Of a stretch of 60,339 bases of DNA, positions 1 to 60,339 are shown one piece after another. Position 1 is the stretch's first letter, and each line of letters begins with the position of its first letter. A program made the position numbers and the translations under genes. The stretch is taken from NCBI GenBank assembly GCA_038208355.1, contig JBBQYU010000001.1, forward strand, positions 1 through 60,339, read 5' to 3'. The notes beneath the pieces are model-generated. The model was not told the DNA's origin and searched no databases. It saw nothing but the letters and a program-made list of their open reading frames with translations. This DNA is from Candidatus Moraniibacteriota bacterium (GTDB taxonomy: Bacteria > Patescibacteriota > Minisyncoccia > Moranbacterales > UBA1568).

Positions 1-448
1 AAAACCCCCCACGTCCATTACCCACAGTGAGCGGTCCAGTCGGATTGGCTGAGATAAATTCGTTGTTCACCTTTACGCCCCTACCGAGAATGCTCCCACC
101 AAAATCTTTCCTAGTCTTCAAAATCTCCACTACCACCGCCACTAGATTTTCCTGGGACAAATAAAAATTCAAATGGCCCGGCTTGACCACTTCTACTTTT
201 TCAAATACTTTTTTATCTCCCGCAGATCCGAGATTCGATATTCGAGATCCGATCGCTTCCGCAATTTCCATCGGACTTTTCCTGGCCAGCTTTGAGACCA
301 TCAAAGCAATATTCGATGTATACTCTCCAAATTGTTCATCTTTCGGTCGCTCCACCCGAATTTCAGGCAACACAAATTGAGGCAGCTCCCCCGCCTCTTG
401 AAGCCCTTCTATCGCCTCTCGTATTTTCTGCGCCAAAATTTCCTTCAT
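1..448 (-). CDS. argS: arginyl-tRNA synthetase, N-terminal part (gene continues past window edge)
   Basis: Own minus-strand translation from ATG 448-446: MKEILAQKIREAIEGLQEAGELPQF...VVKPGHLNFYL...VNNEFISANPTGPLTVGNGRGG. This is an ArgS N-terminal add-on domain plus the class I HIGH-region context. Absent from the ORF track because there is no stop in the window. Confidence 0.85.
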   Translation of the reverse strand, partial: MKEILAQKIREAIEGLQEAGELPQFVLPEIRVERPKDEQFGEYTSNIALMVSKLARKSPMEIAEAIGSRISNLGSAGDKKVFEKVEVVKPGHLNFYLSQENLVAVVVEILKTRKDFGGSILGRGVKVNNEFISANPTGPLTVGNGRGGF

Positions 449-552
449 ACTCCCTATCGTAGTCGAAAAAAACCAAAAAGGAAAGTTCCCTTACTCCGTC
501 TCTCGTTGCCTTTGTAAGTGAGCGCGAAAACCACGACCGCTGATTTCGTACT

Positions 553-594
553 GTGTAAAAAAGAAAAAGCCGAGCGCCCCAATGGGCGCTCGGC
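553..594 (-). terminator. intrinsic-terminator-like hairpin in the argS leader / divergent intergenic region
   Basis: GCCGAGCGCCC-CAAT-GGGCGCTCGGC (569-594), an 11-bp GC stem. On the minus strand it is followed by TTTTTCTTTTTT (568-553). No upstream minus-strand gene exists for it to terminate. Confidence 0.5.
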
Positions 595-721
595 AGTTTT
601 GGGCGCCGAAACGGCTTAGACCATTTCCGCATCTTTGGCGTAGAATACAAATAAGCAACACTTGAAACTCCGGTAAAATAGGTGCGTGGTCAACATAGAA
701 ACTTGCTTATTTGAGCCAAAT

Positions 722-1195
722 ATGGGAAAGTACGGGTGCCACAAGCCTATGAAAACCATTGCCAGGAACAAACGCGCCACTTTTGACTATGCCCTGGAGG
801 GACGCTTCGAGGCCGGTTTGGTATTAACCGGGTCTGAAGTAAAAAGCGTCAAAACAGGCCATGCCAGCCTCAAAGGTGCCTTTGTGACCGTCAAAGGGAG
901 TGAACTCTACCTGACCAACGCTCTCATCCCCCGCTACGCCCACGCCCACCGCGATACCAAGCACGACGATAGCAGACCCCGAAAGCTCCTGTTGCGCAAA
1001 CGAGAAATCGGCTCTCTCATAGGAAAATACCGTACGGAAGGCTTGACACTCGTCCCTATTCGGTTGTATACTAAGAAGCAACTTGTCAAGCTGGAGTTTG
1101 CGATTGGTAAAGGTAAGAAAGAATACGACCGTCGCGCTGATATTGGCTCGCGTGAAGCCAAGCGCCGCATCGAGCGCGCCATGCGCTCCCATTAA
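722..1195 (+). CDS. smpB: SsrA-binding protein SmpB
   Basis: MGKYGCHKPMKTIARNKRATFDYALEGRFEAGLVLTGSEVKSVK... is collinear with E. coli SmpB (..[28 protein letters not shown].EVKS). The ORF opens at 686 (GTG). ATG 722 is preferred by N-terminal alignment; 749 is also possible. Confidence 0.9.
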   Translation: MGKYGCHKPMKTIARNKRATFDYALEGRFEAGLVLTGSEVKSVKTGHASLKGAFVTVKGSELYLTNALIPRYAHAHRDTKHDDSRPRKLLLRKREIGSLIGKYRTEGLTLVPIRLYTKKQLVKLEFAIGKGKKEYDRRADIGSREAKRRIERAMRSH

Positions 1196-1276
1196 AAAAT
1201 GATTTAGACTACTGCGCACGGTGTGTTTGCAAGAGTATGGGGGTCCGCCCCACGTCTCTTGTCAAGCAAGCGGTAC

Positions 1277-1678
1277 GGGGTTGTTTAGATTCGACAGGCT
1301 GTACTTTCAAAATAGGCAAGCCGACCTTGAGGAGATGGTCGTAAATATCCTTCTCACGATGATAAATGCAAACTTCATCACCAAGGCAAAGAACGTATTA
1401 GCGCAAGCTTTTGCTCCTTCTTTCGCTCTCGCACTCGCTTAATTGTGAGTCGCCATCGGACTCTTGATTCTCGATAAAGAATCTCCGGTGTCATATTATC
1501 GAGACGTGACCAGAGCATTTCTTTTTCTTTACCCTCTGTGATCGTATTGCCAAAGAAAAGAATGTCCGCAGATTTTGTCTGCTTTCTACTTCGGACATTT
1601 ATACAAAGCCGACTACGCTTGTAGAATATTTTGAAAAAACTGCTCTGGACATGGGTGCAATTCCCATCAACTCCACCA
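1277..1678 (+). ncRNA. ssrA: tmRNA (SsrA), about 402 nt
   Basis: 5' GGGGTTG pairs with 3' CAACTCC-ACCA, giving a 7-bp acceptor stem with G3:U70 and a CCA end. GATTCGACAGG motif at 1288-1298. T-arm ATGGG-TGCAATT-CCCAT. Tag frame 1368-1442: GCA resume codon, ANFITKAKNVLAQAFAPSFALALA, stop. Sits directly after smpB. Confidence 0.88.
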
Positions 1679-1697
1679 TTTTTTAAATAAGAAAAAA

Positions 1698-2246
1698 GTG
1701 AGACGAAGACGCCACAATCGACCAAAACCAAAAGTGCAGCTTAAAGAACATCTGCGCACCAATGAGAAGATTCTCGCTCCTCAAGTGATGGTTATTGACC
1801 TTGATGGTGAGAATCGCGGTGTGATGGAGACAGCTGCTGCTATTCTACTCGCGCAAGGACAAGAAGCAGATCTCGTTGAGGTTTCGCCATTGGCCAAGCC
1901 GCCGGTCTGCAAGATCACCGACTACGGAAAGCTCCAGTATCGTCAGGCCAAGCAGGAACAACAGCAAAAGGCCAAACAGAAAAAAGTCGAGACCAAGGGT
2001 ATTCGCATCGGCTTCCGTACTGACAAACATGACCTGCTCTTCAAAAAGACCCAGGCAGAAAAGTTTCTCACCAAAGGCAATAAGGTCCGCCTCGAAATAG
2101 TTCTCCGCGGACGAGAGAAGGCCATGCAAGAAAAAGCCAAAGAAAACCTTCTGGAATTCATCAAAAGTATCACCACTCCCCATCGTTTTGAAGAAGAAGT
2201 AAAGCGCGGACCGATGGGCTTCAACGCCCTCATCGTTCCCGAATAA
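1698..2246 (+). CDS. infC: translation initiation factor IF-3
   Basis: RTNEKILAPQVMVIDLDGENRGVMETAAAILLAQGQEADLVEVSPLAKPPVCKITDYGKLQY matches the IF-3 N- and C-domain pattern. GTG start. Canonical infC-rpmI-rplT order. Confidence 0.9.
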   Translation: MRRRRHNRPKPKVQLKEHLRTNEKILAPQVMVIDLDGENRGVMETAAAILLAQGQEADLVEVSPLAKPPVCKITDYGKLQYRQAKQEQQQKAKQKKVETKGIRIGFRTDKHDLLFKKTQAEKFLTKGNKVRLEIVLRGREKAMQEKAKENLLEFIKSITTPHRFEEEVKRGPMGFNALIVPE

Positions 2247-2268
2247 CCCTCACTATAAAGTCAATCGT

Positions 2269-2469
2269 ATGCCAAAGATGAAAACCAGGAAATCTATTTC
2301 CAAAAAAGTGAAAGTGACAGGTACCGGCAAATTGTTGCGCCGCTCCACCGGTCACAATCACTACAATTCTCGTGACACCGGTGCTGATACTCGCGCCAAG
2401 CGCAAGGACCAGGGTATTTTCAAGACCGAAGAACAAAACATCAAGAAGGCTATGCCATATGCCATCTAA
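2269..2469 (+). CDS. rpmI: 50S ribosomal protein L35
   Basis: MPKMKTRKSISKKVKVTGTGKLLRRSTGHNH is the typical L35 N-terminus; 66 aa. Confidence 0.92.
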   Translation: MPKMKTRKSISKKVKVTGTGKLLRRSTGHNHYNSRDTGADTRAKRKDQGIFKTEEQNIKKAMPYAI

Positions 2470-2504
2470 ACACCAGTAGTGTAATTCCATTTTAAAAGAA
2501 TCGT

Positions 2505-2849
2505 ATGACGAGAGTAAAGCGCGGCGTAATGACAAAAAAGCGCCATAAGAATGTCCTCCAAGCAGCCAAAGGCTTCCGTTGGGGACGCAAGAACCTGTTT
2601 ACCAAGGCCAAGGAAGCGGTGATTAAGGCTGGCAAATACGCCCACCGTGACCGGCGTGCTAAGAAGCGCTCGTTCCGTAGTCTGTGGATTACCCGCCTCA
2701 ATACCGCACTCCGCCTGCACGGTATCACCTATCGGGCCTTCATTGCCCTGGAAACAGATCGCAATATTGCCTTGGACCGCAAAGTGCTTTCTCAGCTGGC
2801 CGTTGAGAATCCAGAAACCTTTAAAACTTTCCTCGAGAAGGTACGCTAA
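2505..2849 (+). CDS. rplT: 50S ribosomal protein L20
   Basis: MTRVKRGVMTKKRHKNVLQAAKGFRWGRKNLFTKAKEAV is the L20 signature; 114 aa. Confidence 0.92.
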   Translation: MTRVKRGVMTKKRHKNVLQAAKGFRWGRKNLFTKAKEAVIKAGKYAHRDRRAKKRSFRSLWITRLNTALRLHGITYRAFIALETDRNIALDRKVLSQLAVENPETFKTFLEKVR

Positions 2850-2867
2850 AGCAGAACTCCTCGTCAT

Positions 2868-2900
2868 CAGAAAACCCGCCCTTTTAAGGCGGGTTTTCTG
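2868..2900 (+). terminator. rho-independent terminator of infC-rpmI-rplT
   Basis: CAGAAAACCCGCC-CTTTTAA-GGCGGGTTTTCTG, a perfect 13-bp stem containing a T-run. Confidence 0.8.
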
Positions 2901-2916
2901 TATCTCAAAAAGATCC

Positions 2917-3327
2917 TTACTTTTTGAACGCGTTTTTCTGTTTCAACACCCACAGCAGACTGGCCATCAAAAGAATCCCCAGCCCATCAATCCCAACATC
3001 TGTAATTTTCGCCCCGCGATTGAGGACAAAAAACTGATGCAATTCATCGGTAGCTGCATAAGCCAGTGAAAAAATCCCCGCCAACAGCATCCATCTTTCA
3101 AAGGTATCTCGGACAAAAAAATGTTTCACCCACCGAAAGGCCAATAGCATGAGCAGGGCGTATTCGAATACATGAGCGCTTTTCCGTTCGATAAAATACC
3201 AAAGCGGCGGATTGGCGGTTGTAGTCTGACTGGCCAGGGAAGAAAAAAAGAAAATCACCCCCATCCAAAAAAGAAGAGTGGCGCTGGAAAAAAATATGAG
3301 CGAAAATGAAGCAGGTTTGGAAGGCAT
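2917..3327 (-). CDS. VanZ-like membrane protein
   Basis: Four TM segments. ERKSAHVFEYALLMLL and ATDELHQFFVLNRGAKITDVGIDGLG match the VanZ family motifs (DK..H...Y ... DE..Q.F...R.....D). Confidence 0.7.
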   Translation of the reverse strand: MPSKPASFSLIFFSSATLLFWMGVIFFFSSLASQTTTANPPLWYFIERKSAHVFEYALLMLLAFRWVKHFFVRDTFERWMLLAGIFSLAYAATDELHQFFVLNRGAKITDVGIDGLGILLMASLLWVLKQKNAFKK

Positions 3328-3446
3328 AGTGACGTACTATTTCTTTTTTCTTTCGCCAAATTCTTCTATTAAATGAAAGAGTGCATAAAAGGGCAGCCAC
3401 AGCCAAGAAATTTTCCGCAAGAAATTATCAAGTGATGAGTTCAAAT

Positions 3447-4172
3447 TCATATCTTTGGTTCCTTACTATGTGAGTGAGCTATTTCATAGATAACGTCTTT
3501 TTTCTCGACTACGATCTGCCATCCGTTTTTTTCCGCCTCAGCCCTAAGACTCTCATTGGGATTGAAGGCAATAGGATGCTCCACCAGCTTCAAAAAACTA
3601 CTGTCCGATCCCGTATCACCGATACCATAAGAACCAGCCAAAGACAGCTTATGCTCATAAAGGTACTGTTCTACCAGATGTCCCTTGTTGATAGAGGGCT
3701 CAAAGGTTGCTACTCCGGTATACACTCCTGCCTCATCCACCTCATAGATACTCCCGAATACGGCATCAAACTTCAGATAGTGCCGATTATATTCCTCCAC
3801 TACTTCTAGAGGAGACCCAGAAATAACCAGCATGCAATAATTTTCTTCTCGTAGTTTTTTCATCAAACGTTCGGCGAAGATATAAGTGCGCTTGGCATGA
3901 AAGGGCACCAAAATCTTGCTGGCCCTAATTACGTCCTCCCTGGTACATCCCTTGATATGCTCTGCATAGAGCCGTACCAAGGCCTTACGGTAGTCCTCAT
4001 AGGTGCCCTCATGCTTCAGCCAATTCGTGTAGACCTTGGCCAGTTCGTTACGCGCCTCATGAGGAAATACCTTCATCCACGTCAATTCGTTGATGAGTTC
4101 AAAATGAAGGTTCTTTCGGAAAATAGTTCCGTCAATATCGAAAATCGCCAGTTTGTTTTTCTTTTTTGCCAT
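3447..4172 (-). CDS. HAD-superfamily (subfamily IB-like) hydrolase
   Basis: Motif I AIFDIDGTIF, motif IV GIGDTGSD, with a cap domain between them. Confidence 0.75.
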   Translation of the reverse strand: MAKKKNKLAIFDIDGTIFRKNLHFELINELTWMKVFPHEARNELAKVYTNWLKHEGTYEDYRKALVRLYAEHIKGCTREDVIRASKILVPFHAKRTYIFAERLMKKLREENYCMLVISGSPLEVVEEYNRHYLKFDAVFGSIYEVDEAGVYTGVATFEPSINKGHLVEQYLYEHKLSLAGSYGIGDTGSDSSFLKLVEHPIAFNPNESLRAEAEKNGWQIVVEKKDVIYEIAHSHSKEPKI

Positions 4173-4192
4173 CAGAGTATATCAAGAATTCT

Positions 4193-4714
4193 TTACTGCC
4201 CCTCTATTCCTATTGTAGCGATAATCTGGTACAACGCAATGCCACAGGCTACCGAAACGTTGAGGGAATTTTTCTTCCCATACATTGGGATTTCCAGTAT
4301 AGCATCCACGCGCTTGAGAATCTTGCGATCCAGCCCCCGCACTTCGTTACCCACAATAAGAGCAATCTTACTAGGCGCTCGATACTGCCGATAGGACATA
4401 CTGGAAGTATCCTGCTCAAGCGCTACCACCGCGAATCCCGCTGCCTGTAATTGAACAAGAGCCTTACCAATAGATGGTTCTTTCTCCCACGAAACGCTAT
4501 CCTCGGCGCCCAGGGCTGTTTTCTGAAACGCCTTGTCGGCGTCAGAAAGATACAGCGCACCTTTCTTGGGTGGCACCGGCGTATAGCCGGTCAAGATGAT
4601 TTTCTCCACCCCGGCACCGTCCGCCGTCCGGAACATAGACCCGACATTATGAGCACTACGGATGTTATGCAGTATCAACACACATGACGTTTTTTCCTTA
4701 TCTTTCATGATCAT
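4193..4714 (-). CDS. SpoU/TrmH-family RNA 2'-O-methyltransferase
   Basis: NIRSAHNVGSMFRTADGAG, LIVGNEVRGL and IPMYGKKNSLNVSVACGIALY are the three SPOUT motifs. Confidence 0.85.
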   Translation of the reverse strand: MIMKDKEKTSCVLILHNIRSAHNVGSMFRTADGAGVEKIILTGYTPVPPKKGALYLSDADKAFQKTALGAEDSVSWEKEPSIGKALVQLQAAGFAVVALEQDTSSMSYRQYRAPSKIALIVGNEVRGLDRKILKRVDAILEIPMYGKKNSLNVSVACGIALYQIIATIGIEGQ

Positions 4715-5723
4715 GGAACAATTGTTTCCCTGTTTCCCAAACGGCCGGGTAATCCTGCTTCACTTTCAGCCAATACCACCACTCCCCGCCCCACAGATAC
4801 ACTTCCGGAAATCCCACCTGCTTGGCATACGCCACGTTGTTACGCAGTTTATTTTCATTCATAGTAAGAAATTGCTCGGAAAGCGGGATGTTGACAATCC
4901 ATCCACTCGCCCAAGGCTCCGCCTGCAGCTCAATCACCATCAGATGATTCTGTTTGGCAAAGGTCCGTACCAACCAGCCCTTGGCCCGGAAAAAATTCGG
5001 ACCGATGGGATAAGTGAAGTAGCCCCCTACTTTTTTGCTATAAATATCACGATAGAGCGTTGTCCCGAATTCATCTCCGCGACTAGCCGCCCCATACCAC
5101 AGCGAAAGTTCTCCGCTATCGGTCAAGAGCACTGGCCGTGACGGATCGAGTGCCTTCACTAGGGCCACTTCTTGCTCGAGGAAAGAAACGTCAAAGGCTG
5201 GACAAATCCCAAACGGCAGAAAGGGCTCGTTCTCGACCTGCCACTTGATAACGGCTGTGTCCTGCTTGTACCGCTCGACTGTCTTGGTCATAAAATGAAG
5301 TATGCCCTGATGACGAACGTCATCATCCTTCTCCGCCCACTCTGGGATATGACATTCCGGCCACCGGGGCACCTTCTGGCCGATAGTAAGAATCACTTCT
5401 ACCTGACGCTTCCTAGCCTCTTCTAGCTGCCAATCGAGATCGGCATAATCATATGACCCCCGGTCCTTTTCCACCAAATCCCAATACACAGGCAGGCGCA
5501 TTTTTTTAACCCCGACATCATCGAGCAGGGCCAGATAGGTCTCCTTCCAATCCAAACCCAAATCAGTAGCATAGCGAGAAGAAAAAGTCATTCCCAAGGC
5601 GACGTCTTCGCGAGGAGCGGGGCCGGGCAAATTGAAATACCCAAAAAGCAACAAGAGACTGACCAAAACACCCAGAACCGTCCAGCCGATAATTTTCAAA
5701 AGCCTTTTCCAGTTCAAATGCAT
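4698..5723 (-). CDS. membrane-anchored clan GH-A (TIM-barrel) glycoside hydrolase-like protein
   Basis: N-terminal TM anchor. WQVENEPF (NEP acid/base motif) and ELQAEPW (candidate nucleophile Glu) are spaced about 110 aa apart. Family not assignable by eye. Confidence 0.55.
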   Translation of the reverse strand: MHLNWKRLLKIIGWTVLGVLVSLLLLFGYFNLPGPAPREDVALGMTFSSRYATDLGLDWKETYLALLDDVGVKKMRLPVYWDLVEKDRGSYDYADLDWQLEEARKRQVEVILTIGQKVPRWPECHIPEWAEKDDDVRHQGILHFMTKTVERYKQDTAVIKWQVENEPFLPFGICPAFDVSFLEQEVALVKALDPSRPVLLTDSGELSLWYGAASRGDEFGTTLYRDIYSKKVGGYFTYPIGPNFFRAKGWLVRTFAKQNHLMVIELQAEPWASGWIVNIPLSEQFLTMNENKLRNNVAYAKQVGFPEVYLWGGEWWYWLKVKQDYPAVWETGKQLFHDHER

Positions 5724-5725
5724 AA

Positions 5726-6664
5726 TTATACCAATAAAAGTTTAATACCACTCATCGTCATGAGCCACAACCCGATACCAATCAAGACTACAGCCCCAGC
5801 CTTTTGAAACCAGTCCCAGAAAGAAAGTTTTTCTCCGTACGTCTGCGGATACCGCATCGCCAAAGGAAAGGCTAAAGCCAGAATAAAGACATACTGCATA
5901 CCACTCAATGCCTGAACAAAAGAGACCGAACCAAGGTAGGTAGCGTAAGCGATAAGAAAGGCCGCCACTCCGGCGCATATCTTATTGATAACAAAAAAGA
6001 GACCGGTGCTGGTAGCCTTTCCAGGTTTGGTGGAAAAATGAGTGAACTGACCCATGATTTGCTGTCGATACAAAGGAATAACAAAAAAACTCATCCCAGC
6101 CAGGAACATGCCCACCCGGGACCAGACCAGACCACTGATAAAATTAGCCTCCTGATACCCCTGCTTCAGAAGAATCATCGAGATGCCCATAGCAACACCC
6201 GCTGCCAAAATCAGTTTGGGAATATTTTCTCCGGCCCGCAAAGGCAAATCGAAAGAAATAAGCAGTCCACCCCCGATGAGAAGAAACAGGGCCAGAACAG
6301 ACGGTAGACTCAGTACATTACCATCCACATTGCCCGGCAAGAAAACGGCGATAAAAGCCACGAGCGAAACGACTGTGCCCAAAAGCGGCGCTACCCGAGA
6401 AATTTCATGGCTTTTGACCGCATAGTAAAATGCCACCAAACCATACACGAACAACATACCCGAAAGAAGAAACACCCCAACATTAGCCCAAGGAGTCAAC
6501 ACAAATCCGAAAGGAATGAAAAAAAGCGTAAAGAGACTAAAGAGAGAAACAAAAAAAGCATACACGGCCGGCGCGGGTATCCGATCAGATAACAGAAACT
6601 TATCAAAGAGTGCCGCCACGGCATTAAAGAAATATCCTAAAAGCGCTACCAAGGCCCATGTCAT
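5726..6664 (-). CDS. polytopic membrane protein, DMT/EamA-like (about 10 TM)
   Basis: Two 5-TM halves throughout. Start moved to ATG 6664 (MTWALVALLGYFF). The ORF is open to 6763. Confidence 0.45.
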   Translation of the reverse strand: MTWALVALLGYFFNAVAALFDKFLLSDRIPAPAVYAFFVSLFSLFTLFFIPFGFVLTPWANVGVFLLSGMLFVYGLVAFYYAVKSHEISRVAPLLGTVVSLVAFIAVFLPGNVDGNVLSLPSVLALFLLIGGGLLISFDLPLRAGENIPKLILAAGVAMGISMILLKQGYQEANFISGLVWSRVGMFLAGMSFFVIPLYRQQIMGQFTHFSTKPGKATSTGLFFVINKICAGVAAFLIAYATYLGSVSFVQALSGMQYVFILALAFPLAMRYPQTYGEKLSFWDWFQKAGAVVLIGIGLWLMTMSGIKLLLV

Positions 6665-6779
6665 ACGTTCGATTTTAGTTTTTAGTCTATATCTATTTCC
6701 CCCTCCATTATACCTGAAAATCCTGCTGCCGTCTGCACAAAACACAAAAAAACCCTCCACCAAGGAGGGTCTTCAACGC

Positions 6780-7514
6780 TTACTTTTGTGCAATCTTCTG
6801 ATAGTATATATCGACATCACTAATCCACTTGCGGACACTCTCCGGACTGTGAGTAGCACAGCTTGATCCGCACTTCCAAATAATCATGTCAGCAGGCTCG
6901 CTCCCCCGGATGTCTACCAAAGTAGCCAGGCGATTGCCAATGGCGGTCACCGCTTCTTCCGGACTACCGAAACAGCCATGCCCCATGGCGGTACCACGAC
7001 TGCCAGCGCCTTTGTAGCCCCAGTAGTTGAAACAGTCAGCACCATCAGGTGAACGAGGTACCCGCTTGCCCCAATTACTTTCCTTTTTCGCGATTCCCAC
7101 AATCAAGGCCGCCACTTCACGGTCATATTGAGCAATGGCCGGTGCCATCACCTCCAAAGGATAACCCGAAACCAGGGTGCGGATTGTGGTGTCCAGCTCA
7201 TTATGTGACTGAGCTCCCTTTGTCTTCGCCAGTGAGGCCAGCTCCTCTTTGGAACAAGGTGCCTCCGCTTCAAAGGCCTGAGTGCCCTTTTTCTCAACAT
7301 CATTCATCAAAGAAAAGTCTTTCTGCCAGCGGCAGCGCTCTTCAGCATTCTCCTCTACGGCTACCGGCAATGGTTTCCCAGGTACTTGACCATTCAAAAA
7401 GGAATCAAGCTGTATCGTCGGGAGGGCCGGAAAGACCGTCAGAAAACCTAATGAAAGAAAGGTAAAACGAAAAAATCCCCCTTTCGAACTCGCCTTCTTT
7501 ACAACATTTCTCAT
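6780..7514 (-). CDS. secreted Cys-rich lysozyme/SLT-like domain protein, paralog A
   Basis: Signal/TM segment, then GIAKKESNWGKRVP..DCFNYWGYKGAGSRGTAMGHGCFGSPEEAV...WKCGSSCATHSPESVRKWISDVDIYYQKI. ATG 7514 has a GAGAGG SD; the ORF is open to 7550. Confidence 0.6.
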   Translation of the reverse strand: MRNVVKKASSKGGFFRFTFLSLGFLTVFPALPTIQLDSFLNGQVPGKPLPVAVEENAEERCRWQKDFSLMNDVEKKGTQAFEAEAPCSKEELASLAKTKGAQSHNELDTTIRTLVSGYPLEVMAPAIAQYDREVAALIVGIAKKESNWGKRVPRSPDGADCFNYWGYKGAGSRGTAMGHGCFGSPEEAVTAIGNRLATLVDIRGSEPADMIIWKCGSSCATHSPESVRKWISDVDIYYQKIAQK

Positions 7515-7686
7515 AGAATGCCTCTCGCTATAAATGAGTCCTGATAGCATGGTTTCGCTAAACCCGAAACGGGCTAAAAAGACTTTAAAAACGCAAGTCT
7601 AAATATAGCAAATTTTCACTCCGGCGTCAATAAGAAAAAGTAGCTTTTTTGATAAAAATACCTTTTATAAAGCAAAAAAACTCTTT

Positions 7687-7713
7687 TTAAAAAAGAGTTT
7701 TTTAGAAAAAATC
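7687..7713 (-). terminator. AT-rich hairpin terminator after paralog B
   Basis: AAACTCTTTT-TAAA-AAAGAGTTT flanked by A/T runs on both sides (bidirectional form). Confidence 0.55.
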
Positions 7714-7726
7714 AAGTCAAGTCACC

Positions 7727-8695
7727 CTATTCGTCGCTTAACTGAGAAAAATACATATCGACGTCACTAATCCACTTTTTCACGCTCTCACGACTGTGAC
7801 CCTGACAGCTGAAACCACACTTCCACACAATCATTTTCTCAGGGGTATCCAATTTTTCGGAATTAGCCAGCGTTGAGATACGCTTTGCCACTGTTTCTAC
7901 CGCGTCTTTGCGGCTATTGAAACAGGTATGTCCACCAGAGCCCATCATCCGCCGAATCCCGCGATAACCCCAATAGTTGAAACAATCCTGTCCATCAAGG
8001 ACTGGGATGCGCTTGCCCCAATTACTTTCCTTTTTCGCAATACCGATCAAAAAGGCCGCCGTCAGCCGGTCTTGTTCAAAAATATAGGGTAACATCGATT
8101 CGATGGGGTAGCCCTTGACCATCTCCCCGATATTCTTCTCATACTGCTCCTTGGTCACCTCACCAAAGTATTCGAAAAAAACGTCCTGTTCCGGATCGTA
8201 TCCAGCATTAGCCAGTGTGTCAGACGATGCCGGCCCGGTCACCATGGGCGCCCCAATCGTTTGATTCACCACCAAAGAGTTATCCGACTGAGCAAAGACT
8301 CCGGCGCCGAGAAAATGAGCGATAAAGGCCATACTCACCATCCCAAAGGCAATCCCACCCATAATGGACCCATAGACCATTTTCTGGGGAGTAGTCTCCG
8401 GCGTAATACTTCTCAAAAAACGTCTCATCCGTCGAAAATAGAGCTGTCCTTTCCGAAAAGAGCGCTTCAGGCTGTCACCCAAAGACTGCTCCTTCAAAAG
8501 CATGAGAAAAGAATGGCGGTCCCGACCAACTCCATCAAGGTTTTTTTTCGCTGGAGTAGCGCTGGGAACAAAAGACGCGGCCCGCGAATAAACGGCCGGC
8601 CTAAAACAAGCTGCCTTCGCGGACACGATATCTAGCGCCGGCTGTTTTCTCTTGACCGCCGAAAGAGGCTGGTACTGAAAAGGAGATGATGACAT
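7727..8695 (-). CDS. membrane-anchored Cys-rich lysozyme/SLT-like domain protein, paralog B
   Basis: Central TM (GSIMGGIAFGMVSMAFIAHFLGAGVF), then GIAKKESNWGKRIP..DCFNYWGYRG...GHTCFNSRKDAV...WKCGFSCQGHSRESVKKWISDVDMYFSQL. Confidence 0.6.
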   Translation of the reverse strand: MSSSPFQYQPLSAVKRKQPALDIVSAKAACFRPAVYSRAASFVPSATPAKKNLDGVGRDRHSFLMLLKEQSLGDSLKRSFRKGQLYFRRMRRFLRSITPETTPQKMVYGSIMGGIAFGMVSMAFIAHFLGAGVFAQSDNSLVVNQTIGAPMVTGPASSDTLANAGYDPEQDVFFEYFGEVTKEQYEKNIGEMVKGYPIESMLPYIFEQDRLTAAFLIGIAKKESNWGKRIPVLDGQDCFNYWGYRGIRRMMGSGGHTCFNSRKDAVETVAKRISTLANSEKLDTPEKMIVWKCGFSCQGHSRESVKKWISDVDMYFSQLSDE

Positions 8696-8728
8696 GCAGA
8701 CAAAAAATTTTTATTAATACGATTTCTT

Positions 8729-9565
8729 TTACCCTATTTTAGCATAATTTTTTCTGTGCAGCCAGAAAAATAGGCCTGCCCCGACAAACAACATAACAAG
8801 CGACAATACCTGTCCGCGCGTCAGCGAGTAAAAAAGACCGACGCCGCTATCCGGCTCACGCACGTATTCCAGAAAGAAACGAATAACAGCATAACTGATG
8901 ACAAAAAGACTGGTCAGTATCCCTGGAACGCGCACGCGAGCACGAGCAGTCCATAAAAGACAGAACAGAACACATCCCTCTAGGGCGGCTTCGTAGAGAC
9001 TGGAAGGATGCCGCAGGAAGCCGATGGGTTCGGCGCCGGGGAAAAACATCCCCCACGGCCGGCCGGTCAGACGCCCATACAGCTCCAGATTGAAAAAGTT
9101 CCCCAGTCGCCCAAAGAAAAGACCAATGGGTGCCGCCAGAACCCACAAATCGGCTACCTGCCAAAAAGAAAGCTCTCTTTTCTTGGTAAACCAAAAAAGG
9201 ACCGCTACCACACCAATAAGACCGCCATGGTAGCTCATCCCAGCAATACCCGTCCACTGCCCATGGGTAAAATCATAAGGGGAAAAAAACTGTAGAGGCT
9301 GCGCCAAAAAGAGGTCCGGAGCATAAAAGAATGCATAGCCGAGCCGCCCGCCAAGAAGTGCTCCAAAAAAAAGCCAGAGAGCCAAATCAACCATGACTTC
9401 AGCCGTCATTCCATCCTGATTTTTTCGAACGAGCAGGAGGACAAAGCCCAGAGCTGCCAAAAATCCCGTCAGAAAAAAAAGAGCATACCAATAGATGGAA
9501 AAAAATCCGACCGTAAAAGCGATCGGATGAAGCGTCAGAGGGATGTGCTGCCACCAGTCTTGCAT
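8729..9565 (-). CDS. lgt: prolipoprotein diacylglyceryl transferase
   Basis: GMSYHGGLIG, GRLGNFFNLELYGR and HPSSLYEA are canonical Lgt motifs. Confidence 0.9.
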   Translation of the reverse strand: MQDWWQHIPLTLHPIAFTVGFFSIYWYALFFLTGFLAALGFVLLLVRKNQDGMTAEVMVDLALWLFFGALLGGRLGYAFFYAPDLFLAQPLQFFSPYDFTHGQWTGIAGMSYHGGLIGVVAVLFWFTKKRELSFWQVADLWVLAAPIGLFFGRLGNFFNLELYGRLTGRPWGMFFPGAEPIGFLRHPSSLYEAALEGCVLFCLLWTARARVRVPGILTSLFVISYAVIRFFLEYVREPDSGVGLFYSLTRGQVLSLVMLFVGAGLFFWLHRKNYAKIG

Positions 9566-9567
9566 AA

Positions 9568-10626
9568 CTACTCGTTATATTCCTTCAACTGATCATGGAA
9601 CTCGATACTGTAGATTTCTCCCAGGGCCATAAAGAGTGAGACGATAATCGGACCAATAATGAAACCAAATAAACCGAAAAGGGAAATCCCTCCTAAAGTG
9701 GCGAATAAAATAAGCAGCGGGTGCATCTGGGTATCTTTCCCCACCAGCTTCGGTCGTAAAACGTTATCAATCACAGAAATGATGCCGAATCCCACCGCCA
9801 AGATAAACACCCCCTGCCAAATTTGTCCCAGAAAGAACATCACTATAGCCACCGGCACCCAGATAAGAGCCGACCCAAACATCGGGATAATCGACAAAAG
9901 TACCATCACCAATCCCCAGATAGCCGGCGATGGCACCCCGGTAATCCAAAACATCACTCCGCCCAAAAACCCCTGGATAGCCCCCACGACGATAGTCCCC
10001 TTGAGGGTAGCCCGACTGATAGAGATGAATTTTTCCACCAGTAACCGGTCATGTGAATCACGAAGTGGACTCAGACGCGTCAAAGCGCGCAAGATAACCT
10101 TGCCATCAATCAGAAAATAAAAGAGAGCAAAGAACATGACGAAAACCCAGAAAATAAACTGAGTAATTCCCTGATAGGCTGTCTCGAGCAACCCCAGCGC
10201 ATTCTGGCTCAGTTGCTTGATATCATTTAAAATCTGATCCTGGCTAAAGGTATCCTGACTGAACAAAACGTTAGCGTACGGCAAGTGCTGTATGGTGGCC
10301 AGGATCCGCTCGATAGAGTTCTGCAAGACCGATTCCTGAGTGAGAGAATTGTATAAGCTGTTAGCTTCTCCAATGGCCAGACCCAACACCAGAAACAACG
10401 GGGTCACGATAATGACGATTACGAGGAGACAAGTAAGAAACGCACTGGTCCCCCGAGCTCCCCGCAGCCATTTTTCCAGAGCATGGTACGGCCGCTTGAA
10501 AAGAGTGGCCAAAATAGCCGCTGCCACTATGGCCGTGAGAAAGGGCTGGAAGATAAAAAAGACTACCGCACCCACCGCCAGCAACAAGAAAAAAAAGAAA
10601 GAGACATTGAGTGATCGCAATTCCAT
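9568..10626 (-). CDS. AI-2E family transporter (PerM/UPF0118)
   Basis: 8 TM. ATLKGTIVVGAIQGFLGGVMFWITGVPSPAIWGLVMVLLSIIPMFGSALIWVP is the family core. Confidence 0.8.
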   Translation of the reverse strand: MELRSLNVSFFFFLLLAVGAVVFFIFQPFLTAIVAAAILATLFKRPYHALEKWLRGARGTSAFLTCLLVIVIIVTPLFLVLGLAIGEANSLYNSLTQESVLQNSIERILATIQHLPYANVLFSQDTFSQDQILNDIKQLSQNALGLLETAYQGITQFIFWVFVMFFALFYFLIDGKVILRALTRLSPLRDSHDRLLVEKFISISRATLKGTIVVGAIQGFLGGVMFWITGVPSPAIWGLVMVLLSIIPMFGSALIWVPVAIVMFFLGQIWQGVFILAVGFGIISVIDNVLRPKLVGKDTQMHPLLILFATLGGISLFGLFGFIIGPIIVSLFMALGEIYSIEFHDQLKEYNE

Positions 10627-10637
10627 AACTCTGAAAC

Positions 10638-11648
10638 TTATAGCTTATAAAAACCTCTCTCCTTATTATACTCTGTCAGTGCTTTTTTCGAAAATACCGC
10701 AAAAGACGGCTCCCCCAGAAGAATCTGCGCATTGACCAGCAGTACCGGATTTTTTTCGATATGTATCTTGTTATGCGGCGGACGGACCGAAAGCGTCAAC
10801 CCGTAACGCTCCAAAAAATACTGCTTGATGCCCGCACGCGTAGTATACCCGGCAGGAAGAATAAAAGGTTGGAAACGTGTCTTCAGGCTCGAATAGTATT
10901 TCTGGTGCCGCTCATGAAGAAATACATACACCTCTGCCTCTTGCCATTGCCCGACCACCGCGCGCCCACTCACTTGTTTCTTCCCAACCCCTTCCTGCCG
11001 TCCCTCTTCTTTATAATACCGGCACTGTTTTCGGAGTGAACAGGCCTCACACTTCGGCCGCGCTCCACACAAGGCGCTGCCCAAATCCATCAAAGCGGCA
11101 TTGAGAATCTTTTTTTCTGTATGAAAAACTTCCTCCCATTCCCGTTCATCCGTAATCAGGTGTTTCCCTCCCAAAAAGAATCTGCCGATCACTCGCTTCA
11201 GATTGGTGTCCCAGGCCAGATGGTTATCGCCATACGCGAAGCTCATGATAGCCGCCGCCGTGTAGGGTCCGATACCCGGCAGTGTCTGCAGTAACTTTTT
11301 ATCACGAGGAAAGGTTCCACCGTATGTGGCAACCACACTACGAGCGGTAAGAAGCATGTTGCGTCCGCGCGTGTAGTAGCCCAGACCCTCATAATAGGGT
11401 AAGAATTCTTCCCATGAGACTTGGGCCAGTACCTCCACCGTCGGAAAACGCTGAAGAAATCGGTTATAATAGGTAATCACTCGCGCTACCTGAGTCTGCT
11501 GGAGCATGATTTCCGACACCCACACCTCGTAGGCAGTGATTCTTTTTTTGCGCCACGGCAGATGTTCACGCCCCGCTTTGATAAAAAAATCCAAAAGCGT
11601 CCGTTCAAAAAATTCAATTTTCTTTTTCTGAAAATTCATACGTATCAT
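10638..11648 (-). CDS. mutY: A/G-specific adenine DNA glycosylase
   Basis: YEVWVSEIMLQQTQV, HhH-GPD LPGIGPYTAAAIMSFAY, 4Fe-4S loop C..C..C..C, NUDIX-like C-terminus. Start set at the ATGA overlap with the mnmA stop (11645-11648). The ORF is open to 11765. Confidence 0.85.
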   Translation of the reverse strand: MIRMNFQKKKIEFFERTLLDFFIKAGREHLPWRKKRITAYEVWVSEIMLQQTQVARVITYYNRFLQRFPTVEVLAQVSWEEFLPYYEGLGYYTRGRNMLLTARSVVATYGGTFPRDKKLLQTLPGIGPYTAAAIMSFAYGDNHLAWDTNLKRVIGRFFLGGKHLITDEREWEEVFHTEKKILNAALMDLGSALCGARPKCEACSLRKQCRYYKEEGRQEGVGKKQVSGRAVVGQWQEAEVYVFLHERHQKYYSSLKTRFQPFILPAGYTTRAGIKQYFLERYGLTLSVRPPHNKIHIEKNPVLLVNAQILLGEPSFAVFSKKALTEYNKERGFYKL

Positions 11649-12700
11649 TGAATGACACCACCGCCCAAACAGACATTGCCATCGTAAAACACAGCAAACT
11701 GACCGCAGGCTAGCCCTAGATCTTTTTCTTTTAAGGTCACGCTTACTTGCTTCTCTTTCAAACACTCTATGGTAGCCGAGTACATTTTAGCGCCATGACG
11801 AATTTTTACCAAACACTCTTTTTTATCCGGCGCCACGCCTGCAATCCAGCTGACCGCACCAACGGTAAAAGCGTCTCTGGCAAGCAGTTCATGATGCTCT
11901 CCATGAGATATAAATATTTCATTCGTCTCTGTATTTTTTTGCACCACATACCACGGACCACCAGAGAGCTTGATTCCTCGCCGCTGTCCAACCGTAAAAT
12001 ACCAAAAGCCGCCATGCTCTCCAAGCACATCGCCAGTTTCGTACTCCACCAGTTTTCCAGAACGTTTCCCCAGATGATATTCCAAAAACTTATCGAAGGG
12101 AATTTTTCCCAAAAAACAAATACCTTGGCTATCTTTGCGCTTAGCATTGGGCAGATGATATTTTTCTGCTAACTGGCGTACCGCGCTTTTTTCCAGTTGA
12201 CCGATAGGAAACAATGCCTTACTCACCTGTTCCTGAGACAGCTGCGAAAGAAAATAGGTCTGGTCTTTGATGGCATCCGGCGACATCAAAAGGAGTGTCT
12301 GCTCGCCAACGGTTTCAGTCCAGGCATAATGCCCGGTAGCAATCTTCTCGAAACCTTTATCGGCAATGTACTCATAAAAAGCTCCAAATTTAATCCGGGC
12401 ATTACACAACATATCAGGATTAGGCGTGCGCCCCTCCTTCACTTCATTAACGGCATAGGCCACCACCCGTTCCCAGTATTCTTTTTGAAAGGGCACTACT
12501 TCAAGTGGCACATCAGCTTGTTTACATACTGCTCGTACGTACGCCAAATCATCTTCCCATGGACATTCGCCCAAAAATGAAAGCTCATCTTCCAACCAAA
12601 TCTTGAGATAAAAAGCCGTCAACTCATGGCCCTCGTCCTTCAGGAGCCGCAAAGCCACCGAACTATCCACCCCACCTGATACCAACACCGCTATTTTCAT
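11645..12700 (-). CDS. mnmA: tRNA-specific 2-thiouridylase
   Basis: MKIAVLVSGGVDSSVA PP-loop, and ATGHYA. Confidence 0.92.
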   Translation of the reverse strand: MKIAVLVSGGVDSSVALRLLKDEGHELTAFYLKIWLEDELSFLGECPWEDDLAYVRAVCKQADVPLEVVPFQKEYWERVVAYAVNEVKEGRTPNPDMLCNARIKFGAFYEYIADKGFEKIATGHYAWTETVGEQTLLLMSPDAIKDQTYFLSQLSQEQVSKALFPIGQLEKSAVRQLAEKYHLPNAKRKDSQGICFLGKIPFDKFLEYHLGKRSGKLVEYETGDVLGEHGGFWYFTVGQRRGIKLSGGPWYVVQKNTETNEIFISHGEHHELLARDAFTVGAVSWIAGVAPDKKECLVKIRHGAKMYSATIECLKEKQVSVTLKEKDLGLACGQFAVFYDGNVCLGGGVIQ

Positions 12701-13704
12701 ACCTGAGGCGTTACAAATTCACAAGCAATATCTACATGTTCCATCAAAAATTTTTGAATCACGATTTCTACCTCTCTCGCGCTGTGACAAGCCATCAGCT
12801 CTATCCGTAATTCTTTAGCTCGAGGGAAATGGTTGATATAGGCCTGATAGTGCTTTTTCATTAATTCAAAGCTCTTAGTCTCACCCCATACTTCTTCAAA
12901 TAATTTCGTATGCTCAAGCGCAGCCAATACTCTTTCGCGCACCGTCACCCGCTTCTCCTTATCAAACAACCACGGATTACCAAAGATGGCCCGACCCAAC
13001 ATCACACCATCCACCCCTGTTTGCTTCACTTTTTCTTCCGCATCTACTATATCCTTTACATCCCCATTGCCGAGAATAAGTGTTCCGTTCCCTTCGGCAA
13101 TTTCCACAGCCCGCTTGATACGTTCCCACCGGGCCGGTACTTTGGACATTTCTTTTTTTGTTCTCCCATGTACTGTGATAACGGCCGGTCGAGCCATAAG
13201 CAGCGCCGGTAACCACGTTTCCAAATCATCTTCATTGAATCCTAACCGCGTCTTCACAGAAATAGGCAATTCCTTACCAAAAGCTTTTGTACCTTCCCGA
13301 GCGGCCACAATCAACTCTTGAGCCAGCTTGGGGTTTCTCATACACATCGCTCCTGCTCCCTGCTTCATGACGTTCTTATCGGGACAGCCCATGTTAATAT
13401 CGATGCCATCGAAACCAAGTTCCGCACACAGCTTGGCCGCCTCAAACATATTATCCGGATGAGCGGTGAATAACTGCGCCACAATTGGCCGCTCAGCTTC
13501 TGTATAGGCCAAATCCCGTATCAGGGCCGCTCGGCCCTTGGGGTGACACAGTCCATCTGCCGAAACGAATTCCGTCCAAAAAACAGCCGGCTTACTATAA
13601 CGCACAATGTGGCGCCGGAAAACAGCGTCCGTCACATTGGCCAGCGGTGCCAATACAAAAATCGGCCGTGCTAATTGTTCCCAAAATCCTAAGTATGGTT
13701 TCAT
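12697..13704 (-). CDS. tRNA-dihydrouridine synthase
   Basis: LAPLANVTDAVFRR, GIDINMGCP. ATG 13704 is preceded by an AAGGAG SD. The ORF is open to 13767. Confidence 0.85.
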   Translation of the reverse strand: MKPYLGFWEQLARPIFVLAPLANVTDAVFRRHIVRYSKPAVFWTEFVSADGLCHPKGRAALIRDLAYTEAERPIVAQLFTAHPDNMFEAAKLCAELGFDGIDINMGCPDKNVMKQGAGAMCMRNPKLAQELIVAAREGTKAFGKELPISVKTRLGFNEDDLETWLPALLMARPAVITVHGRTKKEMSKVPARWERIKRAVEIAEGNGTLILGNGDVKDIVDAEEKVKQTGVDGVMLGRAIFGNPWLFDKEKRVTVRERVLAALEHTKLFEEVWGETKSFELMKKHYQAYINHFPRAKELRIELMACHSAREVEIVIQKFLMEHVDIACEFVTPQV

Positions 13705-13775
13705 ACGCTCCTTTAGTATAGCTGAAACAGTGTACCTGGTCTGCCCAAAAAAAGAAACCCCCACCATGGATACTC

Positions 13776-13804
13776 TTGACTTTTCGGCTCATGTTCTGTA
13801 ATAT
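13776..13804 (+). promoter_or_regulatory. sigma70-type promoter of the Rrf2-suf operon
   Basis: TTGACT (13776-81), 17-nt spacer, TG-T-AATAT/TAATAT (13799-804), 23 nt before the ATG. Confidence 0.6.
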
Positions 13805-13822
13805 CAGACTTAATTAGTCTGA
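13804..13822. promoter_or_regulatory. 19-bp palindrome, candidate Rrf2 operator
   Basis: TCAGACT-TAATT-AGTCTGA. Overlaps the end of the -10 element and lies 5 nt before the ATG at 13827. Confidence 0.5.
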
Positions 13823-13826
13823 ATTT

Positions 13827-14231
13827 ATGAAAATCTCAAAAAAAGCTTACTATGGCCTCCGAGCGGTGCTAGCACTGGCTCAGACAAGCCAACCACTCTC
13901 CATCCACGCTCTCGCAGAAGCCGAGCACCTGCCTGAAGAATACCTGGAAAAAATTCTCCAGCACTTGCGGCGCGTCGGTATCGTGGAAGCTAAAAAAGGA
14001 ACAGCTGGCGGTTATTCTCTGGCTCAGCCGAAAGAAACCCTCAGTGTTTGGACCATTCTGCGCGAACTGGACGGCCCCATCAAGATGTTTCTCCCGCCGG
14101 CCAAAGGAACCCTCCCCTGTCTCCAGGTCAGCCACTGCCAGAGTAACCAGGTCTGGCGTACCCTCGAGACAGAAATAGAAAAAACTCTCTCGGCCATTAC
14201 TCTCGCAACCATTCTTAAGACGCACAAATAA
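13827..14231 (+). CDS. Rrf2-family transcriptional regulator (IscR/SufR-like role)
   Basis: MKISKKAYYGLRAVLALA... wHTH, and C-terminal Cys residues (C..C). Confidence 0.85.
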   Translation: MKISKKAYYGLRAVLALAQTSQPLSIHALAEAEHLPEEYLEKILQHLRRVGIVEAKKGTAGGYSLAQPKETLSVWTILRELDGPIKMFLPPAKGTLPCLQVSHCQSNQVWRTLETEIEKTLSAITLATILKTHK

Positions 14232-14239
14232 TAGTCCCT

Positions 14240-14959
14240 ATGCTTACCCTCCAAAACCTTTCTGTTTCTATAGCAGACAAAAAGATTCTCAATGACATCT
14301 CATTTACTTTTCGACCGGGGCGCACCTATGCCCTCATGGGTCCCAACGGCTCGGGGAAATCAACTCTGGCCGGCGCCATCATGGGACACCCGGACATGAC
14401 TTTTTCTCGCACTTCAAAAATTCTTCTCAATAACAAAAATATTAAGAATCTTTCGCCGGACAAACGTGCTCGCTTGGGTATTTTTCTTTCTTTTCAAACC
14501 CCGCTCACCCTCCCTGGTGTAACTGTCTTTGAGCTCTTGCGGCTGGCCCTGGAAAAAATGCTGGACCCAGTCACTCTTCACGGACGAATCAAGACCCTGG
14601 CAGCAGAACTCCATATCAAAGATGAGCTCCTCAAGCGCTCCCTCAATGACGGGTTCTCGGGTGGAGAAAAGAAAAAACTAGAAGCCCTTCAGGCGGTACT
14701 GCTTGCTCCCCGCTTCGCCCTCTTCGATGAAGTCGATACCGGTGTAGATGTGGATGCCTTAAAAACCATCGCTCACTTTCTGAAAAAACATTTACCCAAA
14801 GAAACTACTCTAGTATTTATCACTCACTCGACCCGCCTCCTAGGGTTCATCAAACCCCAAGAAGTACTGGTCATCAAAAATGGCCGGCTGGTCAAAACCG
14901 GAACGGCCGCCCTAGCCAAAAAGATTGAGGCCAAAGGGTTCGAGAGTATCAAGGAATGA
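14240..14959 (+). CDS. sufC: Fe-S assembly ATPase SufC
   Basis: Walker A GPNGSGKST, signature FSGGEKKK, first position of the suf order. Confidence 0.9.
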   Translation: MLTLQNLSVSIADKKILNDISFTFRPGRTYALMGPNGSGKSTLAGAIMGHPDMTFSRTSKILLNNKNIKNLSPDKRARLGIFLSFQTPLTLPGVTVFELLRLALEKMLDPVTLHGRIKTLAAELHIKDELLKRSLNDGFSGGEKKKLEALQAVLLAPRFALFDEVDTGVDVDALKTIAHFLKKHLPKETTLVFITHSTRLLGFIKPQEVLVIKNGRLVKTGTAALAKKIEAKGFESIKE

Positions 14960-14989
14960 TGTGGAGATATCCCCAACTTACTTACCCTC

Positions 14990-16393
14990 ATGACTACCAA
15001 GAAGAAAAAATTAGACTTCGGTGACTATCAGTACGGCTTTTCTATGCCGGAACATTCGGTACACAAAACAGCGGCTGGACTTTCCCGAAGCGTCGTGGCA
15101 GAGATTTCCCAGGTCAAACAGGAACTCCCCTGGATGCGCGATTTTCGTTTGCGCGCCTTCGATATTTTTGAGAAAAAACCCATGCCTGCCTTCGGAGCCG
15201 ATCTCTCAGGCATCAATTTTGATGACATTACCTACTATCTCAAAGCCACCAATACTCAGTCACAAACCTGGGAAGACCTCCCCAAAGAAATCAAGGAAAC
15301 CTACGACCGCATCGGTGTTCCGGAAGCAGAGAAGAAATTCCTGGCTGGTGTCTCGGCTCAATACGAATCCGAAGTCGTCTATGAAAGCGTCAACCGTGAG
15401 CTCGACAAACTGGGAGTCATTTTCTGTGATATGGACACGGCGGTCAAAAAATATCCCGAACTGGTCAAAGAATATTTCGGCAAACTCATTCCACCCCAAG
15501 ACAACAAATTCGCCGCCCTCAACTCGGCGGTCTGGTCAGGTGGCTCCTTTGTCTACATTCCCAAAGGAGTACAGGTCACACTCCCTCTCCAAGCCTATTT
15601 CCGCATCAACTCAGAATCCTTCGGCCAATTCGAGCGTACCCTCATCATCGCCGAAGAAGGTAGCTCGGTGCACTACAGCGAGGGCTGTACCGCTCCCGTC
15701 TACCGCCGCGCCTCGCTCCATTCGGCCGTGGTAGAAATTTTCGTCAAAAAAAATGCCCACGTCCGTTACACGACAGTACAAAACTGGAGCAAAAATATCT
15801 ACAATCTGGTCACCAAACGCGCCCGAGCAGAAGAAAATGCCGTCATGGAATGGATCGACTGCAATTTAGGGAGTCACGTCACCATGAAATACCCGGCGGT
15901 CTATCTGGCCGGACGAGGTGCCCGCGGAGAAGTCCTCTCTATTGCCTACGCAGGCAAAGGCCAGCATCAGGATGCTGGGGCCAAAATGGTGCACCTGGCG
16001 CCCGATACCACCTCCCGAGTGGTTTCCAAGTCCATTTCCAAAGATGGTGGTATCACTTCTTATCGCGGTCTGGTTCATATTGCCAGTGGGGCTAAAAACG
16101 CTAAAGCTTCCGTGGTCTGTGATGCCCTTCTCCTCGACGACCTTTCCCGTTCCGATACCTACCCAACCATGAATATCAAAGAAGAGAGCGCTGAACTCAC
16201 CCACGAAGCTACGGTAGAAAAAATCGGGGAAGAAAAACTATTCTATCTCCAGTCGCGTGGCATCACTAAGGCAGATGCCGAAGGTATGCTGGTCAACGGC
16301 TTCATCGACCCGGTGGCCAAAGAAATCCCCCTGGAATACTCCATCGAACTCGAACGCCTCATCAGTATGGAGATGAAAGGGAGTATAGGCTAA
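14990..16393 (+). CDS. sufB: Fe-S assembly scaffold SufB
   Basis: 467 aa. Typical SufB C-terminal beta-helix (HxxxxTxS.I.SKSI..DGG...YRG). Confidence 0.9.
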   Translation: MTTKKKKLDFGDYQYGFSMPEHSVHKTAAGLSRSVVAEISQVKQELPWMRDFRLRAFDIFEKKPMPAFGADLSGINFDDITYYLKATNTQSQTWEDLPKEIKETYDRIGVPEAEKKFLAGVSAQYESEVVYESVNRELDKLGVIFCDMDTAVKKYPELVKEYFGKLIPPQDNKFAALNSAVWSGGSFVYIPKGVQVTLPLQAYFRINSESFGQFERTLIIAEEGSSVHYSEGCTAPVYRRASLHSAVVEIFVKKNAHVRYTTVQNWSKNIYNLVTKRARAEENAVMEWIDCNLGSHVTMKYPAVYLAGRGARGEVLSIAYAGKGQHQDAGAKMVHLAPDTTSRVVSKSISKDGGITSYRGLVHIASGAKNAKASVVCDALLLDDLSRSDTYPTMNIKEESAELTHEATVEKIGEEKLFYLQSRGITKADAEGMLVNGFIDPVAKEIPLEYSIELERLISMEMKGSIG

Positions 16394-16436
16394 AAACAAT
16401 TTCTTAATTCTAAAATTCCATCATTGAAAATTACTT

Positions 16437-17033
16437 ATGCAGTTTAAAGATATATCAACTGATCAGAAAACTCTTTACCGGCTCAAGGAAAATGAGCAAC
16501 GTGTGTTTTTTATGCTTAATCGTGGCGGAGAAATTACCTTTGAACTAGTCGGAGCCGGAGCCGAGGCTCATATCTTTTCTTTTTTCATCGGCAAAAATAC
16601 CCAGACCGAGAAACTCATTGTCCTCCAAAAACACCTTGCTCCCAACACCGTCTCTTCAGCACTCATAAAAAATGTTTTGTTTGACACTTCAGCGTTTACT
16701 TATGAGGGACTCATCCATATCGCCCAGAGTGGGAAAGGAAGCGATGCTTCCCAGGAATGTCGTACCCTCCTCCTTTCTCCCCGCGCCCAAATGTTTACCA
16801 AACCGGCCCTCGAAATCCTCGCTGATGATGTGAAGTGTCGCCATGCGGCCGCTGTTAGCCCCATAAACCAAGAAGCCCTCTTCTTCGCTATGGCTCGTGG
16901 GCTTTCTGCCTCCCAAGCACAAGAGCTCATCATAAGCGGTTTTCTCCGCTCGGCTCTTGAAGCGCTTAACATACTCGTTCCTTCTCAGGACCGGGGAAAA
17001 ATGTTAGCCTTGCTTCTGAAAGCCGCTCTCTAA
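16437..17033 (+). CDS. sufD: truncated SufD (SufBD-domain only, 198 aa)
   Basis: YEGLIHIAQSGKGSDASQECRTLLLS...ADDVKCRHAAAVSPI matches the SufD beta-helix core. The N-terminal half is missing. Confidence 0.75.
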   Translation: MQFKDISTDQKTLYRLKENEQRVFFMLNRGGEITFELVGAGAEAHIFSFFIGKNTQTEKLIVLQKHLAPNTVSSALIKNVLFDTSAFTYEGLIHIAQSGKGSDASQECRTLLLSPRAQMFTKPALEILADDVKCRHAAAVSPINQEALFFAMARGLSASQAQELIISGFLRSALEALNILVPSQDRGKMLALLLKAAL

Positions 17034-17043
17034 GAGATTTTCT

Positions 17044-18261
17044 ATGGAATCATCTACTCTCAAAAATCACTTCCCCATCTTCGCCCGCCAACCTGAGCTG
17101 GTGTATCTTGATGCGGCCGCTACCGCCCTAAAGCCCGCCCCGGTTATCGCGGCCGAAACAGCGTACTATGAACAATTTTCGGCCAACATCGCCCGTGGTA
17201 TTTATCCTATGGCCGAACAAGCGACCGAAGCTTTTGAAAGAGCACGGGCAAAAATAGCCACTTTCATCGGAGCTACCACCCCAGAAGAAATCATCTTCAC
17301 TTCCGGCACCACTGCCTCGCTCAACCTAGCAGCCGACCTCCTGGCTTCACGTATCAAAAACGCTGACAACATTGTGGTCACTGCTGCTGAGCATCATTCC
17401 AATTTCCTGCCATGGAAAGAGCTGTGTCAAAAGAAAAAGGCTCACTTCCGTATCACCCCCATTACCGCCAAAGGCGAAATTGCATTACCGGCCCTCGAAA
17501 AACTGATTGATCACCACACCAAGATTTTTGCCTGTACCGCTATTTCAAATGTTCTAGGCATCATCAATCCCGTTGCCGATATCATCAAGACCGTGCGCAC
17601 CATCAATCCCGATACCATCATCATCATCGATGCTGCACAGGCTGTTGGGCATATACCCGTCGACGTGTCCGTTTGGGATGCCGACTTGGTGGCCTTTTCC
17701 GGACACAAAGTCTTCGGCCCGACCGGCATCGGCATCCTCTTCGGCAAACAAACGCTTCTCCAAGACCTCTCTCCTGTTTCTTTCGGCGGTGGCATGGTCC
17801 TCGATGCCTGTGCCACAGAAACCCTCTACAAAGAAGCTCCCGCTCGCTTTGAATCAGGCACTCCCAATATCGCCGGCGCTATCGGTCTCGGCGCAGCCAT
17901 CGACTTTATCGACAGTATCGGCATCGAAAAAATCCATGCCCAGGAAAATACCCTTGCCATTTTCGCCTGTCAAAGACTCACCGCTGCTTTCGGAGAGACC
18001 ATTCAGATTATCGGTACGGACCTGCCCGCCACCAAAAGCGGTATCGTGTCCTTCGTCCTCGCCGGAGCCCACCCACATGACGTGGCTTCCCTCTTGGGCG
18101 AAAAAAGTATCTGCGTGCGCGCCGGACTGCAGTGCGCCGCCCCGCTCCATGAAAGCCTCAACCTGGCGGCCACCACTCGCCTCAGTCTCTCCATCTACAA
18201 TACCGAAGAGGATATTGAGAAACTCATCACGGCACTGCAGGAAATTAAAAACATTTTATGA
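17044..18261 (+). CDS. sufS: cysteine desulfurase SufS
   Basis: FSGHKVFGPTGIGIL (PLP Lys), RAGLQCAAP (active-site Cys). Confidence 0.9.
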   Translation: MESSTLKNHFPIFARQPELVYLDAAATALKPAPVIAAETAYYEQFSANIARGIYPMAEQATEAFERARAKIATFIGATTPEEIIFTSGTTASLNLAADLLASRIKNADNIVVTAAEHHSNFLPWKELCQKKKAHFRITPITAKGEIALPALEKLIDHHTKIFACTAISNVLGIINPVADIIKTVRTINPDTIIIIDAAQAVGHIPVDVSVWDADLVAFSGHKVFGPTGIGILFGKQTLLQDLSPVSFGGGMVLDACATETLYKEAPARFESGTPNIAGAIGLGAAIDFIDSIGIEKIHAQENTLAIFACQRLTAAFGETIQIIGTDLPATKSGIVSFVLAGAHPHDVASLLGEKSICVRAGLQCAAPLHESLNLAATTRLSLSIYNTEEDIEKLITALQEIKNIL

Positions 18262-18626
18262 GTAGCATCTACCAGGCCGTCGTCCTCGATCACTACAGGA
18301 ACCCTCGGAACAGCGGACGCCTCGACAAACCAACGCACAGCGCCACCGCACTCAATGCCAGCTGCGGAGATAGACTCCAAATGGACATCACCATCAAAAA
18401 TGATATAATTTCAGAAGTGAAGTTTTCCGGAGTCGGCTGCGCCATTTCACAGGCTTCCGCCTCGCTCCTGACCGAAGCCGTTAAAGGGAAAAAAGTGACC
18501 GAGGCGCTCGCGCTCGAACCGCCCTTTATCCTCGAGCTACTCGGCGTCACTCTGTCTCCCAGTCGAATGAAATGCGGATTACTCTCGCTTGAGACGCTCA
18601 AGAAAACACTCACCACTCAGAAATAG
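18258..18626 (+). CDS. sufU: SufU/IscU-type sulfur-transfer scaffold
   Basis: LDHYRNPRN, NASCGD, GVGCAISQASAS, with a C-terminal Cys. Confidence 0.88.
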   Translation: MSSIYQAVVLDHYRNPRNSGRLDKPTHSATALNASCGDRLQMDITIKNDIISEVKFSGVGCAISQASASLLTEAVKGKKVTEALALEPPFILELLGVTLSPSRMKCGLLSLETLKKTLTTQK

Positions 18627-18814
18627 AAAGAACCTTTTCAAATTTCTATTTTCTTTCTCCGGTTTTCGACGGTCACATCTGTGATGAGTGAGCCGCCAGA
18701 AAAGAGTCTTGGTGTGACGGTTTCGAGCGAGCAAGACTTTTTCTCGGTAGAATGAGTCAGAGATGTTCGTCGAAAAGAAAGGGGAAGAAAACAGAAGATT
18801 TGAAAAGGTTCTTC
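18626..18814 (+). repeat. about 190-nt extended imperfect inverted repeat (long hairpin)
   Basis: Arms pair from outside in: AGAACC/GGTTCT, TTTTCAAAT/ATTTGAAAA (9/9), TTCTATTTTCTT../..AAGAAAACAGAA, TTTTCGACG/CGTCGAAAA (9/9), ACATCT/AGATGT, AGTCTTG/CAAGACT. Apex at about 18710-18730. Confidence 0.7.
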
Positions 18815-18867
18815 AAAAGAGAGTGCTTACAAGAAAGAAAAATTAACTAGGTAATATAGTAAACGCT

Positions 18868-19140
18868 ATGTCACAATGGAAAGACGAAGCCAAGCCAGCC
18901 GGACCGGTCACCCTGAAGAACGGTTGGACCGTCGAAGTCGACCACAGCATCTGTATCGGAGCTGCCCCCTGCACCGCTATTGCTGCCAGCACTTTTGCCC
19001 TTGATGATTCCGGCAAAGCCTCTATCCTGTCCAGTGTCGACAGCGATGACCAGGATACTATCCTCAACGCCGCTCAATCCTGCCCCGTAGGCGCCATCAT
19101 CATCAAAGATGAAACCGGAAAACAGATTTTCCCGGCGTAA
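18868..19140 (+). CDS. small single-cluster ferredoxin (three-Cys, 3Fe-4S-like pattern)
   Basis: DHSICIGAAPCTAIA...AAQSCPVGAIII. The C-x5-C...CP pattern has only three cluster Cys. Confidence 0.75.
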   Translation: MSQWKDEAKPAGPVTLKNGWTVEVDHSICIGAAPCTAIAASTFALDDSGKASILSSVDSDDQDTILNAAQSCPVGAIIIKDETGKQIFPA

Positions 19141-19163
19141 TCTGGAAAAACCAAAGCTTAAAT

Positions 19164-19240
19164 TTCAAATGCCAAATCAAGTCTAAATTATTAGATTCCG
19201 TAATTTTTTCATTTAGATTTTAAAGTTGATTTGGCATTTG
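19164..19240. repeat. inverted pair of the CAAATGCCAAATCA repeat family (MITE-like hairpin)
   Basis: Left arm TTCAAATGCCAAATCAAGTCTAAAT. The right arm's reverse complement is CAAATGCCAAATCAACTTTAAAATCTAAAT. Confidence 0.65.
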
Positions 19241-19277
19241 TCATTTAGATTTTTATATTACCTTCACTCACAAAACT

Positions 19278-19595
19278 ATGCCGGCCAAGAAAAAAAATCT
19301 CGAACAGGAAGTGCGGGACAAACTGAAACTCGTTTTGGATCCTGAGCTTGGTGTTTCTATTTTGGACCTGGGGCTCATCTACGAAATTATCGTCACACCG
19401 GAAGGAATGTGCAAAATCATCATGACGCTCACCACTATCGGCTGCCCTCTCTTTGCCCAGATTCAACAAGAAATCGAAGACAAGGTGATGGAAATAGAAG
19501 AGATTAATGATGTCGTCACCGAACTCACCTTTGACCCTCCCTGGACTGCTGAAAAGATGAGCACCGAAGCGCGCATCACACTCGGCCTCGATTAA
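19278..19595 (+). CDS. DUF59/MIP18-family Fe-S assembly protein (SufT-like)
   Basis: VLDPELGVSILDLGLIYEI...MTLTTIGCPL. Confidence 0.8.
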   Translation: MPAKKKNLEQEVRDKLKLVLDPELGVSILDLGLIYEIIVTPEGMCKIIMTLTTIGCPLFAQIQQEIEDKVMEIEEINDVVTELTFDPPWTAEKMSTEARITLGLD

Positions 19596-19624
19596 AAACC
19601 CCGCTCACAGGCGGGGATTTTTTA
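19594..19624. terminator. bidirectional rho-independent terminator
   Basis: AAAAACCCCGC-TCACAG-GCGGGGATTTTTT, between convergent genes. Confidence 0.8.
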
Positions 19625-20482
19625 TTATCGGTAAGTCTCTAGCAAGTTTTTCAGCTTGGCTGGCTGCGTTTTTTCCTGATACAGCGGCGTCGTGTGCTCC
19701 CGCAGTATTTCCTCATAGGTCGGTTTGTCCGTGGCTTGATAGAAGACCCCCAATGCCAAACGATCCGTATCAAATAGAACCTCCAATGCCTTCATCTTAT
19801 CCGTCTTGGGGTGCGCTTCATCGAGATAATAGGTGTTTTGCTTGAACCACTGATAGGTGTTTTGCTTATTAAAAACAACACAGGGCTGAAAGACGTCTAC
19901 CAAGGCATACCCTTTGTGCTGGATGGCCGCTTTGATAATCTCTTTGGTCTGCATGATATCTCCCGCAAAAGCCCGGGCCACAAAGGTTGCTCCTAGGGTC
20001 AGAGCCGTCGCCAAAGGATTAAACGGCTCCAGTACCACGCCATTCACCTGCACAGGAGTCTTCATCCCCTTTTCCGAAGTGGGTGAGGCCTGCCCCTTAG
20101 TCAATCCGTAAATCAAGTTATCATGCACGATATTGGTAATGTTCGGATTGCGTCGAATCGTGTGCATGAAGTGGTTCCCTCCTTCCCCATAGGTATCACC
20201 ATCACCTGATTCTGCAATCACTGTCAGCTGAGGTGAAACCATCTTAATAGCAATAGCGGGTGGCAAGGCTCGTCCATGCAAACCGTTGAAATAATTGACA
20301 CGCAGATAGTGCGGGGTCTTGGCCGCTTGCCCAATACCCGAACACAACACCGCCTGCTCCGGCAATATATCAAGCTCCGCCAAAGCCATTTTGACAATAT
20401 TCAAGATAGGGAAATTCCCACACCCTGGGCACCAGGCCATGTCTGTATCCTTTGGCATGTCGTACAATTTTTTGTCAATCAT
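19625..20482 (-). CDS. korB: 2-oxoacid:ferredoxin oxidoreductase beta (TPP-binding) subunit
   Basis: [24 protein letters not shown] motif. Substrate not determinable from sequence. Confidence 0.85.
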
Positions 20483-22182
20483 ACAATAGCTTTTAATCTG
20501 TGGGTAACCTCTTCCACGGAAAATGGATCCCCATCGTATTTAAGCAGCGTATCAGCAATCTTCACTCCATATTCCTGTGCCAACAGATGCGCGAATTGCC
20601 CCGTGGCATTATTCTCTAACACTATGATTTTTTTCTTAGCCAAGAGTTTTTTGGTCTGACTCGGCAACGGGTAAACTTGGTGAAAATGAAGAGCCGCTAT
20701 TTCTTCACGATTCATCATTTCCAAAGCCTCTTCTACCACACCGCGGTTGGATCCCCATGACACCACCACCGTCTCAGCGTGTTTGACGTCTCCGATTTCG
20801 GTCGGTAACAGCGCCTCTGCTCGTACGCCTTCCATTTTTCGCAAACGCTTCTCATGCATAGCCACCCGGACCGTGGCACTCTCGGTAATATGAGCGGCTT
20901 CATCGTGTTCATCACTATCTACACCTACGATACCCGCGCCATAGCCGGGCACGCCGCGCGGTGATACTCCATCCTCAGTCAGCGCGTACCGCTTGTAATC
21001 TGCTTCCGTCTTCACGACAAACGACTGCTGTTCTAATACTTTCAAACGATCTTTCGGGAGACTGCGCACCGCATCCAAAAAATACTGATCAGTCAGAAGA
21101 AAAACCGGAATCTGATATTTGTCGGCAATCAAAAACGCCTGCTGCGCTACCAAAAAGGCATCTTCCGGATTACTGGGGGCAAAAACGGCTCGGGGGAATT
21201 CTCCGTGACCAGCATAGAGAACAAGATTGAGGTCAGCCTGTTCGGTCCGGGTCGGTAATCCCGTAGCCGGCCCCGGTCGTTGGCCGATATGAATGACAAT
21301 AGGGGTCTCAATCATTCCTGAGAGGCTCACTCCTTCACCCATGAGGTCAAACCCTCCACCCGAAGTCGTCACGATGGCCCGAGCGCCAGCATACCAAGCT
21401 CCTATACTCTGATTGACAGCGGCTATCTCGTCCTCGGCCTGATCCACCACGATGCCAAAATCCTTACTATGCTGAGCCAAAAAAGTAAGCAGCCCCGTCC
21501 CGGGTGACATAGGGTAAGAAGAAATATAGTTACAGCCCGCGGCCAACACTCCTAATCCCAGCGCCTCATCCCCGGAGAGCAACAGTTCGTCCGCTACAAA
21601 TTCATTCTTGGCGATACTCACCTCTATGCCTTCATCATAGGCCAAGTGCGTCCCGAAATCATACCCCTTCTGAGCAGCCTCGATGTTTTTCTTGACGATG
21701 TCCTCACCTTTACGCGCGAAATGCTCCCGCAGATAAGTATAGAATACCTCCACATCGGCCTTCAAAAGACCCAAAGTTACACCCACAGCTACCGTACTGG
21801 TAAAAATCGGATTTCCCAGTTCATTGGCGAAACGGGTAAACGGAATATTCACCACGGGGCAGGCTGTCTGGGGACATACCTTCTCACGCTCACCAAGGAT
21901 AATAGTTTTAGCCGTGATGCGATGTTCTAAGTGCGGTATGACGTCCTTATCCATGGCCAGCAACACGTCCATCCGTTTCACAAAAGAAGCTCGCTTCTTG
22001 TTAGTGATGCGAATTTCGGTCGAATTGCTGCCCCCGCGAATACGAGACATGTATTCCTTGCTGGCAAATACGTTGTAACCTTCACGTTTTAACACGGCCA
22101 CCAAAAGAGCCTCCACCGTCTGCACGCCCTGACCGGCCGCCCCGCCCAAGACAATAGAAATATCACCTGAAAATCGTTTCAT
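20479..22182 (-). CDS. korA: 2-oxoacid:ferredoxin oxidoreductase, fused gamma-alpha subunit
   Basis: N-terminal gamma-like [20 protein letters not shown], followed by alpha domains. 4-nt overlap with korB. Confidence 0.8.
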
Positions 22183-22265
22183 CGTGCTGTTTTGTATTTA
22201 TTTACCTACACACTTTTCTCCAGTATATCACAAAAAAAATACCAAAATATAAATGAAAAAATTTT

Positions 22266-22297
22266 TGATATTTGTCATTTGAGCTTTGACATTTACC
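22266..22297. repeat. copy of the TTTGNCATTTGAGCTTTGNCATTT repeat
   Basis: TGATATTTGTCATTTGAGCTTTGACATTTACC compared with TGATTTGGCATTTGGTATTTGAGCTTTGGCATTTCC at 28240-28275. Confidence 0.6.
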
Positions 22298-22299
22298 AT

Positions 22300-22500
22300 C
22301 TATTCTTTTTCCAATTCCTTCTTTACCACTTCGAACTCATTCTCGATTTCCTTGAGACGTGTCCGACTCTCTTTGATCAGCACCGTCCCTTCCTTAATCT
22401 TCTCCAGACCCTTTTCCACATCCACCTCTTCCTGGTCATCAAACCAAGAAATAATGCTCTGCACCTTCTTGAGCGAATCGCTTAAATTCATTTTTGCCAT
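22300..22500 (-). CDS. xseB: exodeoxyribonuclease VII small subunit
   Basis: 66-aa helical protein, SLKKVQSIISWFDDQEEVDVEKGLEKIKEG, directly downstream of xseA. Confidence 0.85.
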   Translation of the reverse strand: MAKMNLSDSLKKVQSIISWFDDQEEVDVEKGLEKIKEGTVLIKESRTRLKEIENEFEVVKKELEKE

Positions 22501-22509
22501 AAAGATATA

Positions 22510-24135
22510 TTATTCTTCTATTAGGGTTTCCACTCGTGTACCGATTTTTCCGCGACTCAATTGTATGTCCAGTATATCACCGATTGCAAGTCCCTTCACA
22601 TCTTTCACAATTCCCTGCCCGCTGCGTACCAGACTATATCCCAGTTTCAGTACCCGCTTCGGATCATACTGTCGCAACAAGTTTTCGCTGTGGGCTATTT
22701 CCTTTTTGACCGCCTCCATCTGCATCAAAAACCTCTGAGGAAGAGACTTCTCGGCCGCAGCCAAATGAGAACTATGCTGCTGGATACTCCCCTGGAGGAC
22801 AAAAAGACGCTCCACGATACCCTGTTTAAGGACATCAGCCATCTGAAGAAAGCTCTTCAGTTGACCAAGCAATGTCTCGCTCTGATCGGACAGGTTTTCC
22901 CGTATCCCTGAAAGTTGCCGCTCAAAAAGCACCGGCAACTGCTGCTCAAAGTGACGCACTTGTTGGCGCGCCTCATCCCACGGCGCCCGAATAGTCCGCG
23001 CGGTGGCTGTCGGCGTCGATACCATTTCGTCAGCCACCAAGGCCGCCAAAGTGACGTCTTTTTCGTGACCGATACCCAACAAGGTGGGGATTTTAGCCTG
23101 GGCAATTTCACGAACCAGTGTTTCGTTGTTAAAGGCCTGCAAGCTCTCCAGGCTGCCTCCACCACGCACCACCACCAAGAGGTCGTAGTCTTCGGCATGG
23201 GCATCAAAATAGCGCAAAGCCGCAATAATTTCAAAAACCGCTTTCTTCCCCTCAACAGCCGTCGGATAAAAATCCACCCGCAGTCCCTGAGCACCCAGAT
23301 TCATAGTAAAGTCCCCAATAGCCGCCCCCTGCTCCGAAGTAATAAGGGCGATACGTTCCGGAAACGCCGGGAGCAGACGCTTGCGCTCCGGGGCAAACAA
23401 CCCCTCTTGCTCGAGCTTCAACTTCAAAGCCTCATAGGCCTTCTGAAGCGCGCCCGCGCCGGCCAATTCTATCACCCCCACCTTAAGCGACAGCCGCCCT
23501 GATGGCTTGTAGATATCTGGTACCCCCTCCACGATAATCTCGTCCCCAATCGCAATACGCACCCCAGAAACATCATACTGATAACGAAAAATAAGACAGT
23601 TCAAAGTACTCTCGTCCTTGCTATCCTTGATGGTAAAGTACACCACCCGCTCGCGTTCATCGACACTCGATACTTCTCCTTGTACCCGCGCCGCCATACC
23701 TGACAGTTCCACATTCAAACCATCAAGAAATTGACTGACGGAAATCGTCTGATCTTCTGCTTCCGTCTCTTTGATTTCTCTATCTAGCCCCTTGTCACCT
23801 ATCGGACATACTGTATCCTCTCCCCTTGCGACATCTGTGCCTCTTACCCTTTTCTTCTTACTTACTCCCACCACCTCCAAAGACTCACTCGATATTTCTC
23901 CATCACCCACCGAATACGCGGCTATAATTTTTAGTAACACGCCACCGTACTTTCGATACTTAGCCTCTTTGATACCCTTAATAGCCATGATTTCTTCCTT
24001 ATTCTCCGGCAACGCTCCCACCAAAGCCTCCAAAACGGCATTGGGAAACACGCGGTAACTTTCCACCCCTTCTATCCGTGCCTGATTGTTGCGCCACTCC
24101 CGCAGCTCATTTAATAGCGACATACATTTTCTCAT
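22510..24135 (-). CDS. xseA: exodeoxyribonuclease VII large subunit with N-terminal HRDC domain
   Basis: aa 5-75: LLNELREWRNNQARIEGVESYRVFPNAVLEALVGALPENKEEIMAIKGIKEAKYRKYGGVLLKII (HRDC pattern). Then OB fold ISVSQFLDGLN...VQGEVS and the catalytic core VVVRGGGSLE. Confidence 0.85.
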   Translation of the reverse strand: MRKCMSLLNELREWRNNQARIEGVESYRVFPNAVLEALVGALPENKEEIMAIKGIKEAKYRKYGGVLLKIIAAYSVGDGEISSESLEVVGVSKKKRVRGTDVARGEDTVCPIGDKGLDREIKETEAEDQTISVSQFLDGLNVELSGMAARVQGEVSSVDERERVVYFTIKDSKDESTLNCLIFRYQYDVSGVRIAIGDEIIVEGVPDIYKPSGRLSLKVGVIELAGAGALQKAYEALKLKLEQEGLFAPERKRLLPAFPERIALITSEQGAAIGDFTMNLGAQGLRVDFYPTAVEGKKAVFEIIAALRYFDAHAEDYDLLVVVRGGGSLESLQAFNNETLVREIAQAKIPTLLGIGHEKDVTLAALVADEMVSTPTATARTIRAPWDEARQQVRHFEQQLPVLFERQLSGIRENLSDQSETLLGQLKSFLQMADVLKQGIVERLFVLQGSIQQHSSHLAAAEKSLPQRFLMQMEAVKKEIAHSENLLRQYDPKRVLKLGYSLVRSGQGIVKDVKGLAIGDILDIQLSRGKIGTRVETLIEE

Positions 24136-24166
24136 TTCTCATTTCTAATATCTCTTCCCTCTCCAC

Positions 24167-24198
24167 TCCTTATTAGAGACGACCGCATCATATAAGGA
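24167..24198 (+). repeat. 32-bp palindromic repeat, copy 1
   Basis: TCCTTATTAGAGACGACCGCATCATATAAGGA. 7-bp arms TCCTTAT/ATAAGGA. Confidence 0.8.
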
Positions 24199-24211
24199 CA
24201 TGCTCACAATC

Positions 24212-24796
24212 TTACTCATTCGATAGGTGGAATTTTTTCCTGAGCCAAGCATCGTTTTCTATCTTTTCCGAAACCATATACAAAACATCTTTTCCTATCC
24301 GGCAAGAAACCTTGAGGAGGGCGATGAGTTCCTCGCAATCATACGGATATACCCACACGCTATCCTGTAATCGCTCAAAGCCAAAGCCCACAATATCGTG
24401 TCGTATCTTATTCCGGACACTCCGACGCGATTCTTTAATGTCAAAAATTACGACACGCCACTTCTTGTCCCATTTTCTTTTCTTTGGCTTTTCTTGTTCC
24501 TTCGCCTTTAAAAGGTTCAACTCACCCTTTTCTGTGACTCGAAGAAAAACCATTCCATTTTTTCTTGTACTCTCTATCAGCCCTTTTTTCTGAAGTCGTT
24601 TCAATATTCCAAAGACGTAAGCTGAAGAACTATGTCTTGAATTCTTTTTCTGGAATACCTTAAGCAATTGGAGGGCGTTAGGTGCCGCCAAAGCCAGTGT
24701 CACTAAACCAACCATCGCTATGGAACCGAGGATGACACGCTCCAACTCTCCTTTTTTAAATCTCATTTCCTCGCCGTTCTTTTCCATATGTATCAA
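24212..24796 (-). CDS. membrane-anchored wHTH plus Cas2/PaaX-C-like domain protein
   Basis: TM (VILGSIAMVGLVTLALAAP), wHTH (FGILKRLQKKGLIESTRKNGMVFLRVTEKG), then WDKKWRVVIFDIKESRRSVRNKIRHDIVGFGFERLQDSVWVYPYDCEE (ferredoxin-fold Cas2-like pattern). Confidence 0.6.
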   Translation of the reverse strand: MIHMEKNGEEMRFKKGELERVILGSIAMVGLVTLALAAPNALQLLKVFQKKNSRHSSSAYVFGILKRLQKKGLIESTRKNGMVFLRVTEKGELNLLKAKEQEKPKKRKWDKKWRVVIFDIKESRRSVRNKIRHDIVGFGFERLQDSVWVYPYDCEELIALLKVSCRIGKDVLYMVSEKIENDAWLRKKFHLSNE

Positions 24797-24832
24797 CCTT
24801 CTTTTTATATTCCCCTGCCCTTTCTAGTATAC

Positions 24833-24864
24833 ACCTTATTATAGACGACCGCATCATATAAGGA
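24833..24864 (+). repeat. 32-bp palindromic repeat, copy 2
   Basis: ACCTTATTATAGACGACCGCATCATATAAGGA. 30/32 identical to copy 1, same orientation. Confidence 0.8.
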
Positions 24865-24875
24865 GATTGCTGTTT

Positions 24876-24909
24876 AACCTTATTTGGGACGACCGCATAG
24901 GATAAGGTT
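24876..24909 (+). repeat. palindromic repeat, copy 3 (diverged)
   Basis: AACCTTATTTGGGACGACCGCATAGGATAAGGTT. 8-bp arms and the shared core GACGACCGCAT. Confidence 0.75.
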
Positions 24910-25051
24910 GGGAGCAGAGAAAGTGAAGGAGAGAGCGGCGGGGTGGGGTGAGGCGGTAAGGGTGGGGCTCAACAGTTACTTAGAGGCGAAACCCCTAAGG
25001 AGGTTGGTGCAAAGCAATTTCACAGGGTACATAGATTGGCTAACACATACA

Positions 25052-27835
25052 TTACCTCCCCTGATTATACAAGGCAGCAATTTCACTAGCACCTAATGCG
25101 CGGTTGTAAATACGCACTTCGTCGATCTTGCCATCAAAGCTACGGGTATTATCTGCTACTTTTCCTCCAATTCCCATGCTTGTACCCGCGTTACTCAGGG
25201 GGAAATTAGTTATTGTCGATGGTGTCCCCACTAGGGCACCATTTACGTACAAAGAGCAGAGTTTATTTGAGTCTACAGTAGCCACGACATATTGCCACTG
25301 ATTCAATGTGATAACATTACTGGTATAACATCCATCACCCGTATTGCCAACGTTTGCTCCAAATAGTAATCCATTGGTTGCAGTGGAATTATCTACAGCA
25401 AACCAATATCCCAGAGAACCCCCCCATTTATCCATAATCCTCCCCTTTGAACCACCACCATAGCTTTTTGGATAGATCCAGGCACTTACTGTAATGGTAT
25501 TTGTAATATTGAGAGACGATGGAGTCCCTGCGTTTACTTTGTCATCCACATTATCAAAAGAAAGCGCCTGGCCGAGCTTGCCGGGGACTTTGGTGGGGCC
25601 GTTTGTCAGGGTGCCGTTATTACCAGAACCGGAGCGGTCATAGGCCGTGGTGCCGGAAATGTCTTGGCCATTGAAGCTCCAGTAGCCTTTCAGACTGGTA
25701 TCCACTCCCGTGGGCGTGGTCAGGCGGTAAAGCTGAGAGACTTCGTCGGCAGACAGGGCCCGGTTGTAGATGCGCACTTCGTCAATGGAACCAGTGAAAG
25801 AATCCACTCTTGAATCTCTGCCAATTTCCACAGGCGCATTTTGAAAAACTTCATTGTCGGTCCCCGGCGTGCCATTAGCAACTCCATCTATATATAATTG
25901 TAATTGTCCTGCGCCATTTCCAGTCTTCACAAATACTATATGATGCCACTGATTATCAGCAACAGACTTAGTCGATGATGTTAAATTCACCCAAGATTTT
26001 TTATAATAAACACAACCATCACTACTCGTCATAAAAATAAACCTTCCAGCACCGCAACAAGTGTATTGGGAAAAAAATACATTGTAGGTAGACAATGACG
26101 ACGTTTTTATCCACTGACTTACCGTGTGTGGCTGACTCACATCTGTAGTGGATAATATAACGCCGGCTGTTGATATATAATCATCCGTCCCATCGAAATT
26201 TACTCCTCCGCCGATTTGTCCTGTGCCCCAGGTCGGACCGTTGGTGAGGGTGCCGGTGTTGGCGTTAGTGCTGCTATCGGTGGCGCTGGTACCGCTGCCG
26301 TCGTCAAGTTTCCAGTAGCCAGCCAGGCCACTATCCAATCGCCCAGTGCCCTGGGGTTGGGAAACGGCTGAGTTTACTTTGTCGCTCGCCCCCAAATCGT
26401 ACAAACTTTGTATTTCCCCCGCTGAAAGGGCGCGGTTGTAAACACGCACTTCGTCGATGGAGCCATTGATGTTACGATCTGCTACTGTACCACCGGCGCT
26501 TACGTAAAATGGTATTGCATTCGAAGTGGACCCAGAAACAGCGGCCGAAGAAATAAAAATACCATCAACATACAGATACATAGTGCTTCCAGAGCGTAAA
26601 CCACTATAGTAATGCCACTGATTATCGGCAGTGGTAGAAACACTCTGTGTTGTAGCATAGGCTGTCGCACCATTTCCAATAGCAAATCGCATGAGATTGG
26701 TACTGGCATAGTAAAAAGCATACCCGGCAGCAGTACCAGTGTTAGAGTTTTGCTTCGAAATTGGGGCGTTTACACCGCTCCCCTGATTAGCATAACCCTG
26801 ACCCTTCATCCAGAACCCGACAGAGAAATCCCCAGACCCGAAGTCAAGCGCTCCCGAAGAGGGGTCACCCATGGTGACATAGGCATTGGTATCGGAGCCA
26901 TTGGGCCAAAAATTGAGGGCCTGGCCGAGCTTACCACTAGTTGGCAAAGGGCCATTAGTGAGGGTGCCGTTGTTGCCACTTCCCGAGCGGTCATAGGCCG
27001 TCGTGCCGGAGATGTCAGCACCATTGAACGACCACAAACCGACGAGACCGTTGGTGATGCTGTTGTTTTGCGAAGTGTTGAGTCGCGCGGAGCCGGAGTT
27101 ATAAAGGTAGGCAATCTCAGTGGCTGAAAGCACACGATTGTAGACGCGGGCGTCGTCAATTACCCCTGCAAAATAACCAAAACCGTCATATCCAATCAAG
27201 GTGTATGAGGTTGCGGTATCAATCGCTCCTATTATACCGCCGCCCAACGAGACCCCATTAGTATACAAGGTTACTGCTCTTGTTGATGAGACATAGCTCG
27301 CGCAGATATGAAACCACTTGTTGGTCGTGATTCCCCCCGCTACTTCAATAAACGATGAGTCATTAATATAAGTAAGATTCCCTGGAGTAATTCTATTTAT
27401 CGTAAGTGCCCATCCTGTAGAACTTGGCCGGCTTGTAACCACCCCTTCTCTCGCAGTAGAGGAAGTGTTCACCCAGGCGCAGATAGTGCGATTCGTGTTT
27501 GCAGGAGATGCCTCTGTCAGCGTCTGCACTTTTTGGTTTGTCCCATTGAATGATAGTGCCTGCCCAAGTTTTCCTGTCACCCAGGTGGGGCCGCTCACAA
27601 GCGTGCCGGTATTGCCGTTGCCCGAGTGGTCGGAAGCAACGGTGCCGGAGCCCTCGTCCATGGGCCAATAGCCGACGAGGCCGAGGTTGTTGGGAGACTT
27701 TTGGGTGGTGCTGGCGCGCACCTGGAAATACCAGTAGGCACCAGCAAACACCCCTACAATGAGAATAATGCCGAGCCACTGGAGAACGCGATGTGAAGTG
27801 AGAGACATAGCAATGTGATTAATGTCAAAATCCAA
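25052..27835 (-). CDS. 927-aa secreted/anchored protein with four LamG (concanavalin A-like lectin) modules
   Basis: N-terminal TM anchor. Four repeats of the pattern GL.GYW.F(D)..SGT.A.D.SG.GN.GTL.NGPT...GK.GQAL.F, each ending in IDEVRIYNRALS..EI..LY. Confidence 0.8.
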   Translation of the reverse strand: MDFDINHIAMSLTSHRVLQWLGIILIVGVFAGAYWYFQVRASTTQKSPNNLGLVGYWPMDEGSGTVASDHSGNGNTGTLVSGPTWVTGKLGQALSFNGTNQKVQTLTEASPANTNRTICAWVNTSSTAREGVVTSRPSSTGWALTINRITPGNLTYINDSSFIEVAGGITTNKWFHICASYVSSTRAVTLYTNGVSLGGGIIGAIDTATSYTLIGYDGFGYFAGVIDDARVYNRVLSATEIAYLYNSGSARLNTSQNNSITNGLVGLWSFNGADISGTTAYDRSGSGNNGTLTNGPLPTSGKLGQALNFWPNGSDTNAYVTMGDPSSGALDFGSGDFSVGFWMKGQGYANQGSGVNAPISKQNSNTGTAAGYAFYYASTNLMRFAIGNGATAYATTQSVSTTADNQWHYYSGLRSGSTMYLYVDGIFISSAAVSGSTSNAIPFYVSAGGTVADRNINGSIDEVRVYNRALSAGEIQSLYDLGASDKVNSAVSQPQGTGRLDSGLAGYWKLDDGSGTSATDSSTNANTGTLTNGPTWGTGQIGGGVNFDGTDDYISTAGVILSTTDVSQPHTVSQWIKTSSLSTYNVFFSQYTCCGAGRFIFMTSSDGCVYYKKSWVNLTSSTKSVADNQWHHIVFVKTGNGAGQLQLYIDGVANGTPGTDNEVFQNAPVEIGRDSRVDSFTGSIDEVRIYNRALSADEVSQLYRLTTPTGVDTSLKGYWSFNGQDISGTTAYDRSGSGNNGTLTNGPTKVPGKLGQALSFDNVDDKVNAGTPSSLNITNTITVSAWIYPKSYGGGSKGRIMDKWGGSLGYWFAVDNSTATNGLLFGANVGNTGDGCYTSNVITLNQWQYVVATVDSNKLCSLYVNGALVGTPSTITNFPLSNAGTSMGIGGKVADNTRSFDGKIDEVRIYNRALGASEIAALYNQGR

Positions 27836-27873
27836 ATTTCAAATGTCAAATCAAGTCCTAAATCCAAAAATCA
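27821..27873. repeat. CAAATGTCAAAT repeat copy downstream of the four-helix-bundle gene
   Basis: AAATTTCAAATGTCAAATCAAGTCCTAAAT compared with AAATTTCAAATGCCAAATCAAGTCTAAAT at 19160-19188. One substitution and one 1-nt indel over about 29 nt. Confidence 0.7.
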
Positions 27874-28239
27874 CTTCTGTGCTTTGGAATTAATCAGGAT
27901 TTTCGAAAATATCAATGTCAGTTCCTGTGCCTCTTTCCATAAAACTCTCAGTTCATCCTTCTTCTCAATATGAAGCAACGAAAGCATTCTTAACCAATAT
28001 TTTGTCTCTTTCGCCTCTTTTTTACAAATACTTATCTTATGCTGAAAATCTTTTTTGGATTCCGCTCCATCAGCTTCATAATAGTTTGCGCCTATGCTCG
28101 TGCCAGAACGAATCAATTGCAGTAAAACAGGTTTATTGAGAGTTGTTTCTTTAAGAGTTTTCAAAAATTTTATCAACTCTTCGCCAAAAAGAGCCGTCCG
28201 TTCTTCTAAGTCATACTTTGAGCTTTTCTCATTTGGCAT
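27871..28239 (-). CDS. four-helix-bundle protein (23S rRNA intervening-sequence protein family)
   Basis: YDLEERTALFGEELIKFLK...LIRSGTSIGANYYEADGAESKKDFQHKISICKKEAKETKYWLRML is the TIGR02436-type signature as I recall it. Start at ATG 28239. Confidence 0.75.
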   Translation of the reverse strand: MPNEKSSKYDLEERTALFGEELIKFLKTLKETTLNKPVLLQLIRSGTSIGANYYEADGAESKKDFQHKISICKKEAKETKYWLRMLSLLHIEKKDELRVLWKEAQELTLIFSKILINSKAQK

Positions 28240-28275
28240 TGATTTGGCATTTGGTATTTGAGCTTTGGCATTTCC
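28240..28275. repeat. repeat copy immediately upstream of the four-helix-bundle gene
   Basis: Reverse complement GGAAATGCCAAAGCTCAAATACCAAATGCCAAATCA, with three AAAT(G/A)CCAAA units. Confidence 0.65.
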
Positions 28276-28353
28276 TTCTTTACAGTATACCAAAAAAACA
28301 GAGTTCGTGCCTCTGGGGCAGAACTCTGTCTTGGGGAATCAAGAGAGTACTCT

Positions 28354-29160
28354 TTACTTCGCCAGGTATTTTTCGATGGTTGTCTTGAAGCCGTCGATGG
28401 GCAGAGCACCGACGATGCGTTCGCCCGTCACATTGCCGTCTTTGTCGATGGTACCGATGATAAAGCTCGGCGTCCCGGATACTCCGGCCTTGCCGCCGTC
28501 AGCGATATCTTTGGTAATTTCTTGCTTAACTGCGGCGGTCGCAGCGCAGGCATTGACCGTGGTCGGGTTGGCACCCACCTTGCGAATCAACTCATCGAGC
28601 TTGCCTGTGGGCAGACCCTTACCATTGGCCTGGGTATTCTGATAGAGCAGCTTGCCAAAGGCAAAGTAGGTGTTGTCTCCTTTTTCCTTGCGCACACATT
28701 CGGCAGTGGCCGCCTCCATAGTGGCGTTTGGATCATGAAACGACAGAGGGAAATCTCGGAAAGAAATAATCGCCTTACCGCTGGTGACATAATCCTTGAC
28801 CAGGGTGTCAAAGGTTTCCTCATGGAACTTCTGGCAGAAAGGGCACTCGTAGTCACTGAACTCGACAATAGCCACCTTGGCCTTGGCTTTGTTGCCCAGA
28901 ATCGGATCATCATCGAGCGAGGTGGTCGCCGCAGCGCTCGGAGCAGCAGTCGGGGCCGGAGTGTCCCCGTTCGCCACCACATCAGTCGGAGCAGTCGGGG
29001 CTGATGCTTTGGGACTACCCGAAAGTATCGCGCCTGCGACAATCAGACTGCCCAACAAAATGGCGCTTGCAATAATCAGCGCTTCTTTGGCGATACTCCC
29101 CTGAGGAGCTCCTGTTTTCGAAGCGTTCAGCGTAGTGTTTTCTGTCGACATATTTTCCAT
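28354..29160 (-). CDS. DsbA-family thiol:disulfide oxidoreductase, membrane-anchored
   Basis: TM anchor, Ala/Pro linker, FSDYECPFCQKF CxxC active site. Confidence 0.85.
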   Translation of the reverse strand: MENMSTENTTLNASKTGAPQGSIAKEALIIASAILLGSLIVAGAILSGSPKASAPTAPTDVVANGDTPAPTAAPSAAATTSLDDDPILGNKAKAKVAIVEFSDYECPFCQKFHEETFDTLVKDYVTSGKAIISFRDFPLSFHDPNATMEAATAECVRKEKGDNTYFAFGKLLYQNTQANGKGLPTGKLDELIRKVGANPTTVNACAATAAVKQEITKDIADGGKAGVSGTPSFIIGTIDKDGNVTGERIVGALPIDGFKTTIEKYLAK

Positions 29161-29208
29161 AAGGCTGTGATAATAATAAAAGAATTACGTTTTTTTAGTA
29201 TACCAAAA

Positions 29209-29670
29209 CTAGGGCACCGGCACCAGAGAGGTGACATCACACTGAATAGTCAGGCCTCCAGCGGCGTTGGTCAGGCCCGACACCGTACCGCCCCGAGCCA
29301 AAAGTGTCAAAACAACACTGACAATCAGCCAGGCTGAAAGCATCACCACTACACCGACGAGAGCGGCCTTGATACCGCCTTTGGCTGTGCTCATCATGCC
29401 CTCATCTCCCGCAGAGACGATGTACCAGATAGCCATGGCCACGAGAATAGCGATAGCGGCAAAGGTCATGAGACCCAGGCCATAGTCGATAACTCTTTTC
29501 CCACCCACAATGAGATGACAGAGCGTACAGGGTGCCTGTTCCTCTGGTGTGCCAACGGTCCGGCCACAGGGTACGATACCATCTGCCGTGGCCGGCAGAG
29601 GGACAAAAAGGGCTACCGAAGAAAACAAGAAGATGCTAAGAAAGAAAAAAGATACGGAGTAACGATTCAT
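29209..29670 (-). CDS. small secreted 2-TM Cys-containing protein, T4SS-pilin (TrbC/VirB2)-like
   Basis: Signal peptide, IVPCGRTVGTPEEQAPCTLCHLIVGG, then two hydrophobic helices. The pattern recalls CPR T4SS_pilin family proteins. Confidence 0.4.
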   Translation of the reverse strand: MNRYSVSFFFLSIFLFSSVALFVPLPATADGIVPCGRTVGTPEEQAPCTLCHLIVGGKRVIDYGLGLMTFAAIAILVAMAIWYIVSAGDEGMMSTAKGGIKAALVGVVVMLSAWLIVSVVLTLLARGGTVSGLTNAAGGLTIQCDVTSLVPVP

Positions 29671-29772
29671 ATATGAGAGTGAGGCTTCAAAAGTTTACTA
29701 ACTCTAGAGTATCACGAAAAGACTGCTTGCCATAGATGGTTTTCATAGAAACATAAACGGGAGCGTGCTCGC

Positions 29773-30471
29773 CTACAATCTGGCGGTCAATCGCTCTGTC
29801 TTGTAGGCGCGGTAGCGTTTGCCAATTACGGCCATGATATCGGCCAGTGGAGACAGAAAATTCCGCCAGGCCAAGAGCTTGACTGCTCCGTAGACCGAAA
29901 GGAGAGTCACCGCCTGGAGGAGATCAGACACCCGGTAGCGGCCGCGGATAAGAAAATAGTGCAGGACCACAAAGATGAAAAGCCCATAGACGAGGCGGTG
30001 GAGATGTTTCCAGCGCGGGACTCCCAGCAATTGCTGTGCCCAACGATTGGAAGTCATGAGTAGTGGCAGTGTCAAAAGATAAGCAACAAAACCAAATAAG
30101 TAGCGCGGTTCAATAGAAAGGATGCGTCCCTGCAAAAAAGGCTCTACGTACAGAGAAAACCACAGGGGATCAAGCAAATACCCTAGACCATGGACGATGG
30201 CGAAATAAGCCATCATGATACCAATCTCACGACGAAAACCCATGAGCTGTAGGAGGAGCGGCATACGCGTCATCCGCGAGAGCGGGCTCAAGAAGAGAAG
30301 TCCGAGCAATAAAAAAAAGGCCAGCTGACCAAAATTTCGATACAACCCAGGGAACAGAATACCGAAAAGACCCAGGTGAGCGATAATCAAAAGAGTCCGT
30401 TTAGCGAAAATCACGTGCTTGGCCAACAGGCTACTCAAAAAATCATGTACCGAGAAGAAGAGAGTAAACAT
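29773..30471 (-). CDS. ferric-reductase-like transmembrane protein (MsrQ/YedZ-like)
   Basis: 6 TM with His pairs in MAYFAIVHGLGY and HRLVYGLFIFVVLHYF (possible heme ligands). Confidence 0.5.
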   Translation of the reverse strand: MFTLFFSVHDFLSSLLAKHVIFAKRTLLIIAHLGLFGILFPGLYRNFGQLAFFLLLGLLFLSPLSRMTRMPLLLQLMGFRREIGIMMAYFAIVHGLGYLLDPLWFSLYVEPFLQGRILSIEPRYLFGFVAYLLTLPLLMTSNRWAQQLLGVPRWKHLHRLVYGLFIFVVLHYFLIRGRYRVSDLLQAVTLLSVYGAVKLLAWRNFLSPLADIMAVIGKRYRAYKTERLTARL

Positions 30472-30490
30472 GCCTGCAAATATATTTATT

Positions 30491-30646
30491 TTATAATGAT
30501 ACCGCTCTTTCAGGCGCGGCAGGCAGGTTGTACTCCGGCGGTGGTGGCGATGCCGGATGCTTCAACCGATAAAAATACAGCCCCAAAAGTGTCAGGATGA
30601 TAACCTGGATGATGCCCAACACGATAACGGTAGAAGTCCGGTGCAT
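30491..30646 (-). CDS. possible 51-aa single-TM, Pro-rich peptide
   Basis: Own translation: MHRTSTVIVLGIIQVIILTLLGLYFYRLKHPASPPPPEYNLPAAPERAVSL. Ends 20 nt before the MsrQ-like start. Below the ORF-track size cutoff. Confidence 0.25.
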   Translation of the reverse strand: MHRTSTVIVLGIIQVIILTLLGLYFYRLKHPASPPPPEYNLPAAPERAVSL

Positions 30647-30764
30647 ATTCTTTGACCACGCGAGTACTTTTCCATAGTAGTCTAAAAAAACGACAAAGGC
30701 AACGCAGATACTTCGAAAAAAGAAGAAAAATATGCTATGCTAAAGGCAATCACCAAATAAAAAC

Positions 30765-32069
30765 ATGAACGAACCGATTATTGTCGTCGACAAACTGCGC
30801 GTCATCTACAACCAGGGGAAATCCAATGAAATGCGCGCGCTGGAGGAGACGAATCTTTCTATCTACCCCCAAGAATACGTCATCATCTTCGGTCCTTCCG
30901 GTTGCGGAAAATCGACGCTGTTGTATTCTATCTCCGGCCTCCAGTCTCCCACCTATGGAGATGTATCTATTCAGGGTACCTCCATCGCCAAAATGAACCA
31001 AAAGGAAGAGCTCGAGCTCCATCAGACCAAAATAGGTATGATTTTTCAGGCCTTTTACCTGATTTCCTCACTCGATATCCTCGATAACGTCTGTTTACCC
31101 AAGGTCTTCCGCGGCGAAGCTCCCCGCGAACGTGAACAAGTTGGTATAGGGCTCTTGCGCCGTTTCGGTATCGCCGAGCAGGCCGACAAGTTCCCTAGTC
31201 AACTCTCCGGCGGACAGAAACAACGCGTGGCCATCGCCCGTTCATTGGTCAATAACCCCGAAATCATCATGGCCGATGAACCGGTGGGAAACCTCGATAG
31301 TGAGAGTGCTGAAAACGTGCTAAAAATTCTGAAAGAGCTGAACGAGATTGATAAAAAGACCATCATCATGGTCACTCACAACCCCGAGCACCTGATCTAT
31401 GCCGACCGGATTATCTACATGAAGGATGGCCGCATCATCAAGGAAGAAGTGATCAAAGAAAAGCGTCCGGACGAAGCCAAGAAGAAGGCGGTGATAGAGG
31501 AAACCCCCGAATCCAACGAGCTCAAAACCCTGATGGCCTCCTTCAAGAGCCTGCTGCCTCAGCAGATTGACGTGCTTTTGGTGCCATTCAAAGCCAAACA
31601 ACTCTTAAGCCATCTCCTGTCCGAACTGAGCGAAGAGCAGGTCAATATGGCTGAAGCCTTCATGAAAGAACTGCTCTTTAGAAATATCGACGCCGAGACC
31701 TTCAGAAGCCACCTCGACCTCGACCTCGACGAAGGCGGGGCCGGGTGGAACAAGATGCGCGCCGATTCCTTCGCCCTGCGCACCCAAGAAATCGTCAACC
31801 AGGCGCAACAGATAAAAACCTCTCCGGAACAGGGCCCCACCACGCTGATGAATTACCTCATCAAATTCTTCCACCTCACCCTAAGCGAAGAGCAGAAGCT
31901 CCGTCTACAGGCCATTCTGAAACTCCGTCTCGAAAGCAAAATCGGCCAAATCGAAATCCAGAAACGCCTGGATGCCCGCGTGTCGTCCGGCGGAGTCGGC
32001 CTCCACAAAAACACGGCCGAAAAAATCGTGCGCGAGATAGAAATTATTATGCTCCTCAAATACAGCTAA
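30765..32069 (+). CDS. ABC transporter ATPase (MacB/LolD-type) with about 200-aa helical C-terminal extension
   Basis: [33 protein letters not shown]. The ABC core ends at about aa 225 of 434. Confidence 0.85.
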
Positions 32070-32088
32070 AAGCTAACGAAGCTCTATT

Positions 32089-33285
32089 ATGCGATTTTTC
32101 GACCTCCTCAAACTGTCCATGCGTATGTTCAAGGCTCGCACCATGCGAACGCTTTTGACTATCCTCGGTATGAGTGTCGGTATCGCGGCTATTATCTTTT
32201 TGGTGTCCCTCGGTTATGGGCTCCAGCGCACGCTCTTGCAAAAAATCACCACTTCGGATGCTCTGGTCACTCTCGACGTTACGGGTGGCAAAGAAGGCGG
32301 GCCCACTGTCCTGGATGAGACCACCATCAATCTCATGAAAGAAATCCCTAACGTCTCAGCCGTTATCCCCGTGCTGGAGCTTTCCGGCCAAGGAAAATTC
32401 GGCGACATCACCCTCGATATCAACACCGTCAGCTCCCAAGCCTCACTCCTCAAATCAGAGGGCCTAAAAGTGATAACTGGGCGCCTCTTTACCACCGAAG
32501 AAACCCATAACATCGTGATTACCAAGGCCGTAGCACAGGTTTTCAATACCACGGCCGATGACATGATTGGCCAGACAGCCACTCTCACCCTGTTCCAGAA
32601 TGACGCCTCCGGTCAAGTCAGCCGCAAAGACTCCTTTGCTCCCAAAGACACCTACACGATTGTCGGGGTCGTCGACGGCGAAGAAAACCTCGTCTACCTC
32701 TCACTGGATTCTCTAACCGGCTTTCCATTGACCAGTTACACAAAACTCAAAGTACGCTGCGCCTCGACCCAGGTGCTCGATCAGGTGCGCCAAGAAGTGG
32801 AGAGCCGCAACTATATCGCCTCTTCTATCTCGGAAACGATTGACCAGGCCAACAAGGTCTTCAGCGCCATCCAAATCGTGCTCATGGTCTTCGGTATGAT
32901 CGCCCTCATCGTTTCGGCTATCGGTATGTTCAACACCATGACCATCGCTCTCTTGGAGCGGACTGAGGAGATCGGCATCATGAAGGCTATCGGAGCCTCA
33001 CGCAACAGCATCTCCATCATGTTTGTCATGGAGTCTACTCTCATGGGGTTCCTCGGGGCCTTGGGTGGCGTGGTACTCGGTATCATCGAAGGCCAGGTGC
33101 TCAATTTTTTCGTCAATGCTATCGCCACCCGCTTCGGCGGAGAATCAGTCAGTCTCTTTTACAGTCCGTTGTGGTTCATTATGACCGTCATCGGCTTCGG
33201 GGCCTTCGTGGGTTTCATGACCGGCGTCTTCCCAGCCCGTTCTGCCTCGCGCATCGATACTTTGGAAGCTCTGCGCTACAAATAA
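32089..33285 (+). CDS. ABC transporter permease, FtsX/MacB-type
   Basis: TM1, large periplasmic-type loop, then three TM with RTEEIGIMKAIGA. Confidence 0.85.
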   Translation: MRFFDLLKLSMRMFKARTMRTLLTILGMSVGIAAIIFLVSLGYGLQRTLLQKITTSDALVTLDVTGGKEGGPTVLDETTINLMKEIPNVSAVIPVLELSGQGKFGDITLDINTVSSQASLLKSEGLKVITGRLFTTEETHNIVITKAVAQVFNTTADDMIGQTATLTLFQNDASGQVSRKDSFAPKDTYTIVGVVDGEENLVYLSLDSLTGFPLTSYTKLKVRCASTQVLDQVRQEVESRNYIASSISETIDQANKVFSAIQIVLMVFGMIALIVSAIGMFNTMTIALLERTEEIGIMKAIGASRNSISIMFVMESTLMGFLGALGGVVLGIIEGQVLNFFVNAIATRFGGESVSLFYSPLWFIMTVIGFGAFVGFMTGVFPARSASRIDTLEALRYK

Positions 33286-33300
33286 AAAACACCTCCCATC

Positions 33301-33325
33301 AAAACACAGGCTTGGTGTTTTTTAT
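33301..33325 (+). terminator. weak AT-rich terminator after the ABC pair
   Basis: AAAACAC-AGGCTTGG-GTGTTTT followed by TTATT. Confidence 0.45.
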
Positions 33326-33339
33326 TATGTCTTTTACTT

Positions 33340-35109
33340 TCAGTACGTCGAGCGGAGCGCGTTGATAATCACGACGGCATCAATCACCTCCTGGAGTATA
33401 GCTCCTTGTAAAGGCGGTATGAAGCCGAAGAAGCCGAAGACCATGCCCAAAGAAGAAAGTCCGATACCAATGACGATACTCTGCTTGGCCACATGATACG
33501 AGCGGCGGCCGATATGCACCGCGTCACGAATACGCCACACATCACGTCCCAAAATAGCCACATCCGCTGCCTCCAGTGAGGCGCTGTTTTCGGTACCAGA
33601 AAACACAATCCCCACATCGGCTAAGGCCAGGGCCGGAGCGTCGTTCATGCCGTCACCCACCATCCCCACCAGCTCACCTTCCTGCTGATAGCGCTTGACC
33701 AAAGAAACCTTCTTCTCCGGAGAACACTGCGCATAGACCGGCAAACGAAATCCACCAAACAGTCTATCGGCATTTTCTTTTTTATCCCCAGTGAGGATGC
33801 CCAGGCGATATCCGCGCTCCCGCAAATATCCAAAGACCTGAGGCACATCCGTTTTCAATTCATCATCAAAAAAGAACCGGGCAATAGGCTTCTCTTCGTG
33901 GAGCAAATCCACCACCATTCCAGCCGCCACAATATTACTCGTTTTCACCACGCTGAAACGGCTACCATCGATAGTCCCAAATATCCCCTCTCCAATCCGC
34001 TCTTCGACGTTTTCTGCCTGAGGAAGATGGTCATGAGAAAGGGCCTGCTCTTTTACCAACGAACGAGCAAGAGGATGAAACGAGTGCCACTCCAACGCAG
34101 CCGCCAGATTAAGGGCCTGCTCCTCGTCCAGCCCCGAGTCAAGCAGCTGGATTTTCTTGAGGCGTGGCTCGCCCAAGGTGAGTGTCCCCGTCTTATCAAA
34201 AAACAAGACCTTGGTTTTCGCCAAAAGCTCCAGGACATACGGACTTTTGATGATGATGTTCTTCCGTGCCGCTTTGTTCAGCCCCCCGATAAAACTCATA
34301 GGAGCGGCGATCAACAGCGGGCACGGTGTAGCAATAACCAGTACGGCCAAAAATCGTTCCCAGCCACCGAACAAGAAATGAGCGGCCAAAGCAAGCGCCA
34401 AAGCAAACAACGAAAACCAGATATTGTAACGCTCGGCCAAACGAGACAAAGGCGAGGGATGGCGTTTCCCTTGCTCGACCAAAGAAAGAATCTGGCGATA
34501 ACTGGAATGTTCAAAATCTCCCCGAACACGCATCTGGAGCATTTCCCCCACGTTGACACTCCCGCTCTTCAACAGACGCGTCTCCTCATACACTACCGGT
34601 TCCATTTCGCCCGTCAGCGTCGCTTCATTAAGCAGGGCCTTTTGGGAAAGCAGATAGCCATCGAACGCCACCATCTCATTGGGCCGCACTTCCAAAACAT
34701 CATCATTCTTAACAGCCTGCAAGGCCACACTCTCGCGCTCCGTTCCGTGCACTACCATCACCTCTTTCGGCAAAGCTTCAAACAATCCGCGCAGGGTCTT
34801 TTCTGCCCGGTGAGTGCCGTAGACTTCGAGAGCAGCGCTGATAGCGACCATCAGTGCGATAACTGCTCCCGAAAGCCACTCGTGAAGCAAAAAGGCGGTC
34901 ACCAAAGTAAGCAAGGCTAGATAATCCAGATTCCATTTCTTCATCCGCAAACGGCCCCATGATTCGAACAAAAGCTCACCCAAACCAATCATGATGGCCA
35001 CGGCATACAGCAGCGGCCACGAGAGAAAAAGCGCCACCAAAATAACCACCAGGATAAGAATGGGGAGATGAAACTCTCGACTTTTCACGACAGTATAAAA
35101 CTGAATCAT
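33340..35109 (-). CDS. P1B-type ATPase with TPCP transmembrane motif (P1B-5-like), no N-terminal metal-binding domain
   Basis: [33 protein letters not shown]. Start at ATG 35109 (MIQFY..). The ORF is open to 35196 but that stretch overlaps the upstream protease. Confidence 0.8.
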   Translation of the reverse strand: MIQFYTVVKSREFHLPILILVVILVALFLSWPLLYAVAIMIGLGELLFESWGRLRMKKWNLDYLALLTLVTAFLLHEWLSGAVIALMVAISAALEVYGTHRAEKTLRGLFEALPKEVMVVHGTERESVALQAVKNDDVLEVRPNEMVAFDGYLLSQKALLNEATLTGEMEPVVYEETRLLKSGSVNVGEMLQMRVRGDFEHSSYRQILSLVEQGKRHPSPLSRLAERYNIWFSLFALALALAAHFLFGGWERFLAVLVIATPCPLLIAAPMSFIGGLNKAARKNIIIKSPYVLELLAKTKVLFFDKTGTLTLGEPRLKKIQLLDSGLDEEQALNLAAALEWHSFHPLARSLVKEQALSHDHLPQAENVEERIGEGIFGTIDGSRFSVVKTSNIVAAGMVVDLLHEEKPIARFFFDDELKTDVPQVFGYLRERGYRLGILTGDKKENADRLFGGFRLPVYAQCSPEKKVSLVKRYQQEGELVGMVGDGMNDAPALALADVGIVFSGTENSASLEAADVAILGRDVWRIRDAVHIGRRSYHVAKQSIVIGIGLSSLGMVFGFFGFIPPLQGAILQEVIDAVVIINALRSTY

Positions 35110-35122
35110 TTTTTTTGTTTTG

Positions 35123-36568
35123 CTACACTCTCTTTTTCGGGCCGGTTTTCGGGCCAGATGAACTCGGTGGACGAAACAGCGCCCGCTCATCCGCATGCAA
35201 ACGGTCCTCTAAAAATTCGATTTCTTTTTCCTCTCGACGCACCACTCGGAGAAGCCAGAAAATCGCAGCCCCAAAAATTCCAAACAACATCAAACTCCCG
35301 CCAACTATATACAAAAGTGGATTCCCCAAAGTATTCACCCCGCCCCGAAATTCATCCCAGTACGTATCAAGCGACTCACCACCCAATTTCATCGCCTCGC
35401 AGCGTCTGATGTAGGGGTCCACATACTGTCCGGGCAGAAAATTCTGATTGGCCTGCTTAGCCTCCTCAAAGGAAACAACCGCCTTATCACAGTGCTTTTC
35501 CAACAAAGCGGCAAACCCCTGTTTGAAAGACATACCATAGACTCCTTCCATTGGGAGGATTCGGACGTCCGCCGCCTGGGCTAGCACCAAATCGATTGGC
35601 AAAGCAAAGGCGAAATTATCACCAGCTGACCGTGACAATTCATCTGTCTGGAAGGTAATAATCCCCACCACTTCGCCGCGCTCATTAAAGAGCGGGCCCC
35701 CGCTCGAACCTTGAGACACCTTGGCATCGGTCTGAAACATCCTAAAACTCTTGTCCGTAGACTCTTTGATAGCACTCACCACGCCCTGAGTAAACGTAGC
35801 CTCGGATGGATTATTCCCATTCACTTCCGCCGTGGCTGGAAAACCAAAAATAAAGGCTTTCTTTCCCACTAAAAGCTCGCGGGAGTTGCCCAGACGCAGG
35901 GCCGGCAAACCACGCTCACCAATTCTGATCAAAGCCACGTCTCGCTCGTCATCGATGAACCGGTCATTTAGGGCAATCACTTCGGCAGGAAATCCCTCCG
36001 CTATCAAGTCCTGAATTTTTGTTTTTTGGGAAGCTGGTCGCAGCACCGCTATCTGATGCTCCAGATCAAATTCACTGTGATCAATGACATACTGCACGAC
36101 CTGTCGGCCAAAACGCTCACCGCTCTCATCACTCAAGAACGTCTGCATTTCCGCGTCACTCAGATATAGAGCGTTCTCGAAGACCGCCGAAAGAGCACTC
36201 TCTGACGCCAAACTTATCTTGATAGTCTCGAGCGATATGACATGGGAATTGGTCGCAATATAGCCATCAGGATGAATGACAAAACCACTACCCGAAAGGT
36301 ATTCGTCCACCGGTACCTCAGTAAACTTGTCCGGAATCACCGCCACCAAACGCTGACGAATATCCACCTTGATAGCCGGAATCTTGGCCGTCCCGGTGAC
36401 GTGTTCCGCGATACGCACCACCGAAGGCTTCACCAAATCAGCCAACGCCTCTTCCGAGAGAGAGCTCTCTTGAGCCGCCGCCCGCTCCCAAGGAAAAAGA
36501 ACAGAGGCAGAAAAAAGCACTCCGAGTAAAAAGAAATATAACGATGTCGTGTTATTTTTTTTCAGCAT
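35123..36568 (-). CDS. trypsin-like (S1C) serine protease with C-terminal TM anchor
   Basis: GSGFVIHPDGYIATNSHV (His), DVALIRI (Asp), SQGSSGGPLF (Ser). Signal peptide and a late TM (LLYIVGGSLMLFGIFGAAIFWLL). Confidence 0.8.
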   Translation of the reverse strand: MLKKNNTTSLYFFLLGVLFSASVLFPWERAAAQESSLSEEALADLVKPSVVRIAEHVTGTAKIPAIKVDIRQRLVAVIPDKFTEVPVDEYLSGSGFVIHPDGYIATNSHVISLETIKISLASESALSAVFENALYLSDAEMQTFLSDESGERFGRQVVQYVIDHSEFDLEHQIAVLRPASQKTKIQDLIAEGFPAEVIALNDRFIDDERDVALIRIGERGLPALRLGNSRELLVGKKAFIFGFPATAEVNGNNPSEATFTQGVVSAIKESTDKSFRMFQTDAKVSQGSSGGPLFNERGEVVGIITFQTDELSRSAGDNFAFALPIDLVLAQAADVRILPMEGVYGMSFKQGFAALLEKHCDKAVVSFEEAKQANQNFLPGQYVDPYIRRCEAMKLGGESLDTYWDEFRGGVNTLGNPLLYIVGGSLMLFGIFGAAIFWLLRVVRREEKEIEFLEDRLHADERALFRPPSSSGPKTGPKKRV

Positions 36569-36610
36569 AAAAACAGCTCAATCTTCTTTCATTGTACCAC
36601 GCTTTATCAC

Positions 36611-36635
36611 AAAAAAACCGCCCGCAGGCGGTTTT
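36611..36635 (-). terminator. rho-independent terminator after the PPIase gene
   Basis: Minus strand: AAAACCGCC-TGCG-GGCGGTTTTTTT. Confidence 0.8.
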
Positions 36636-36646
36636 CCATTTCCAAT

Positions 36647-37354
36647 CTACTTCTCGGTGATTGTCATAGACGAGACCACCACAGGAGTAACCGGCGATGA
36701 GCCCTCACCTCCCGGCTTGGTCGGTGCGGTAGCAATCTGGTCCACCACTTCCATACCGGAAGTAACTCGGCCGAAGATAACATAACTCGGTGGGAGCGGA
36801 GTATCTTTGTGCATGATAAAGAATTGGCTACCATTGGTGTTGGAGCCGGCGTTGGCCATGGCCACCGTACCACGCGTGTATTCGCCCTCAAACTTCTCAT
36901 CGTTGAACTGGTACCCAGGGCCACCCATGCCCGTACCGTCGGGGTCGCCACCCTGGATCATGAAACCGGGAATCGTGCGATGGAAAATAGTCCCATCATA
37001 AAACTTATCGCGGGCCAAAAAAACAAAGTTGTTAACGGTGATTGGCGTGGCCTTGGCAGCAAGTGCCACCACGATATCTCCGAGACCAGTCTTGATGGTC
37101 GCTGTATATTCCTTACTCAGGTCAAGCGACATAACGGGTGCGTATTGGTACATTTTTTTCTTGGTTACTGGTTGAGGGGCGGGGGTAGGCGGCGGAGTAG
37201 GCGATGCTTCTTTGACCGAAGACTTGGTGTCTGGATAAAAATTCAAATCACTCTTGATAGCAGGATCGCTCTTAACTTCTGGAGTGGTGCAGCCTGCCAG
37301 AGTGAACGTACCCAGCATAACCCCAACAAAGAAAAGATATTGTTTCAATTTCAT
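36647..37354 (-). CDS. cyclophilin-type peptidyl-prolyl isomerase lipoprotein
   Basis: Lipobox FTLAGC after ATG 37354. FHRTIPGFMIQGGDP, MANAGSNTNGSQFFI. Confidence 0.88.
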   Translation of the reverse strand: MKLKQYLFFVGVMLGTFTLAGCTTPEVKSDPAIKSDLNFYPDTKSSVKEASPTPPPTPAPQPVTKKKMYQYAPVMSLDLSKEYTATIKTGLGDIVVALAAKATPITVNNFVFLARDKFYDGTIFHRTIPGFMIQGGDPDGTGMGGPGYQFNDEKFEGEYTRGTVAMANAGSNTNGSQFFIMHKDTPLPPSYVIFGRVTSGMEVVDQIATAPTKPGGEGSSPVTPVVVSSMTITEK

Positions 37355-37444
37355 ATATTTTTTCTGATAACCACATTCATCAGTATACCTCAAAGCGTAC
37401 CGCTTTTCAAAACTCACTCCAGGGGCTTGACTTTTCCCTTTTTT

Positions 37445-37513
37445 TGCGCTATAATGAATATGTTAAGAAATGAAAAACGGGTGAAGACGTCCACGTCTGC
37501 AGCCCGTTTTTTC
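37445..37513 (+). promoter_or_regulatory. promoter-like -10 plus leader hairpin with U-tract
   Basis: GCGCTATAATG (TATAAT 37450-55), then AAAACGGG..(AGACGT/ACGTCT)..CCCGTTTT (37474-37510) followed by TTC. Confidence 0.45.
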
Positions 37514-37574
37514 TTTCTTAACCGCCTCTTTTTAATATAGCCTGGCGAAGAGGACAGGCAAAAACAGTAACAAA

Positions 37575-37739
37575 ATGAGTATGGAAATGCCCATGGAGAC
37601 CACTGAGTCTCAAGACTGTCCTACCTGCCAGGTAGCCGCAGTAGAAGCCAGCAAGAATGAAGAAGTAGCGATGGCCTTTCTCCTCGCACTCCTTCCGGTG
37701 ATTACCCTCACCTTCTTCGGCCAGGTCGGTCTCTTGTAA
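37575..37739 (+). CDS. possible 54-aa CxxC tail-anchored peptide
   Basis: Own translation: MSMEMPMETTESQDCPTCQVAAVEASKNEEVAMAFLLALLPVITLTFFGQVGLL. Bracketed by the 37445-37513 module and the terminator at 37761-37792. Confidence 0.3.
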   Translation: MSMEMPMETTESQDCPTCQVAAVEASKNEEVAMAFLLALLPVITLTFFGQVGLL

Positions 37740-37760
37740 AAAGAACCTATCGAGCCACAT

Positions 37761-37792
37761 AAAAAATCGAGCCCTCAAAAGCTCGATTTTTT
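37761..37792. terminator. bidirectional terminator
   Basis: AAAAAATCGAGC-CCTCAAAA-GCTCGATTTTTT. Confidence 0.75.
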
Positions 37793-37816
37793 ATTGGGCA
37801 ATTTTTTCTCATGGCT

Positions 37817-38386
37817 TTACCGCTTCCTCTTCTGATCGAAGAAATACAAATACAAAGCGTACAGAATCACTCCCATCTTGATAACAGACAAAGGGAACCA
37901 AACATTCGTTTGACATCCATCCCATACATACCAGCCAACAATAAACAGTACCGTATACAGCAGTTCCCAAAACCATTGCGGGCGACCACTAGAAACCTGC
38001 CAAAACCCATAGGTAAGATTGAATACCAAAAGCGCCACATACACTATCAAAAGAAACACCCACATTCCTGCCGGCAGGGTAAAGCAACGAACGGTAGCAA
38101 CCGCCCCTCCCACCTCAACCACCGTCATCGCTGCCTCCACATCAATGCGAGGTCCGTGTATTTCCGAAATCTTCAGAACCCTGTCAGACACAACTGGCGG
38201 CGATACCACCTGTTCTACCGCCGTGCTGCGTTCTGAAACACTCCCCTGGTCCGCGGGCTGTGTGCGCCAGAAAAGAGACGACATCGATACAGCCTCCAGC
38301 ACAAAAAACAAAATGATCAGCACGACTACCCCATGCTTCTTCAAAAAGAGAGCCGCTTGTCCAAACAATGCTTGTGCCGATGTCAT
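37817..38386 (-). CDS. polytopic membrane protein, last gene of the fibre locus
   Basis: 189 aa, one N-terminal and about three C-terminal TM. 7-nt gap to the sortase stop. No recognisable motif. Confidence 0.5.
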   Translation of the reverse strand: MTSAQALFGQAALFLKKHGVVVLIILFFVLEAVSMSSLFWRTQPADQGSVSERSTAVEQVVSPPVVSDRVLKISEIHGPRIDVEAAMTVVEVGGAVATVRCFTLPAGMWVFLLIVYVALLVFNLTYGFWQVSSGRPQWFWELLYTVLFIVGWYVWDGCQTNVWFPLSVIKMGVILYALYLYFFDQKRKR

Positions 38387-38392
38387 ACGCGT

Positions 38393-39049
38393 TTAATTAT
38401 CTGAAACCTGCTCCGCAATCACGATAAGGCGCTTGAACGTCGTGCCGGCCGGCCAGCATGTCATGAGTGTGAGTGTCTTTGTGCTTTCGTCGCCCGTCAG
38501 ATACTCTACCTGGTCGGAAGCAACAATCTTCGTCTCTACCACCTTGTACACGAACTTCTCCCGGTTATGAAAGAGGTATATCTCATCACCCTGTCTGAGC
38601 TTGCCTATCAAATAGAACACGGCATTGTAGCGATTGGCCTCATAAAAGTCAACTCCCGAATGGGCAAACAAAAAGACATTCCCCGCTGCCCCGGGATAGC
38701 TCGTCCCCCTGGCATGGGCCACGCCTTGGGTGAGCGCCCGCTGATATTCGGCGGAGTTTTCCCAATCCACGTCAGCAATCACCCTGGCATTAGCGCCAAT
38801 TTTTGGAATAACGATACCGAAGTCCTCATCTACTGGAACAAGTGCCTTGGCCGATGGAACAGCCTGCGCCATCTCCTCTTCTTTTGTCACAACAGGCAGG
38901 TTGTTATCTTTGGCGGAAAATTGATACTTGATCTCTTCCCGGACGACCGGCGCAAAAGTCAGATACAGGATAAAAACGGACATCGCCACAAGGACCATGC
39001 CCGCCCTCTCATAAAGGAAGTTCCGCTGACTATTGTTTGGATTTTCCAT
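38393..39049 (-). CDS. sortase (transpeptidase)
   Basis: TM anchor, FLFAHSG (His), TLTLMTCWP (TLxTC Cys), FKRLIV (Arg). ATG 39049 is preferred; the ORF is open to 39079. Confidence 0.85.
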   Translation of the reverse strand: MENPNNSQRNFLYERAGMVLVAMSVFILYLTFAPVVREEIKYQFSAKDNNLPVVTKEEEMAQAVPSAKALVPVDEDFGIVIPKIGANARVIADVDWENSAEYQRALTQGVAHARGTSYPGAAGNVFLFAHSGVDFYEANRYNAVFYLIGKLRQGDEIYLFHNREKFVYKVVETKIVASDQVEYLTGDESTKTLTLMTCWPAGTTFKRLIVIAEQVSDN

Positions 39050-41156
39050 TGTGACGTTTGCGATACATGAAATAAGCAATCACCAACACCGCAAGTGCCA
39101 TCAGTCCGGAAAGCCAGGGATGCTGCTGCAACCAATTTCCCACTACTTCAACGGCCGTCGCTTCACCCAAAACAGCACCCTCTGCTGATTCATTGGTGAC
39201 AGCACCCTGCCCCTCCCCATTGGTCGTTTCTGCTCCTTCTACCGCTCCCTCGGCAGCTGGGCCGGATACCGCAATGGCTCCGGTGGGGGCTGCTCCACCA
39301 GTCTCGATAGTTTTGGTCTTGGTGTGCGTCACGGTGTGTGTGTTGACATGCACATCTTTGTCACCGACAAAGTCCGATCCGAAACCATAGGCATCCACCG
39401 CGCGTAACGCGTAGAAAGAGTCATTACTGCAGCCCGGAGCCGCTTCAGTGAAACTGCCGACGACATCTGATCCGATAACCTGCTCATCGAGTTTGGTGGA
39501 GGCATCAGCCGTAAACGTGGTCGCAGACGAACGGTAGAGCTCGACTTTCACTGTCTTGCCAACATCATTGGCCGTCGTGAAGGTAATAACATTCTGACAG
39601 GACGCATCGTGGCGATCATAGTTGTACGGCGTGCCTGGAGGTGTCGCCACGAGCTTGACCGGAACAGTCACACTCGTTGCCGTCTCACTATCACCGCTGG
39701 TCGTCACGGCTTTGACATAAAACGTGTAGTCGCCGGCAGCCGGTATGACAGTGGCATCCACCTGGCAATCCCCCGAATTTCCGCCGTACGTAGAATCGAG
39801 AGAATAGGTGGCGAACGGTATGATATCGCTATCCTTGTAGCACTCCACCGTAAGAGAACGTCCAAGAATATCCAGAGTGACAAAACCAATCTTGAAATTC
39901 GGAGTATTGACGACTGCCTCCGGTTTTTCTATCTGTACCGCCAGGCTGGCGGCACTGGCGCCCTGCCCCATGAAAAGGAGAGTCCCTGAAAAAAGAGTAA
40001 AAAGAAGAGTTTTCATAAGGACGGAATTATTGGAAGATTCATTCTCTTTCTTCAATCGGCGCCCAAAGAAAGCAAGTCCAATACCGGTGACAAAAAGGAC
40101 GAGAGCGAGAGCAAGCCAGACACCGTTGGCACCAGTGAAAGGCAAGGTGGAAGCTCCGAGAACATACTGGATTTTTTTCTTCGTCTTCTCTATGAGCTTG
40201 TTCTCGTGGTCTGCCGGAACGATGACCGTAGGAGTTGCATCCACTGCCACCGCTACCTGTGTTCCGACGAAATTGTCTGAATCAATCGGGTCGACGGCCA
40301 GGATGCTCCCACTCCCCTGAGAAACTCCGCGGGCAAAAGCGAGGTCGCGATAAAGGCCATCATCCTGCGTATCACTGATTCTCGTCCGATAGGTCACGGT
40401 TTTTGTTTCACCGGCGGCCATATCACCCAGATCCCAAATACCCGGGGAAGCATACGCATGAATGAAAGGAGCCCCGCTTCCGGAGAGAGGAACATACTCG
40501 AAACCTTTCGGCGGGAGGTCGGTCAGTACGACATCATTCACATCGTCATCAAGTGCTGTGACTCGCAGCGTATACTGCACCTCATTCCCCGGCGCTTCGT
40601 CGCCAACCGAATCATTCGTCTTTTCAATCCGGAGACTCGCATGAACTTCCGGAACATCGATGCTTATGGCAACATTGAAATACACTTTTGTATTTTGGTA
40701 TTCATTCCCGGCATTTGGATTGAAGATGAACGTAATCTTGTATTCCTGCGTTCCGAGAGCAGGGAGAGAGCCGAGGTCAATGAGCGTGTCACTGAGATCC
40801 TGAAGCGTTTGGTGTGTGCCACCACCGGGCAGCGTGATGAGACCCGAGCCCACGCGCTCTATCGTGACGTCAATCTGCTCCTCGAGCTCAAAAGGGGGAT
40901 TTGGTACGAGCCCCTGTGAGAGATCGATGTGGAGACTCATGACGATATTCTGGGGAGTGCCAGTCAAATTCCGGACGGTCATCTTGTCCATAAACACATC
41001 TCCCGGCAAGATATTGGTATGAGTGATAAAGGGGTTGGTACCAATGACTTCTATCACATCGATCAAGTCTGGATCGACAGCCGAAACCGGCTCGGCCCAC
41101 GCAAGGAACGCGAGAGCGAAGAAGGTGCCGATAAAAATGTTCTTGTGCATACGCAT
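39030..41156 (-). CDS. bipartite surface protein with an internal LPFTG sorting signal followed in frame by a second signal-peptide-led module
   Basis: aa 1-26 signal (AWAEPVSA). DUF11-like fold (LRIEKTNDSVGDEAPGNEVQYTLRVT). LPFTG (40134-40148) plus TM plus RRLKK at aa 337-370. Then MKTLLFTLFSGTLLFMGQGASAAS (M381 = 40016), beta-rich region, C-terminal TM plus KRHNGKSKQ. Confidence 0.75.
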   Translation of the reverse strand: MRMHKNIFIGTFFALAFLAWAEPVSAVDPDLIDVIEVIGTNPFITHTNILPGDVFMDKMTVRNLTGTPQNIVMSLHIDLSQGLVPNPPFELEEQIDVTIERVGSGLITLPGGGTHQTLQDLSDTLIDLGSLPALGTQEYKITFIFNPNAGNEYQNTKVYFNVAISIDVPEVHASLRIEKTNDSVGDEAPGNEVQYTLRVTALDDDVNDVVLTDLPPKGFEYVPLSGSGAPFIHAYASPGIWDLGDMAAGETKTVTYRTRISDTQDDGLYRDLAFARGVSQGSGSILAVDPIDSDNFVGTQVAVAVDATPTVIVPADHENKLIEKTKKKIQYVLGASTLPFTGANGVWLALALVLFVTGIGLAFFGRRLKKENESSNNSVLMKTLLFTLFSGTLLFMGQGASAASLAVQIEKPEAVVNTPNFKIGFVTLDILGRSLTVECYKDSDIIPFATYSLDSTYGGNSGDCQVDATVIPAAGDYTFYVKAVTTSGDSETATSVTVPVKLVATPPGTPYNYDRHDASCQNVITFTTANDVGKTVKVELYRSSATTFTADASTKLDEQVIGSDVVGSFTEAAPGCSNDSFYALRAVDAYGFGSDFVGDKDVHVNTHTVTHTKTKTIETGGAAPTGAIAVSGPAAEGAVEGAETTNGEGQGAVTNESAEGAVLGEATAVEVVGNWLQQHPWLSGLMALAVLVIAYFMYRKRHNGKSKQ

Positions 41157-41165
41157 ATCGTTGAT

Positions 41166-43298
41166 CTATGATTCGTTACTCGGAGCGGTTTCCGGCTCTT
41201 TCACGACCGGTTCTACCACATCAGCCGGGGGCGCTTGATCGACGGCCTTCGGTTCTTCCCCTGCCGTGACTTCGCTCGGAGTTGTTTCCGTGGGAGTTTC
41301 TTTAATAACTTGCTCTTCTTTTGCTACCGGAATCTCCTCAGGAACACTGCCAGCCACAGTATCCGGCGTTCCAGACGTTTCCGTACCCGTAACCACAGGA
41401 ACTTCGGTTTCGGACGGGACAGTTCCTGTATCTTGAACCACAGTCTCGTCAGACGCTCCGGACTCTTGCAACAACGCAGCCAATTTCTTGGTCTCACGAT
41501 CAAGGACGCGGTCGAGTATCCCCAAAATGACATCATCATTTATCTTCTGGTCATCCGCTTCCTTGAGCATGCCCAGATACAGGAGGAACACAGGCGAACA
41601 AATCGCCTCACGATTACCCTTCTTCAGTTTTTCATTCTCAAAACAGGTATCAAACGTCAACAACTGGAAATCGCTCATCTCTTGTTTGTTCATTGCGTTT
41701 TCTTTGCCCGGCGTAGCCTCTGGATCGATCCAGATGCCCTCACCATCAGGGAAACGAGCGAACGATTTGCCTTCCGGCAGGGCGCCCGCGTTAGTATAGC
41801 TCACGGTATCTTCTCGCACATCGTCGGTCGCAACATCCACTGCCAGTGGGTTGTAAAGCGAAAGGGTATCCGCATCATTATCCAGGAACTTCTGCTCGAG
41901 ATAGACCACCAACTGGCCATGGCCGGGCACCAGCGTATCGCCACTTTCCGTATTGGCGGCCGAAATCACAATCTGATCGCCAGCGGCATTGGTGATGTAC
42001 CAGCCTGTCACATCAATCGGGGTGTCGAGGATATTGTAAAGTTCAATCCATTCGCCATTTGGACGACTAGCGTCATCCTCACCAATTGGATTGGGCACGA
42101 ATTCATTGAGCACAATCGGGGAAAGATTGGCAGCCTTCGGCGTGCCATAGTTATTACCCACAGCGTCCCAGTACGGAGCACCATTGGCCGCACCCGAGAC
42201 ACAGGCGTGCCAGCTTCCAACCAGGAGACCATCACCCGGAATATCATTACGCTCCATAGACTGCTCAAATGGCGTACTAGAGCCATGGTTCCCTGCCGCC
42301 CAATTCGGAGCGCCCAGGGCGCTATCGATGACGAGATTGGTGTTACTCTTCAGGACCAGGTTTCCGTTCCCAGTATTATTGAGTTCTACATTGGTCGTTA
42401 CCCAATCAGGAGCAACGTCTAACGCTGAATTGGCATCGGTTTTTTCATAATTAGCAATCAGGAAATATCCGTGGGCGGGAATGAATTTTCCACTTGGTAT
42501 TGTCAGTATTCCTCCGCTCACCGACGAAGCATTCTCGATCTTCCAGCCGGCAATCGGGATAGCGCTCCCCGTCATATTGCGGAGCTCAATCCACTCATCA
42601 TGGGAATTCACCGTCGAACCCATCCACATCACCTCGTTCAACACCACATCGCCCGCGGTCAGCCATTCGCCGGTCGTCACACTATGGACGCCCGCCGTCT
42701 CCGTATCGACAAAACCGGTACCATCATCAGGCAAGTTCGTCTGCCATGCGTGCAGATCAAAATTCCAACTACAATTTTTGTTCTCAAGCGTACCACCGGC
42801 ATCGGCAGGCAGTTCGAGCGCGAAATTCCACTTGTCCTGGCCGAAAACAGGGATAGTATAGGGGCTGCCCGCGATGCTGGCGCTATCAAAGTCCTTGAGG
42901 GGGAGCTTATCATACACCACTGTGCCACCACGCTTGGCGGTCAAAAGGAGGGCACTGCAAAGCCCCATATCTCCTCCCGTGTTGCGGTATTTCACCTGGT
43001 ACTGAAAATCGAGGCCGCCCTCGTTCTTAAAGGTCATATTCTGACTGGGATTGTCCTCTGGCGTCATACCTGTCACCAAGAACTGTTCGAGGTAACTGAC
43101 CCGCCCATCGAGACTGGCGGCCGTGAAAGAATTACCCGTACTTTCTTCAATATCAGAAAATCCCGCGTTCGTCCCACCGATTCGCGTCACCCCCACAAAC
43201 AAAACAAGCACCAAAAAGGCCATCGTCACCTTCCGCATCGATTGCAGAATGCGCTTGGTAATCACTGACTGATATTTTTTAGACGGTCGTTTTTTCAT
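41166..43298 (-). CDS. SipW-signal protein with TasA-like N-domain, two lamin-tail domains (LTD) and an acidic Pro/Glu/Thr tail
   Basis: RIGGTNAGFSDIEESTGNSFTAASLD. LTD1 VVLNEVMWMGS..DEWIELRNMTGSAIPIAGWKI. LTD2 IVLNEFVPNPIG..GEWIELYNILDTPIDVTGWYI. Confidence 0.75.
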   Translation of the reverse strand: MKKRPSKKYQSVITKRILQSMRKVTMAFLVLVLFVGVTRIGGTNAGFSDIEESTGNSFTAASLDGRVSYLEQFLVTGMTPEDNPSQNMTFKNEGGLDFQYQVKYRNTGGDMGLCSALLLTAKRGGTVVYDKLPLKDFDSASIAGSPYTIPVFGQDKWNFALELPADAGGTLENKNCSWNFDLHAWQTNLPDDGTGFVDTETAGVHSVTTGEWLTAGDVVLNEVMWMGSTVNSHDEWIELRNMTGSAIPIAGWKIENASSVSGGILTIPSGKFIPAHGYFLIANYEKTDANSALDVAPDWVTTNVELNNTGNGNLVLKSNTNLVIDSALGAPNWAAGNHGSSTPFEQSMERNDIPGDGLLVGSWHACVSGAANGAPYWDAVGNNYGTPKAANLSPIVLNEFVPNPIGEDDASRPNGEWIELYNILDTPIDVTGWYITNAAGDQIVISAANTESGDTLVPGHGQLVVYLEQKFLDNDADTLSLYNPLAVDVATDDVREDTVSYTNAGALPEGKSFARFPDGEGIWIDPEATPGKENAMNKQEMSDFQLLTFDTCFENEKLKKGNREAICSPVFLLYLGMLKEADDQKINDDVILGILDRVLDRETKKLAALLQESGASDETVVQDTGTVPSETEVPVVTGTETSGTPDTVAGSVPEEIPVAKEEQVIKETPTETTPSEVTAGEEPKAVDQAPPADVVEPVVKEPETAPSNES

Positions 43299-43330
43299 CT
43301 TTACTCTGTAAAACTCAGCATACCTATGGC

Positions 43331-43927
43331 TTAAGATTCTTCCCCAGTCGAATCCTGCTTCGCAGGAGCACCTTCAGTGCTATTCGACGGGGCAGGGCGC
43401 TTTTCTACTCGACGTTTGTAATCCGCTTTTTTCTTCAGCTCTCTCCGAATCTTCTGCGCTTCTTCATAAATAATCAGTACTGCCGGAATAACGATAATCA
43501 ACCCAAAGCCCCAAGGCTGCTGCGCCGTAGCGACGGCATAGCCGATATAGGGGACAGAGAAGAGCACTTTGCCGATAATCTCATAGCGACTGACCGTGCG
43601 CATATCCTCACCATTGTTGGCATCACCGCGTGTAACAAATCCGCCCTCTTTCACTTCCATGATGCGATGGGTGGTCGGCGTCTTTCCCTTGCTCTTGGGG
43701 CCAAAGGTAATGACGTCGCCTACACGATAGTCAGCCATAGGCTTTATCACTACCACGCTTCCGGTCTTGATAGCCGGCTCCATACTCCCCGACTGCACCA
43801 CATAGGTTTTGATGCCTCCGGGCACCGGCACCGCCGACGCAATGAGTACCACCGCCACGAGCGCAATAGCTGCGTAGAAGAGATAGGCCAAGACCTTGAA
43901 TATTCTGTCTGATGTTCCTTGCGCCAT
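43331..43927 (-). CDS. sipW: SipW-type (S26B, ER/archaeal-like) signal peptidase I
   Basis: VQSGSMEPAIKTGSVVVI (Ser), TTHRIMEV (His), VTRGDANNGED. ATG 43927 is preferred because the earlier ATG 43987 lies inside the 43974-44000 hairpin. Confidence 0.85.
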   Translation of the reverse strand: MAQGTSDRIFKVLAYLFYAAIALVAVVLIASAVPVPGGIKTYVVQSGSMEPAIKTGSVVVIKPMADYRVGDVITFGPKSKGKTPTTHRIMEVKEGGFVTRGDANNGEDMRTVSRYEIIGKVLFSVPYIGYAVATAQQPWGFGLIIVIPAVLIIYEEAQKIRRELKKKADYKRRVEKRPAPSNSTEGAPAKQDSTGEES

Positions 43928-43973
43928 AGTTTTTGCTTCGGTCTCTTTTTTAATACACGATAAGACCTTTATC

Positions 43974-44000
43974 CTCCCGCCTTCCATGTGAAGGCGGGAG
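43974..44000 (-). promoter_or_regulatory. intercistronic GC hairpin between fibre-subunit gene and sipW
   Basis: CTCCCGCCTT-CCATGTG-AAGGCGGGAG, 10-bp stem, no U-tract. Confidence 0.6.
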
Positions 44001-44028
44001 TAAAAAGCCTGAACGTCAGGATTTTCTA

Positions 44029-45369
44029 TTAGTGAGGCGCGCTGTCTGCGGCCACTGCGGGCGTGAGGTCAACCTGATCACACGAGAACTCGCTATTGTT
44101 TCTCTGCTGCACCGCGTAGGCGACAAAGTCAGAGATGACCTTGTCGGTCTGGGCCTTATTACCCATACCATTGCCATCACAACTGACGGCTGGCGTATCC
44201 GAACTGGTCGATGGACCGGTCTGGGTTCCCGCACACCAGGTGAAGCCGACGAAATCAATCGGCGCCGGGCTTGAGAGCGCCAGCGGAATCATGGTGTTGA
44301 GACTACGCATCGGCGTACCCGCATTGACCAAGACATCCTCGGTCGGAGCGTCGAAGACGCCGTTGTTATTCTTGTCATTCCAGACGAAGAATTGGAGCTC
44401 GCCTGAAAGCTCGCCGGTTGTAGCATCATCACCGAGAGCTACTTCCGGATCAACAAGACCATTCTCGTCGTCCTGAATATTGGTCGGGAGGAGACAGACA
44501 TAAGCGTCATTGGTGTAAACATGAAGAGAAATGACGTTTGTGCCATAATCCCCCGGCTTCACATCGGTGAAATTCCAGAAAGTATCTCCTTGAGTGAGGT
44601 CCTTTTCACCCCAGAGGGTGCACGTTCCACCATTTGTGTACGCAAAGGGCGTACAGTTCAAAGCGTGTACCGCAATGTCATCAAGATAGCCACCAAGGGT
44701 ATCTGCTTGGTTCCCAGCATCAGCAAATTTGACCGTTGTCTGGGTGTCGAGTGCAATAAAGTTATACGTCTCTTGTGTCCACGAGGTAGCCGATCCGCCG
44801 ATTGATGAATTTTCAACGGTGCTATTTATCATGACACCGCTTGTCGATGTTACGAGAACCGTCCAAGCAATCGTGTTATCTCCCGCAGGACCATTATTTG
44901 GTCGCGGTGAGTGCCAAAAAGTCAACCGATATTTCTGGCCAGGTACCGTACTGATGACCTGCTCTATCGTTGACTGACTACCGGCTCCGTGGCTATCCAA
45001 CTCAGCGAGCTGGCTGCCTCCGTGGGGGTTGCCTGCTGCATGGTCTTGAATTTCAAGACCGGCACCGCCCACAACAGCCCAACCAGGAACAGTAGTGCCT
45101 GTATATACCTGCCACTGACCATTTGAGAGATTTGGGTCTTCAAATCCGCCGTTCACGATAAGATCTGTATCTTCTTCGGTGCATTCTCCCACACATTCCT
45201 GGCCATCATACGAGGCGTAGGTGTGGTCCACTTTGAGGTCGATGGCACCAGCGGTGAAGATGTTCCCATTGGACGTCTCCGTGTCGCTGAAGAGCGCTCT
45301 CGTTCCCCCGACTGCGACCGCTGCCACCGCAGCAATCGTACTCAGACTAATTAATATTTTCTTGTTCAT
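44029..45369 (-). CDS. TasA/camelysin-like fibre subunit with SipW-cognate signal and DUF642-like insert
   Basis: MNKKILISLSTIAAVAAVAVGGTRALFSDTETSNGNIFTAGAIDLKVD. Insert FEDPNLSNGQWQVY..VPGWAV...GGSQLAELD...GQKYRLTFWHSPR. Confidence 0.8.
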   Translation of the reverse strand: MNKKILISLSTIAAVAAVAVGGTRALFSDTETSNGNIFTAGAIDLKVDHTYASYDGQECVGECTEEDTDLIVNGGFEDPNLSNGQWQVYTGTTVPGWAVVGGAGLEIQDHAAGNPHGGSQLAELDSHGAGSQSTIEQVISTVPGQKYRLTFWHSPRPNNGPAGDNTIAWTVLVTSTSGVMINSTVENSSIGGSATSWTQETYNFIALDTQTTVKFADAGNQADTLGGYLDDIAVHALNCTPFAYTNGGTCTLWGEKDLTQGDTFWNFTDVKPGDYGTNVISLHVYTNDAYVCLLPTNIQDDENGLVDPEVALGDDATTGELSGELQFFVWNDKNNNGVFDAPTEDVLVNAGTPMRSLNTMIPLALSSPAPIDFVGFTWCAGTQTGPSTSSDTPAVSCDGNGMGNKAQTDKVISDFVAYAVQQRNNSEFSCDQVDLTPAVAADSAPH

Positions 45370-45393
45370 AACGATTTATTGAATGATTACGAG

Positions 45394-46749
45394 TTAGTTC
45401 TCAAAATCAGTCTTCTCCGAGTTAAACTGAATCCAATCAACAACGCCCTCTTCACCAGTTGGTCCTGGGTGTCCAACGCGAACACCAAGCCAGGAATCAG
45501 TAGAGCGAGTTTCTGCGTTCGGGTAATCAGCCACAATAGCAGACCATGTTCGATTTGTAGAACCTGAGAAAGGTACGGTCGTGGTTGATCCCACTGGCCA
45601 ATTTCCTCCTGACAAGTGCCACATCTCAGCCAGAGCATCCACTTCGGTCCAGGTACTAACTGGTATAGTGGCTGAAGATTGTACTAAGCGTCGTTGCCAG
45701 GTATCACTATTGTTAAAGTCAATATTGAAGTTGAGGTATGGTGATCCACCTGAGACTGAAGGATCATAGACACGATACTTCAGCGTATTGATATTACTCA
45801 ACTTCACGTCCTTATACTTGTAGGTAGCAATATTATACCGAGGATCAGTTTCTGAGCCGAGCACCATCTTGGCACCCCCTGACCCAGCGACGGACTCCAT
45901 ATGATTTTGACCACCTGTACTACTAAACTGATCAATGATCATGACAGTGTCATTGGTGTCATCGTAGAAGAACCATTTCCCGTTCCCATTGGCGGTCACT
46001 TTGCTACCTGTTTCAAGACCGGCCTGATGAACCACGGTGGTGATTCCATCTGAACACTTAAACGCTCCGTTGTTGCGAGCCTGGACGACATTGAAACTGA
46101 TATCGCCTGTCATACTGTCCGTCTGGACTTCGTTTCCGGTCCCGATCGGAAGGCTCCAAGCTACCCCAAGGTAGCCAGTGGTACCACCGGCCAAGGGGCC
46201 TGTTTCTGTAGCTGAGTCATAGATGGCCCAAACATCGTCCTGAGGAGCTCCAGTATAGAGCACTTCCTCTGTTCCGTTTTGAATATTGTCGCCTGCGATT
46301 CCGCTACCAGCACCGTTGTCTCTCCAAACGGTGAGAACAAGGTTTTGCTGGAGCTCACCCACACTTTGAGTAGTATCACCAGCCTCGCCTTCTGGCTCGT
46401 TGATGCCATTTTCATCATTGGTAAGCCCAGAAACCGTCGCACAAACCCACGCATCATTGTTGATTACGTGCAGGCTGATAGTGTTTTCACCACTATCCCC
46501 AGGTTTCACATCACCGAAGTTGAAGAATTTATCGGCTGTGGGAACCAAATCTTTTTCAGCCCAAGTCGCAGCAGCGACAGAGACACCATTATAGGTAGCC
46601 GTACTGTCTACCTTCAGGTCGATGGCCCCGGCGGTGAAGGTATTGCCCATCGAAGTCTCCGTGTCACTGAAGAACGCGCTCGTTCCACCGATCACCACCG
46701 CGGCTACCGCGCCGATGACCGAGAGACTCATAATTATTTTTTTATTCAT
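45394..46749 (-). CDS. TasA/camelysin-like fibre subunit with SipW-cognate signal and C-terminal jelly-roll-like domain
   Basis: MNKKIIMSLSVIGAVAAVVIGGTSAFFSDTETSMGNTFTAGAIDLKVD. FNFGDVKPGDSGENTISLHVINNDAWVC parallels the same block in 44029-45369. Confidence 0.8.
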   Translation of the reverse strand: MNKKIIMSLSVIGAVAAVVIGGTSAFFSDTETSMGNTFTAGAIDLKVDSTATYNGVSVAAATWAEKDLVPTADKFFNFGDVKPGDSGENTISLHVINNDAWVCATVSGLTNDENGINEPEGEAGDTTQSVGELQQNLVLTVWRDNGAGSGIAGDNIQNGTEEVLYTGAPQDDVWAIYDSATETGPLAGGTTGYLGVAWSLPIGTGNEVQTDSMTGDISFNVVQARNNGAFKCSDGITTVVHQAGLETGSKVTANGNGKWFFYDDTNDTVMIIDQFSSTGGQNHMESVAGSGGAKMVLGSETDPRYNIATYKYKDVKLSNINTLKYRVYDPSVSGGSPYLNFNIDFNNSDTWQRRLVQSSATIPVSTWTEVDALAEMWHLSGGNWPVGSTTTVPFSGSTNRTWSAIVADYPNAETRSTDSWLGVRVGHPGPTGEEGVVDWIQFNSEKTDFEN

Positions 46750-46922
46750 ATCCTTGTTCGTTATTATTTACACTGCTCCTCCGCATCGACACGATTGGCC
46801 GGGGAATGGCCTGCGGGTTTCTTTACTTGCCCCTAAATGGTTATTCTGAACTGCCAGCTCCCGAAAAGGAGTTTTGTCTTAGACCAGACCCCTCTGCGAA
46901 AGCCCGCGCTCAAAATATTTTC

Positions 46923-46977
46923 AAAAACAAAAAACCGACGGGAGTCAAACAGAAAACACTGTCAAACTTCCGTCGGC
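46923..46977 (-). terminator. terminator-like hairpin inside the long leader of the fibre locus
   Basis: Minus strand: CCGACGGAAG..loop..CTCCCGTCGG followed by TTTTTTGTTTTT. Confidence 0.55.
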
Positions 46978-47163
46978 CTTCAGAGAACAAAATTTTTGTG
47001 TCTTCATCATACTCATCATAGTGACGAAAGACTCACCCGTGAAGATCACTTTTGTTTTTATTTTTAGCCTGTTAAGGCAAACCTCCTGAAATAGAACGAC
47101 TTTTCCTACTCTGTTTTCTTAGGCTAAACCCCTATCTCTTCCGTGTCAAGCGGCCAATTTTGA

Positions 47164-47199
47164 CAAAAAAACCGGGTAGCCCATGAAAAGAGCTACCCG
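47164..47199 (-). terminator. rho-independent terminator of the PEP-CTERM gene
   Basis: Minus strand: CGGGTAGC-TCTTTTCATGG-GCTACCCG followed by GTTTTTTTT. Confidence 0.75.
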
Positions 47200-47233
47200 A
47201 TGACTGATGTTGTCAGTCGTTGACTGATGGTTA

Positions 47234-48040
47234 TCAGCTTTTTACTGCGTTCCGCCGGCCAGACAGCCGTACAGCACCAAGCCCGAACAGTCCAATGCCC
47301 AGAAGAGCAAATGAGGCTGGCTCCGGAACCTGCGACGTGGGTGTGTTCGACCAATGAGCAGTATAGTCCGAGCAGACAGCGGCCTGGAGACTGGCGTCTC
47401 CGCAAAAGTTGTATGCCTGCATGATGCCAGCCGAGAACCCGGTCGAGCCGTTGATGGTCGCATCCGTGTACGCCAAGGTGTCGTTGATCCGATACTCGTA
47501 GGACGAGCCGGTGAACTCCATGGAAAACGCCGTCCACGTATCGTAGGCGACGGCTAGGGCAAGATTGACCCAGCTGGTATCGTCCCAGACGCGGAGAACG
47601 GGAGTGCCTCCATAGTTGGTGAACCCGATAATCGGATAGTCTGTCACAGCAGAACCATCGGTCATCACGCCCCACACATCGGTGCGCCGACTGCCGAGAG
47701 ATGAGTCACCCCACGATGCTGGGATATAGAGATCCGCCGAAAGAACCGATCCGACACCACCAGTGAGCGCATGTTGCCGCCCCTGCGTGTTGTAAAAGGC
47801 ACTCTGATAGCCTCCCGGCCGATTTGAGTACCCTTCCGCTGAGGTGATACCAATACCCAGGACATTGTCGCGCCCTTGATAGGTCCCGACGTTCTGGAAG
47901 CTGTTTGGATCAAAGCGATCCGTCGTCCAGCCTGTCGGCACACTGGCAAAATCCGGCATGATTGGGGTGGCCTGTGCGGTGGCGATGATTCCCGCAAACA
48001 AAACCCCTGCCCACACGCCCTTGAAAAGAACTTTTTTCAT
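47234..48040 (-). CDS. PEP-CTERM sorting-domain protein
   Basis: Signal MKKVLFKGVWAGVLFAGIIATAQA. C-terminus VPEPASFALLGIGLFGLGAVRLSGRR (PEP, TM, Arg cluster). ATG 48040; the ORF is open to 48109. Confidence 0.8.
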   Translation of the reverse strand: MKKVLFKGVWAGVLFAGIIATAQATPIMPDFASVPTGWTTDRFDPNSFQNVGTYQGRDNVLGIGITSAEGYSNRPGGYQSAFYNTQGRQHALTGGVGSVLSADLYIPASWGDSSLGSRRTDVWGVMTDGSAVTDYPIIGFTNYGGTPVLRVWDDTSWVNLALAVAYDTWTAFSMEFTGSSYEYRINDTLAYTDATINGSTGFSAGIMQAYNFCGDASLQAAVCSDYTAHWSNTPTSQVPEPASFALLGIGLFGLGAVRLSGRRNAVKS

Positions 48041-48194
48041 TGCTACAACTCCTGTTGACGGAACGTCACGATTAACGTACCGACAGATATAATAGCCGAT
48101 TATAGCCATTTCGTCAAGCGTGGTAAAATATCACCTGAATAAAAAACAAGGCTGACGCCTTGTTTTGAAAATATTCTGATGTCTTCTCTTACCC

Positions 48195-49133
48195 TCAAGT
48201 CATAGCGTGCGATACTCTTTTCTGATTCGACACGTTTGATGATACTGCCACAGCAACAGAAGCCGTAGGAGAAATAGCCTTTTTTACCAGTGTTTCCTCC
48301 ACTTTCCCCTTCTCTCGCAGACTGTAAAATGACAGTCGATAAGCCTGAAAAAGAAGTGCCAGCGGCCCAGCAAACAAAGACGCAATCAAGAGCGTGACAG
48401 CGACCAGAAAGCTGGCCTCGGACCACCCTTCAGCATGACTGGCAATCCCTTGCTCGGCCGTATCGGACAAACGTTTGACCTGCTTTGCCAGTGGCGCGAC
48501 GGAAATGTTGGTCAACTCAGGGACGAGCTGGCTCGGTGAAGCCGCTTCTTCAGATTCCACCCCTTTGATTTCCGGCACCTGCGCTTTCACGGCCGGTGGA
48601 ACAGCCGTCTTCTGTTGGTCGGCGACCGCATACATCGGCGTACCAAACAGCTGCACGGTCACGATGGATTTTTGTCCGTTGATTTTCCCCTCCACGACCG
48701 CCACACCTGTCTCGCGATAGTTGGTATTGAGAATATTAGCTCGATGGGTTTTGCTCTTCATCCACGCGCTCTCCTGCGCTGTAGCATCTGTATAGTTGAT
48801 AGCCAAATTTTCTCCAGCCGCCTTATAGGCATAGCCCGCCTTTTTGACCCAGTACCACGGATCAAGTCCTGCGGGAGACGTATGCGCGAAGTAATCATTC
48901 TTAATCATATCCTCCGCCTTTTCCCTCGCCGCTTGAGAGAGCTTGGTATTTTCCGTCAGTGTCCCCAGTCCGTTGGTGATGCGCGCATGGTTAGTGAGCT
49001 CGATGACAGCGGCCGGCGTAATCCCGCTGGCCAAAGCAGGAGAAACAAAAGTAAATGAAGACACCAAGCCAACAACCAAAAGCGGAAGGATAATAAAAAT
49101 CTTTCGAGTAATTTTGTTGTTTCGTTTCAGCAT
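48195..49133 (-). CDS. CAP/SCP (YkwD-like) domain secreted protein with C-terminal TM
   Basis: LTNHARITNGLGTL..NTKLSQAAREKAEDMIKNDYFAHTSP...GENLA...WMKSKTHRANIL...YRETGVAV. Confidence 0.8.
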   Translation of the reverse strand: MLKRNNKITRKIFIILPLLVVGLVSSFTFVSPALASGITPAAVIELTNHARITNGLGTLTENTKLSQAAREKAEDMIKNDYFAHTSPAGLDPWYWVKKAGYAYKAAGENLAINYTDATAQESAWMKSKTHRANILNTNYRETGVAVVEGKINGQKSIVTVQLFGTPMYAVADQQKTAVPPAVKAQVPEIKGVESEEAASPSQLVPELTNISVAPLAKQVKRLSDTAEQGIASHAEGWSEASFLVAVTLLIASLFAGPLALLFQAYRLSFYSLREKGKVEETLVKKAISPTASVAVAVSSNVSNQKRVSHAMT

Positions 49134-49157
49134 AGCTCTTTTTTTTGGCTAAAAAAA

Positions 49158-49223
49158 GCAAAAAACGGGGACACCCGTTCTTTGCTTTTGGCTTTTGTAA
49201 GCCCACTTGTATACATTATAGCA
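49158..49223 (-). promoter_or_regulatory. GTGCTATAATG -10 element followed by terminator-like leader hairpin (module A)
   Basis: Minus strand: GTGCTATAATGTATACAAGTG...GCAAAGAACGGGTGTCCCCGTTTTTTGCTTTTTTT, then the ATG at 49133. Confidence 0.5.
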
Positions 49224-49269
49224 CCTTTTTTTGCTTTTGTAAAGCCAGAAGTCTCAAAACAGCAGCCGC

Positions 49270-49905
49270 TTACCGCTTGTTCATTTTCTGGACGTAGTAG
49301 CCCACGTCGGCAATCCATTTTTTGACACTCTGGTTGCTGTGTCCTTCACAACTAAAACCACATTTCCACACTACCAGTTCAGCGGCCGTTTTGAATTTGT
49401 ATTCTTCTACGAAAGTATCCAGCCGACCGCCCACGATACCGATGGCTTCTTCGGGACTGCCGAAACAACCATGACCCATGGCGATGCCGCGACTGCCTGC
49501 TCCACGGTAGCCCCAGTAGTTGTAACAATCAGCACCCTTCTCATCGACGGGCACGCGCTTACCCCAGTTACTTTCCTTCTTGGCAATTCCTACCAAAAAA
49601 GCAGCTGTCGTTTTATTCTGTTGGGCAATCATCTGAGTCATCGCTTCTATCGGATAACCGGAGACCATGTGCTGCACTCGCTGTGCGAGCATGGCCTGGC
49701 GATTAAACACCGGGAAAGATTGGCTCTGTATATGAGCGACATGCTGCGAGGCTCCATAAAGAAGTCCTGTCACCACCAAGCTCAGGCCCAAGAGTGTGTT
49801 ATAAAAAACGTTGGGGGAAAGCCGTAAAGACGCCACATCCACCACTTTTGTGGCAACGCGTCCAAAGGGCGGCATATTCTTTTTTTGAGTGGTTTTTTGG
49901 TTCAT
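49270..49905 (-). CDS. secreted Cys-rich lysozyme/SLT-like domain protein, paralog C
   Basis: GIAKKESNWGKRVP..DCYNYWGYRGAGSRGIAMGHGCFGSPEEAI...WKCGFSCEGHSNQSVKKWIADVGYYVQKM. Confidence 0.6.
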   Translation of the reverse strand: MNQKTTQKKNMPPFGRVATKVVDVASLRLSPNVFYNTLLGLSLVVTGLLYGASQHVAHIQSQSFPVFNRQAMLAQRVQHMVSGYPIEAMTQMIAQQNKTTAAFLVGIAKKESNWGKRVPVDEKGADCYNYWGYRGAGSRGIAMGHGCFGSPEEAIGIVGGRLDTFVEEYKFKTAAELVVWKCGFSCEGHSNQSVKKWIADVGYYVQKMNKR

Positions 49906-49923
49906 AAAAGGCTGAAATAAAAG

Positions 49924-49979
49924 AAAAAACGGGTACCCGCTCGAGCACCCGTTTCTTCACTTGTACATCCATTATAGCA
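49924..49979 (-). promoter_or_regulatory. GTGCTATAATG -10 element followed by terminator-like leader hairpin (module B)
   Basis: Minus strand: GTGCTATAATGGATGTACAAGTGAAGAAACGGGTGCTCGAGCGGGTACCCGTTTTTTC, then the ATG at 49905. Confidence 0.5.
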
Positions 49980-50085
49980 CGTCTTTAGGGAAAAAGCAAC
50001 CCTATTTCTATTCTCATATCTGTACTACGCGACTATGCTTAGCGCAAAAATATTTCACTTTTTTAAAATAATTGCCAGGGAAAAC

Positions 50086-52209
50086 TTACACGATAAGAAG
50101 CTCTCGTTCGGCTCGTTTCAATAAAACAGCATTCGTGGCCACAATGATAGAAGAGATGCTCATAAGAAGCGCTGCGACTTCTGGACGAAGAGCAATGCCG
50201 TAAGCCGGATAAAACACGCCGGCGGCAACGGGGATGGCGAGAAGGTTATAAATTGACGCCCAGAAAAGATTCTGTTTCATCTTTCTGACCGTTGCCTGGC
50301 TCAGACGAATAGCACGTACTACGTCAGCAGGGTCGGATTTCATCAGGACTACTTTTGCCGTTTCAATGGCCACATCAGTGCCAGCACCGATAGCAATGCC
50401 AATGTCAGCGGTTGCAAGCGCAGGAGCGTCATTTACGCCGTCACCCACCATGGCTACAAACTTGCCTTCATCCTGAAGTTGTTTGACGTACCTTTGTTTG
50501 TCCTCCGGCATCACCTCAGCAAACACACGTGTAATACCAAGCACTTTCGCCACCGCTTCCGCTGTTTGTTTGTTGTCTCCGGTAATCATTGCGGTCTCGA
50601 TGCCTCCCTCGGCAAGCTTTTCAACGGCTCTCTTGGCATTTGGTTTGATAGGGTCGGCGGCACCAACTACCGCCGCAACCCTGCCATCAACTGCCAAAAT
50701 CATAATAGTTTCCCCCTTCTCTAAAAATGCAGTCATTGTTTGCTCAAGAGTCCCAAGACTTACCGCGTTTTCCCTCATCAGTCGCGCAGTACCGACGAGC
50801 ACACTCTTCCCGTTCACCATCGCTTTTACTCCAAGTCCAGATATATTTTCGAATTTCTCAATTTGAGCCGGCACCTCAAGCTTTCTTGTTTTTAGTTCTT
50901 CCAAAATCGCATTACTGAGTGGATGGTTTGATTTTGTTTCTGCGGCAGCAACAAGCTGAAGCGCTTCATCCTCATCAAACCCCTCTACAACGGCAATATC
51001 GGTAACCTTCGGCTTGCCGAGGGTGAGCGTACCCGTCTTATCCAGCACCACCACTTGAATTTTTGACATCTGTTCAAGGGTCGCCGCATCTTTGATAAGG
51101 ATATTGTGTTTGGCACCCAGCCCCGTTCCAACAGCCACGGCAGTCGGTGTCGCCAATCCGAGCGCATCAGGACAAGCAATCACCACGGTGGAAATAGCGA
51201 ATGTGATGGCTACCATGAATGAAGCCCCGAGAACAAAGTACCAGATCCCGAATGTCAGAAGTCCTCCCCCAACCGCAACAATAACAAGATATTTTGCAAA
51301 ACGATCAGCCAATTTCTGACCGGGTGCTTTGGAATTCTGGGCCGTTTCTACCATTTTCACAATTTGAGCAAGAGCTGTATCTTCACCAACTTTGGTTGCG
51401 GTGAATCGGACCGAGCCCGTTTGGTTGATCGATCCTCCGATAACTTTGTCGCCTATGTTACGCACCACAGGCAATGACTCACCAGTAACGAATGATTCAT
51501 CAATTGATGTTTCTCCTTCAATAATCTCGCCATCGACAGGCACCTTGTCACCTGGCTTTAAAATAACAATATCACCCAGGAGAACCTCTGCGGTCGATAT
51601 CAACATCTCTTTGTTATCTCGAAACACTCTCGCTTGTGGTGGCACTAATGCAAAAAGAGCCTGCAAAGCATCAGTTGTCCCGCGACGCGATTTCATTTCC
51701 ATCCAATGTCCAAAGAGAACAAAGGTGATGAGCATAGCCGCTGCTTCGTAAAAGGAATCACTGCTGCCTTTGATCGTCAAGAAAACACTGAATGCATACG
51801 CGGCAGTGATACCAACGGCGATAAGAACCGCCATATTCAATGCGCGGACTTGCAATGCCTTATATGTCGAATAGAGAAAAATCCAACCAGAATAAAAGAA
51901 GACTGGCGTTGTGAGAATAAAAAGAAGCCATGGCACAGGAATCGGCGACGGTAAAATAAGACCGAATATTTTTTCACCAAGCGGAGAATAGGCGATGATT
52001 GGCAACGTAAAAACAAGCGCGACAAAAAATTTGTTGCGGATATCAAGTTCCATAAGTTTGGCCATTTCTCGTCCTGCCAGCCCCCTGTGTTCCATCCCCA
52101 TGCTCATGGTCATGCTCATCTTGAATTTCTCCCACCAGGTCATTTCACCTGCAGGCTTCATCGTATGCTCCATAGTTTGACCACCATGAGGGTGCATTGA
52201 ATGATCCAT
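50086..52209 (-). CDS. P1B-type ATPase with His/Met-rich N-terminus and CPD transmembrane motif (CopB-like)
   Basis: MDHSMHPHGGQTMEHTM.., VIACPDALGLATP, VLDKTGTLT, GDGVNDAPALA. No HMA domain. Confidence 0.85.
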   Translation of the reverse strand: MDHSMHPHGGQTMEHTMKPAGEMTWWEKFKMSMTMSMGMEHRGLAGREMAKLMELDIRNKFFVALVFTLPIIAYSPLGEKIFGLILPSPIPVPWLLFILTTPVFFYSGWIFLYSTYKALQVRALNMAVLIAVGITAAYAFSVFLTIKGSSDSFYEAAAMLITFVLFGHWMEMKSRRGTTDALQALFALVPPQARVFRDNKEMLISTAEVLLGDIVILKPGDKVPVDGEIIEGETSIDESFVTGESLPVVRNIGDKVIGGSINQTGSVRFTATKVGEDTALAQIVKMVETAQNSKAPGQKLADRFAKYLVIVAVGGGLLTFGIWYFVLGASFMVAITFAISTVVIACPDALGLATPTAVAVGTGLGAKHNILIKDAATLEQMSKIQVVVLDKTGTLTLGKPKVTDIAVVEGFDEDEALQLVAAAETKSNHPLSNAILEELKTRKLEVPAQIEKFENISGLGVKAMVNGKSVLVGTARLMRENAVSLGTLEQTMTAFLEKGETIMILAVDGRVAAVVGAADPIKPNAKRAVEKLAEGGIETAMITGDNKQTAEAVAKVLGITRVFAEVMPEDKQRYVKQLQDEGKFVAMVGDGVNDAPALATADIGIAIGAGTDVAIETAKVVLMKSDPADVVRAIRLSQATVRKMKQNLFWASIYNLLAIPVAAGVFYPAYGIALRPEVAALLMSISSIIVATNAVLLKRAERELLIV

Positions 52210-52215
52210 AATTTC

Positions 52216-52758
52216 TTATTCAATCATTATCTTCCCGCGCATCTCCACGTGCCCCTCCCCGCACCACACGGAACAGAAAAACTCGAACGTTCCTACCTTA
52301 CTCGCCAGAAACTCAACGACGGCACCATCGGGTGGAATATCTTGATCCACTCCAAGGTCGGGAATGACCAAACCATGTTTGACATCGGCATTGTGAATAA
52401 TAAGCCTGACCAATTCCCCTTTTTTGGCAGTGATCGTGGCGGGATCCCAGGCATACTGGCGCACTCCTATATGGATAGTCCGTTCCGTTCTTCCGTTCTT
52501 CTCTTCCACCGTGATGATAGGATATGTAATCACCCCTTCGGAAACAGACTGGATAGAAGAAACAGGAATCTCGCCCGTATCTTCTTTTACCGGCTCTTCC
52601 TTCTGCTCCGAAGAAACCGGCTTGAGCTGTGACGCTAGAACGGATTCCTGTTTTGTCTCCTGCAAGATTCTCGGCTCATCCTTGGTGCGGTATACCCACC
52701 AAGTCACTCCCTCCATAGCCGCCAAAACAACAACCAAGAATGCGACCATCATTTTCAT
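52216..52758 (-). CDS. membrane-anchored cupredoxin-fold protein
   Basis: TM anchor. C-terminal FEFFCSVWCGEGHVEMRGKI (C..C...H..M, CuA/cupredoxin-like ligand set). Confidence 0.7.
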   Translation of the reverse strand: MKMMVAFLVVVLAAMEGVTWWVYRTKDEPRILQETKQESVLASQLKPVSSEQKEEPVKEDTGEIPVSSIQSVSEGVITYPIITVEEKNGRTERTIHIGVRQYAWDPATITAKKGELVRLIIHNADVKHGLVIPDLGVDQDIPPDGAVVEFLASKVGTFEFFCSVWCGEGHVEMRGKIMIE

Positions 52759-53171
52759 AGAACACCCTTCTCGATTGCGTGCAGTGCGGCTACAATTTTT
52801 TCTTCTGCTTCTTTGGCAATCGCTTCAATGCCAGGAGCCTCTACCACTTGCGACATCATCGACGGCTTCTGGGCAGCTACGACGGCTCCTCCCTCGGTCT
52901 CCCGCACTATGACGTTACACGGCAAAAGCAGGCCGATATTGGGTTCGATATCGATGGCGGCCGCAGCCAGCTTGGGATTACACATCCCCAAAATGACATA
53001 GGCACCCATCTCTTTCCCCAACTTCTCTTTCATCTTTTCTTGTACGTCAATCTCCGAAAGCACGCCGAAACCCAGGGGTTGGAATACCTCTTTGACTTTT
53101 GCCACTGCTTCGGCAAAAGGTATCGGCAACTCTATGGCATACCCATAATTCATTTCTTGTATCTCCCTCAT
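52755..53171 (-). CDS. DUF302 domain protein
   Basis: FGVLSEIDVQEKMKEKLGKEMGAYVILGMCNPKLA...LLPCNVIV is the typical DUF302 core. Confidence 0.75.
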   Translation of the reverse strand: MREIQEMNYGYAIELPIPFAEAVAKVKEVFQPLGFGVLSEIDVQEKMKEKLGKEMGAYVILGMCNPKLAAAAIDIEPNIGLLLPCNVIVRETEGGAVVAAQKPSMMSQVVEAPGIEAIAKEAEEKIVAALHAIEKGVL

Positions 53172-53182
53172 ATTTTTATCTA

Positions 53183-53431
53183 TTAATTCTTAAGGTCTTT
53201 CTTTTTTTCTGCGAACTCCTCCTGAGAAACTTCTCCTTTGGCGTAGCGTTCCTCAAGAATCGCTATCGCTTTATTGGTCCTTTCTCCTGATTCATGTGTC
53301 CCCGATTTGGTTAACCACTGAACCGCTACCACTATCCCCCAAATGATTATTCCCCAAATGACAATCATGAATATTCCTCCGAAGATTCCGAAGGTTCCAA
53401 ATGAATGTCCATACCCATAGTCCCACATCAT
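53183..53431 (-). CDS. SHOCT-domain small membrane protein
   Basis: One TM, then AIAILEERYAKGEVSQEEFAEKKKDL. Confidence 0.8.
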   Translation of the reverse strand: MMWDYGYGHSFGTFGIFGGIFMIVIWGIIIWGIVVAVQWLTKSGTHESGERTNKAIAILEERYAKGEVSQEEFAEKKKDLKN

Positions 53432-53522
53432 ATGTTTATAGTATTACGAAGTTAGTTATATATTATACCATCTACTATTACTACGTTTTTTCTTTCCACT
53501 TTCTTTCATGTAGAATGCCCGC

Positions 53523-54023
53523 TCACTCCTTGCAACAATCTACGAGCTTCGCGACGATATCTTCTATTTTCCCGAAAAACGTCTTCTCTTTCGGCATCTT
53601 GCTTCCCACATCAACCAACTTCAGCTTAATCGCCCAAAAGAGATTATACAGCTTGTATGCCCGCTCAAAGAGCTCTTGAGCGTCTTCCTTCTTACCTTCG
53701 GAGCGATATTTTGTCCCCACTTCCATCAGACGCATCGAGGCTGCCAACAAGTGCTTGGAGACACACCATGATTCTCCTTCGTTCTCGGGCAAGAGCCGCT
53801 TGAGCATCGCCTTGCGTATCTCGCGCACCTCCTCCATAGAGTCAAGGTATTCTCCCTTATCTGTTTTCATGGCACTGAAGAAAAAATGCTCCTCCAGTGA
53901 AATGAGATTCATGACAGCAATTGAGAGATCTTCGCCGGAAGAAAGATCCGCGCCATGTTCTTCCTTAAATGACGCGAGTTTCTTTTGCAAATCATCAAAT
54001 GAATTGATTGCTTGTTTTTCCAT
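53523..54023 (-). CDS. 166-aa all-helical protein with C-terminal DCC motif
   Basis: MEKQAINSFDDLQKKL...KLVDCCKE. The listed 315-aa ORF (to 54470) has an Arg-rich, low-complexity N-terminus that is the off-frame shadow of 54032-54547. Confidence 0.55.
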   Translation of the reverse strand: MEKQAINSFDDLQKKLASFKEEHGADLSSGEDLSIAVMNLISLEEHFFFSAMKTDKGEYLDSMEEVREIRKAMLKRLLPENEGESWCVSKHLLAASMRLMEVGTKYRSEGKKEDAQELFERAYKLYNLFWAIKLKLVDVGSKMPKEKTFFGKIEDIVAKLVDCCKE

Positions 54024-54031
54024 ATCGCATG

Positions 54032-54547
54032 CTAATTGATAATGATTTCGACGATTGCTGATACCGTTATCAGCAAGGCCCCCATAATGATAATCTGCTG
54101 AAAGGCGATGTGCTTCTGCGTGAGACGGGTCATCATACGGCTCAACGGCGGTGCAGTGAGAACGACTGCGGCTCCGAGTGCGGCGCCAAGAAGAAGAAGG
54201 TTGATGGCATAGGTCGTCCCGTATTCTCCGATAAACGGTATGAAGAGCGGCTTGTATTCCCGAGCCAGCGGCATAAGTGGAGCGACTGTCGTAACGTATA
54301 CGAGCGCGGTAACGAGCCAATCTTGGTAGGGCACGCGCTTGCGCTTGATAAGACGAGCAAACCAGAGCCCCATGGCGAAAGCGAAGGCGCCACTCACGAT
54401 TCCTACTACGGCGCTCGACAGTCCCAGTGAAGCGGCCAACAACGCCAGTCCACCGGTAGCGACCACACAAAGCGGGCAGTGCGCGAGAGCAACCTTCGGG
54501 AAAGCCACCAGAAAGGCTGCTACGGCCACAAAAATATACCTATTCAT
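54032..54547 (-). CDS. 5-TM membrane protein with HCPLC motif after the signal sequence
   Basis: MNRYIFVAVAAFLVAFPKVALAHCPLCVVATGG. Hydrophobic throughout. Confidence 0.6.
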   Translation of the reverse strand: MNRYIFVAVAAFLVAFPKVALAHCPLCVVATGGLALLAASLGLSSAVVGIVSGAFAFAMGLWFARLIKRKRVPYQDWLVTALVYVTTVAPLMPLAREYKPLFIPFIGEYGTTYAINLLLLGAALGAAVVLTAPPLSRMMTRLTQKHIAFQQIIIMGALLITVSAIVEIIIN

Positions 54548-54561
54548 AGCATCTATATTAT

Positions 54562-55074
54562 TCAGATACGAGCGAACGTAGCGGTGGTGCCTTCATCGGT
54601 AAACGAACGGATATCCCACTGTTCAGTCTTCGGGCCAGGCATACCGGGAGTACCGGATGGCATTCCTGGGAGTCCGATACCTTTTACTTCCGGTCGTTCA
54701 CTCATAAGCTTCTCTATCGCTTCAAGTGGAATATGACCTTCGACAACATAGCCGTCTACGACTGAGGTGTGACAACTCAACAGATTGGCAGGGACACCAT
54801 AGCGGCTCTTGATGTCATCAAGATTTGCCAAATTTTCCATCCTGACGATGGCTCCCTTCTGTTTCAGATAGCTAACATAGACACCGCAGCACCCGCATGT
54901 CGGAGTCTTATACACGATAATCTCTTTTCCTCCTAAGGTAGCCTGTTCCGGTGACGGCGCTTTTCTGTCGGTGAAAAAATACGCGCCCACAATGAGGACT
55001 GAAGCGGCCAGAAGAGAAAGAATGACTTTCTTTTTCTTTGCCTGGCCCCGAGATGAAGAACGTGTCTTGCTCAT
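54562..55074 (-). CDS. DUF411 (CopG-family) metal-binding protein
   Basis: YKTPTCGCCGVYVSYLK, LSCHTSVVDGYVVEGHIP, GLPGMPSGTPGM. Confidence 0.8.
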   Translation of the reverse strand: MSKTRSSSRGQAKKKKVILSLLAASVLIVGAYFFTDRKAPSPEQATLGGKEIIVYKTPTCGCCGVYVSYLKQKGAIVRMENLANLDDIKSRYGVPANLLSCHTSVVDGYVVEGHIPLEAIEKLMSERPEVKGIGLPGMPSGTPGMPGPKTEQWDIRSFTDEGTTATFARI

Positions 55075-55106
55075 ATGGTTATTGTTTAGAAATAATCATT
55101 TTGTAT

Positions 55107-58100
55107 CTAACAACTCCCCCCACCCTGATTCTGCTCTACGGGATCGGTTTCGACCAACACCTTCCTGTAGCCACTTGCGCTTGAATACTCTTTTCCAAGG
55201 GCTATTTTTGCATCCGCATCCTGCCAGTCTACCCCCTTGCTTTCCAAATTCTTAGCAATCGTCAAATAGGTCTGCGGAAACCAGAATGAGTTCACCTGAA
55301 GCGCCACGCGGTACATTTCTCCTTCGGATACTCCCTGTCCAGCCATCAGCTCCAGCAGCCCAAGCATCGCCATACCATGATTACAATCTGGAAAATACGT
55401 CGAATTATCACAGCACGGCCGGAAAATTCCCTGACTCACACGGTCAACCGTGGCCTGCTCGGCCGGCGTCAGCATGACAAAAGCATGTTTGCTGTAATGC
55501 GTCATAACATCACCCCGAGAGAGCGTCCAGCCACCCGTAGAAGCAAACCTGCCCGCTCCGCCATACTTCGGATCAGCCATCGGTCCCTTTTCCAAAATCT
55601 GATTCTTATTGGCCAAACCGAACGCCCAAAAAAGATTCAGAAGTATCCCAGAATTCTCTGCTGTCATAACTATCTCCCCATTGTCCGTCTCGGTAAGCAG
55701 CTTCTTTTCCTCTTCCGACAAACCGCCCCGAGTACGAGAGAGAGTCGCCAGCTTTTCTTGGTCAATCACTCCCGTGGTTACCAAACGTTTCCCATAATCC
55801 TTCCAAGCGACTGGCAAAACGAATTTTTCAGGCAGTACCGAAGCGACCAGGCGAGAATCATCCTGGGTTGTTTCTTGGGAAATACTGTCTTGAGAAATAC
55901 TGAGTGCGTCATTCTCCATATTGGAACTGAACCTGGCAAAAGTATAAAACCCAAAGGTAAATACGGCCATCATGACAAACGGAGCGAGGATTGAGATGTA
56001 ATTGCGTTTACTCGGTCGAAAGAGCCGCAAGAGAAGCGAATTACTCACCACCGAAATCGAGCTCATCGCCATGGCGAGCCCCGCCAATTCCGGCTTGAGC
56101 ACCAAGCCAATCCCAAAGAACACACGCGCGGCGATAGGAATACCGATGACGTTATAGAACAGGGCAAAGAACATATTCTGCTTAATTTTCCCCATCGTTT
56201 CCTTCGAGAGCTCAAATGCCACCACCACATCATTCAGATCACTTTTCATAATGACGACATCCGCCGCTTCCATGGCGACATCCGTACCGCTCCCCATAGC
56301 GATGCCAACGTTGGCTTGGGCGAGCGCTGGCGCATCATTGATACCGTCACCTATCATGGCCACACGTCGCTTCGCTCCAAAATTTTCAATTTTCAATTTT
56401 AAATTTTCAAATAAAATGTTGTTTTCTTTTGTATTGCCCTCTTGCAAAAGTTTTACAACGTTCGCTTTATCTTCTGGCAAAACTTCGGCCAGCACATGGT
56501 TTTCACCAATGCCAACTTGGGCCGCAATAGCCTTGGCCGTCCGGGCGTTATCGCCGGTAATCATATAGACATCCATGCCCATCTTCTGCAATTTCGCTAC
56601 CGCCTCACGAGAGGTCTCTTTGACGGTGTCCGCCACTGCCACAATCCCAGAGAGTCCTTCTTTGGTCGCCAAGAGCATCACCGTCTTCCCCTGTTCTTCC
56701 AAACGCGCCATGGTGTCTTCGACCGTATCCACCGCGTGTCCCAACGTATCCACCATGAACCGCCGATTACCAAAAGAATAGGTCACTCCGCGCACTTCGC
56801 CCTCTACGCCATGTCCAGGAACAGCCTTGAAATTGTGCACTTCTTCAAAAACAGCCCCTTGCTCTTTGGCATACAGAGAAATTGCTTCTGCGAGAGAGTG
56901 TTCGGACAACTTCTCCAAACTGGCTACCACACCGAGTATCGTTTTTTCTTCCATGGCGCCAAGCGACAAGATGTCCGTCACTTCCGGCTTGCCTTTGGTC
57001 AGTGTCCCGGTCTTGTCAAATATAACAGCGGAAATCTTACTGGCCGCCTCCAAAGCTTCACCGCCTTTGATAAGAATGCCGTATTCGGCACCTTTGCCCG
57101 TGCCTACCATAAGCGATGTCGGCGTAGCCAATCCGAGCGCACACGGGCACGCGATAACAATAACAGATGTAAAGGCCATGAGCGCGAACGAGAGAGTGCT
57201 TCCCAGTGCGAAATACCACACCAAAAACGTCAGGAGAGCCATGCCGATGACGGCCGGCACAAACCACGCGGAAACAGCGTCAGCAAACCCCTGAATAGGC
57301 GCTTTCGATCCTTGGGCCTCCTCAATTAATCGGATAATCTGCGCCAGCGCCGTTTCGCTTCCCACCTTCGTCGCTTCGAATTCGAAACTCCCTACTTTAT
57401 TCATCGTTCCCCCGATAACCAGAGCTCCGACTTGCTTTTCCACCGGCAAACTCTCTCCGGTAATCATCGATTCATCCACCGCAGACGCTCCCTTGGTAAT
57501 TTTTCCATCAACGGGAATCTTTTCTCCCGGCCGAACCACAACGATATCGCCATGCACTACCATCTCAATAGCGATATCTTTCGTTTCTCCGTTGCGGATG
57601 ACACGAGCGGTTTTCGCTTGGAGCCCCATCAACTTCTTGATGGCATCCGATGTCTTTCCTTTAGTACGGATTTCCAGCCACTTGCCCAAGATAACAAAGG
57701 TGATAAGGTAGGCTGCCGTTTCGAAATAGAGATCCGGTATCTTCGCTCCGGCAACCCCTATAAGCGAACCATGAGCGGACACATACGTCGCGAAATTATA
57801 GAGACTGAAGAAAAACGCGGTCGAAGTCCCGATAGCGATTAGGCTGTCCATGTTGAATGTCTTCATCTTTAGAGACGACCACATTCCTTTATAGAAACCT
57901 GCTCCGATAATAAACTGTACCGGGATGGTAAGGAGCAGTGAAAGTATTCCGACATACGGCGCCAACATTTTTTCTCCGGGCAACCAACTGAAAAAATCAA
58001 GCAGCATAAAATAAAGCATCGGCACACTCAAAACGAAACTCCATATAAATTTATTGAAGTACGTGGCGCTTTCTTTCTCGTGTTTACGCGTTTCGTATCC

Positions 58101-58328
58101 GGTATCCTTGACATCCACGGCTTCTGCTGTGTAACCGGCTTGGGCAATGGCCTGTATGAGGACGTCCGTACCCGAAACCTGCTCATCGAAAAGAATAGAC
58201 GCCTTTTCGGCGGAAAAGTTCACGTTGGCCTGCTCGACGCCGGGAACTTTCATGAGCGACCGCTCGATGATGTTCGCGCAGGACGAACAGTGCATACCCT
58301 CGATACTCAGTTGTTTTCTCGTACTCAT
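55107..58328 (-). CDS. copA: Cu(I)-translocating P1B-1 ATPase CopA fused to an extra TM and a 301-aa Cys-rich C-terminal domain
   Basis: [44 protein letters not shown]. The canonical end is near ..[11 protein letters not shown]. It is followed by [22 protein letters not shown] and a domain containing [18 protein letters not shown] (55110-56012). Confidence 0.88.
56381..56408. repeat. 4 x 7-nt tandem repeat inside copA
   Basis: AATTTTC AATTTTC AATTTTA AATTTTC on the plus strand. Encodes part of the extra ..[15 protein letters not shown].. segment. Confidence 0.85.
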
Positions 58329-58340
58329 AATTATGTGTTG

Positions 58341-59708
58341 TTATTTTACTTGGAGAACGCCCCTATACATACCCATACTACAACTGAACGGGATGCTGCC
58401 ACTTTCGGTAGGGGTAAACTCGATGATATTTTCTCCCAACTTCAAACGTTTTTGAACACCCAACTGCGGAATGACAAAACTCGAAGCGCAGGTATAGCTA
58501 TCCTGCGAGTCGATAATCAAACGCACAGGCACCCCGGCCTGAAGCTTCGGTAAATTTTTTGGCTGATACCCCGTGGCATCTTGAGTAATCCGAATAATCT
58601 GGACGCCCTGCTCAAGCGGAGCGCCTTTGGTTGGCTCGGCGAGTGCTGCCCCTGACGACTGTCCACCGCCTAACGTCGGCAAAGTAATGCCGAAAAGCTG
58701 AAGCCCGTTGGACATATTAAAGAGGCCAAAAGCTATCAAGAGCAAAGCAATGACTGCAAAAAAGGCCTGCTTGGCCCCTCCGCGGGCCACCGTGCCAATG
58801 CCGGCCAACAAAAGTAACCCTGGCACAGTCCCCAAAGCAAACGTCGCCATAGCCAGTGCCCCCAAAACACCACTCCCCAAAGCAATGACTGAGAGCTGAA
58901 CGGCCTGAGTAAATCCGCAGGGCAGAAAAAAGGTTAAGGCTCCGAGAATAAAAGAACCGGTATGGCTATACTCTTTATCTTTACGTTTCTGAATGCCAAA
59001 AAAACGGCTCAAGCCTTTTGGTAAGGCAATCTGCTGTAATCGTGGAAAAATGCCAGAAAGCTGTAATCCCAAAAAGAGCATAACGAGACCGGCAAAAAAT
59101 ACTAGCGAGGCTGAGAAACCAAGCGAGGTTTGCAAAAAGCTCCCCAACATACCAAGAAGAGCGCCAAAGAATCCGAAACCGATAACGCGACCGGTATTGA
59201 ACCAGAGATGGGGAGTGAATTTCTGAGTCAGAGTCAACTCCGGATGAAGCGCGTTATAACGAGCGGCCACGCCGAGCACCAAACCACCAATGAGCGCCGC
59301 GCAGGTCGAGATACCCGCCGTCAAACCGATGAGTAGGACCCACCCAAGACGAGAAGCGTCCAGGCTGCCACCACCGAGCGAGATATTGAACCAACCGAAA
59401 TATTGAGCTACCAGATACGCCAAAAATACTCCCCCCAAAGCAAAGAGGAGCGTCACGTACGTCTCGATATCCCGAGAAAAGAACGACGGAGCCGTATGGC
59501 TCTCCGTTACCGTATAGCCCGCCTGTTTTATTTTTTGAGTAAGAAGCGTATCGCTCGGCGCAGACTGATCGTAGACTACGACGGCCGTGCCGTTTCTATG
59601 GTTGACCGCCACCCGCGTCACTTGAGGCACCGTGCTCAATTCCTCTTCGAGCAAAATCTCACACGAACGGCAGTGCATCCCTTGGATAAAAATCTTTTTC
59701 TGAGGCAT
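58341..59708 (-). CDS. HMA domain + polytopic membrane domain (TauE/DsbD_2-like) + C-terminal cupredoxin-like domain protein
   Basis: MHCRSCEILLEEE, about 7 TM with FLPCGFTQ, and C-terminal YTCASSF...FSCSMGMYRGVLQV. Confidence 0.7.
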   Translation of the reverse strand: MPQKKIFIQGMHCRSCEILLEEELSTVPQVTRVAVNHRNGTAVVVYDQSAPSDTLLTQKIKQAGYTVTESHTAPSFFSRDIETYVTLLFALGGVFLAYLVAQYFGWFNISLGGGSLDASRLGWVLLIGLTAGISTCAALIGGLVLGVAARYNALHPELTLTQKFTPHLWFNTGRVIGFGFFGALLGMLGSFLQTSLGFSASLVFFAGLVMLFLGLQLSGIFPRLQQIALPKGLSRFFGIQKRKDKEYSHTGSFILGALTFFLPCGFTQAVQLSVIALGSGVLGALAMATFALGTVPGLLLLAGIGTVARGGAKQAFFAVIALLLIAFGLFNMSNGLQLFGITLPTLGGGQSSGAALAEPTKGAPLEQGVQIIRITQDATGYQPKNLPKLQAGVPVRLIIDSQDSYTCASSFVIPQLGVQKRLKLGENIIEFTPTESGSIPFSCSMGMYRGVLQVK

Positions 59709-59719
59709 AAAATATATTA

Positions 59720-59998
59720 TTATTTTTGAGAAAGATGAGACACCTTCAAAATCTCTGTAATCATGGCCTGTTTCTTCTGGCTACTGCCACTCTCCATGGC
59801 GACGCGAAAACAAGAACTCAGATGCTGCTCGAGAAGCATCTGATGGGCCGACCGTAAAAGCCCCATCACCGCCAAATTCTGCTGCATAATGTCCACACAA
59901 TAGCGATCTTCCTCAATCATGGACTCAATTTTCTTGAGCAGGCTCTGCGCTTTTCTCATGCTAATCAACGTCTTGCTGTGGTCGTGATGATGCTTCAT
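59720..59998 (-). CDS. csoR: CsoR/RcnR-family metal-sensing repressor
   Basis: MKHHHDHSKTL..LLKKIESMIEEDRYCVDIMQQNLAVMGLLRSAHQMLLEQHLSSC (C-H-C ligand pattern). ATG 59998; the ORF is open to 60082. Confidence 0.85.
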   Translation of the reverse strand: MKHHHDHSKTLISMRKAQSLLKKIESMIEEDRYCVDIMQQNLAVMGLLRSAHQMLLEQHLSSCFRVAMESGSSQKKQAMITEILKVSHLSQK

Positions 59999-60025
59999 AC
60001 TCGAAACGATAAAGAATAAATACTC

Positions 60026-60057
60026 TACCTCCCCCCCAGGTATAGAGAGTATAGCAT
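60026..60057 (-). promoter_or_regulatory. candidate CsoR operator overlapping an extended -10 promoter
   Basis: TACCT-CCCCCCC-AGGTA (60026-60042). Minus-strand TGCTATACT is at 60057-60049. Confidence 0.55.
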
Positions 60058-60086
60058 AATAAGAAAAAAAGACAACAAACAAAAAA

Positions 60087-60105
60087 ACCGCCCTGATGGC
60101 GGCTT
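60087..60105 (-). terminator. rho-independent terminator after the pseudouridine synthase gene
   Basis: Minus strand: AAGCCGCC-ATCAG-GGCGGTT followed by TTTTTGTTTG. Confidence 0.7.
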
Positions 60106-60126
60106 GCTATTGGAACGCGCGTTTAT

Positions 60127-60339
60127 TTACGAAAGCTCTTGCAGTTCAATACTCTCGAGAAAGGCCTTGCGCGCGGCACCTTCTAAAATCCTCCCCTTTC
60201 CGGATTTGAGCGCCCCTAAGTAAATATCCATGATCCGGGTACGCACCAATTTTTCTACCGTCAAATGGGCTTCCGACAACATACGGCGGATATGGTGTTT
60301 CTTTCCTTCCGTCAGAATGATAGTCACCGTGTGCTTGCC
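60127..60339 (-). CDS. RsuA/RluB-family pseudouridine synthase, C-terminal part (gene continues past window edge)
   Basis: ..GKHTVTIILTEGKKHHIRRMLSEAHLTVEKLVRTRI matches the EG(R/K)..(Q/H)(V/I)RRM family motif. Confidence 0.75.
   Translation of the reverse strand, partial: GKHTVTIILTEGKKHHIRRMLSEAHLTVEKLVRTRIMDIYLGALKSGKGRILEGAARKAFLESIELQELS

What the first reader, a model, noticed from the sequence alone, without database searches (positions are those of the whole stretch)
37817..46749. Hybrid surface-fibre locus: SipW-type peptidase plus three TasA/camelysin-like substrates plus sortase plus LPFTG protein
Seven minus-strand genes have gaps of 45 nt or less, or overlaps. Three products share a near-identical N-terminus, (V/I)GGT.A.FSD(T/I)E(T/E)S.GN.FTA(G/A).(I/L)DL. 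This is the signature of SipW-cognate signal peptides, as in B. subtilis TasA and B. cereus CalY. The dedicated S26B peptidase sits in the middle. The same operon then encodes a sortase and a protein with an LPFTG/TM/RRLKK sorting signal. The known paradigms are separate: tapA-sipW-tasA fibres need no sortase, and sortase pili need no SipW. I know of no described system that couples the two. One model is SipW-matured fibre subunits (two of about 450 aa with different add-on domains, one with LTDs) built on a sortase-anchored base.
Basis: partly seen in the sequence, partly recalled or inferred. Interest (0 to 1): 0.85.

Follow-up and report, generated by a model that had tools for sequence, protein, structure and literature searches.

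The report
Sortase-anchored TasA-like fibre operon in Patescibacteria
A tiny symbiotic-type bacterium (Moranbacteria group) has one operon that makes TasA-like surface-fibre subunits with their own signal peptidase. The operon joins the fibre's predicted base subunit to a sortase wall-anchoring module through a sortase motif in the middle of the protein. This is a new variant of two known systems, not a wholly new one.

Summary
Seven tightly packed minus-strand genes encode three proteins with SipW-type signals, an archaeal/ER-type signal peptidase, an LPFTG protein, a sortase and a small membrane protein. The same gene order recurs in relatives at 50-65% identity.

Three corrections:
1. The SipW/TasA-like cassette is widespread in Patescibacteria: 381 loci in species genomes and 5,307 protein clusters. 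It normally ends with a fourth TasA-fold protein that lacks the donor strand and carries its own membrane anchor. A sortase lies within 10 kb in only 6 of 80 loci.
2. LPFTG is internal, at residues 338-342 of 708. Behind it come a membrane helix, a second signal-like segment and a conserved 200-residue domain ("g5C"). In 65 metagenome loci g5C always accompanies this sortase clade, fused (44) or as a separate gene (21).
3. TasA-family genes next to LPXTG and sortase genes have already been reported in Clostridia.

Best model: the window's g5 fuses the acceptor-only base subunit of a donor-strand fibre to a Patescibacteria sortase module, which would link the fibre base to the cell wall. Polymerisation and sortase cleavage are inferred, not shown.

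Verdict: new variant of a known kind; interest about 0.6.

The parts
47015..47043 (-). Promoter-like site upstream of g1. A strong terminator of the preceding gene lies at 47171-47201.
   Evidence: the -35/-10 match is 9 of 12. The terminator has a 12-bp stem and a T7 tail after the PEP-CTERM gene, which sets the upstream boundary of the operon. These are consensus matches only.
45394..46749 (-). g1, 451 aa. Fibre subunit candidate with a SipW-type signal (predicted cut after A25), a donor-strand-like N-terminus, a Patescibacteria TasA-like core (about aa 46-236) and a C-terminal jelly-roll/CBM-like domain (237-451).
   Evidence: TIGR04088 30.3 bits. PF12389 28.4 bits on residues 3-52 only. 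AF2 model pLDDT 86, with residues 1-33 disordered. Foldseek hit to the TasA fibre 8aur_A: probability 0.94, TM 0.31. hhalign against the Bacillus TasA family: 97%, E 1.2e-10.
46615..46674 (-). g1 residues 26-45, FFSDTETSMGN-TFTAGAIDL. This is the equivalent of the TasA donor strand (28-38) plus linker (39-47).
   Evidence: hhalign alignment without the signal peptide: 93%, E 2.6e-7. TasA residue roles come from PMC9674648. The columns are invariant or near-invariant in 96 homologues.
44029..45369 (-). g2, 446 aa. Second subunit candidate with the same signal and donor strand (nt 45235-45294). A DUF642/choice-of-anchor-C domain (aa 70-234, nt 44668-45162) is inserted before the TasA-like core.
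   Evidence: TIGR04088 25.8 bits. DUF642 40.2 bits. TIGR04362 75.8 bits, below its cutoff. Alignment with the g1 family.
43331..43987 (-). g3, 218 aa. S26B (archaeal/ER, SipW-type) signal peptidase I with two membrane helices (28-46, 155-173). Motifs: SGSMEP (66-71), THRI (106-109), GDAN (121-124).
   Evidence: TIGR02228 114.1 bits (cutoff 51.85). The Bacillus SipW equivalog model scores 100.6 bits, below its cutoff of 190. Motifs and helices. A homologue lies beside TasA-like genes in 67 of 80 Patescibacteria loci.
41166..43298 (-). g4, 710 aa. Third subunit candidate with a SipW-type signal (cut after A45), a donor-strand motif at aa 46-65 (nt 43104-43163), a TasA-like core of the g5N subtype, two LTD domains (about nt 41739-42656), a helical region and an acidic Pro/Thr/Glu-rich tail. 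It has no membrane anchor.
   Evidence: TIGR04088 19.1 bits (cutoff 19). PF12389 25.4 bits on residues 22-99. LTD 82.7 bits. g4 orthologues in L089 and L110 also hit the g5N-type HMM.
39030..41156 (-). g5, 708 aa. A composite protein made of a Sec signal, an acceptor-only TasA-fold domain (g5N), a DUF11 stalk, an internal LPFTG sorting signal and the g5C accessory protein.
40641..41078 (-). g5N (aa 27-172). A TasA-fold jelly roll that lacks the donor strand. Predicted base or terminator subunit.
   Evidence: hhalign of 29 g5N-type sequences against mature TasA: 83.5%, E 8.3e-6 over 135 columns, covering TasA 36-228. Against the Patescibacteria TasA-like core: 29%, E 5.9e-4. AF2 predicts a beta-sandwich with pLDDT about 80-88.
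40164..40640 (-). DUF11 / B_ant-repeat Ig-like stalk domain (aa 173-331).
   Evidence: PF01345 39.4 bits and TIGR01451 24.5 bits. Many columns are invariant.
40131..40145 (-). Internal LPFTG sortase motif (aa 338-342). It is followed by a membrane helix (nt 40044-40124) and RRLKK (nt 40047-40061).
   Evidence: L338, P339, T341 and G342 are invariant in 28 homologues. The motif lies in a disordered linker of the model. The same internal position, 344-426 residues from the C-terminus, is found in 43 of 44 fused metagenome proteins.
39051..40025 (-). g5C accessory part. It has a second hydrophobic, signal-like segment ending GASA|AS (aa 378-402), two beta-sandwich domains with conserved Cys residues (aa about 401-600, nt 39357-39956), a Thr/Gly/Glu-rich linker and a C-terminal membrane helix with a basic tail (nt 39051-39119).
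   Evidence: It exists as a separate 316-355-aa gene with its own signal peptide in 21 loci, and a sortase gene follows directly. No Pfam family matches it.
38393..39079 (-). g6, 228 aa. Sortase with an N-terminal membrane helix. Motifs: FAHSG (138-142), TLMTC (204-208), R217. It overlaps the end of g5.
   Evidence: PF04203 85.9 bits. TIGR01076 63.3 bits (cutoff 39.35). No class model (A-F) reaches its cutoff. Motifs. It is 46-60% identical to the sortases that follow every g5-family gene.
37817..38386 (-). g7, 189 aa. Membrane protein with about three hydrophobic helices and no family match. It is conserved only in the closest relatives, so whether it belongs to the system is uncertain.
   Evidence: No Pfam or NCBIfam hit. 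Homologues are found in only three loci (L002, L003 and L037). It starts 6 nt after g6.

Best explanation
The locus fuses two Patescibacteria surface modules.

Module A is a cassette found across Patescibacteria for a TasA-type fibre. Several paralogous subunits (here g1, g2 and g4) are exported with a special signal that a dedicated SipW-type peptidase (g3) cuts. The cut exposes a conserved N-terminal strand (FSDTETSxGN) that corresponds to the TasA donor strand. That strand is inferred to insert into the jelly roll of a neighbouring subunit. The result would be a non-covalent fibre that displays different add-on binding domains: a CBM-like domain, DUF642 and LTD. The last gene of the cassette encodes a TasA-fold protein with an ordinary Sec signal and no donor strand. 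It can accept a strand but cannot donate one, so it must sit at one end of the fibre. Because it is membrane-anchored in most lineages, that end is the cell-proximal base or terminator.

Module B is a Patescibacteria sortase cassette. It consists of a surface protein with a DUF11 stalk and LPxTG, an accessory type-I membrane protein (g5C) and the sortase.

In this Moranbacteria clade the acceptor-only subunit has become the passenger of module B. g5 would be inserted with three membrane spans. The sortase g6 would cut at LPFT|G and transfer g5N-DUF11, and with it the fibre, to the cell wall. g5C would stay in the membrane.

Shown: the gene families, the motifs, the conserved architecture, the synteny and the homology of g5N to the TasA core.

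Inferred: polymerisation, fibre polarity, sortase cleavage and the acceptor of the transfer.
For: 1. Family assignments come from curated models.
2. Operon-like packing, with a terminator and promoter only upstream.
3. The N-terminal motif of g1, g2 and g4 aligns with TasA 28-47, the donor strand plus linker. hhalign gives 97% with the signal peptide and 93% without it. TasA residue roles are from PMC9674648. The motif is disordered, not packed, in the monomer model.
4. g5N aligns with TasA 36-228 but has no donor strand.
5. g5N-type proteins are the last gene of the cassette in 31 of 58 Patescibacteria loci that extend at least 4 kb beyond the peptidase gene. Most of them carry one to five C-terminal membrane helices.
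6. Sortase anchoring of this same subunit appears in a second form, with a sortase clade only about 30% identical to g6. In L043 the g5N protein ends in LPKTG. In L026 the g5N protein is followed by an LPRTG protein and a sortase.
7. The identical seven-gene or core order is found in L002, L003, L004, L037, L038, L089 and L110.
8. Module B occurs independently in 65 metagenome loci. A sortase is adjacent in 51 of the 58 loci with enough downstream sequence.
9. The membrane topology of g5 obeys the positive-inside rule at all three spans.
Against: - Nothing here shows a fibre. No multimer prediction could be run.
- The mature domains of g1, g2 and g4 have no Pfam match.
- Profile similarity of g1, g2 and g4 to TasA stops after about 50 mature residues.
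- The Foldseek match to the TasA fibre is weak: rank 13, TM 0.31.
- hhalign between the g5 family and the g1 family was insignificant with the narrow alignment (0.9%) and only 29% with the broad one.
- Module B also occurs without any TasA cassette (L005, and most metagenome loci), so adjacency could be modular shuffling of surface genes.
- In C. perfringens strain 13 the neighbouring sortase was dispensable for BsaA polymers (PMC7395162).
- The sortase class and its acceptor molecule are unknown.
Confidence: 0.55

Rival explanations
1. There is no fibre. g1, g2 and g4 are monomeric secreted or surface adhesins or enzymes that only share a special export signal cut by the SipW-type peptidase. 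g5 is a separate sortase-anchored adhesin. The two sets sit together because surface-protein genes cluster.
For: The mature domains have no TasA Pfam match and fold support is weak. The add-on domains (DUF642, LTD, CBM-like) are typical of adhesins. Module B is mostly found without TasA-like genes, in about 53 of 65 loci.
Against: The mature N-terminus after the cleavage site is the most conserved part of the family, across 96 sequences and three paralogues. It aligns with the TasA donor strand. A signal peptide alone would not constrain residues beyond the cut. A donor-less TasA-fold protein is conserved as the last cassette gene. g5N is fused into the sortase substrate, or paired with a sortase, in two different ways.
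Confidence: 0.2
2. The sortase does not link g5 to peptidoglycan. It links it to the accessory protein g5C or to another membrane-bound acceptor. The fibre base would then be membrane-tethered through g5C, which would explain why g5C always accompanies this sortase clade and is so often fused to the substrate.
For: g5C is present in all 65 module-B loci, fused (44) or as the gene between substrate and sortase (21). It is a type-I membrane protein with a predicted AxA signal-peptidase site that would create a new N-terminal amine. In other Patescibacteria the base subunit is membrane-anchored, not wall-anchored.
Against: No precedent was recalled or found (one search returned nothing). No conserved acceptor lysine or glycine was identified. 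Canonical sortases use lipid II or wall cross-bridges.
Confidence: 0.12
3. Covalent hybrid. The sortase joins LPFT of g5 to the new N-terminal amine, or to a lysine, of the SipW-matured subunits. In this reading SipW cleavage creates the nucleophile, and the fibre is covalently attached or partly polymerised by the sortase.
For: This rests only on the co-occurrence of the two processing enzymes in one operon and on the exposed, conserved new N-terminus.
Against: g1, g2 and g4 have no LPXTG, so the sortase cannot polymerise them. No class C sortase signature is met and no pilin-motif evidence was found. Most Patescibacteria cassettes work without any sortase.
Confidence: 0.06
4. The long g5 ORF is an assembly or frameshift artefact that joins two genes.
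For: In 21 related loci the substrate and g5C are separate, slightly overlapping genes.
Against: The fused reading frame is intact in 28 aligned homologues at 33-67% identity from independent assemblies. It is also intact in 44 metagenome loci. The window sequence has no stop between the two parts.
Confidence: 0.02

Closest known systems
Bacillus subtilis tapA-sipW-tasA (and B. cereus sipW-tasA-calY)
   Same: A dedicated S26B signal peptidase is encoded among its substrates. The substrates carry the TIGR04088-type signal and an N-terminal strand that aligns with the TasA donor strand. Several paralogous subunits share one operon.
   Different: There is no TapA homologue. In Bacillus the accessory protein TapA donates the first strand and no sortase is involved. 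Here the accessory end-subunit is acceptor-only, which implies the opposite polarity at the cell, and it is a sortase substrate. The subunits are about 450-710 aa with large add-on domains, against 261 aa for TasA. Similarity of the mature domains to TasA is marginal.
Clostridium perfringens bsa locus (sipW-bsaA-bsaB-bsaC with adjacent srtB; PMC7395162, PMC11580942)
   Same: SipW, TasA-family paralogues, an LPXTG-bearing paralogue (in ATCC 13124 and most strains) and a neighbouring sortase gene. The literature already notes that TasA-family genes often neighbour LPxTG, sortase and signal peptidase genes.
   Different: In Clostridium the sortase gene is divergent and was dispensable in strain 13. 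The LPXTG there is C-terminal. BsaA locks its subunits with isopeptide bonds, and secretion involves type IV pilus proteins. Here the sortase is translationally coupled, LPxTG is internal, and the anchored protein is the donor-less subunit.
Sortase-assembled Gram-positive pili (SpaA type)
   Same: A sortase and an LPXTG protein lie in the same operon as the fibre subunits. The base of the fibre is predicted to be fixed to the wall by transpeptidation.
   Different: Only one LPXTG protein is present. The shaft subunits lack LPXTG and pilin-motif evidence. The sortase does not reach the class C cutoff. Polymerisation is predicted to be non-covalent strand exchange.
Terminator or anchor subunits of donor-strand pili (PapH in chaperone-usher pili; PamR proposed for the Patescibacteria Pam pilus, bioRxiv 10.64898/2026.03.03.709456)
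   Same: The concept of a special end-subunit that stops growth and ties the fibre to the envelope. The Pam pilus shows that Patescibacteria build donor-strand fibres without an outer-membrane usher.
   Different: The protein families are unrelated. Pam pilins use an internal linker strand and membrane-anchored chaperones. The Pam paper does not mention SipW or TasA and names sortase only in its introduction. Homology to Pam proteins could not be tested here.

Membership tests
S26B / SipW-type signal peptidase I | Match to the archaeal/ER-type SPase I model above its curated cutoff | tested here: met
   TIGR02228 114.1 bits against a cutoff of 51.85.
S26B / SipW-type signal peptidase I | Equivalog of Bacillus SipW (NF046067 cutoff) | tested here: not met
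   100.6 bits against a cutoff of 190. It is the same type of enzyme but not an orthologue-level match.
S26B / SipW-type signal peptidase I | Catalytic Ser and His motifs, and two membrane helices | tested here: met
   SGSMEP 66-71, THRI 106-109, helices 28-46 and 155-173. Assigning these motifs as catalytic rests on general knowledge of S26B enzymes.
S26B / SipW-type signal peptidase I | Encoded next to substrates that carry the cognate signal | tested here: met
   Three TIGR04088 proteins flank it. The same holds in 67 of 80 Patescibacteria loci.
TasA/CalY family (PF12389, Peptidase_M73) | Pfam match above the gathering score | tested here: met
   g1 28.4, g2 24.6 and g4 25.4 bits against 22.5. 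The matches cover only profile positions 3-52, or 4-79 for g4, of 196.
TasA/CalY family (PF12389, Peptidase_M73) | Homology over the whole mature jelly-roll domain | tested here: inconclusive
   g1 family: hhalign against the Bacillus TasA family gives 97%, but the alignment ends at TasA residue 79. The mature cores alone give 37%. There is no Pfam hit for the mature parts. Foldseek hit to 8aur_A: probability 0.94, TM 0.31. g5N family: 83.5%, E 8e-6 over TasA 36-228.
TasA/CalY family (PF12389, Peptidase_M73) | N-terminal donor strand equivalent to TasA 28-38 | tested here: met
   g1, g2 and g4 have FSDTETSxGN aligned to AFNDIKSKDAT. g5N lacks it.
TasA/CalY family (PF12389, Peptidase_M73) | Forms fibres by donor-strand exchange | not testable with these tools
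   No multimer prediction was available and no experiment was possible.
Sortase (PF04203) | Family model above its cutoff, with His, TLxTC Cys and Arg present | tested here: met
   PF04203 85.9 bits, TIGR01076 63.3 bits. H140, C208 and R217 lie in FAHSG, TLMTC and FKRLIV.
Sortase (PF04203) | Assignable to a described class (A-F) | tested here: not met
   The best score is class C at 69.3 bits against a cutoff of 160. Classes D, E and F are also below their cutoffs.
Canonical LPXTG cell-wall sorting signal | LPxTG motif, then a hydrophobic helix, then a basic patch | tested here: met
   LPFTG 338-342, helix about 345-371 in the AF2 model, with RRLKK 366-370 at its cytoplasmic end.
Canonical LPXTG cell-wall sorting signal | The signal lies at the extreme C-terminus, with about 30-40 residues from motif to end | tested here: not met
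   366 residues follow the motif. The same is true in 43 of 44 fused relatives, where 344-426 residues follow. In 21 related loci the signal is canonical and g5C is a separate gene.
Sortase-polymerised pilus (SpaA type) | Several LPXTG pilins and a class C sortase | tested here: not met
   One LPXTG protein and one sortase in 60 kb. The class C cutoff is not reached.
tapA-sipW-tasA operon | TapA-like accessory protein | tested here: not met
   No TapA or YqxM family hit for any of the seven proteins.
Patescibacteria Pam pilus (PamA/PamB) | Homology to Pam pilins or chaperones | not tested
The described architecture differs.

The most novel reading that the evidence does not exclude
Patescibacteria widely build a TasA-type donor-strand fibre. 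Its cell-proximal end is a dedicated acceptor-only TasA-fold subunit, giving the opposite polarity to TapA-TasA. In a Moranbacteria clade this base subunit is made as a polyprotein. A sortase splits it at an internal LPxTG, links the fibre base to the cell wall and leaves a conserved partner (g5C) in the membrane. That would be the first wall-linked TasA-type fibre. It would also be the first sortase substrate family in which the sorting signal is routinely followed by a functional protein. The fibre is plausibly a host-attachment organelle of these episymbionts.
Probability: 0.35. Interest if true: 0.8.

Novelty: new variant of a known kind. Interest (0 to 1): 0.6.

Why it matters
Patescibacteria live attached to other microbes, and little is known about their surface organelles beyond type IV pili and the newly described Pam pili. 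This locus points to a third fibre type that is very common: 5,307 protein clusters and 381 loci in species genomes. It has a clear parts list and a testable polarity, namely an acceptor-only anchored subunit.

For sortase biology, the conserved accessory protein g5C is unexpected. So is its frequent in-frame fusion behind an internal LPxTG. Together they suggest that sortase cleavage can serve as a polyprotein-splitting step.

For TasA biology, the locus offers natural variants with different anchoring solutions: a membrane helix, a C-terminal LPxTG or an internal LPxTG. These could show how such fibres are started or ended.

Tried and rejected
- Sequence searches of g1, the g1-family profile and the g5-family profile against PDB sequences found nothing useful.
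- Foldseek with whole multi-domain models gave only generic jelly-roll or Ig hits. The TasA fibre ranked 13th for g1 and nothing specific came up for g5. Domain-wise searches were not possible because model coordinates are not exposed.
- hhalign of the narrow g5 alignment against the g1 family was insignificant. A broader g5N alignment was needed.
- An iterated signal peptidase HMM became contaminated (303 hits) and was discarded in favour of single-query phmmer counts.
- The exhaustive representative search listed only the 150 best hits, so it could not bridge to Bacillus TasA. I built a TasA family alignment instead.
- A literature search for "internal LPXTG" found no paper.
- The Pam pilus preprint describes a different system.
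- The sortases beside the TasA cassettes in L010 and L011 are distant (22-24% identity) and have no LPXTG partner. I treated them as probably coincidental.
- The assembly-artefact explanation for the g5 fusion was rejected.

Full report
**Observation.**
- g1 45394-46749
- g2 44029-45369
- g3 43331-43987
- g4 41166-43298
- g5 39030-41156
- g6 38393-39079
- g7 37817-38386

Gaps are 24, 41, 32, 9 and 6 nt, and g5 and g6 overlap. A strong terminator (47171-47201) closes the upstream gene, and a promoter-like site (47015-47043) precedes g1. No comparable terminator lies inside the cluster. Closest homologues are named Moranbacteria/Moraniibacteriota, and the source is a 60,339-bp NCBI contig.

**Family assignments.**
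- g1, g2 and g4 reach the curated cutoff of TIGR04088, the SipW-dependent signal model, at 30.3, 25.8 and 19.1 bits. They also reach PF12389.
- g3 is an archaeal/ER-type signal peptidase I (TIGR02228, 114 bits). It falls below the Bacillus SipW equivalog cutoff.
- g6 is a sortase (PF04203, 85.9 bits) with H140, C208 (TLMTC) and R217. It fits no described class.
- g2 carries DUF642, g4 carries two LTDs and g5 carries DUF11.
- g7 has no family.
- g5 is the only LPXTG protein and g6 the only sortase in the window.

**How TasA-like are the subunits?** The Pfam hits cover only the signal peptide and the first strands. The mature parts alone hit nothing. I built a genuine TasA/CalY alignment and compared profiles.
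- The g1 family (96 sequences) matches TasA with 97% probability (E 1.2e-10) over TasA 3-79.
- The match is still 93% without the signal peptide.
- FSDTETSxGN-xFTAGxIDL aligns with TasA 28-47. In the TasA fibre structure this is the donor strand (28-38) plus linker (PMC9674648).
- In the AF2 model of g1 (pLDDT 86) this segment is disordered.
- Foldseek finds the TasA fibre only weakly: rank 13, probability 0.94, TM 0.31.

So the signal and the donor strand are TasA-type. For g1, g2 and g4, homology across the whole TasA jelly roll was not demonstrated.

**Anatomy of g5.** Alignment of 28 homologues and an AF2 model give this layout:
- a Sec signal (…PVSA|VD)
- a beta-sandwich domain, g5N (27-172)
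- DUF11 (173-331)
- an invariant L-P-x-T-G (338-342) in a disordered linker
- a membrane helix plus RRLKK
- a second hydrophobic segment ending GASA|AS
- two beta-sandwich domains with conserved cysteines, g5C (about 401-600)
- a low-complexity linker
- a final membrane helix with a basic tail

The topology is self-consistent. A profile of 29 g5N-type sequences aligns with mature TasA over residues 36-228 (83.5%, E 8e-6), which is the whole jelly roll but not the donor strand. g5N is therefore a TasA-fold subunit that can accept a strand but cannot donate one.

**Synteny in near relatives.** L002 and L003 (54-62% identity) have the same seven genes in the same order. L004, L037, L038, L089 and L110 have the core order peptidase, LTD protein, g5, sortase, and four of the five also carry the upstream subunit genes. 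Every g5-family gene is followed by a sortase that is 46-60% identical to g6.

**The wider cassette.** A scan of 185,579 species genomes with the g1-family alignment found 381 relatives, and the best 80 loci are all Patescibacteria-type. The exhaustive profile search found 5,307 clusters.
- The usual order is TasA-like, TasA-like, peptidase, TasA-like, then a g5N-type protein.
- The peptidase is present in 67 of 80 loci.
- Among the 58 loci with at least 4 kb beyond the peptidase gene, 31 have a g5N-type gene. It nearly always has one to five C-terminal membrane helices.
- A sortase lies within 10 kb in only 6 of 80 loci.
- Two of those six are the window's architecture (L037, L038).
- Two are an independent solution with a sortase only about 30% identical to g6. 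In L043 the g5N protein ends in LPKTG. In L026 the g5N protein is followed by an LPRTG protein.
- The remaining two (L010, L011) look coincidental.

**The sortase module.** A metagenome scan with the g5 alignment returned 74 loci, and 65 of them contain g5C.
- In 44 loci g5C is fused behind an internal LPxTG, with 344-426 residues after the motif in 43 of them. The proteins run from about 450 to 3,150 aa, and some are cut by contig ends.
- In 21 loci the substrate ends with a canonical LPxTG-helix-RRKY signal. There g5C is a separate 316-355-aa gene with its own signal peptide.
- A sortase follows directly in 51 of the 58 loci with enough downstream sequence.
- g5C is therefore a conserved accessory protein of this sortase clade, and the g5 fusion is not an artefact.
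- Only the window's clade carries g5N as the passenger.
- In L006 the same modules sit side by side unfused, and in L005 module B stands alone.
- In 11-12 of the 65 loci, TasA-like or SipW-type genes lie within 10 kb in varied orientations.

**Model.** The locus is a fusion of two surface modules. SipW-type cleavage exposes the donor strands of g1, g2 and g4. These subunits are inferred to polymerise by strand exchange and to display CBM-like, DUF642 and LTD domains. The donor-less g5N caps the cell-proximal end. The sortase g6 cuts LPFT|G and fixes g5N-DUF11 to the wall, or possibly to g5C, while g5C remains in the membrane. The enzymes, motifs, architecture and conservation are shown. Polymerisation, polarity, cleavage and the acceptor are inferred.

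**Literature and novelty.**
- TasA homologues in Patescibacteria have been noted (PMC9245690).
- Sortases are known to be enriched in these bacteria (PMC6744442).
- PMC11580942 already says that TasA-family genes often share operons with LPxTG, signal peptidase and sortase genes. It also says most C. perfringens strains have an LPXTG BsaB next to srtB. In strain 13 srtB was dispensable (PMC7395162).
- The Pam pilus of Patescibacteria is a different donor-strand system.
- I found no description of three features seen here: the acceptor-only anchored subunit, the g5C accessory protein, and the internal LPxTG.

This is a new variant of known kinds, not a new category.

**Caveats.** No multimer modelling was possible. 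Fold searches used whole multi-domain models. Locus counts come from capped samples (80 and 74 loci) and are not corrected for phylogeny. ORF calling in the loci was mechanical. Whether g3 is the only signal peptidase of the organism cannot be judged from 60 kb.

Noticed in passing
window 47234-48109 (-): The 291-aa protein just upstream of the operon ends in VPEPASFALLGIGLFGLGAVRLSGRR. This is a PEP-CTERM sorting signal (TIGR02595 18.4 bits, cutoff 16). PEP-CTERM/exosortase is regarded as a Gram-negative system, so it is odd in a Patescibacteria contig. The gene has its own strong terminator (47171-47201). No exosortase gene was looked for.
   Followed up: partly
L026 19511-20452 and L043 17513-18109: The sortases of the second sortase-coupled TasA-like cassette type read TLQTS where the catalytic TLxTC cysteine should be. 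They may use a serine nucleophile or be inactive.
   Followed up: no
L133, L135, L139, L143, L154 and 16 other metagenome loci: g5C-type proteins occur as stand-alone genes of about 316-355 aa between an LPxTG substrate and a sortase. They overlap the substrate stop by 7-34 nt. This is an undescribed sortase-associated accessory family with no Pfam match.
   Followed up: partly
L010 11593-12627, L011 11814-13496, L012 13943-16138, L112 12743-14923, L132 13125-16640: In several loci the SipW-type peptidase ORF is much longer (344-1171 aa) than the usual 170-220 aa. This suggests fusions of the peptidase to extra domains or to a TasA-like protein. The ORFs were called mechanically and the fusions were not verified.
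   Followed up: no
window 33340-35196, 50086-52209, 52216-52758, 55107-58328, 58341-59708: The operon is flanked by three heavy-metal or copper P-type ATPases, a cupredoxin-like protein and an HMA-DsbD_2-cupredoxin protein. The same copper genes flank the g5-sortase pair in L004 and L005.
   Followed up: no
window 25052-27835 (-): A 927-aa protein with four Laminin_G_3 (concanavalin-like lectin) domains. It is another probable surface adhesin.
   Followed up: no
window 1277-1678 (+): tmRNA gene (RF00023, 125 bits). It is the only Rfam match at gathering threshold in the window.
   Followed up: no
window 44008-44020: A short palindromic hairpin (5-bp stem) with T-rich tails on both strands lies between g2 and g3. 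It could attenuate transcription after the two first subunit genes. This is a consensus match only.
   Followed up: no
L010, L014, L021, L037, L038, L066 (record titles): Several MAG records titled Gammaproteobacteria, Bdellovibrionales or Pseudomonadales carry this Patescibacteria-type cassette at 40-58% identity. Their taxonomic labels are probably wrong.
   Followed up: no
g1 family alignment A3; g5 alignment A1: Two cysteines are invariant in the TasA-like core (C97 and C226 in P0001 numbering). C439 and C464 are invariant in g5C, and C520 and C576 are at least 90% conserved. This suggests structural disulfides in these extracellular domains.
   Followed up: no
L002 14861-16869: In a close relative, four T4SS_pilin/TrbC-like genes lie about 2 kb downstream of the syntenic operon. 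The neighbourhood may be a surface-structure island.
   Followed up: no

Follow-up and report, generated by a model that had tools for sequence, protein, structure and literature searches.

A mid-chain sorting signal followed by a second signal peptide in a putative two-in-one sortase substrate of Patescibacteria

The defining feature of sortase substrates is a sorting signal at the C-terminus. Those of Gram-positive bacteria (TIGR01167/PF00746) combine a signal peptide with an LPxTG motif, a hydrophobic segment of ~22 residues, Lys/Arg residues and an adjacent sortase gene. In streptococci, the "C-peps" that are retained in the membrane after sortase A cleavage are short and are degraded or sensed. 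Internal signal peptides are found in the structural polyproteins of flaviviruses, hepaciviruses and alphaviruses, and their cleavage by signal peptidase is rare in bacteria. The Bacillus tapA-sipW-tasA operon contains, to our knowledge, no sortase. Gram-positive sortase pilus islands encode tip, major and basal pilins together with a class C sortase and a SipA/LepA signal-peptidase-like protein (PMC4049620), and a 2026 preprint on the "Pam pilus" of CPR bacteria describes a donor-strand-exchange system and mentions sortase in passing. In the literature that we searched on sortases and LPXTG proteins in Patescibacteria, CPR, Microgenomates and Saccharibacteria, on internal LPXTG motifs and on sortases combined with polyproteins, the architecture presented here is not described, and we found no report of in vivo sortase cleavage at a sorting signal that is not C-terminal.

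Here we analyzed a gene from an uncultured "Moranbacteria" (CPR) genome, located in a stretch of 60,339 nucleotides (the window). Its 708-residue product runs from an N-terminal signal peptide through a beta-sandwich and a CLIPPER/DUF11 domain to LPFTG, a transmembrane segment and RRLKK; beyond a 10-residue linker, a second signal peptide (MKTLL...ASAA) leads into a pair of FN3-like domains, which are followed by a stalk, a transmembrane segment and a basic tail (Table 1). An initial annotation had reported a complete sorting signal in the middle of an open reading frame (ORF), with a second signal peptide in frame behind it. This arrangement is real and lies in a single ORF with the span originally given, on the minus strand, which had not been stated. 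The sorting signal was placed at residues 338–370 instead of 337–370, and the C-terminal end was as described, with 305 residues after residue 403 that close with HPW, a transmembrane segment and a basic tail and contain no LPxTG. The contig index contained no exact match to the protein. In the AF2 model, the two central helices separate well-folded ectodomains, and residues 680–706 form a terminal helix; Foldseek searches with the whole 708-residue model gave generic multi-Ig/FN3 matches only (TM <0.2).

Table 1. Coordinates of the precursor, its parts and the neighboring genes in the window
Feature	Position	Strand	Basis or details
Sortase gene	38393..39049	minus	FAHSG (His), TLMTCWP (Cys), FKRL (Arg); Pfam Sortase 2.5e-24
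Bipartite precursor ORF, 708 aa + stop	39030..41156	minus	ORF call, full-length relatives
Basic tail RKRHNGKSKQ, aa 699–708, predicted cytoplasmic	39033..39062	minus	sequence
HPW + C-terminal membrane anchor TM3, aa 679–698	39063..39122	minus	hydropathy, AF2
Disordered stalk, Thr/Lys-rich then Gly/Ala/Glu-rich, aa 607–678	39123..39338	minus	pLDDT <50, residues 606–669
Second box "VLGE" inside stalk	39162..39173	minus	V662, G664 invariant, L663 nearly so (close relatives)
C-module, two FN3/Ig-like beta-sandwich domains, aa 404–606	39339..39947	minus	AF2 pLDDT 88.6; Foldseek
Putative internal signal peptide TM2 MKTLLFTLFSGTLLFMGQGASAA, aa 381–403	39948..40016	minus	A-S-A-A c-region; AF2 helix 377–394
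Variable linker ENESSNNSVL, aa 371–380	40017..40046	minus	alignment of close relatives
RRLKK charged tail, aa 366–370	40047..40061	minus	predicted cytoplasmic loop
Sorting-signal hydrophobic segment TM1 ANGVWLALALVLFVTGIGLAFFG, aa 343–365	40062..40130	minus	Kyte-Doolittle peak 2.5; AF2 helix 345–371
LPFTG sortase motif, aa 338–342	40131..40145	minus	sequence; L, P, T, G invariant in 31 relatives
Lys-rich stretch + "VLGA" box ENKLIEKTKKKIQYVLGAS, aa 318–336	40149..40205	minus	directly before LPFTG
CLIPPER/DUF11 (CnaA-like) domain, aa 174–303	40248..40637	minus	Pfam PF01345, TIGR01451
N-terminal beta-sandwich domain, aa 35–167	40656..41054	minus	AF2 strands 35–167
N-terminal signal peptide MRMHKNIFIGTFFALAFLAWAEPVSA, aa 1–26	41079..41156	minus	sequence; A26 invariant; AF2 helix 2–19
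710-aa protein, SipW-type signal + two lamin-tail domains	41166..43298	minus	profile matches; 9-nt gap
Signal peptidase I, ER/archaeal-type (SipW-like)	43331..43987	minus	SGSMEP, THRI, GDAN; TIGR02228 114 bits, cut-off 51.85
Two proteins with SipW-dependent-type signal peptides	44029..46749	minus	one DUF642/choice-of-anchor C; conserved in L001–L003

The first 26 residues have the features of a Sec signal peptide, namely a hydrophobic core and VSA, whose last residue is the invariant A26. The beta-sandwich behind them had no match in Pfam and is swapped for other domains in distant relatives; kinship with a neighboring SipW-type-signal protein was considered and rejected (BLASTP E = 0.08). The next domain matches PF01345 over residues 175–263 at 39.4 bits (gathering cut-off 24.6). 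DUF11 has been renamed CLIPPER, has a CnaA-like fold and in some cases is missing the Lys-Asn/Asp isopeptide triad (PMC12617251). The C-module gave no family match against Pfam, NCBIfam or PDB sequences, and its best Foldseek matches were generic tandem FN3 domains, without a functional clue. The tails that follow the module carry VLG boxes across the family. HPW is nearly invariant in close relatives and was considered as a second sorting motif before the last transmembrane segment, which we rejected as it is missing from distant relatives and stand-alone forms.

The initial annotation had suggested comparing orthologs for one ORF or two. We found 31 full-length relatives (693–731 residues, 47–67% identity) in NCBI, ENA, JGI and Logan assemblies, and each is encoded by one ORF; contrary to a uniform two-gene organization, two-gene versions are restricted to more distant relatives (23 of the 44 loci described below). 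Indels in the linker amount to 0–12 codons and are all in frame, and roughly half of the close relatives lack the linker, with the frame kept. All 31 likewise retain the K/R cluster and a further hydrophobic segment that ends in A-x-A. For one ortholog cluster, P0023, the records place members on 7 and on 16 contigs. Close orthologs that have a name are labeled "hypothetical protein."

The four defining LPxTG residues (L338, P339, T341 and G342) are invariant in 31 of 31 full-length relatives, and so are V332, L333, G334 and A335 of the preceding box among close relatives; "EVLGAS" stands ahead of LPxTG across the wider family, in fused and split forms. LPFTG, 23 hydrophobic residues and RRLKK make up the tripartite signal of an LPXTG substrate, and the precursor is the only ORF in the window with this combination. 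The NCBIfam model LPXTG_anchor (TIGR01167) matches residues 338–367 at 15.5 bits, just below its cut-off of 15.9, and the candidate sortase-substrate peptide from this region is VLGASTLPFTGAN. The precursor thus resembles Gram-positive LPXTG substrates in its signal peptide, motif, hydrophobic segment, charged residues and adjacent sortase gene. Unlike in those substrates, the conserved "VLGA" box precedes LPxTG, and the sorting signal, instead of being at the extreme C-terminus, is followed after RRLKK by 338 residues with a second exported protein in frame; it is similarly non-terminal in 134 fused relatives. As LPxTG is invariant in the close relatives and the whole signal recurs in these 134, we conclude from the comparison that the arrangement of LPxTG, transmembrane segment, K/R cluster and second signal peptide is not due to chance.

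Residues 366–403 have the features of a type I (SPase I) signal peptide (RRLKK...MK, TLLFTLFSGTLLFMG and QGASAA), located not at an N-terminus but from about residue 366–381 of a continuous ORF, with its ATG at 40016. RRLKK is predicted to double as the n-region. In family statistics this region equals the N-terminal signal peptides of stand-alone relatives, matching them in length and in its small-x-small site, and the uncharged run of the second hydrophobic segment has a median of 20 residues in fused and stand-alone forms alike. The TM1 equivalents have a median length of 22 residues, and the loop between the two hydrophobic segments has a median of 8 residues and a net charge of +4, which fits the positive-inside rule.

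An exhaustive search with the C-module alone yielded 500 representatives (E ≤ 1e-3), spread over Microgenomates lineages, Paceibacterota, Saccharibacteria and Moranbacteria, and 184 sequences were examined. In 137 of them the module lies ~300 residues from the C-terminus of proteins of 459–3189 residues, mostly behind VLGA..LPxTG, a transmembrane segment, a K/R cluster and a signal peptide (134 by a motif-based count), and LPxTG is retained in most fused forms at 35–70% identity. About 40 are stand-alone proteins of 306–394 residues in which the module begins right after an N-terminal signal peptide; some of these database entries could be gene-calling truncations, the secure cases being 19 split loci verified in DNA. 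The DNA-level check covered 44 loci, found with a 5-sequence alignment in place of A2, whose 20 sequences were too heterogeneous for this purpose, and gave 20 fused and 23 split loci, the latter including one cut by a contig end. In 19 of the 23 split loci, the upstream ORF ends with VLGAS..LPxTG, a transmembrane segment, K/R and a stop codon, which is exactly the canonical Gram-positive signal at its C-terminal place. Among these 19 loci, 14 show an 8-nt overlap of the C-module ATG with the upstream stop, so that a 1-nt indel would interconvert the fused and split forms. A neighbor-joining tree of 173 modules requires at least 16 switches between the two states, tree and parsimony count both being rough, and one stand-alone/fused pair shares 82% identity; these results speak for functional interchangeability of the fused and split states.

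The start codon of the sortase gene, at 39049, overlaps the 3' end of the precursor gene by 20 nt, and 38 of the 44 loci have a sortase ORF as the next gene downstream on the same strand. The precursor is accompanied, like other LPXTG substrates, by a likely cognate sortase with His, Cys and Arg motifs. This sortase matches the generic model TIGR01076 (63.3 bits, cut-off 39.35) and scores below the cut-off of every sortase class model, the best being class C. The precursor gene is best explained as a conserved fusion within a three-part CPR/Patescibacteria cassette of LPxTG protein, FN3 C-module and sortase. The cluster is reminiscent of sortase pilus islands: it has a CnaA-like (CLIPPER) LPxTG protein, a sortase closest to class C, an Ig-like protein between substrate and sortase, which is the position of the basal pilin, and a gene of the signal peptidase family. 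In contrast to pilus islands, the sortase reaches only 69.3 bits with the class C model NF033745, whose cut-off is 160, YPK is absent from the 708-residue precursor and with it a YPKN-type pilin motif, and the C-module has a transmembrane anchor in place of LPxTG and no invariant Lys. The peptidase, unlike SipA, keeps its catalytic motifs and is accompanied by three proteins with SipW-type signals. One of these, the 710-residue lamin-tail protein, is the direct upstream neighbor of the precursor at L001–L003, and the peptidase occupies the same position at L001 and L002. An upstream SipW-type peptidase with three such proteins recalls the tapA-sipW-tasA and camelysin operons (TIGR04088, TIGR02228), although neither signal peptide of the precursor matches the SipW-type model. 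We found no Shine-Dalgarno sequence ahead of any gene start in the cluster, including the ATG at 40016.

While the anatomy of the sequence, its conservation, the alternation of split and fused forms and the linkage to sortase are directly established, we infer how the chain sits in the membrane, that it is cut at both sites and what the C-module does. Of the three explanations offered by the initial annotation, splitting by sortase holds up as the best comparative reading, and we put at roughly 60% the probability that the gene encodes a two-in-one precursor from which sortase and signal peptidase would release the same two mature surface proteins that overlapping genes encode at about half of the related loci. 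The N-terminal signal peptide would export the beta-sandwich and CLIPPER ectodomain, residues 343–365 would halt transfer with RRLKK remaining in the cytoplasm, and residues 381–403 would re-insert as an internal signal peptide and lead to export of the C-module, the two central segments thereby forming a helical membrane hairpin. The last transmembrane segment and the basic tail would anchor the chain. The sortase from the overlapping gene would then cut LPFTG between Thr and Gly and pass the N-terminal part to a wall precursor or another protein, and signal peptidase would probably cut after A-S-A-A, turning the C-module into a long-stalked type-I membrane protein with the predicted neo-N-terminal peptide SLAVQIEKPEAVVNTPNFK (starting S404-LAVQIEK) and leaving behind a small hairpin remnant. 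Viral polyproteins similarly combine a stop-transfer segment with an internal signal peptide, and membrane-bound peptidases at the outer face free the neighboring ectodomains; the precursor differs in being bacterial, in that one cut would be a sortase transpeptidation and in having no sequence relationship to them. As with streptococcal C-peps, the portion C-terminal to the sortase cut would remain in the membrane, but this leftover would be a chain of ~366 residues with a conserved two-domain module, not a peptide of ~30, and would be, or yield, a full-size conserved surface protein.

A reading that we consider unlikely but credible is that sortase cuts LPFTG while the second segment stays as an uncleaved transmembrane helix, which would give a three-TM protein with the FN3 module between TM2 and TM3. 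Its topology is identical to that of the two-in-one precursor, an uncharged run of ~20 residues is long enough to span the membrane, and it dispenses with an internal cleavage that is unusual in bacteria. However, the small residues at −3/−1 ([AVSTG]xA at most 8 residues from the module) are equally kept in fused (115 of 134) and stand-alone forms (35 of 40), and the first conserved strand of the module starts 1–3 residues past this site, for which a plain transmembrane helix has no need. The conservation of A-x-A could in turn be the unused legacy of a split ancestor, which would speak against cleavage at this site.

Distinctly unlikely, in our view, is that translation starts internally at the ATG at 40016 and yields the second protein on its own. 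Such a start would be a relic of the translational coupling of split relatives, with the read-through fusion as a by-product. Here and in the closest relatives Met381 is followed by Lys, and the ancestral or alternative state consists of two overlapping, presumably coupled, genes. Against this, each ribosome finishing the first half must enter the second, as there is no stop codon between them, and the fused chain is made regardless. A Met within the loop or adjoining it occurs in only 56 of the 134 fused forms. In short-linker forms such as RRRRSVLPVLLLL, the second signal peptide can draw positive charges only from the sorting-signal K/R cluster, which lies upstream of any restart, and a restart would thus yield a signal peptide without a charged n-region. 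A Shine-Dalgarno-like sequence is missing before 40016, but also before every other gene start of the cluster, so that its absence says little either way. These comparisons indicate that internal initiation, the second of the explanations first proposed, is not the general mechanism in the family; some independent initiation is possible for the gene in the window.

It is tempting to speculate that the C-module serves as the membrane-anchored acceptor of its own cassette, such that sortase joins the LPxT-acyl ectodomain to the conserved N-terminus (x-L-S-V-R/K) laid bare by signal peptidase, or to another amine of the module, but we regard this as quite improbable. The membrane hairpin would then be excised and the ectodomains re-joined, in a sortase-plus-signal-peptidase form of protein splicing, and the "VLG[AE]" box common to the substrate and the module tail would act as a sortase docking element. 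If so, very large adhesins would be covalently tethered to a membrane stalk and not to peptidoglycan, which would suit CPR envelopes. A role as a Lys acceptor resembling a basal pilin is weakened by the absence of a conserved Lys: none is invariant or at least 90% conserved in the C-module in alignment A2 (20 sequences).

Very improbable is that the internal LPFTG is an unprocessed relic and the protein works uncut, as a polytopic membrane protein displaying both ectodomains. In its favor, canonical sorting signals are C-terminal; against it, the LPxTG is invariant in the 31 relatives and persists in most fused forms at 35–70% identity, 38 of 44 loci have a sortase gene, predicted to be catalytically intact, that overlaps the ORF or adjoins it, and the precursor is the sole candidate substrate in the window. 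Sortases used for in vitro labeling, moreover, tolerate any sequence C-terminal to LPXTG. A lost stop codon, frameshift, sequencing or assembly error, the remaining explanation in the initial annotation, is effectively refuted: a single indel could fuse split forms that differ by a frame offset at the 8-nt overlap, but across independent assemblies, 31 of 31 full-length relatives are encoded by one uninterrupted ORF whose linker varies without leaving the frame, P0023 is represented on 7 and on 16 contigs, and the family includes 134 fused forms and 20 loci with continuous stop-to-stop ORFs.

In this family the sorting signal sits mid-chain, and instead of a disposable peptide it is followed by a conserved protein. 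Annotation pipelines that seek LPXTG only at C-termini will miss fused substrates, and gene callers or curators may wrongly "repair" fused precursors. If the proposed processing is right, sortase would act here by splitting a polyprotein, an internal signal peptide would be in routine use in bacteria, and CPR bacteria would have a standard cassette of substrate, FN3 module and sortase for their largest surface proteins, of ~3,000 residues. Such large CPR surface proteins are candidates for host attachment, on which episymbionts depend.

The precursor is a single 708-residue ORF on the minus strand, as given by the ORF listing and in agreement with the raw sequence. Every element described in the initial annotation, a complete sortase sorting signal in mid-chain followed in frame by a second signal-peptide-led protein, was recovered (ORF listing, raw sequence, residue mapping, hydropathy, Pfam and NCBIfam), and only the strand had to be added. 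Hydropathy gave four peaks, corresponding to the N-terminal signal peptide, two central segments (TM1 and TM2) and a C-terminal segment (TM3). The NCBIfam LPXTG_anchor model matches residues 338-367 slightly below its cut-off, and Pfam places a DUF11 domain, now named CLIPPER, at residues 175-263. Within the 60-kb window no other ORF combines LPxTG, TM and K/R into such a signal. The AlphaFold2 model of the precursor sets helices 345-371, 377-394 and 680-706 among folded beta domains. Two 'VLG[AE]' boxes are present, one right before LPFTG and one in the part of the stalk that precedes TM3, where V662 and G664 are invariant and L663 nearly so. One or two '(E/Q)VLG[AEDS]' boxes are present in the tails of fused and stand-alone forms of the second half (P0042-P0185), and such a box also precedes LPxTG in split substrates; the box may serve in docking or recognition.

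Features of the precursor and its surroundings in the window
Feature	Residues	Position	Strand	Remarks
Precursor ORF	1-708	39030..41156	minus	
Signal peptide	1-26	41079..41156	minus	
YVLGAS box		40149..40160	minus	
LPFTG	338-342	40131..40145	minus	
Hydrophobic segment	343-365	40062..40130	minus	23 aa
RRLKK	366-370	40047..40061	minus	
Linker	371-380	40017..40046	minus	ENESSNNSVL
MKTLLFTLFSGTLLFMGQGASAA	381-403	39948..40016	minus	ATG at 40016
Last 305 residues	404-708	39033..39947	minus	end: HPW, TM, RKRHNGKSKQ
AVLGEA box		39162..39173	minus	
Sortase		38393..39049	minus	next gene downstream of precursor
189-aa multi-TM protein		37817..38386	minus	directly downstream of sortase
Conserved upstream operon		41166..46749	minus	
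710-aa protein		upstream of precursor	minus	SipW-type signal, two lamin-tail domains
ER/archaeal-type (SipW-like) signal peptidase I		43331..43987	minus	TIGR02228, 114 bits; catalytic motifs intact
DUF642/choice-of-anchor C protein		upstream	minus	SipW-dependent-type signal peptide
451-aa protein		upstream	minus	SipW-dependent-type signal peptide
291-aa secreted protein		47234..48109	minus	ends in SQVPEPASFALLGIGLFGLGAVRLSGRRNAVKS
tmRNA		1277..1678	plus	full length; RF00023, 125 bits, E 1.6e-48

When 5.8 billion proteins were searched by word index with the precursor, 41 matched, 31 of which cover 96-100% of the query (693-731 aa, 47-67% identity) and come from NCBI, ENA, JGI and Logan assemblies; where named, the source is Candidatus Moranbacteria. 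L338, P339, T341 and G342 are invariant in the alignment of these full-length relatives, and TM1, the K/R cluster and the terminal TM are kept by all aligned relatives, as are the conserved second half and a second hydrophobic segment with A-x-A(-A) at its end. The linker between K/R cluster and second segment varies by 0-12 residues, in frame every time, and several sources contribute full-length members of one ortholog cluster (P0023), which are recorded on 7 and on 16 contigs. The earlier suggestion of a stop codon lost by mutation or assembly error is therefore refuted by these single-ORF relatives, in-frame linkers and multiple contigs, as is a frameshift, and it is essentially certain that the conserved fusion is real.

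More distant matches (36-44% identity) have exchanged their N-terminal domains and retain the block of CLIPPER, LPxTG, TM, K/R, signal peptide, second half and TM. Residues 404-625, which include the two FN3/Ig-like domains of the second half (the FN3 module), were compared exhaustively by phmmer with 1.84 billion representatives; 500 proteins reached E<=1e-3, and 103 reached E<=1e-30. Re-location of the module in 184 sequences placed it some 300 aa short of the C-terminus in 137 proteins, which are 459-3189 aa long; in most of these '(E/Q)VLGAS..LPxTG', TM, K/R and a hydrophobic segment ending small-x-small lie in front of it. In about 40 it stood alone (306-394 aa), starting at around residue 26, immediately behind a normal N-terminal signal peptide. 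No Pfam, NCBIfam or PDB-sequence family matched the module; AlphaFold2 folds it into two beta-sandwiches (pLDDT 88.6), with tandem FN3 domains as the best structural matches. The finding is not only non-artefactual but more general than the initial annotation could show.

Scanning one genome per GTDB species yielded 38 further loci, from Daviesbacteria, Chisholmbacteria, Collierbacteria, Gottesmanbacteria, Shapirobacteria, Microgenomates, Paceibacterota, Saccharibacteria, Moraniibacteriota and 'Patescibacteria group'. Many of the cassette-bearing MAG records (within L006-L043) are titled 'uncultured Gammaproteobacteria' or 'Pseudomonadales', labels that are probably wrong because of the CPR-type content and names such as 'HK-STAS-PATE-15'. 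At the locus of one stand-alone module (P0065, L004) the upstream ORF ends in a textbook C-terminal sorting signal, '...EILGASIALPQTGADIKWIIAASLLLTFGVTTFALGIKIRRKYE*', the module ATG overlaps its stop by 8 nt (2930..2950, AGGAGAAAATATGAATAA) and a sortase gene follows; locus L005 is arranged identically. Stop-to-stop ORF analysis of 44 loci gave 20 fused and 23 split ones (one of the 23 cut by a contig end), with a sortase ORF directly downstream on the same strand in 38. Of the 23 split loci, 19 have an upstream ORF that ends in VLGAS..LPxTG, TM and K/R, and 14 of these verified 19 have the exact 8-nt overlap (listed as L005-L017, L028 and L032), a putative conserved translational-coupling junction at which a 1-nt indel or ribosomal frameshift would give the fused form. 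The unit is therefore a three-part cassette of LPxTG protein, FN3 module and sortase, the first two being overlapping genes or one gene. When 173 modules, 133 of them fused and 40 stand-alone, were placed in a neighbour-joining tree, Fitch parsimony required at least 16 fused/split changes, against 36 on average for shuffled states, in an analysis that is rough and may include stand-alone entries that are truncated gene calls. Together with a stand-alone/fused pair sharing 82% module identity, this indicates that the layouts have probably interconverted repeatedly, as expected if both give identical mature products.

The internal signal peptide resembles its stand-alone counterpart: the uncharged run (h and c regions) has a median of 20 aa in both fused (n=134) and stand-alone (n=40) forms, and [AVSTG]xA lies within 8 residues of the module in 115/134 versus 35/40. 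In the fused forms TM1 has a median length of 22 aa and the loop of 8 aa with a net charge of +4. An internal start at 40016 was also put forward initially; across the family, a Met lies inside or beside the loop in 56 of the 134 fused forms. In many short-linker forms (for example RRRRSVLPVLLLLCG...VQAA|NLS) the second signal peptide could draw its n-region from nothing but the sorting signal's K/R cluster, so internal restart is ruled out as the general route and is a side route at most; since there is no stop codon, the fused chain is synthesised in any case. The lack of a Shine-Dalgarno sequence before 40016 says nothing, because none precedes any gene start in the cluster.

The sortase matches Pfam Sortase (2.5e-24) and the generic TIGR01076 model, passes none of the class A-F models, and has its catalytic His, Cys and Arg in FAHSG, TLMTCWP and FKRL; its ATG overlaps the end of the precursor ORF by 20 nt. 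Four further genes lie upstream on the same strand, and the gene order is kept beside orthologs on independent contigs (L001-L003). This conserved operon, a SipW-like peptidase with three proteins bearing SipW-dependent-type signals, points to a TasA/SipW-like secretion set linked to the sortase cassette in CPR. The 189-aa protein, which has no family match, is probably outside the cassette because it is absent from that position in L001 and L002. Elsewhere, the 291-aa protein ends in a PEP-CTERM-type signal (PF07589, 28.4 bits, cut-off 20.7; several NCBIfam PEP-CTERM models match below their cut-offs), an unexpected exosortase-type signal on a sortase-using contig with CPR/Moranbacteria-like neighbours. 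The tmRNA was missed by ARAGORN, which reported 0 genes in the whole window.

The component parts, LPXTG signal, sortase, CLIPPER, FN3 domains and SipW-type peptidases, are of known kinds; CLIPPER is an isopeptide domain, CnaA-like, that occurs in fibrillar adhesins (PMC12617251), and Méheust et al. (PMC6744442) report a sortase family in over half of the CPR genomes. The cluster in the window resembles Gram-positive pilus islands, where a sortase is likewise accompanied by a signal-peptidase-like gene (PMC4049620), whereas the sortase here falls below the class C cut-off and the precursor has no pilin motif. In the literature searched we found no description of a sorting signal that acts mid-chain or of one paired with an internal signal peptide to form a hairpin, nor any of the FN3 module family or the three-part cassette.

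Based on the positive-inside rule, the AlphaFold2 model and comparison with split forms, ectodomain 1 would lie outside, followed by TM1, an inside RRLKK loop, TM2 as internal signal peptide, the FN3 module and stalk outside, TM3 and an inside basic tail. The sortase encoded next to it would cleave LPFT|G, passing ectodomain 1 to an acceptor, and signal peptidase would cut after ASAA. The products would be a surface protein processed by sortase and an FN3 protein held in the membrane as type I on a disordered stalk of about 70 residues, with a small remnant of the hairpin left over. That sortase cleaves the mid-chain site is likely (probability roughly 0.7-0.8), and the odds lean mildly towards cleavage of the internal signal peptide; one precursor yielding two surface proteins is the best supported of the three options first proposed. 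As the family alignment (A2, 20 sequences) has no conserved Lys, a basal-pilin-like Lys-acceptor role for the module is weakened, and use of its N-terminal amine as acceptor ('splicing') is an exciting possibility of low probability. The obligatory place of the module between substrate and sortase suggests that it assists the sortase pathway or acts as a partner in it.
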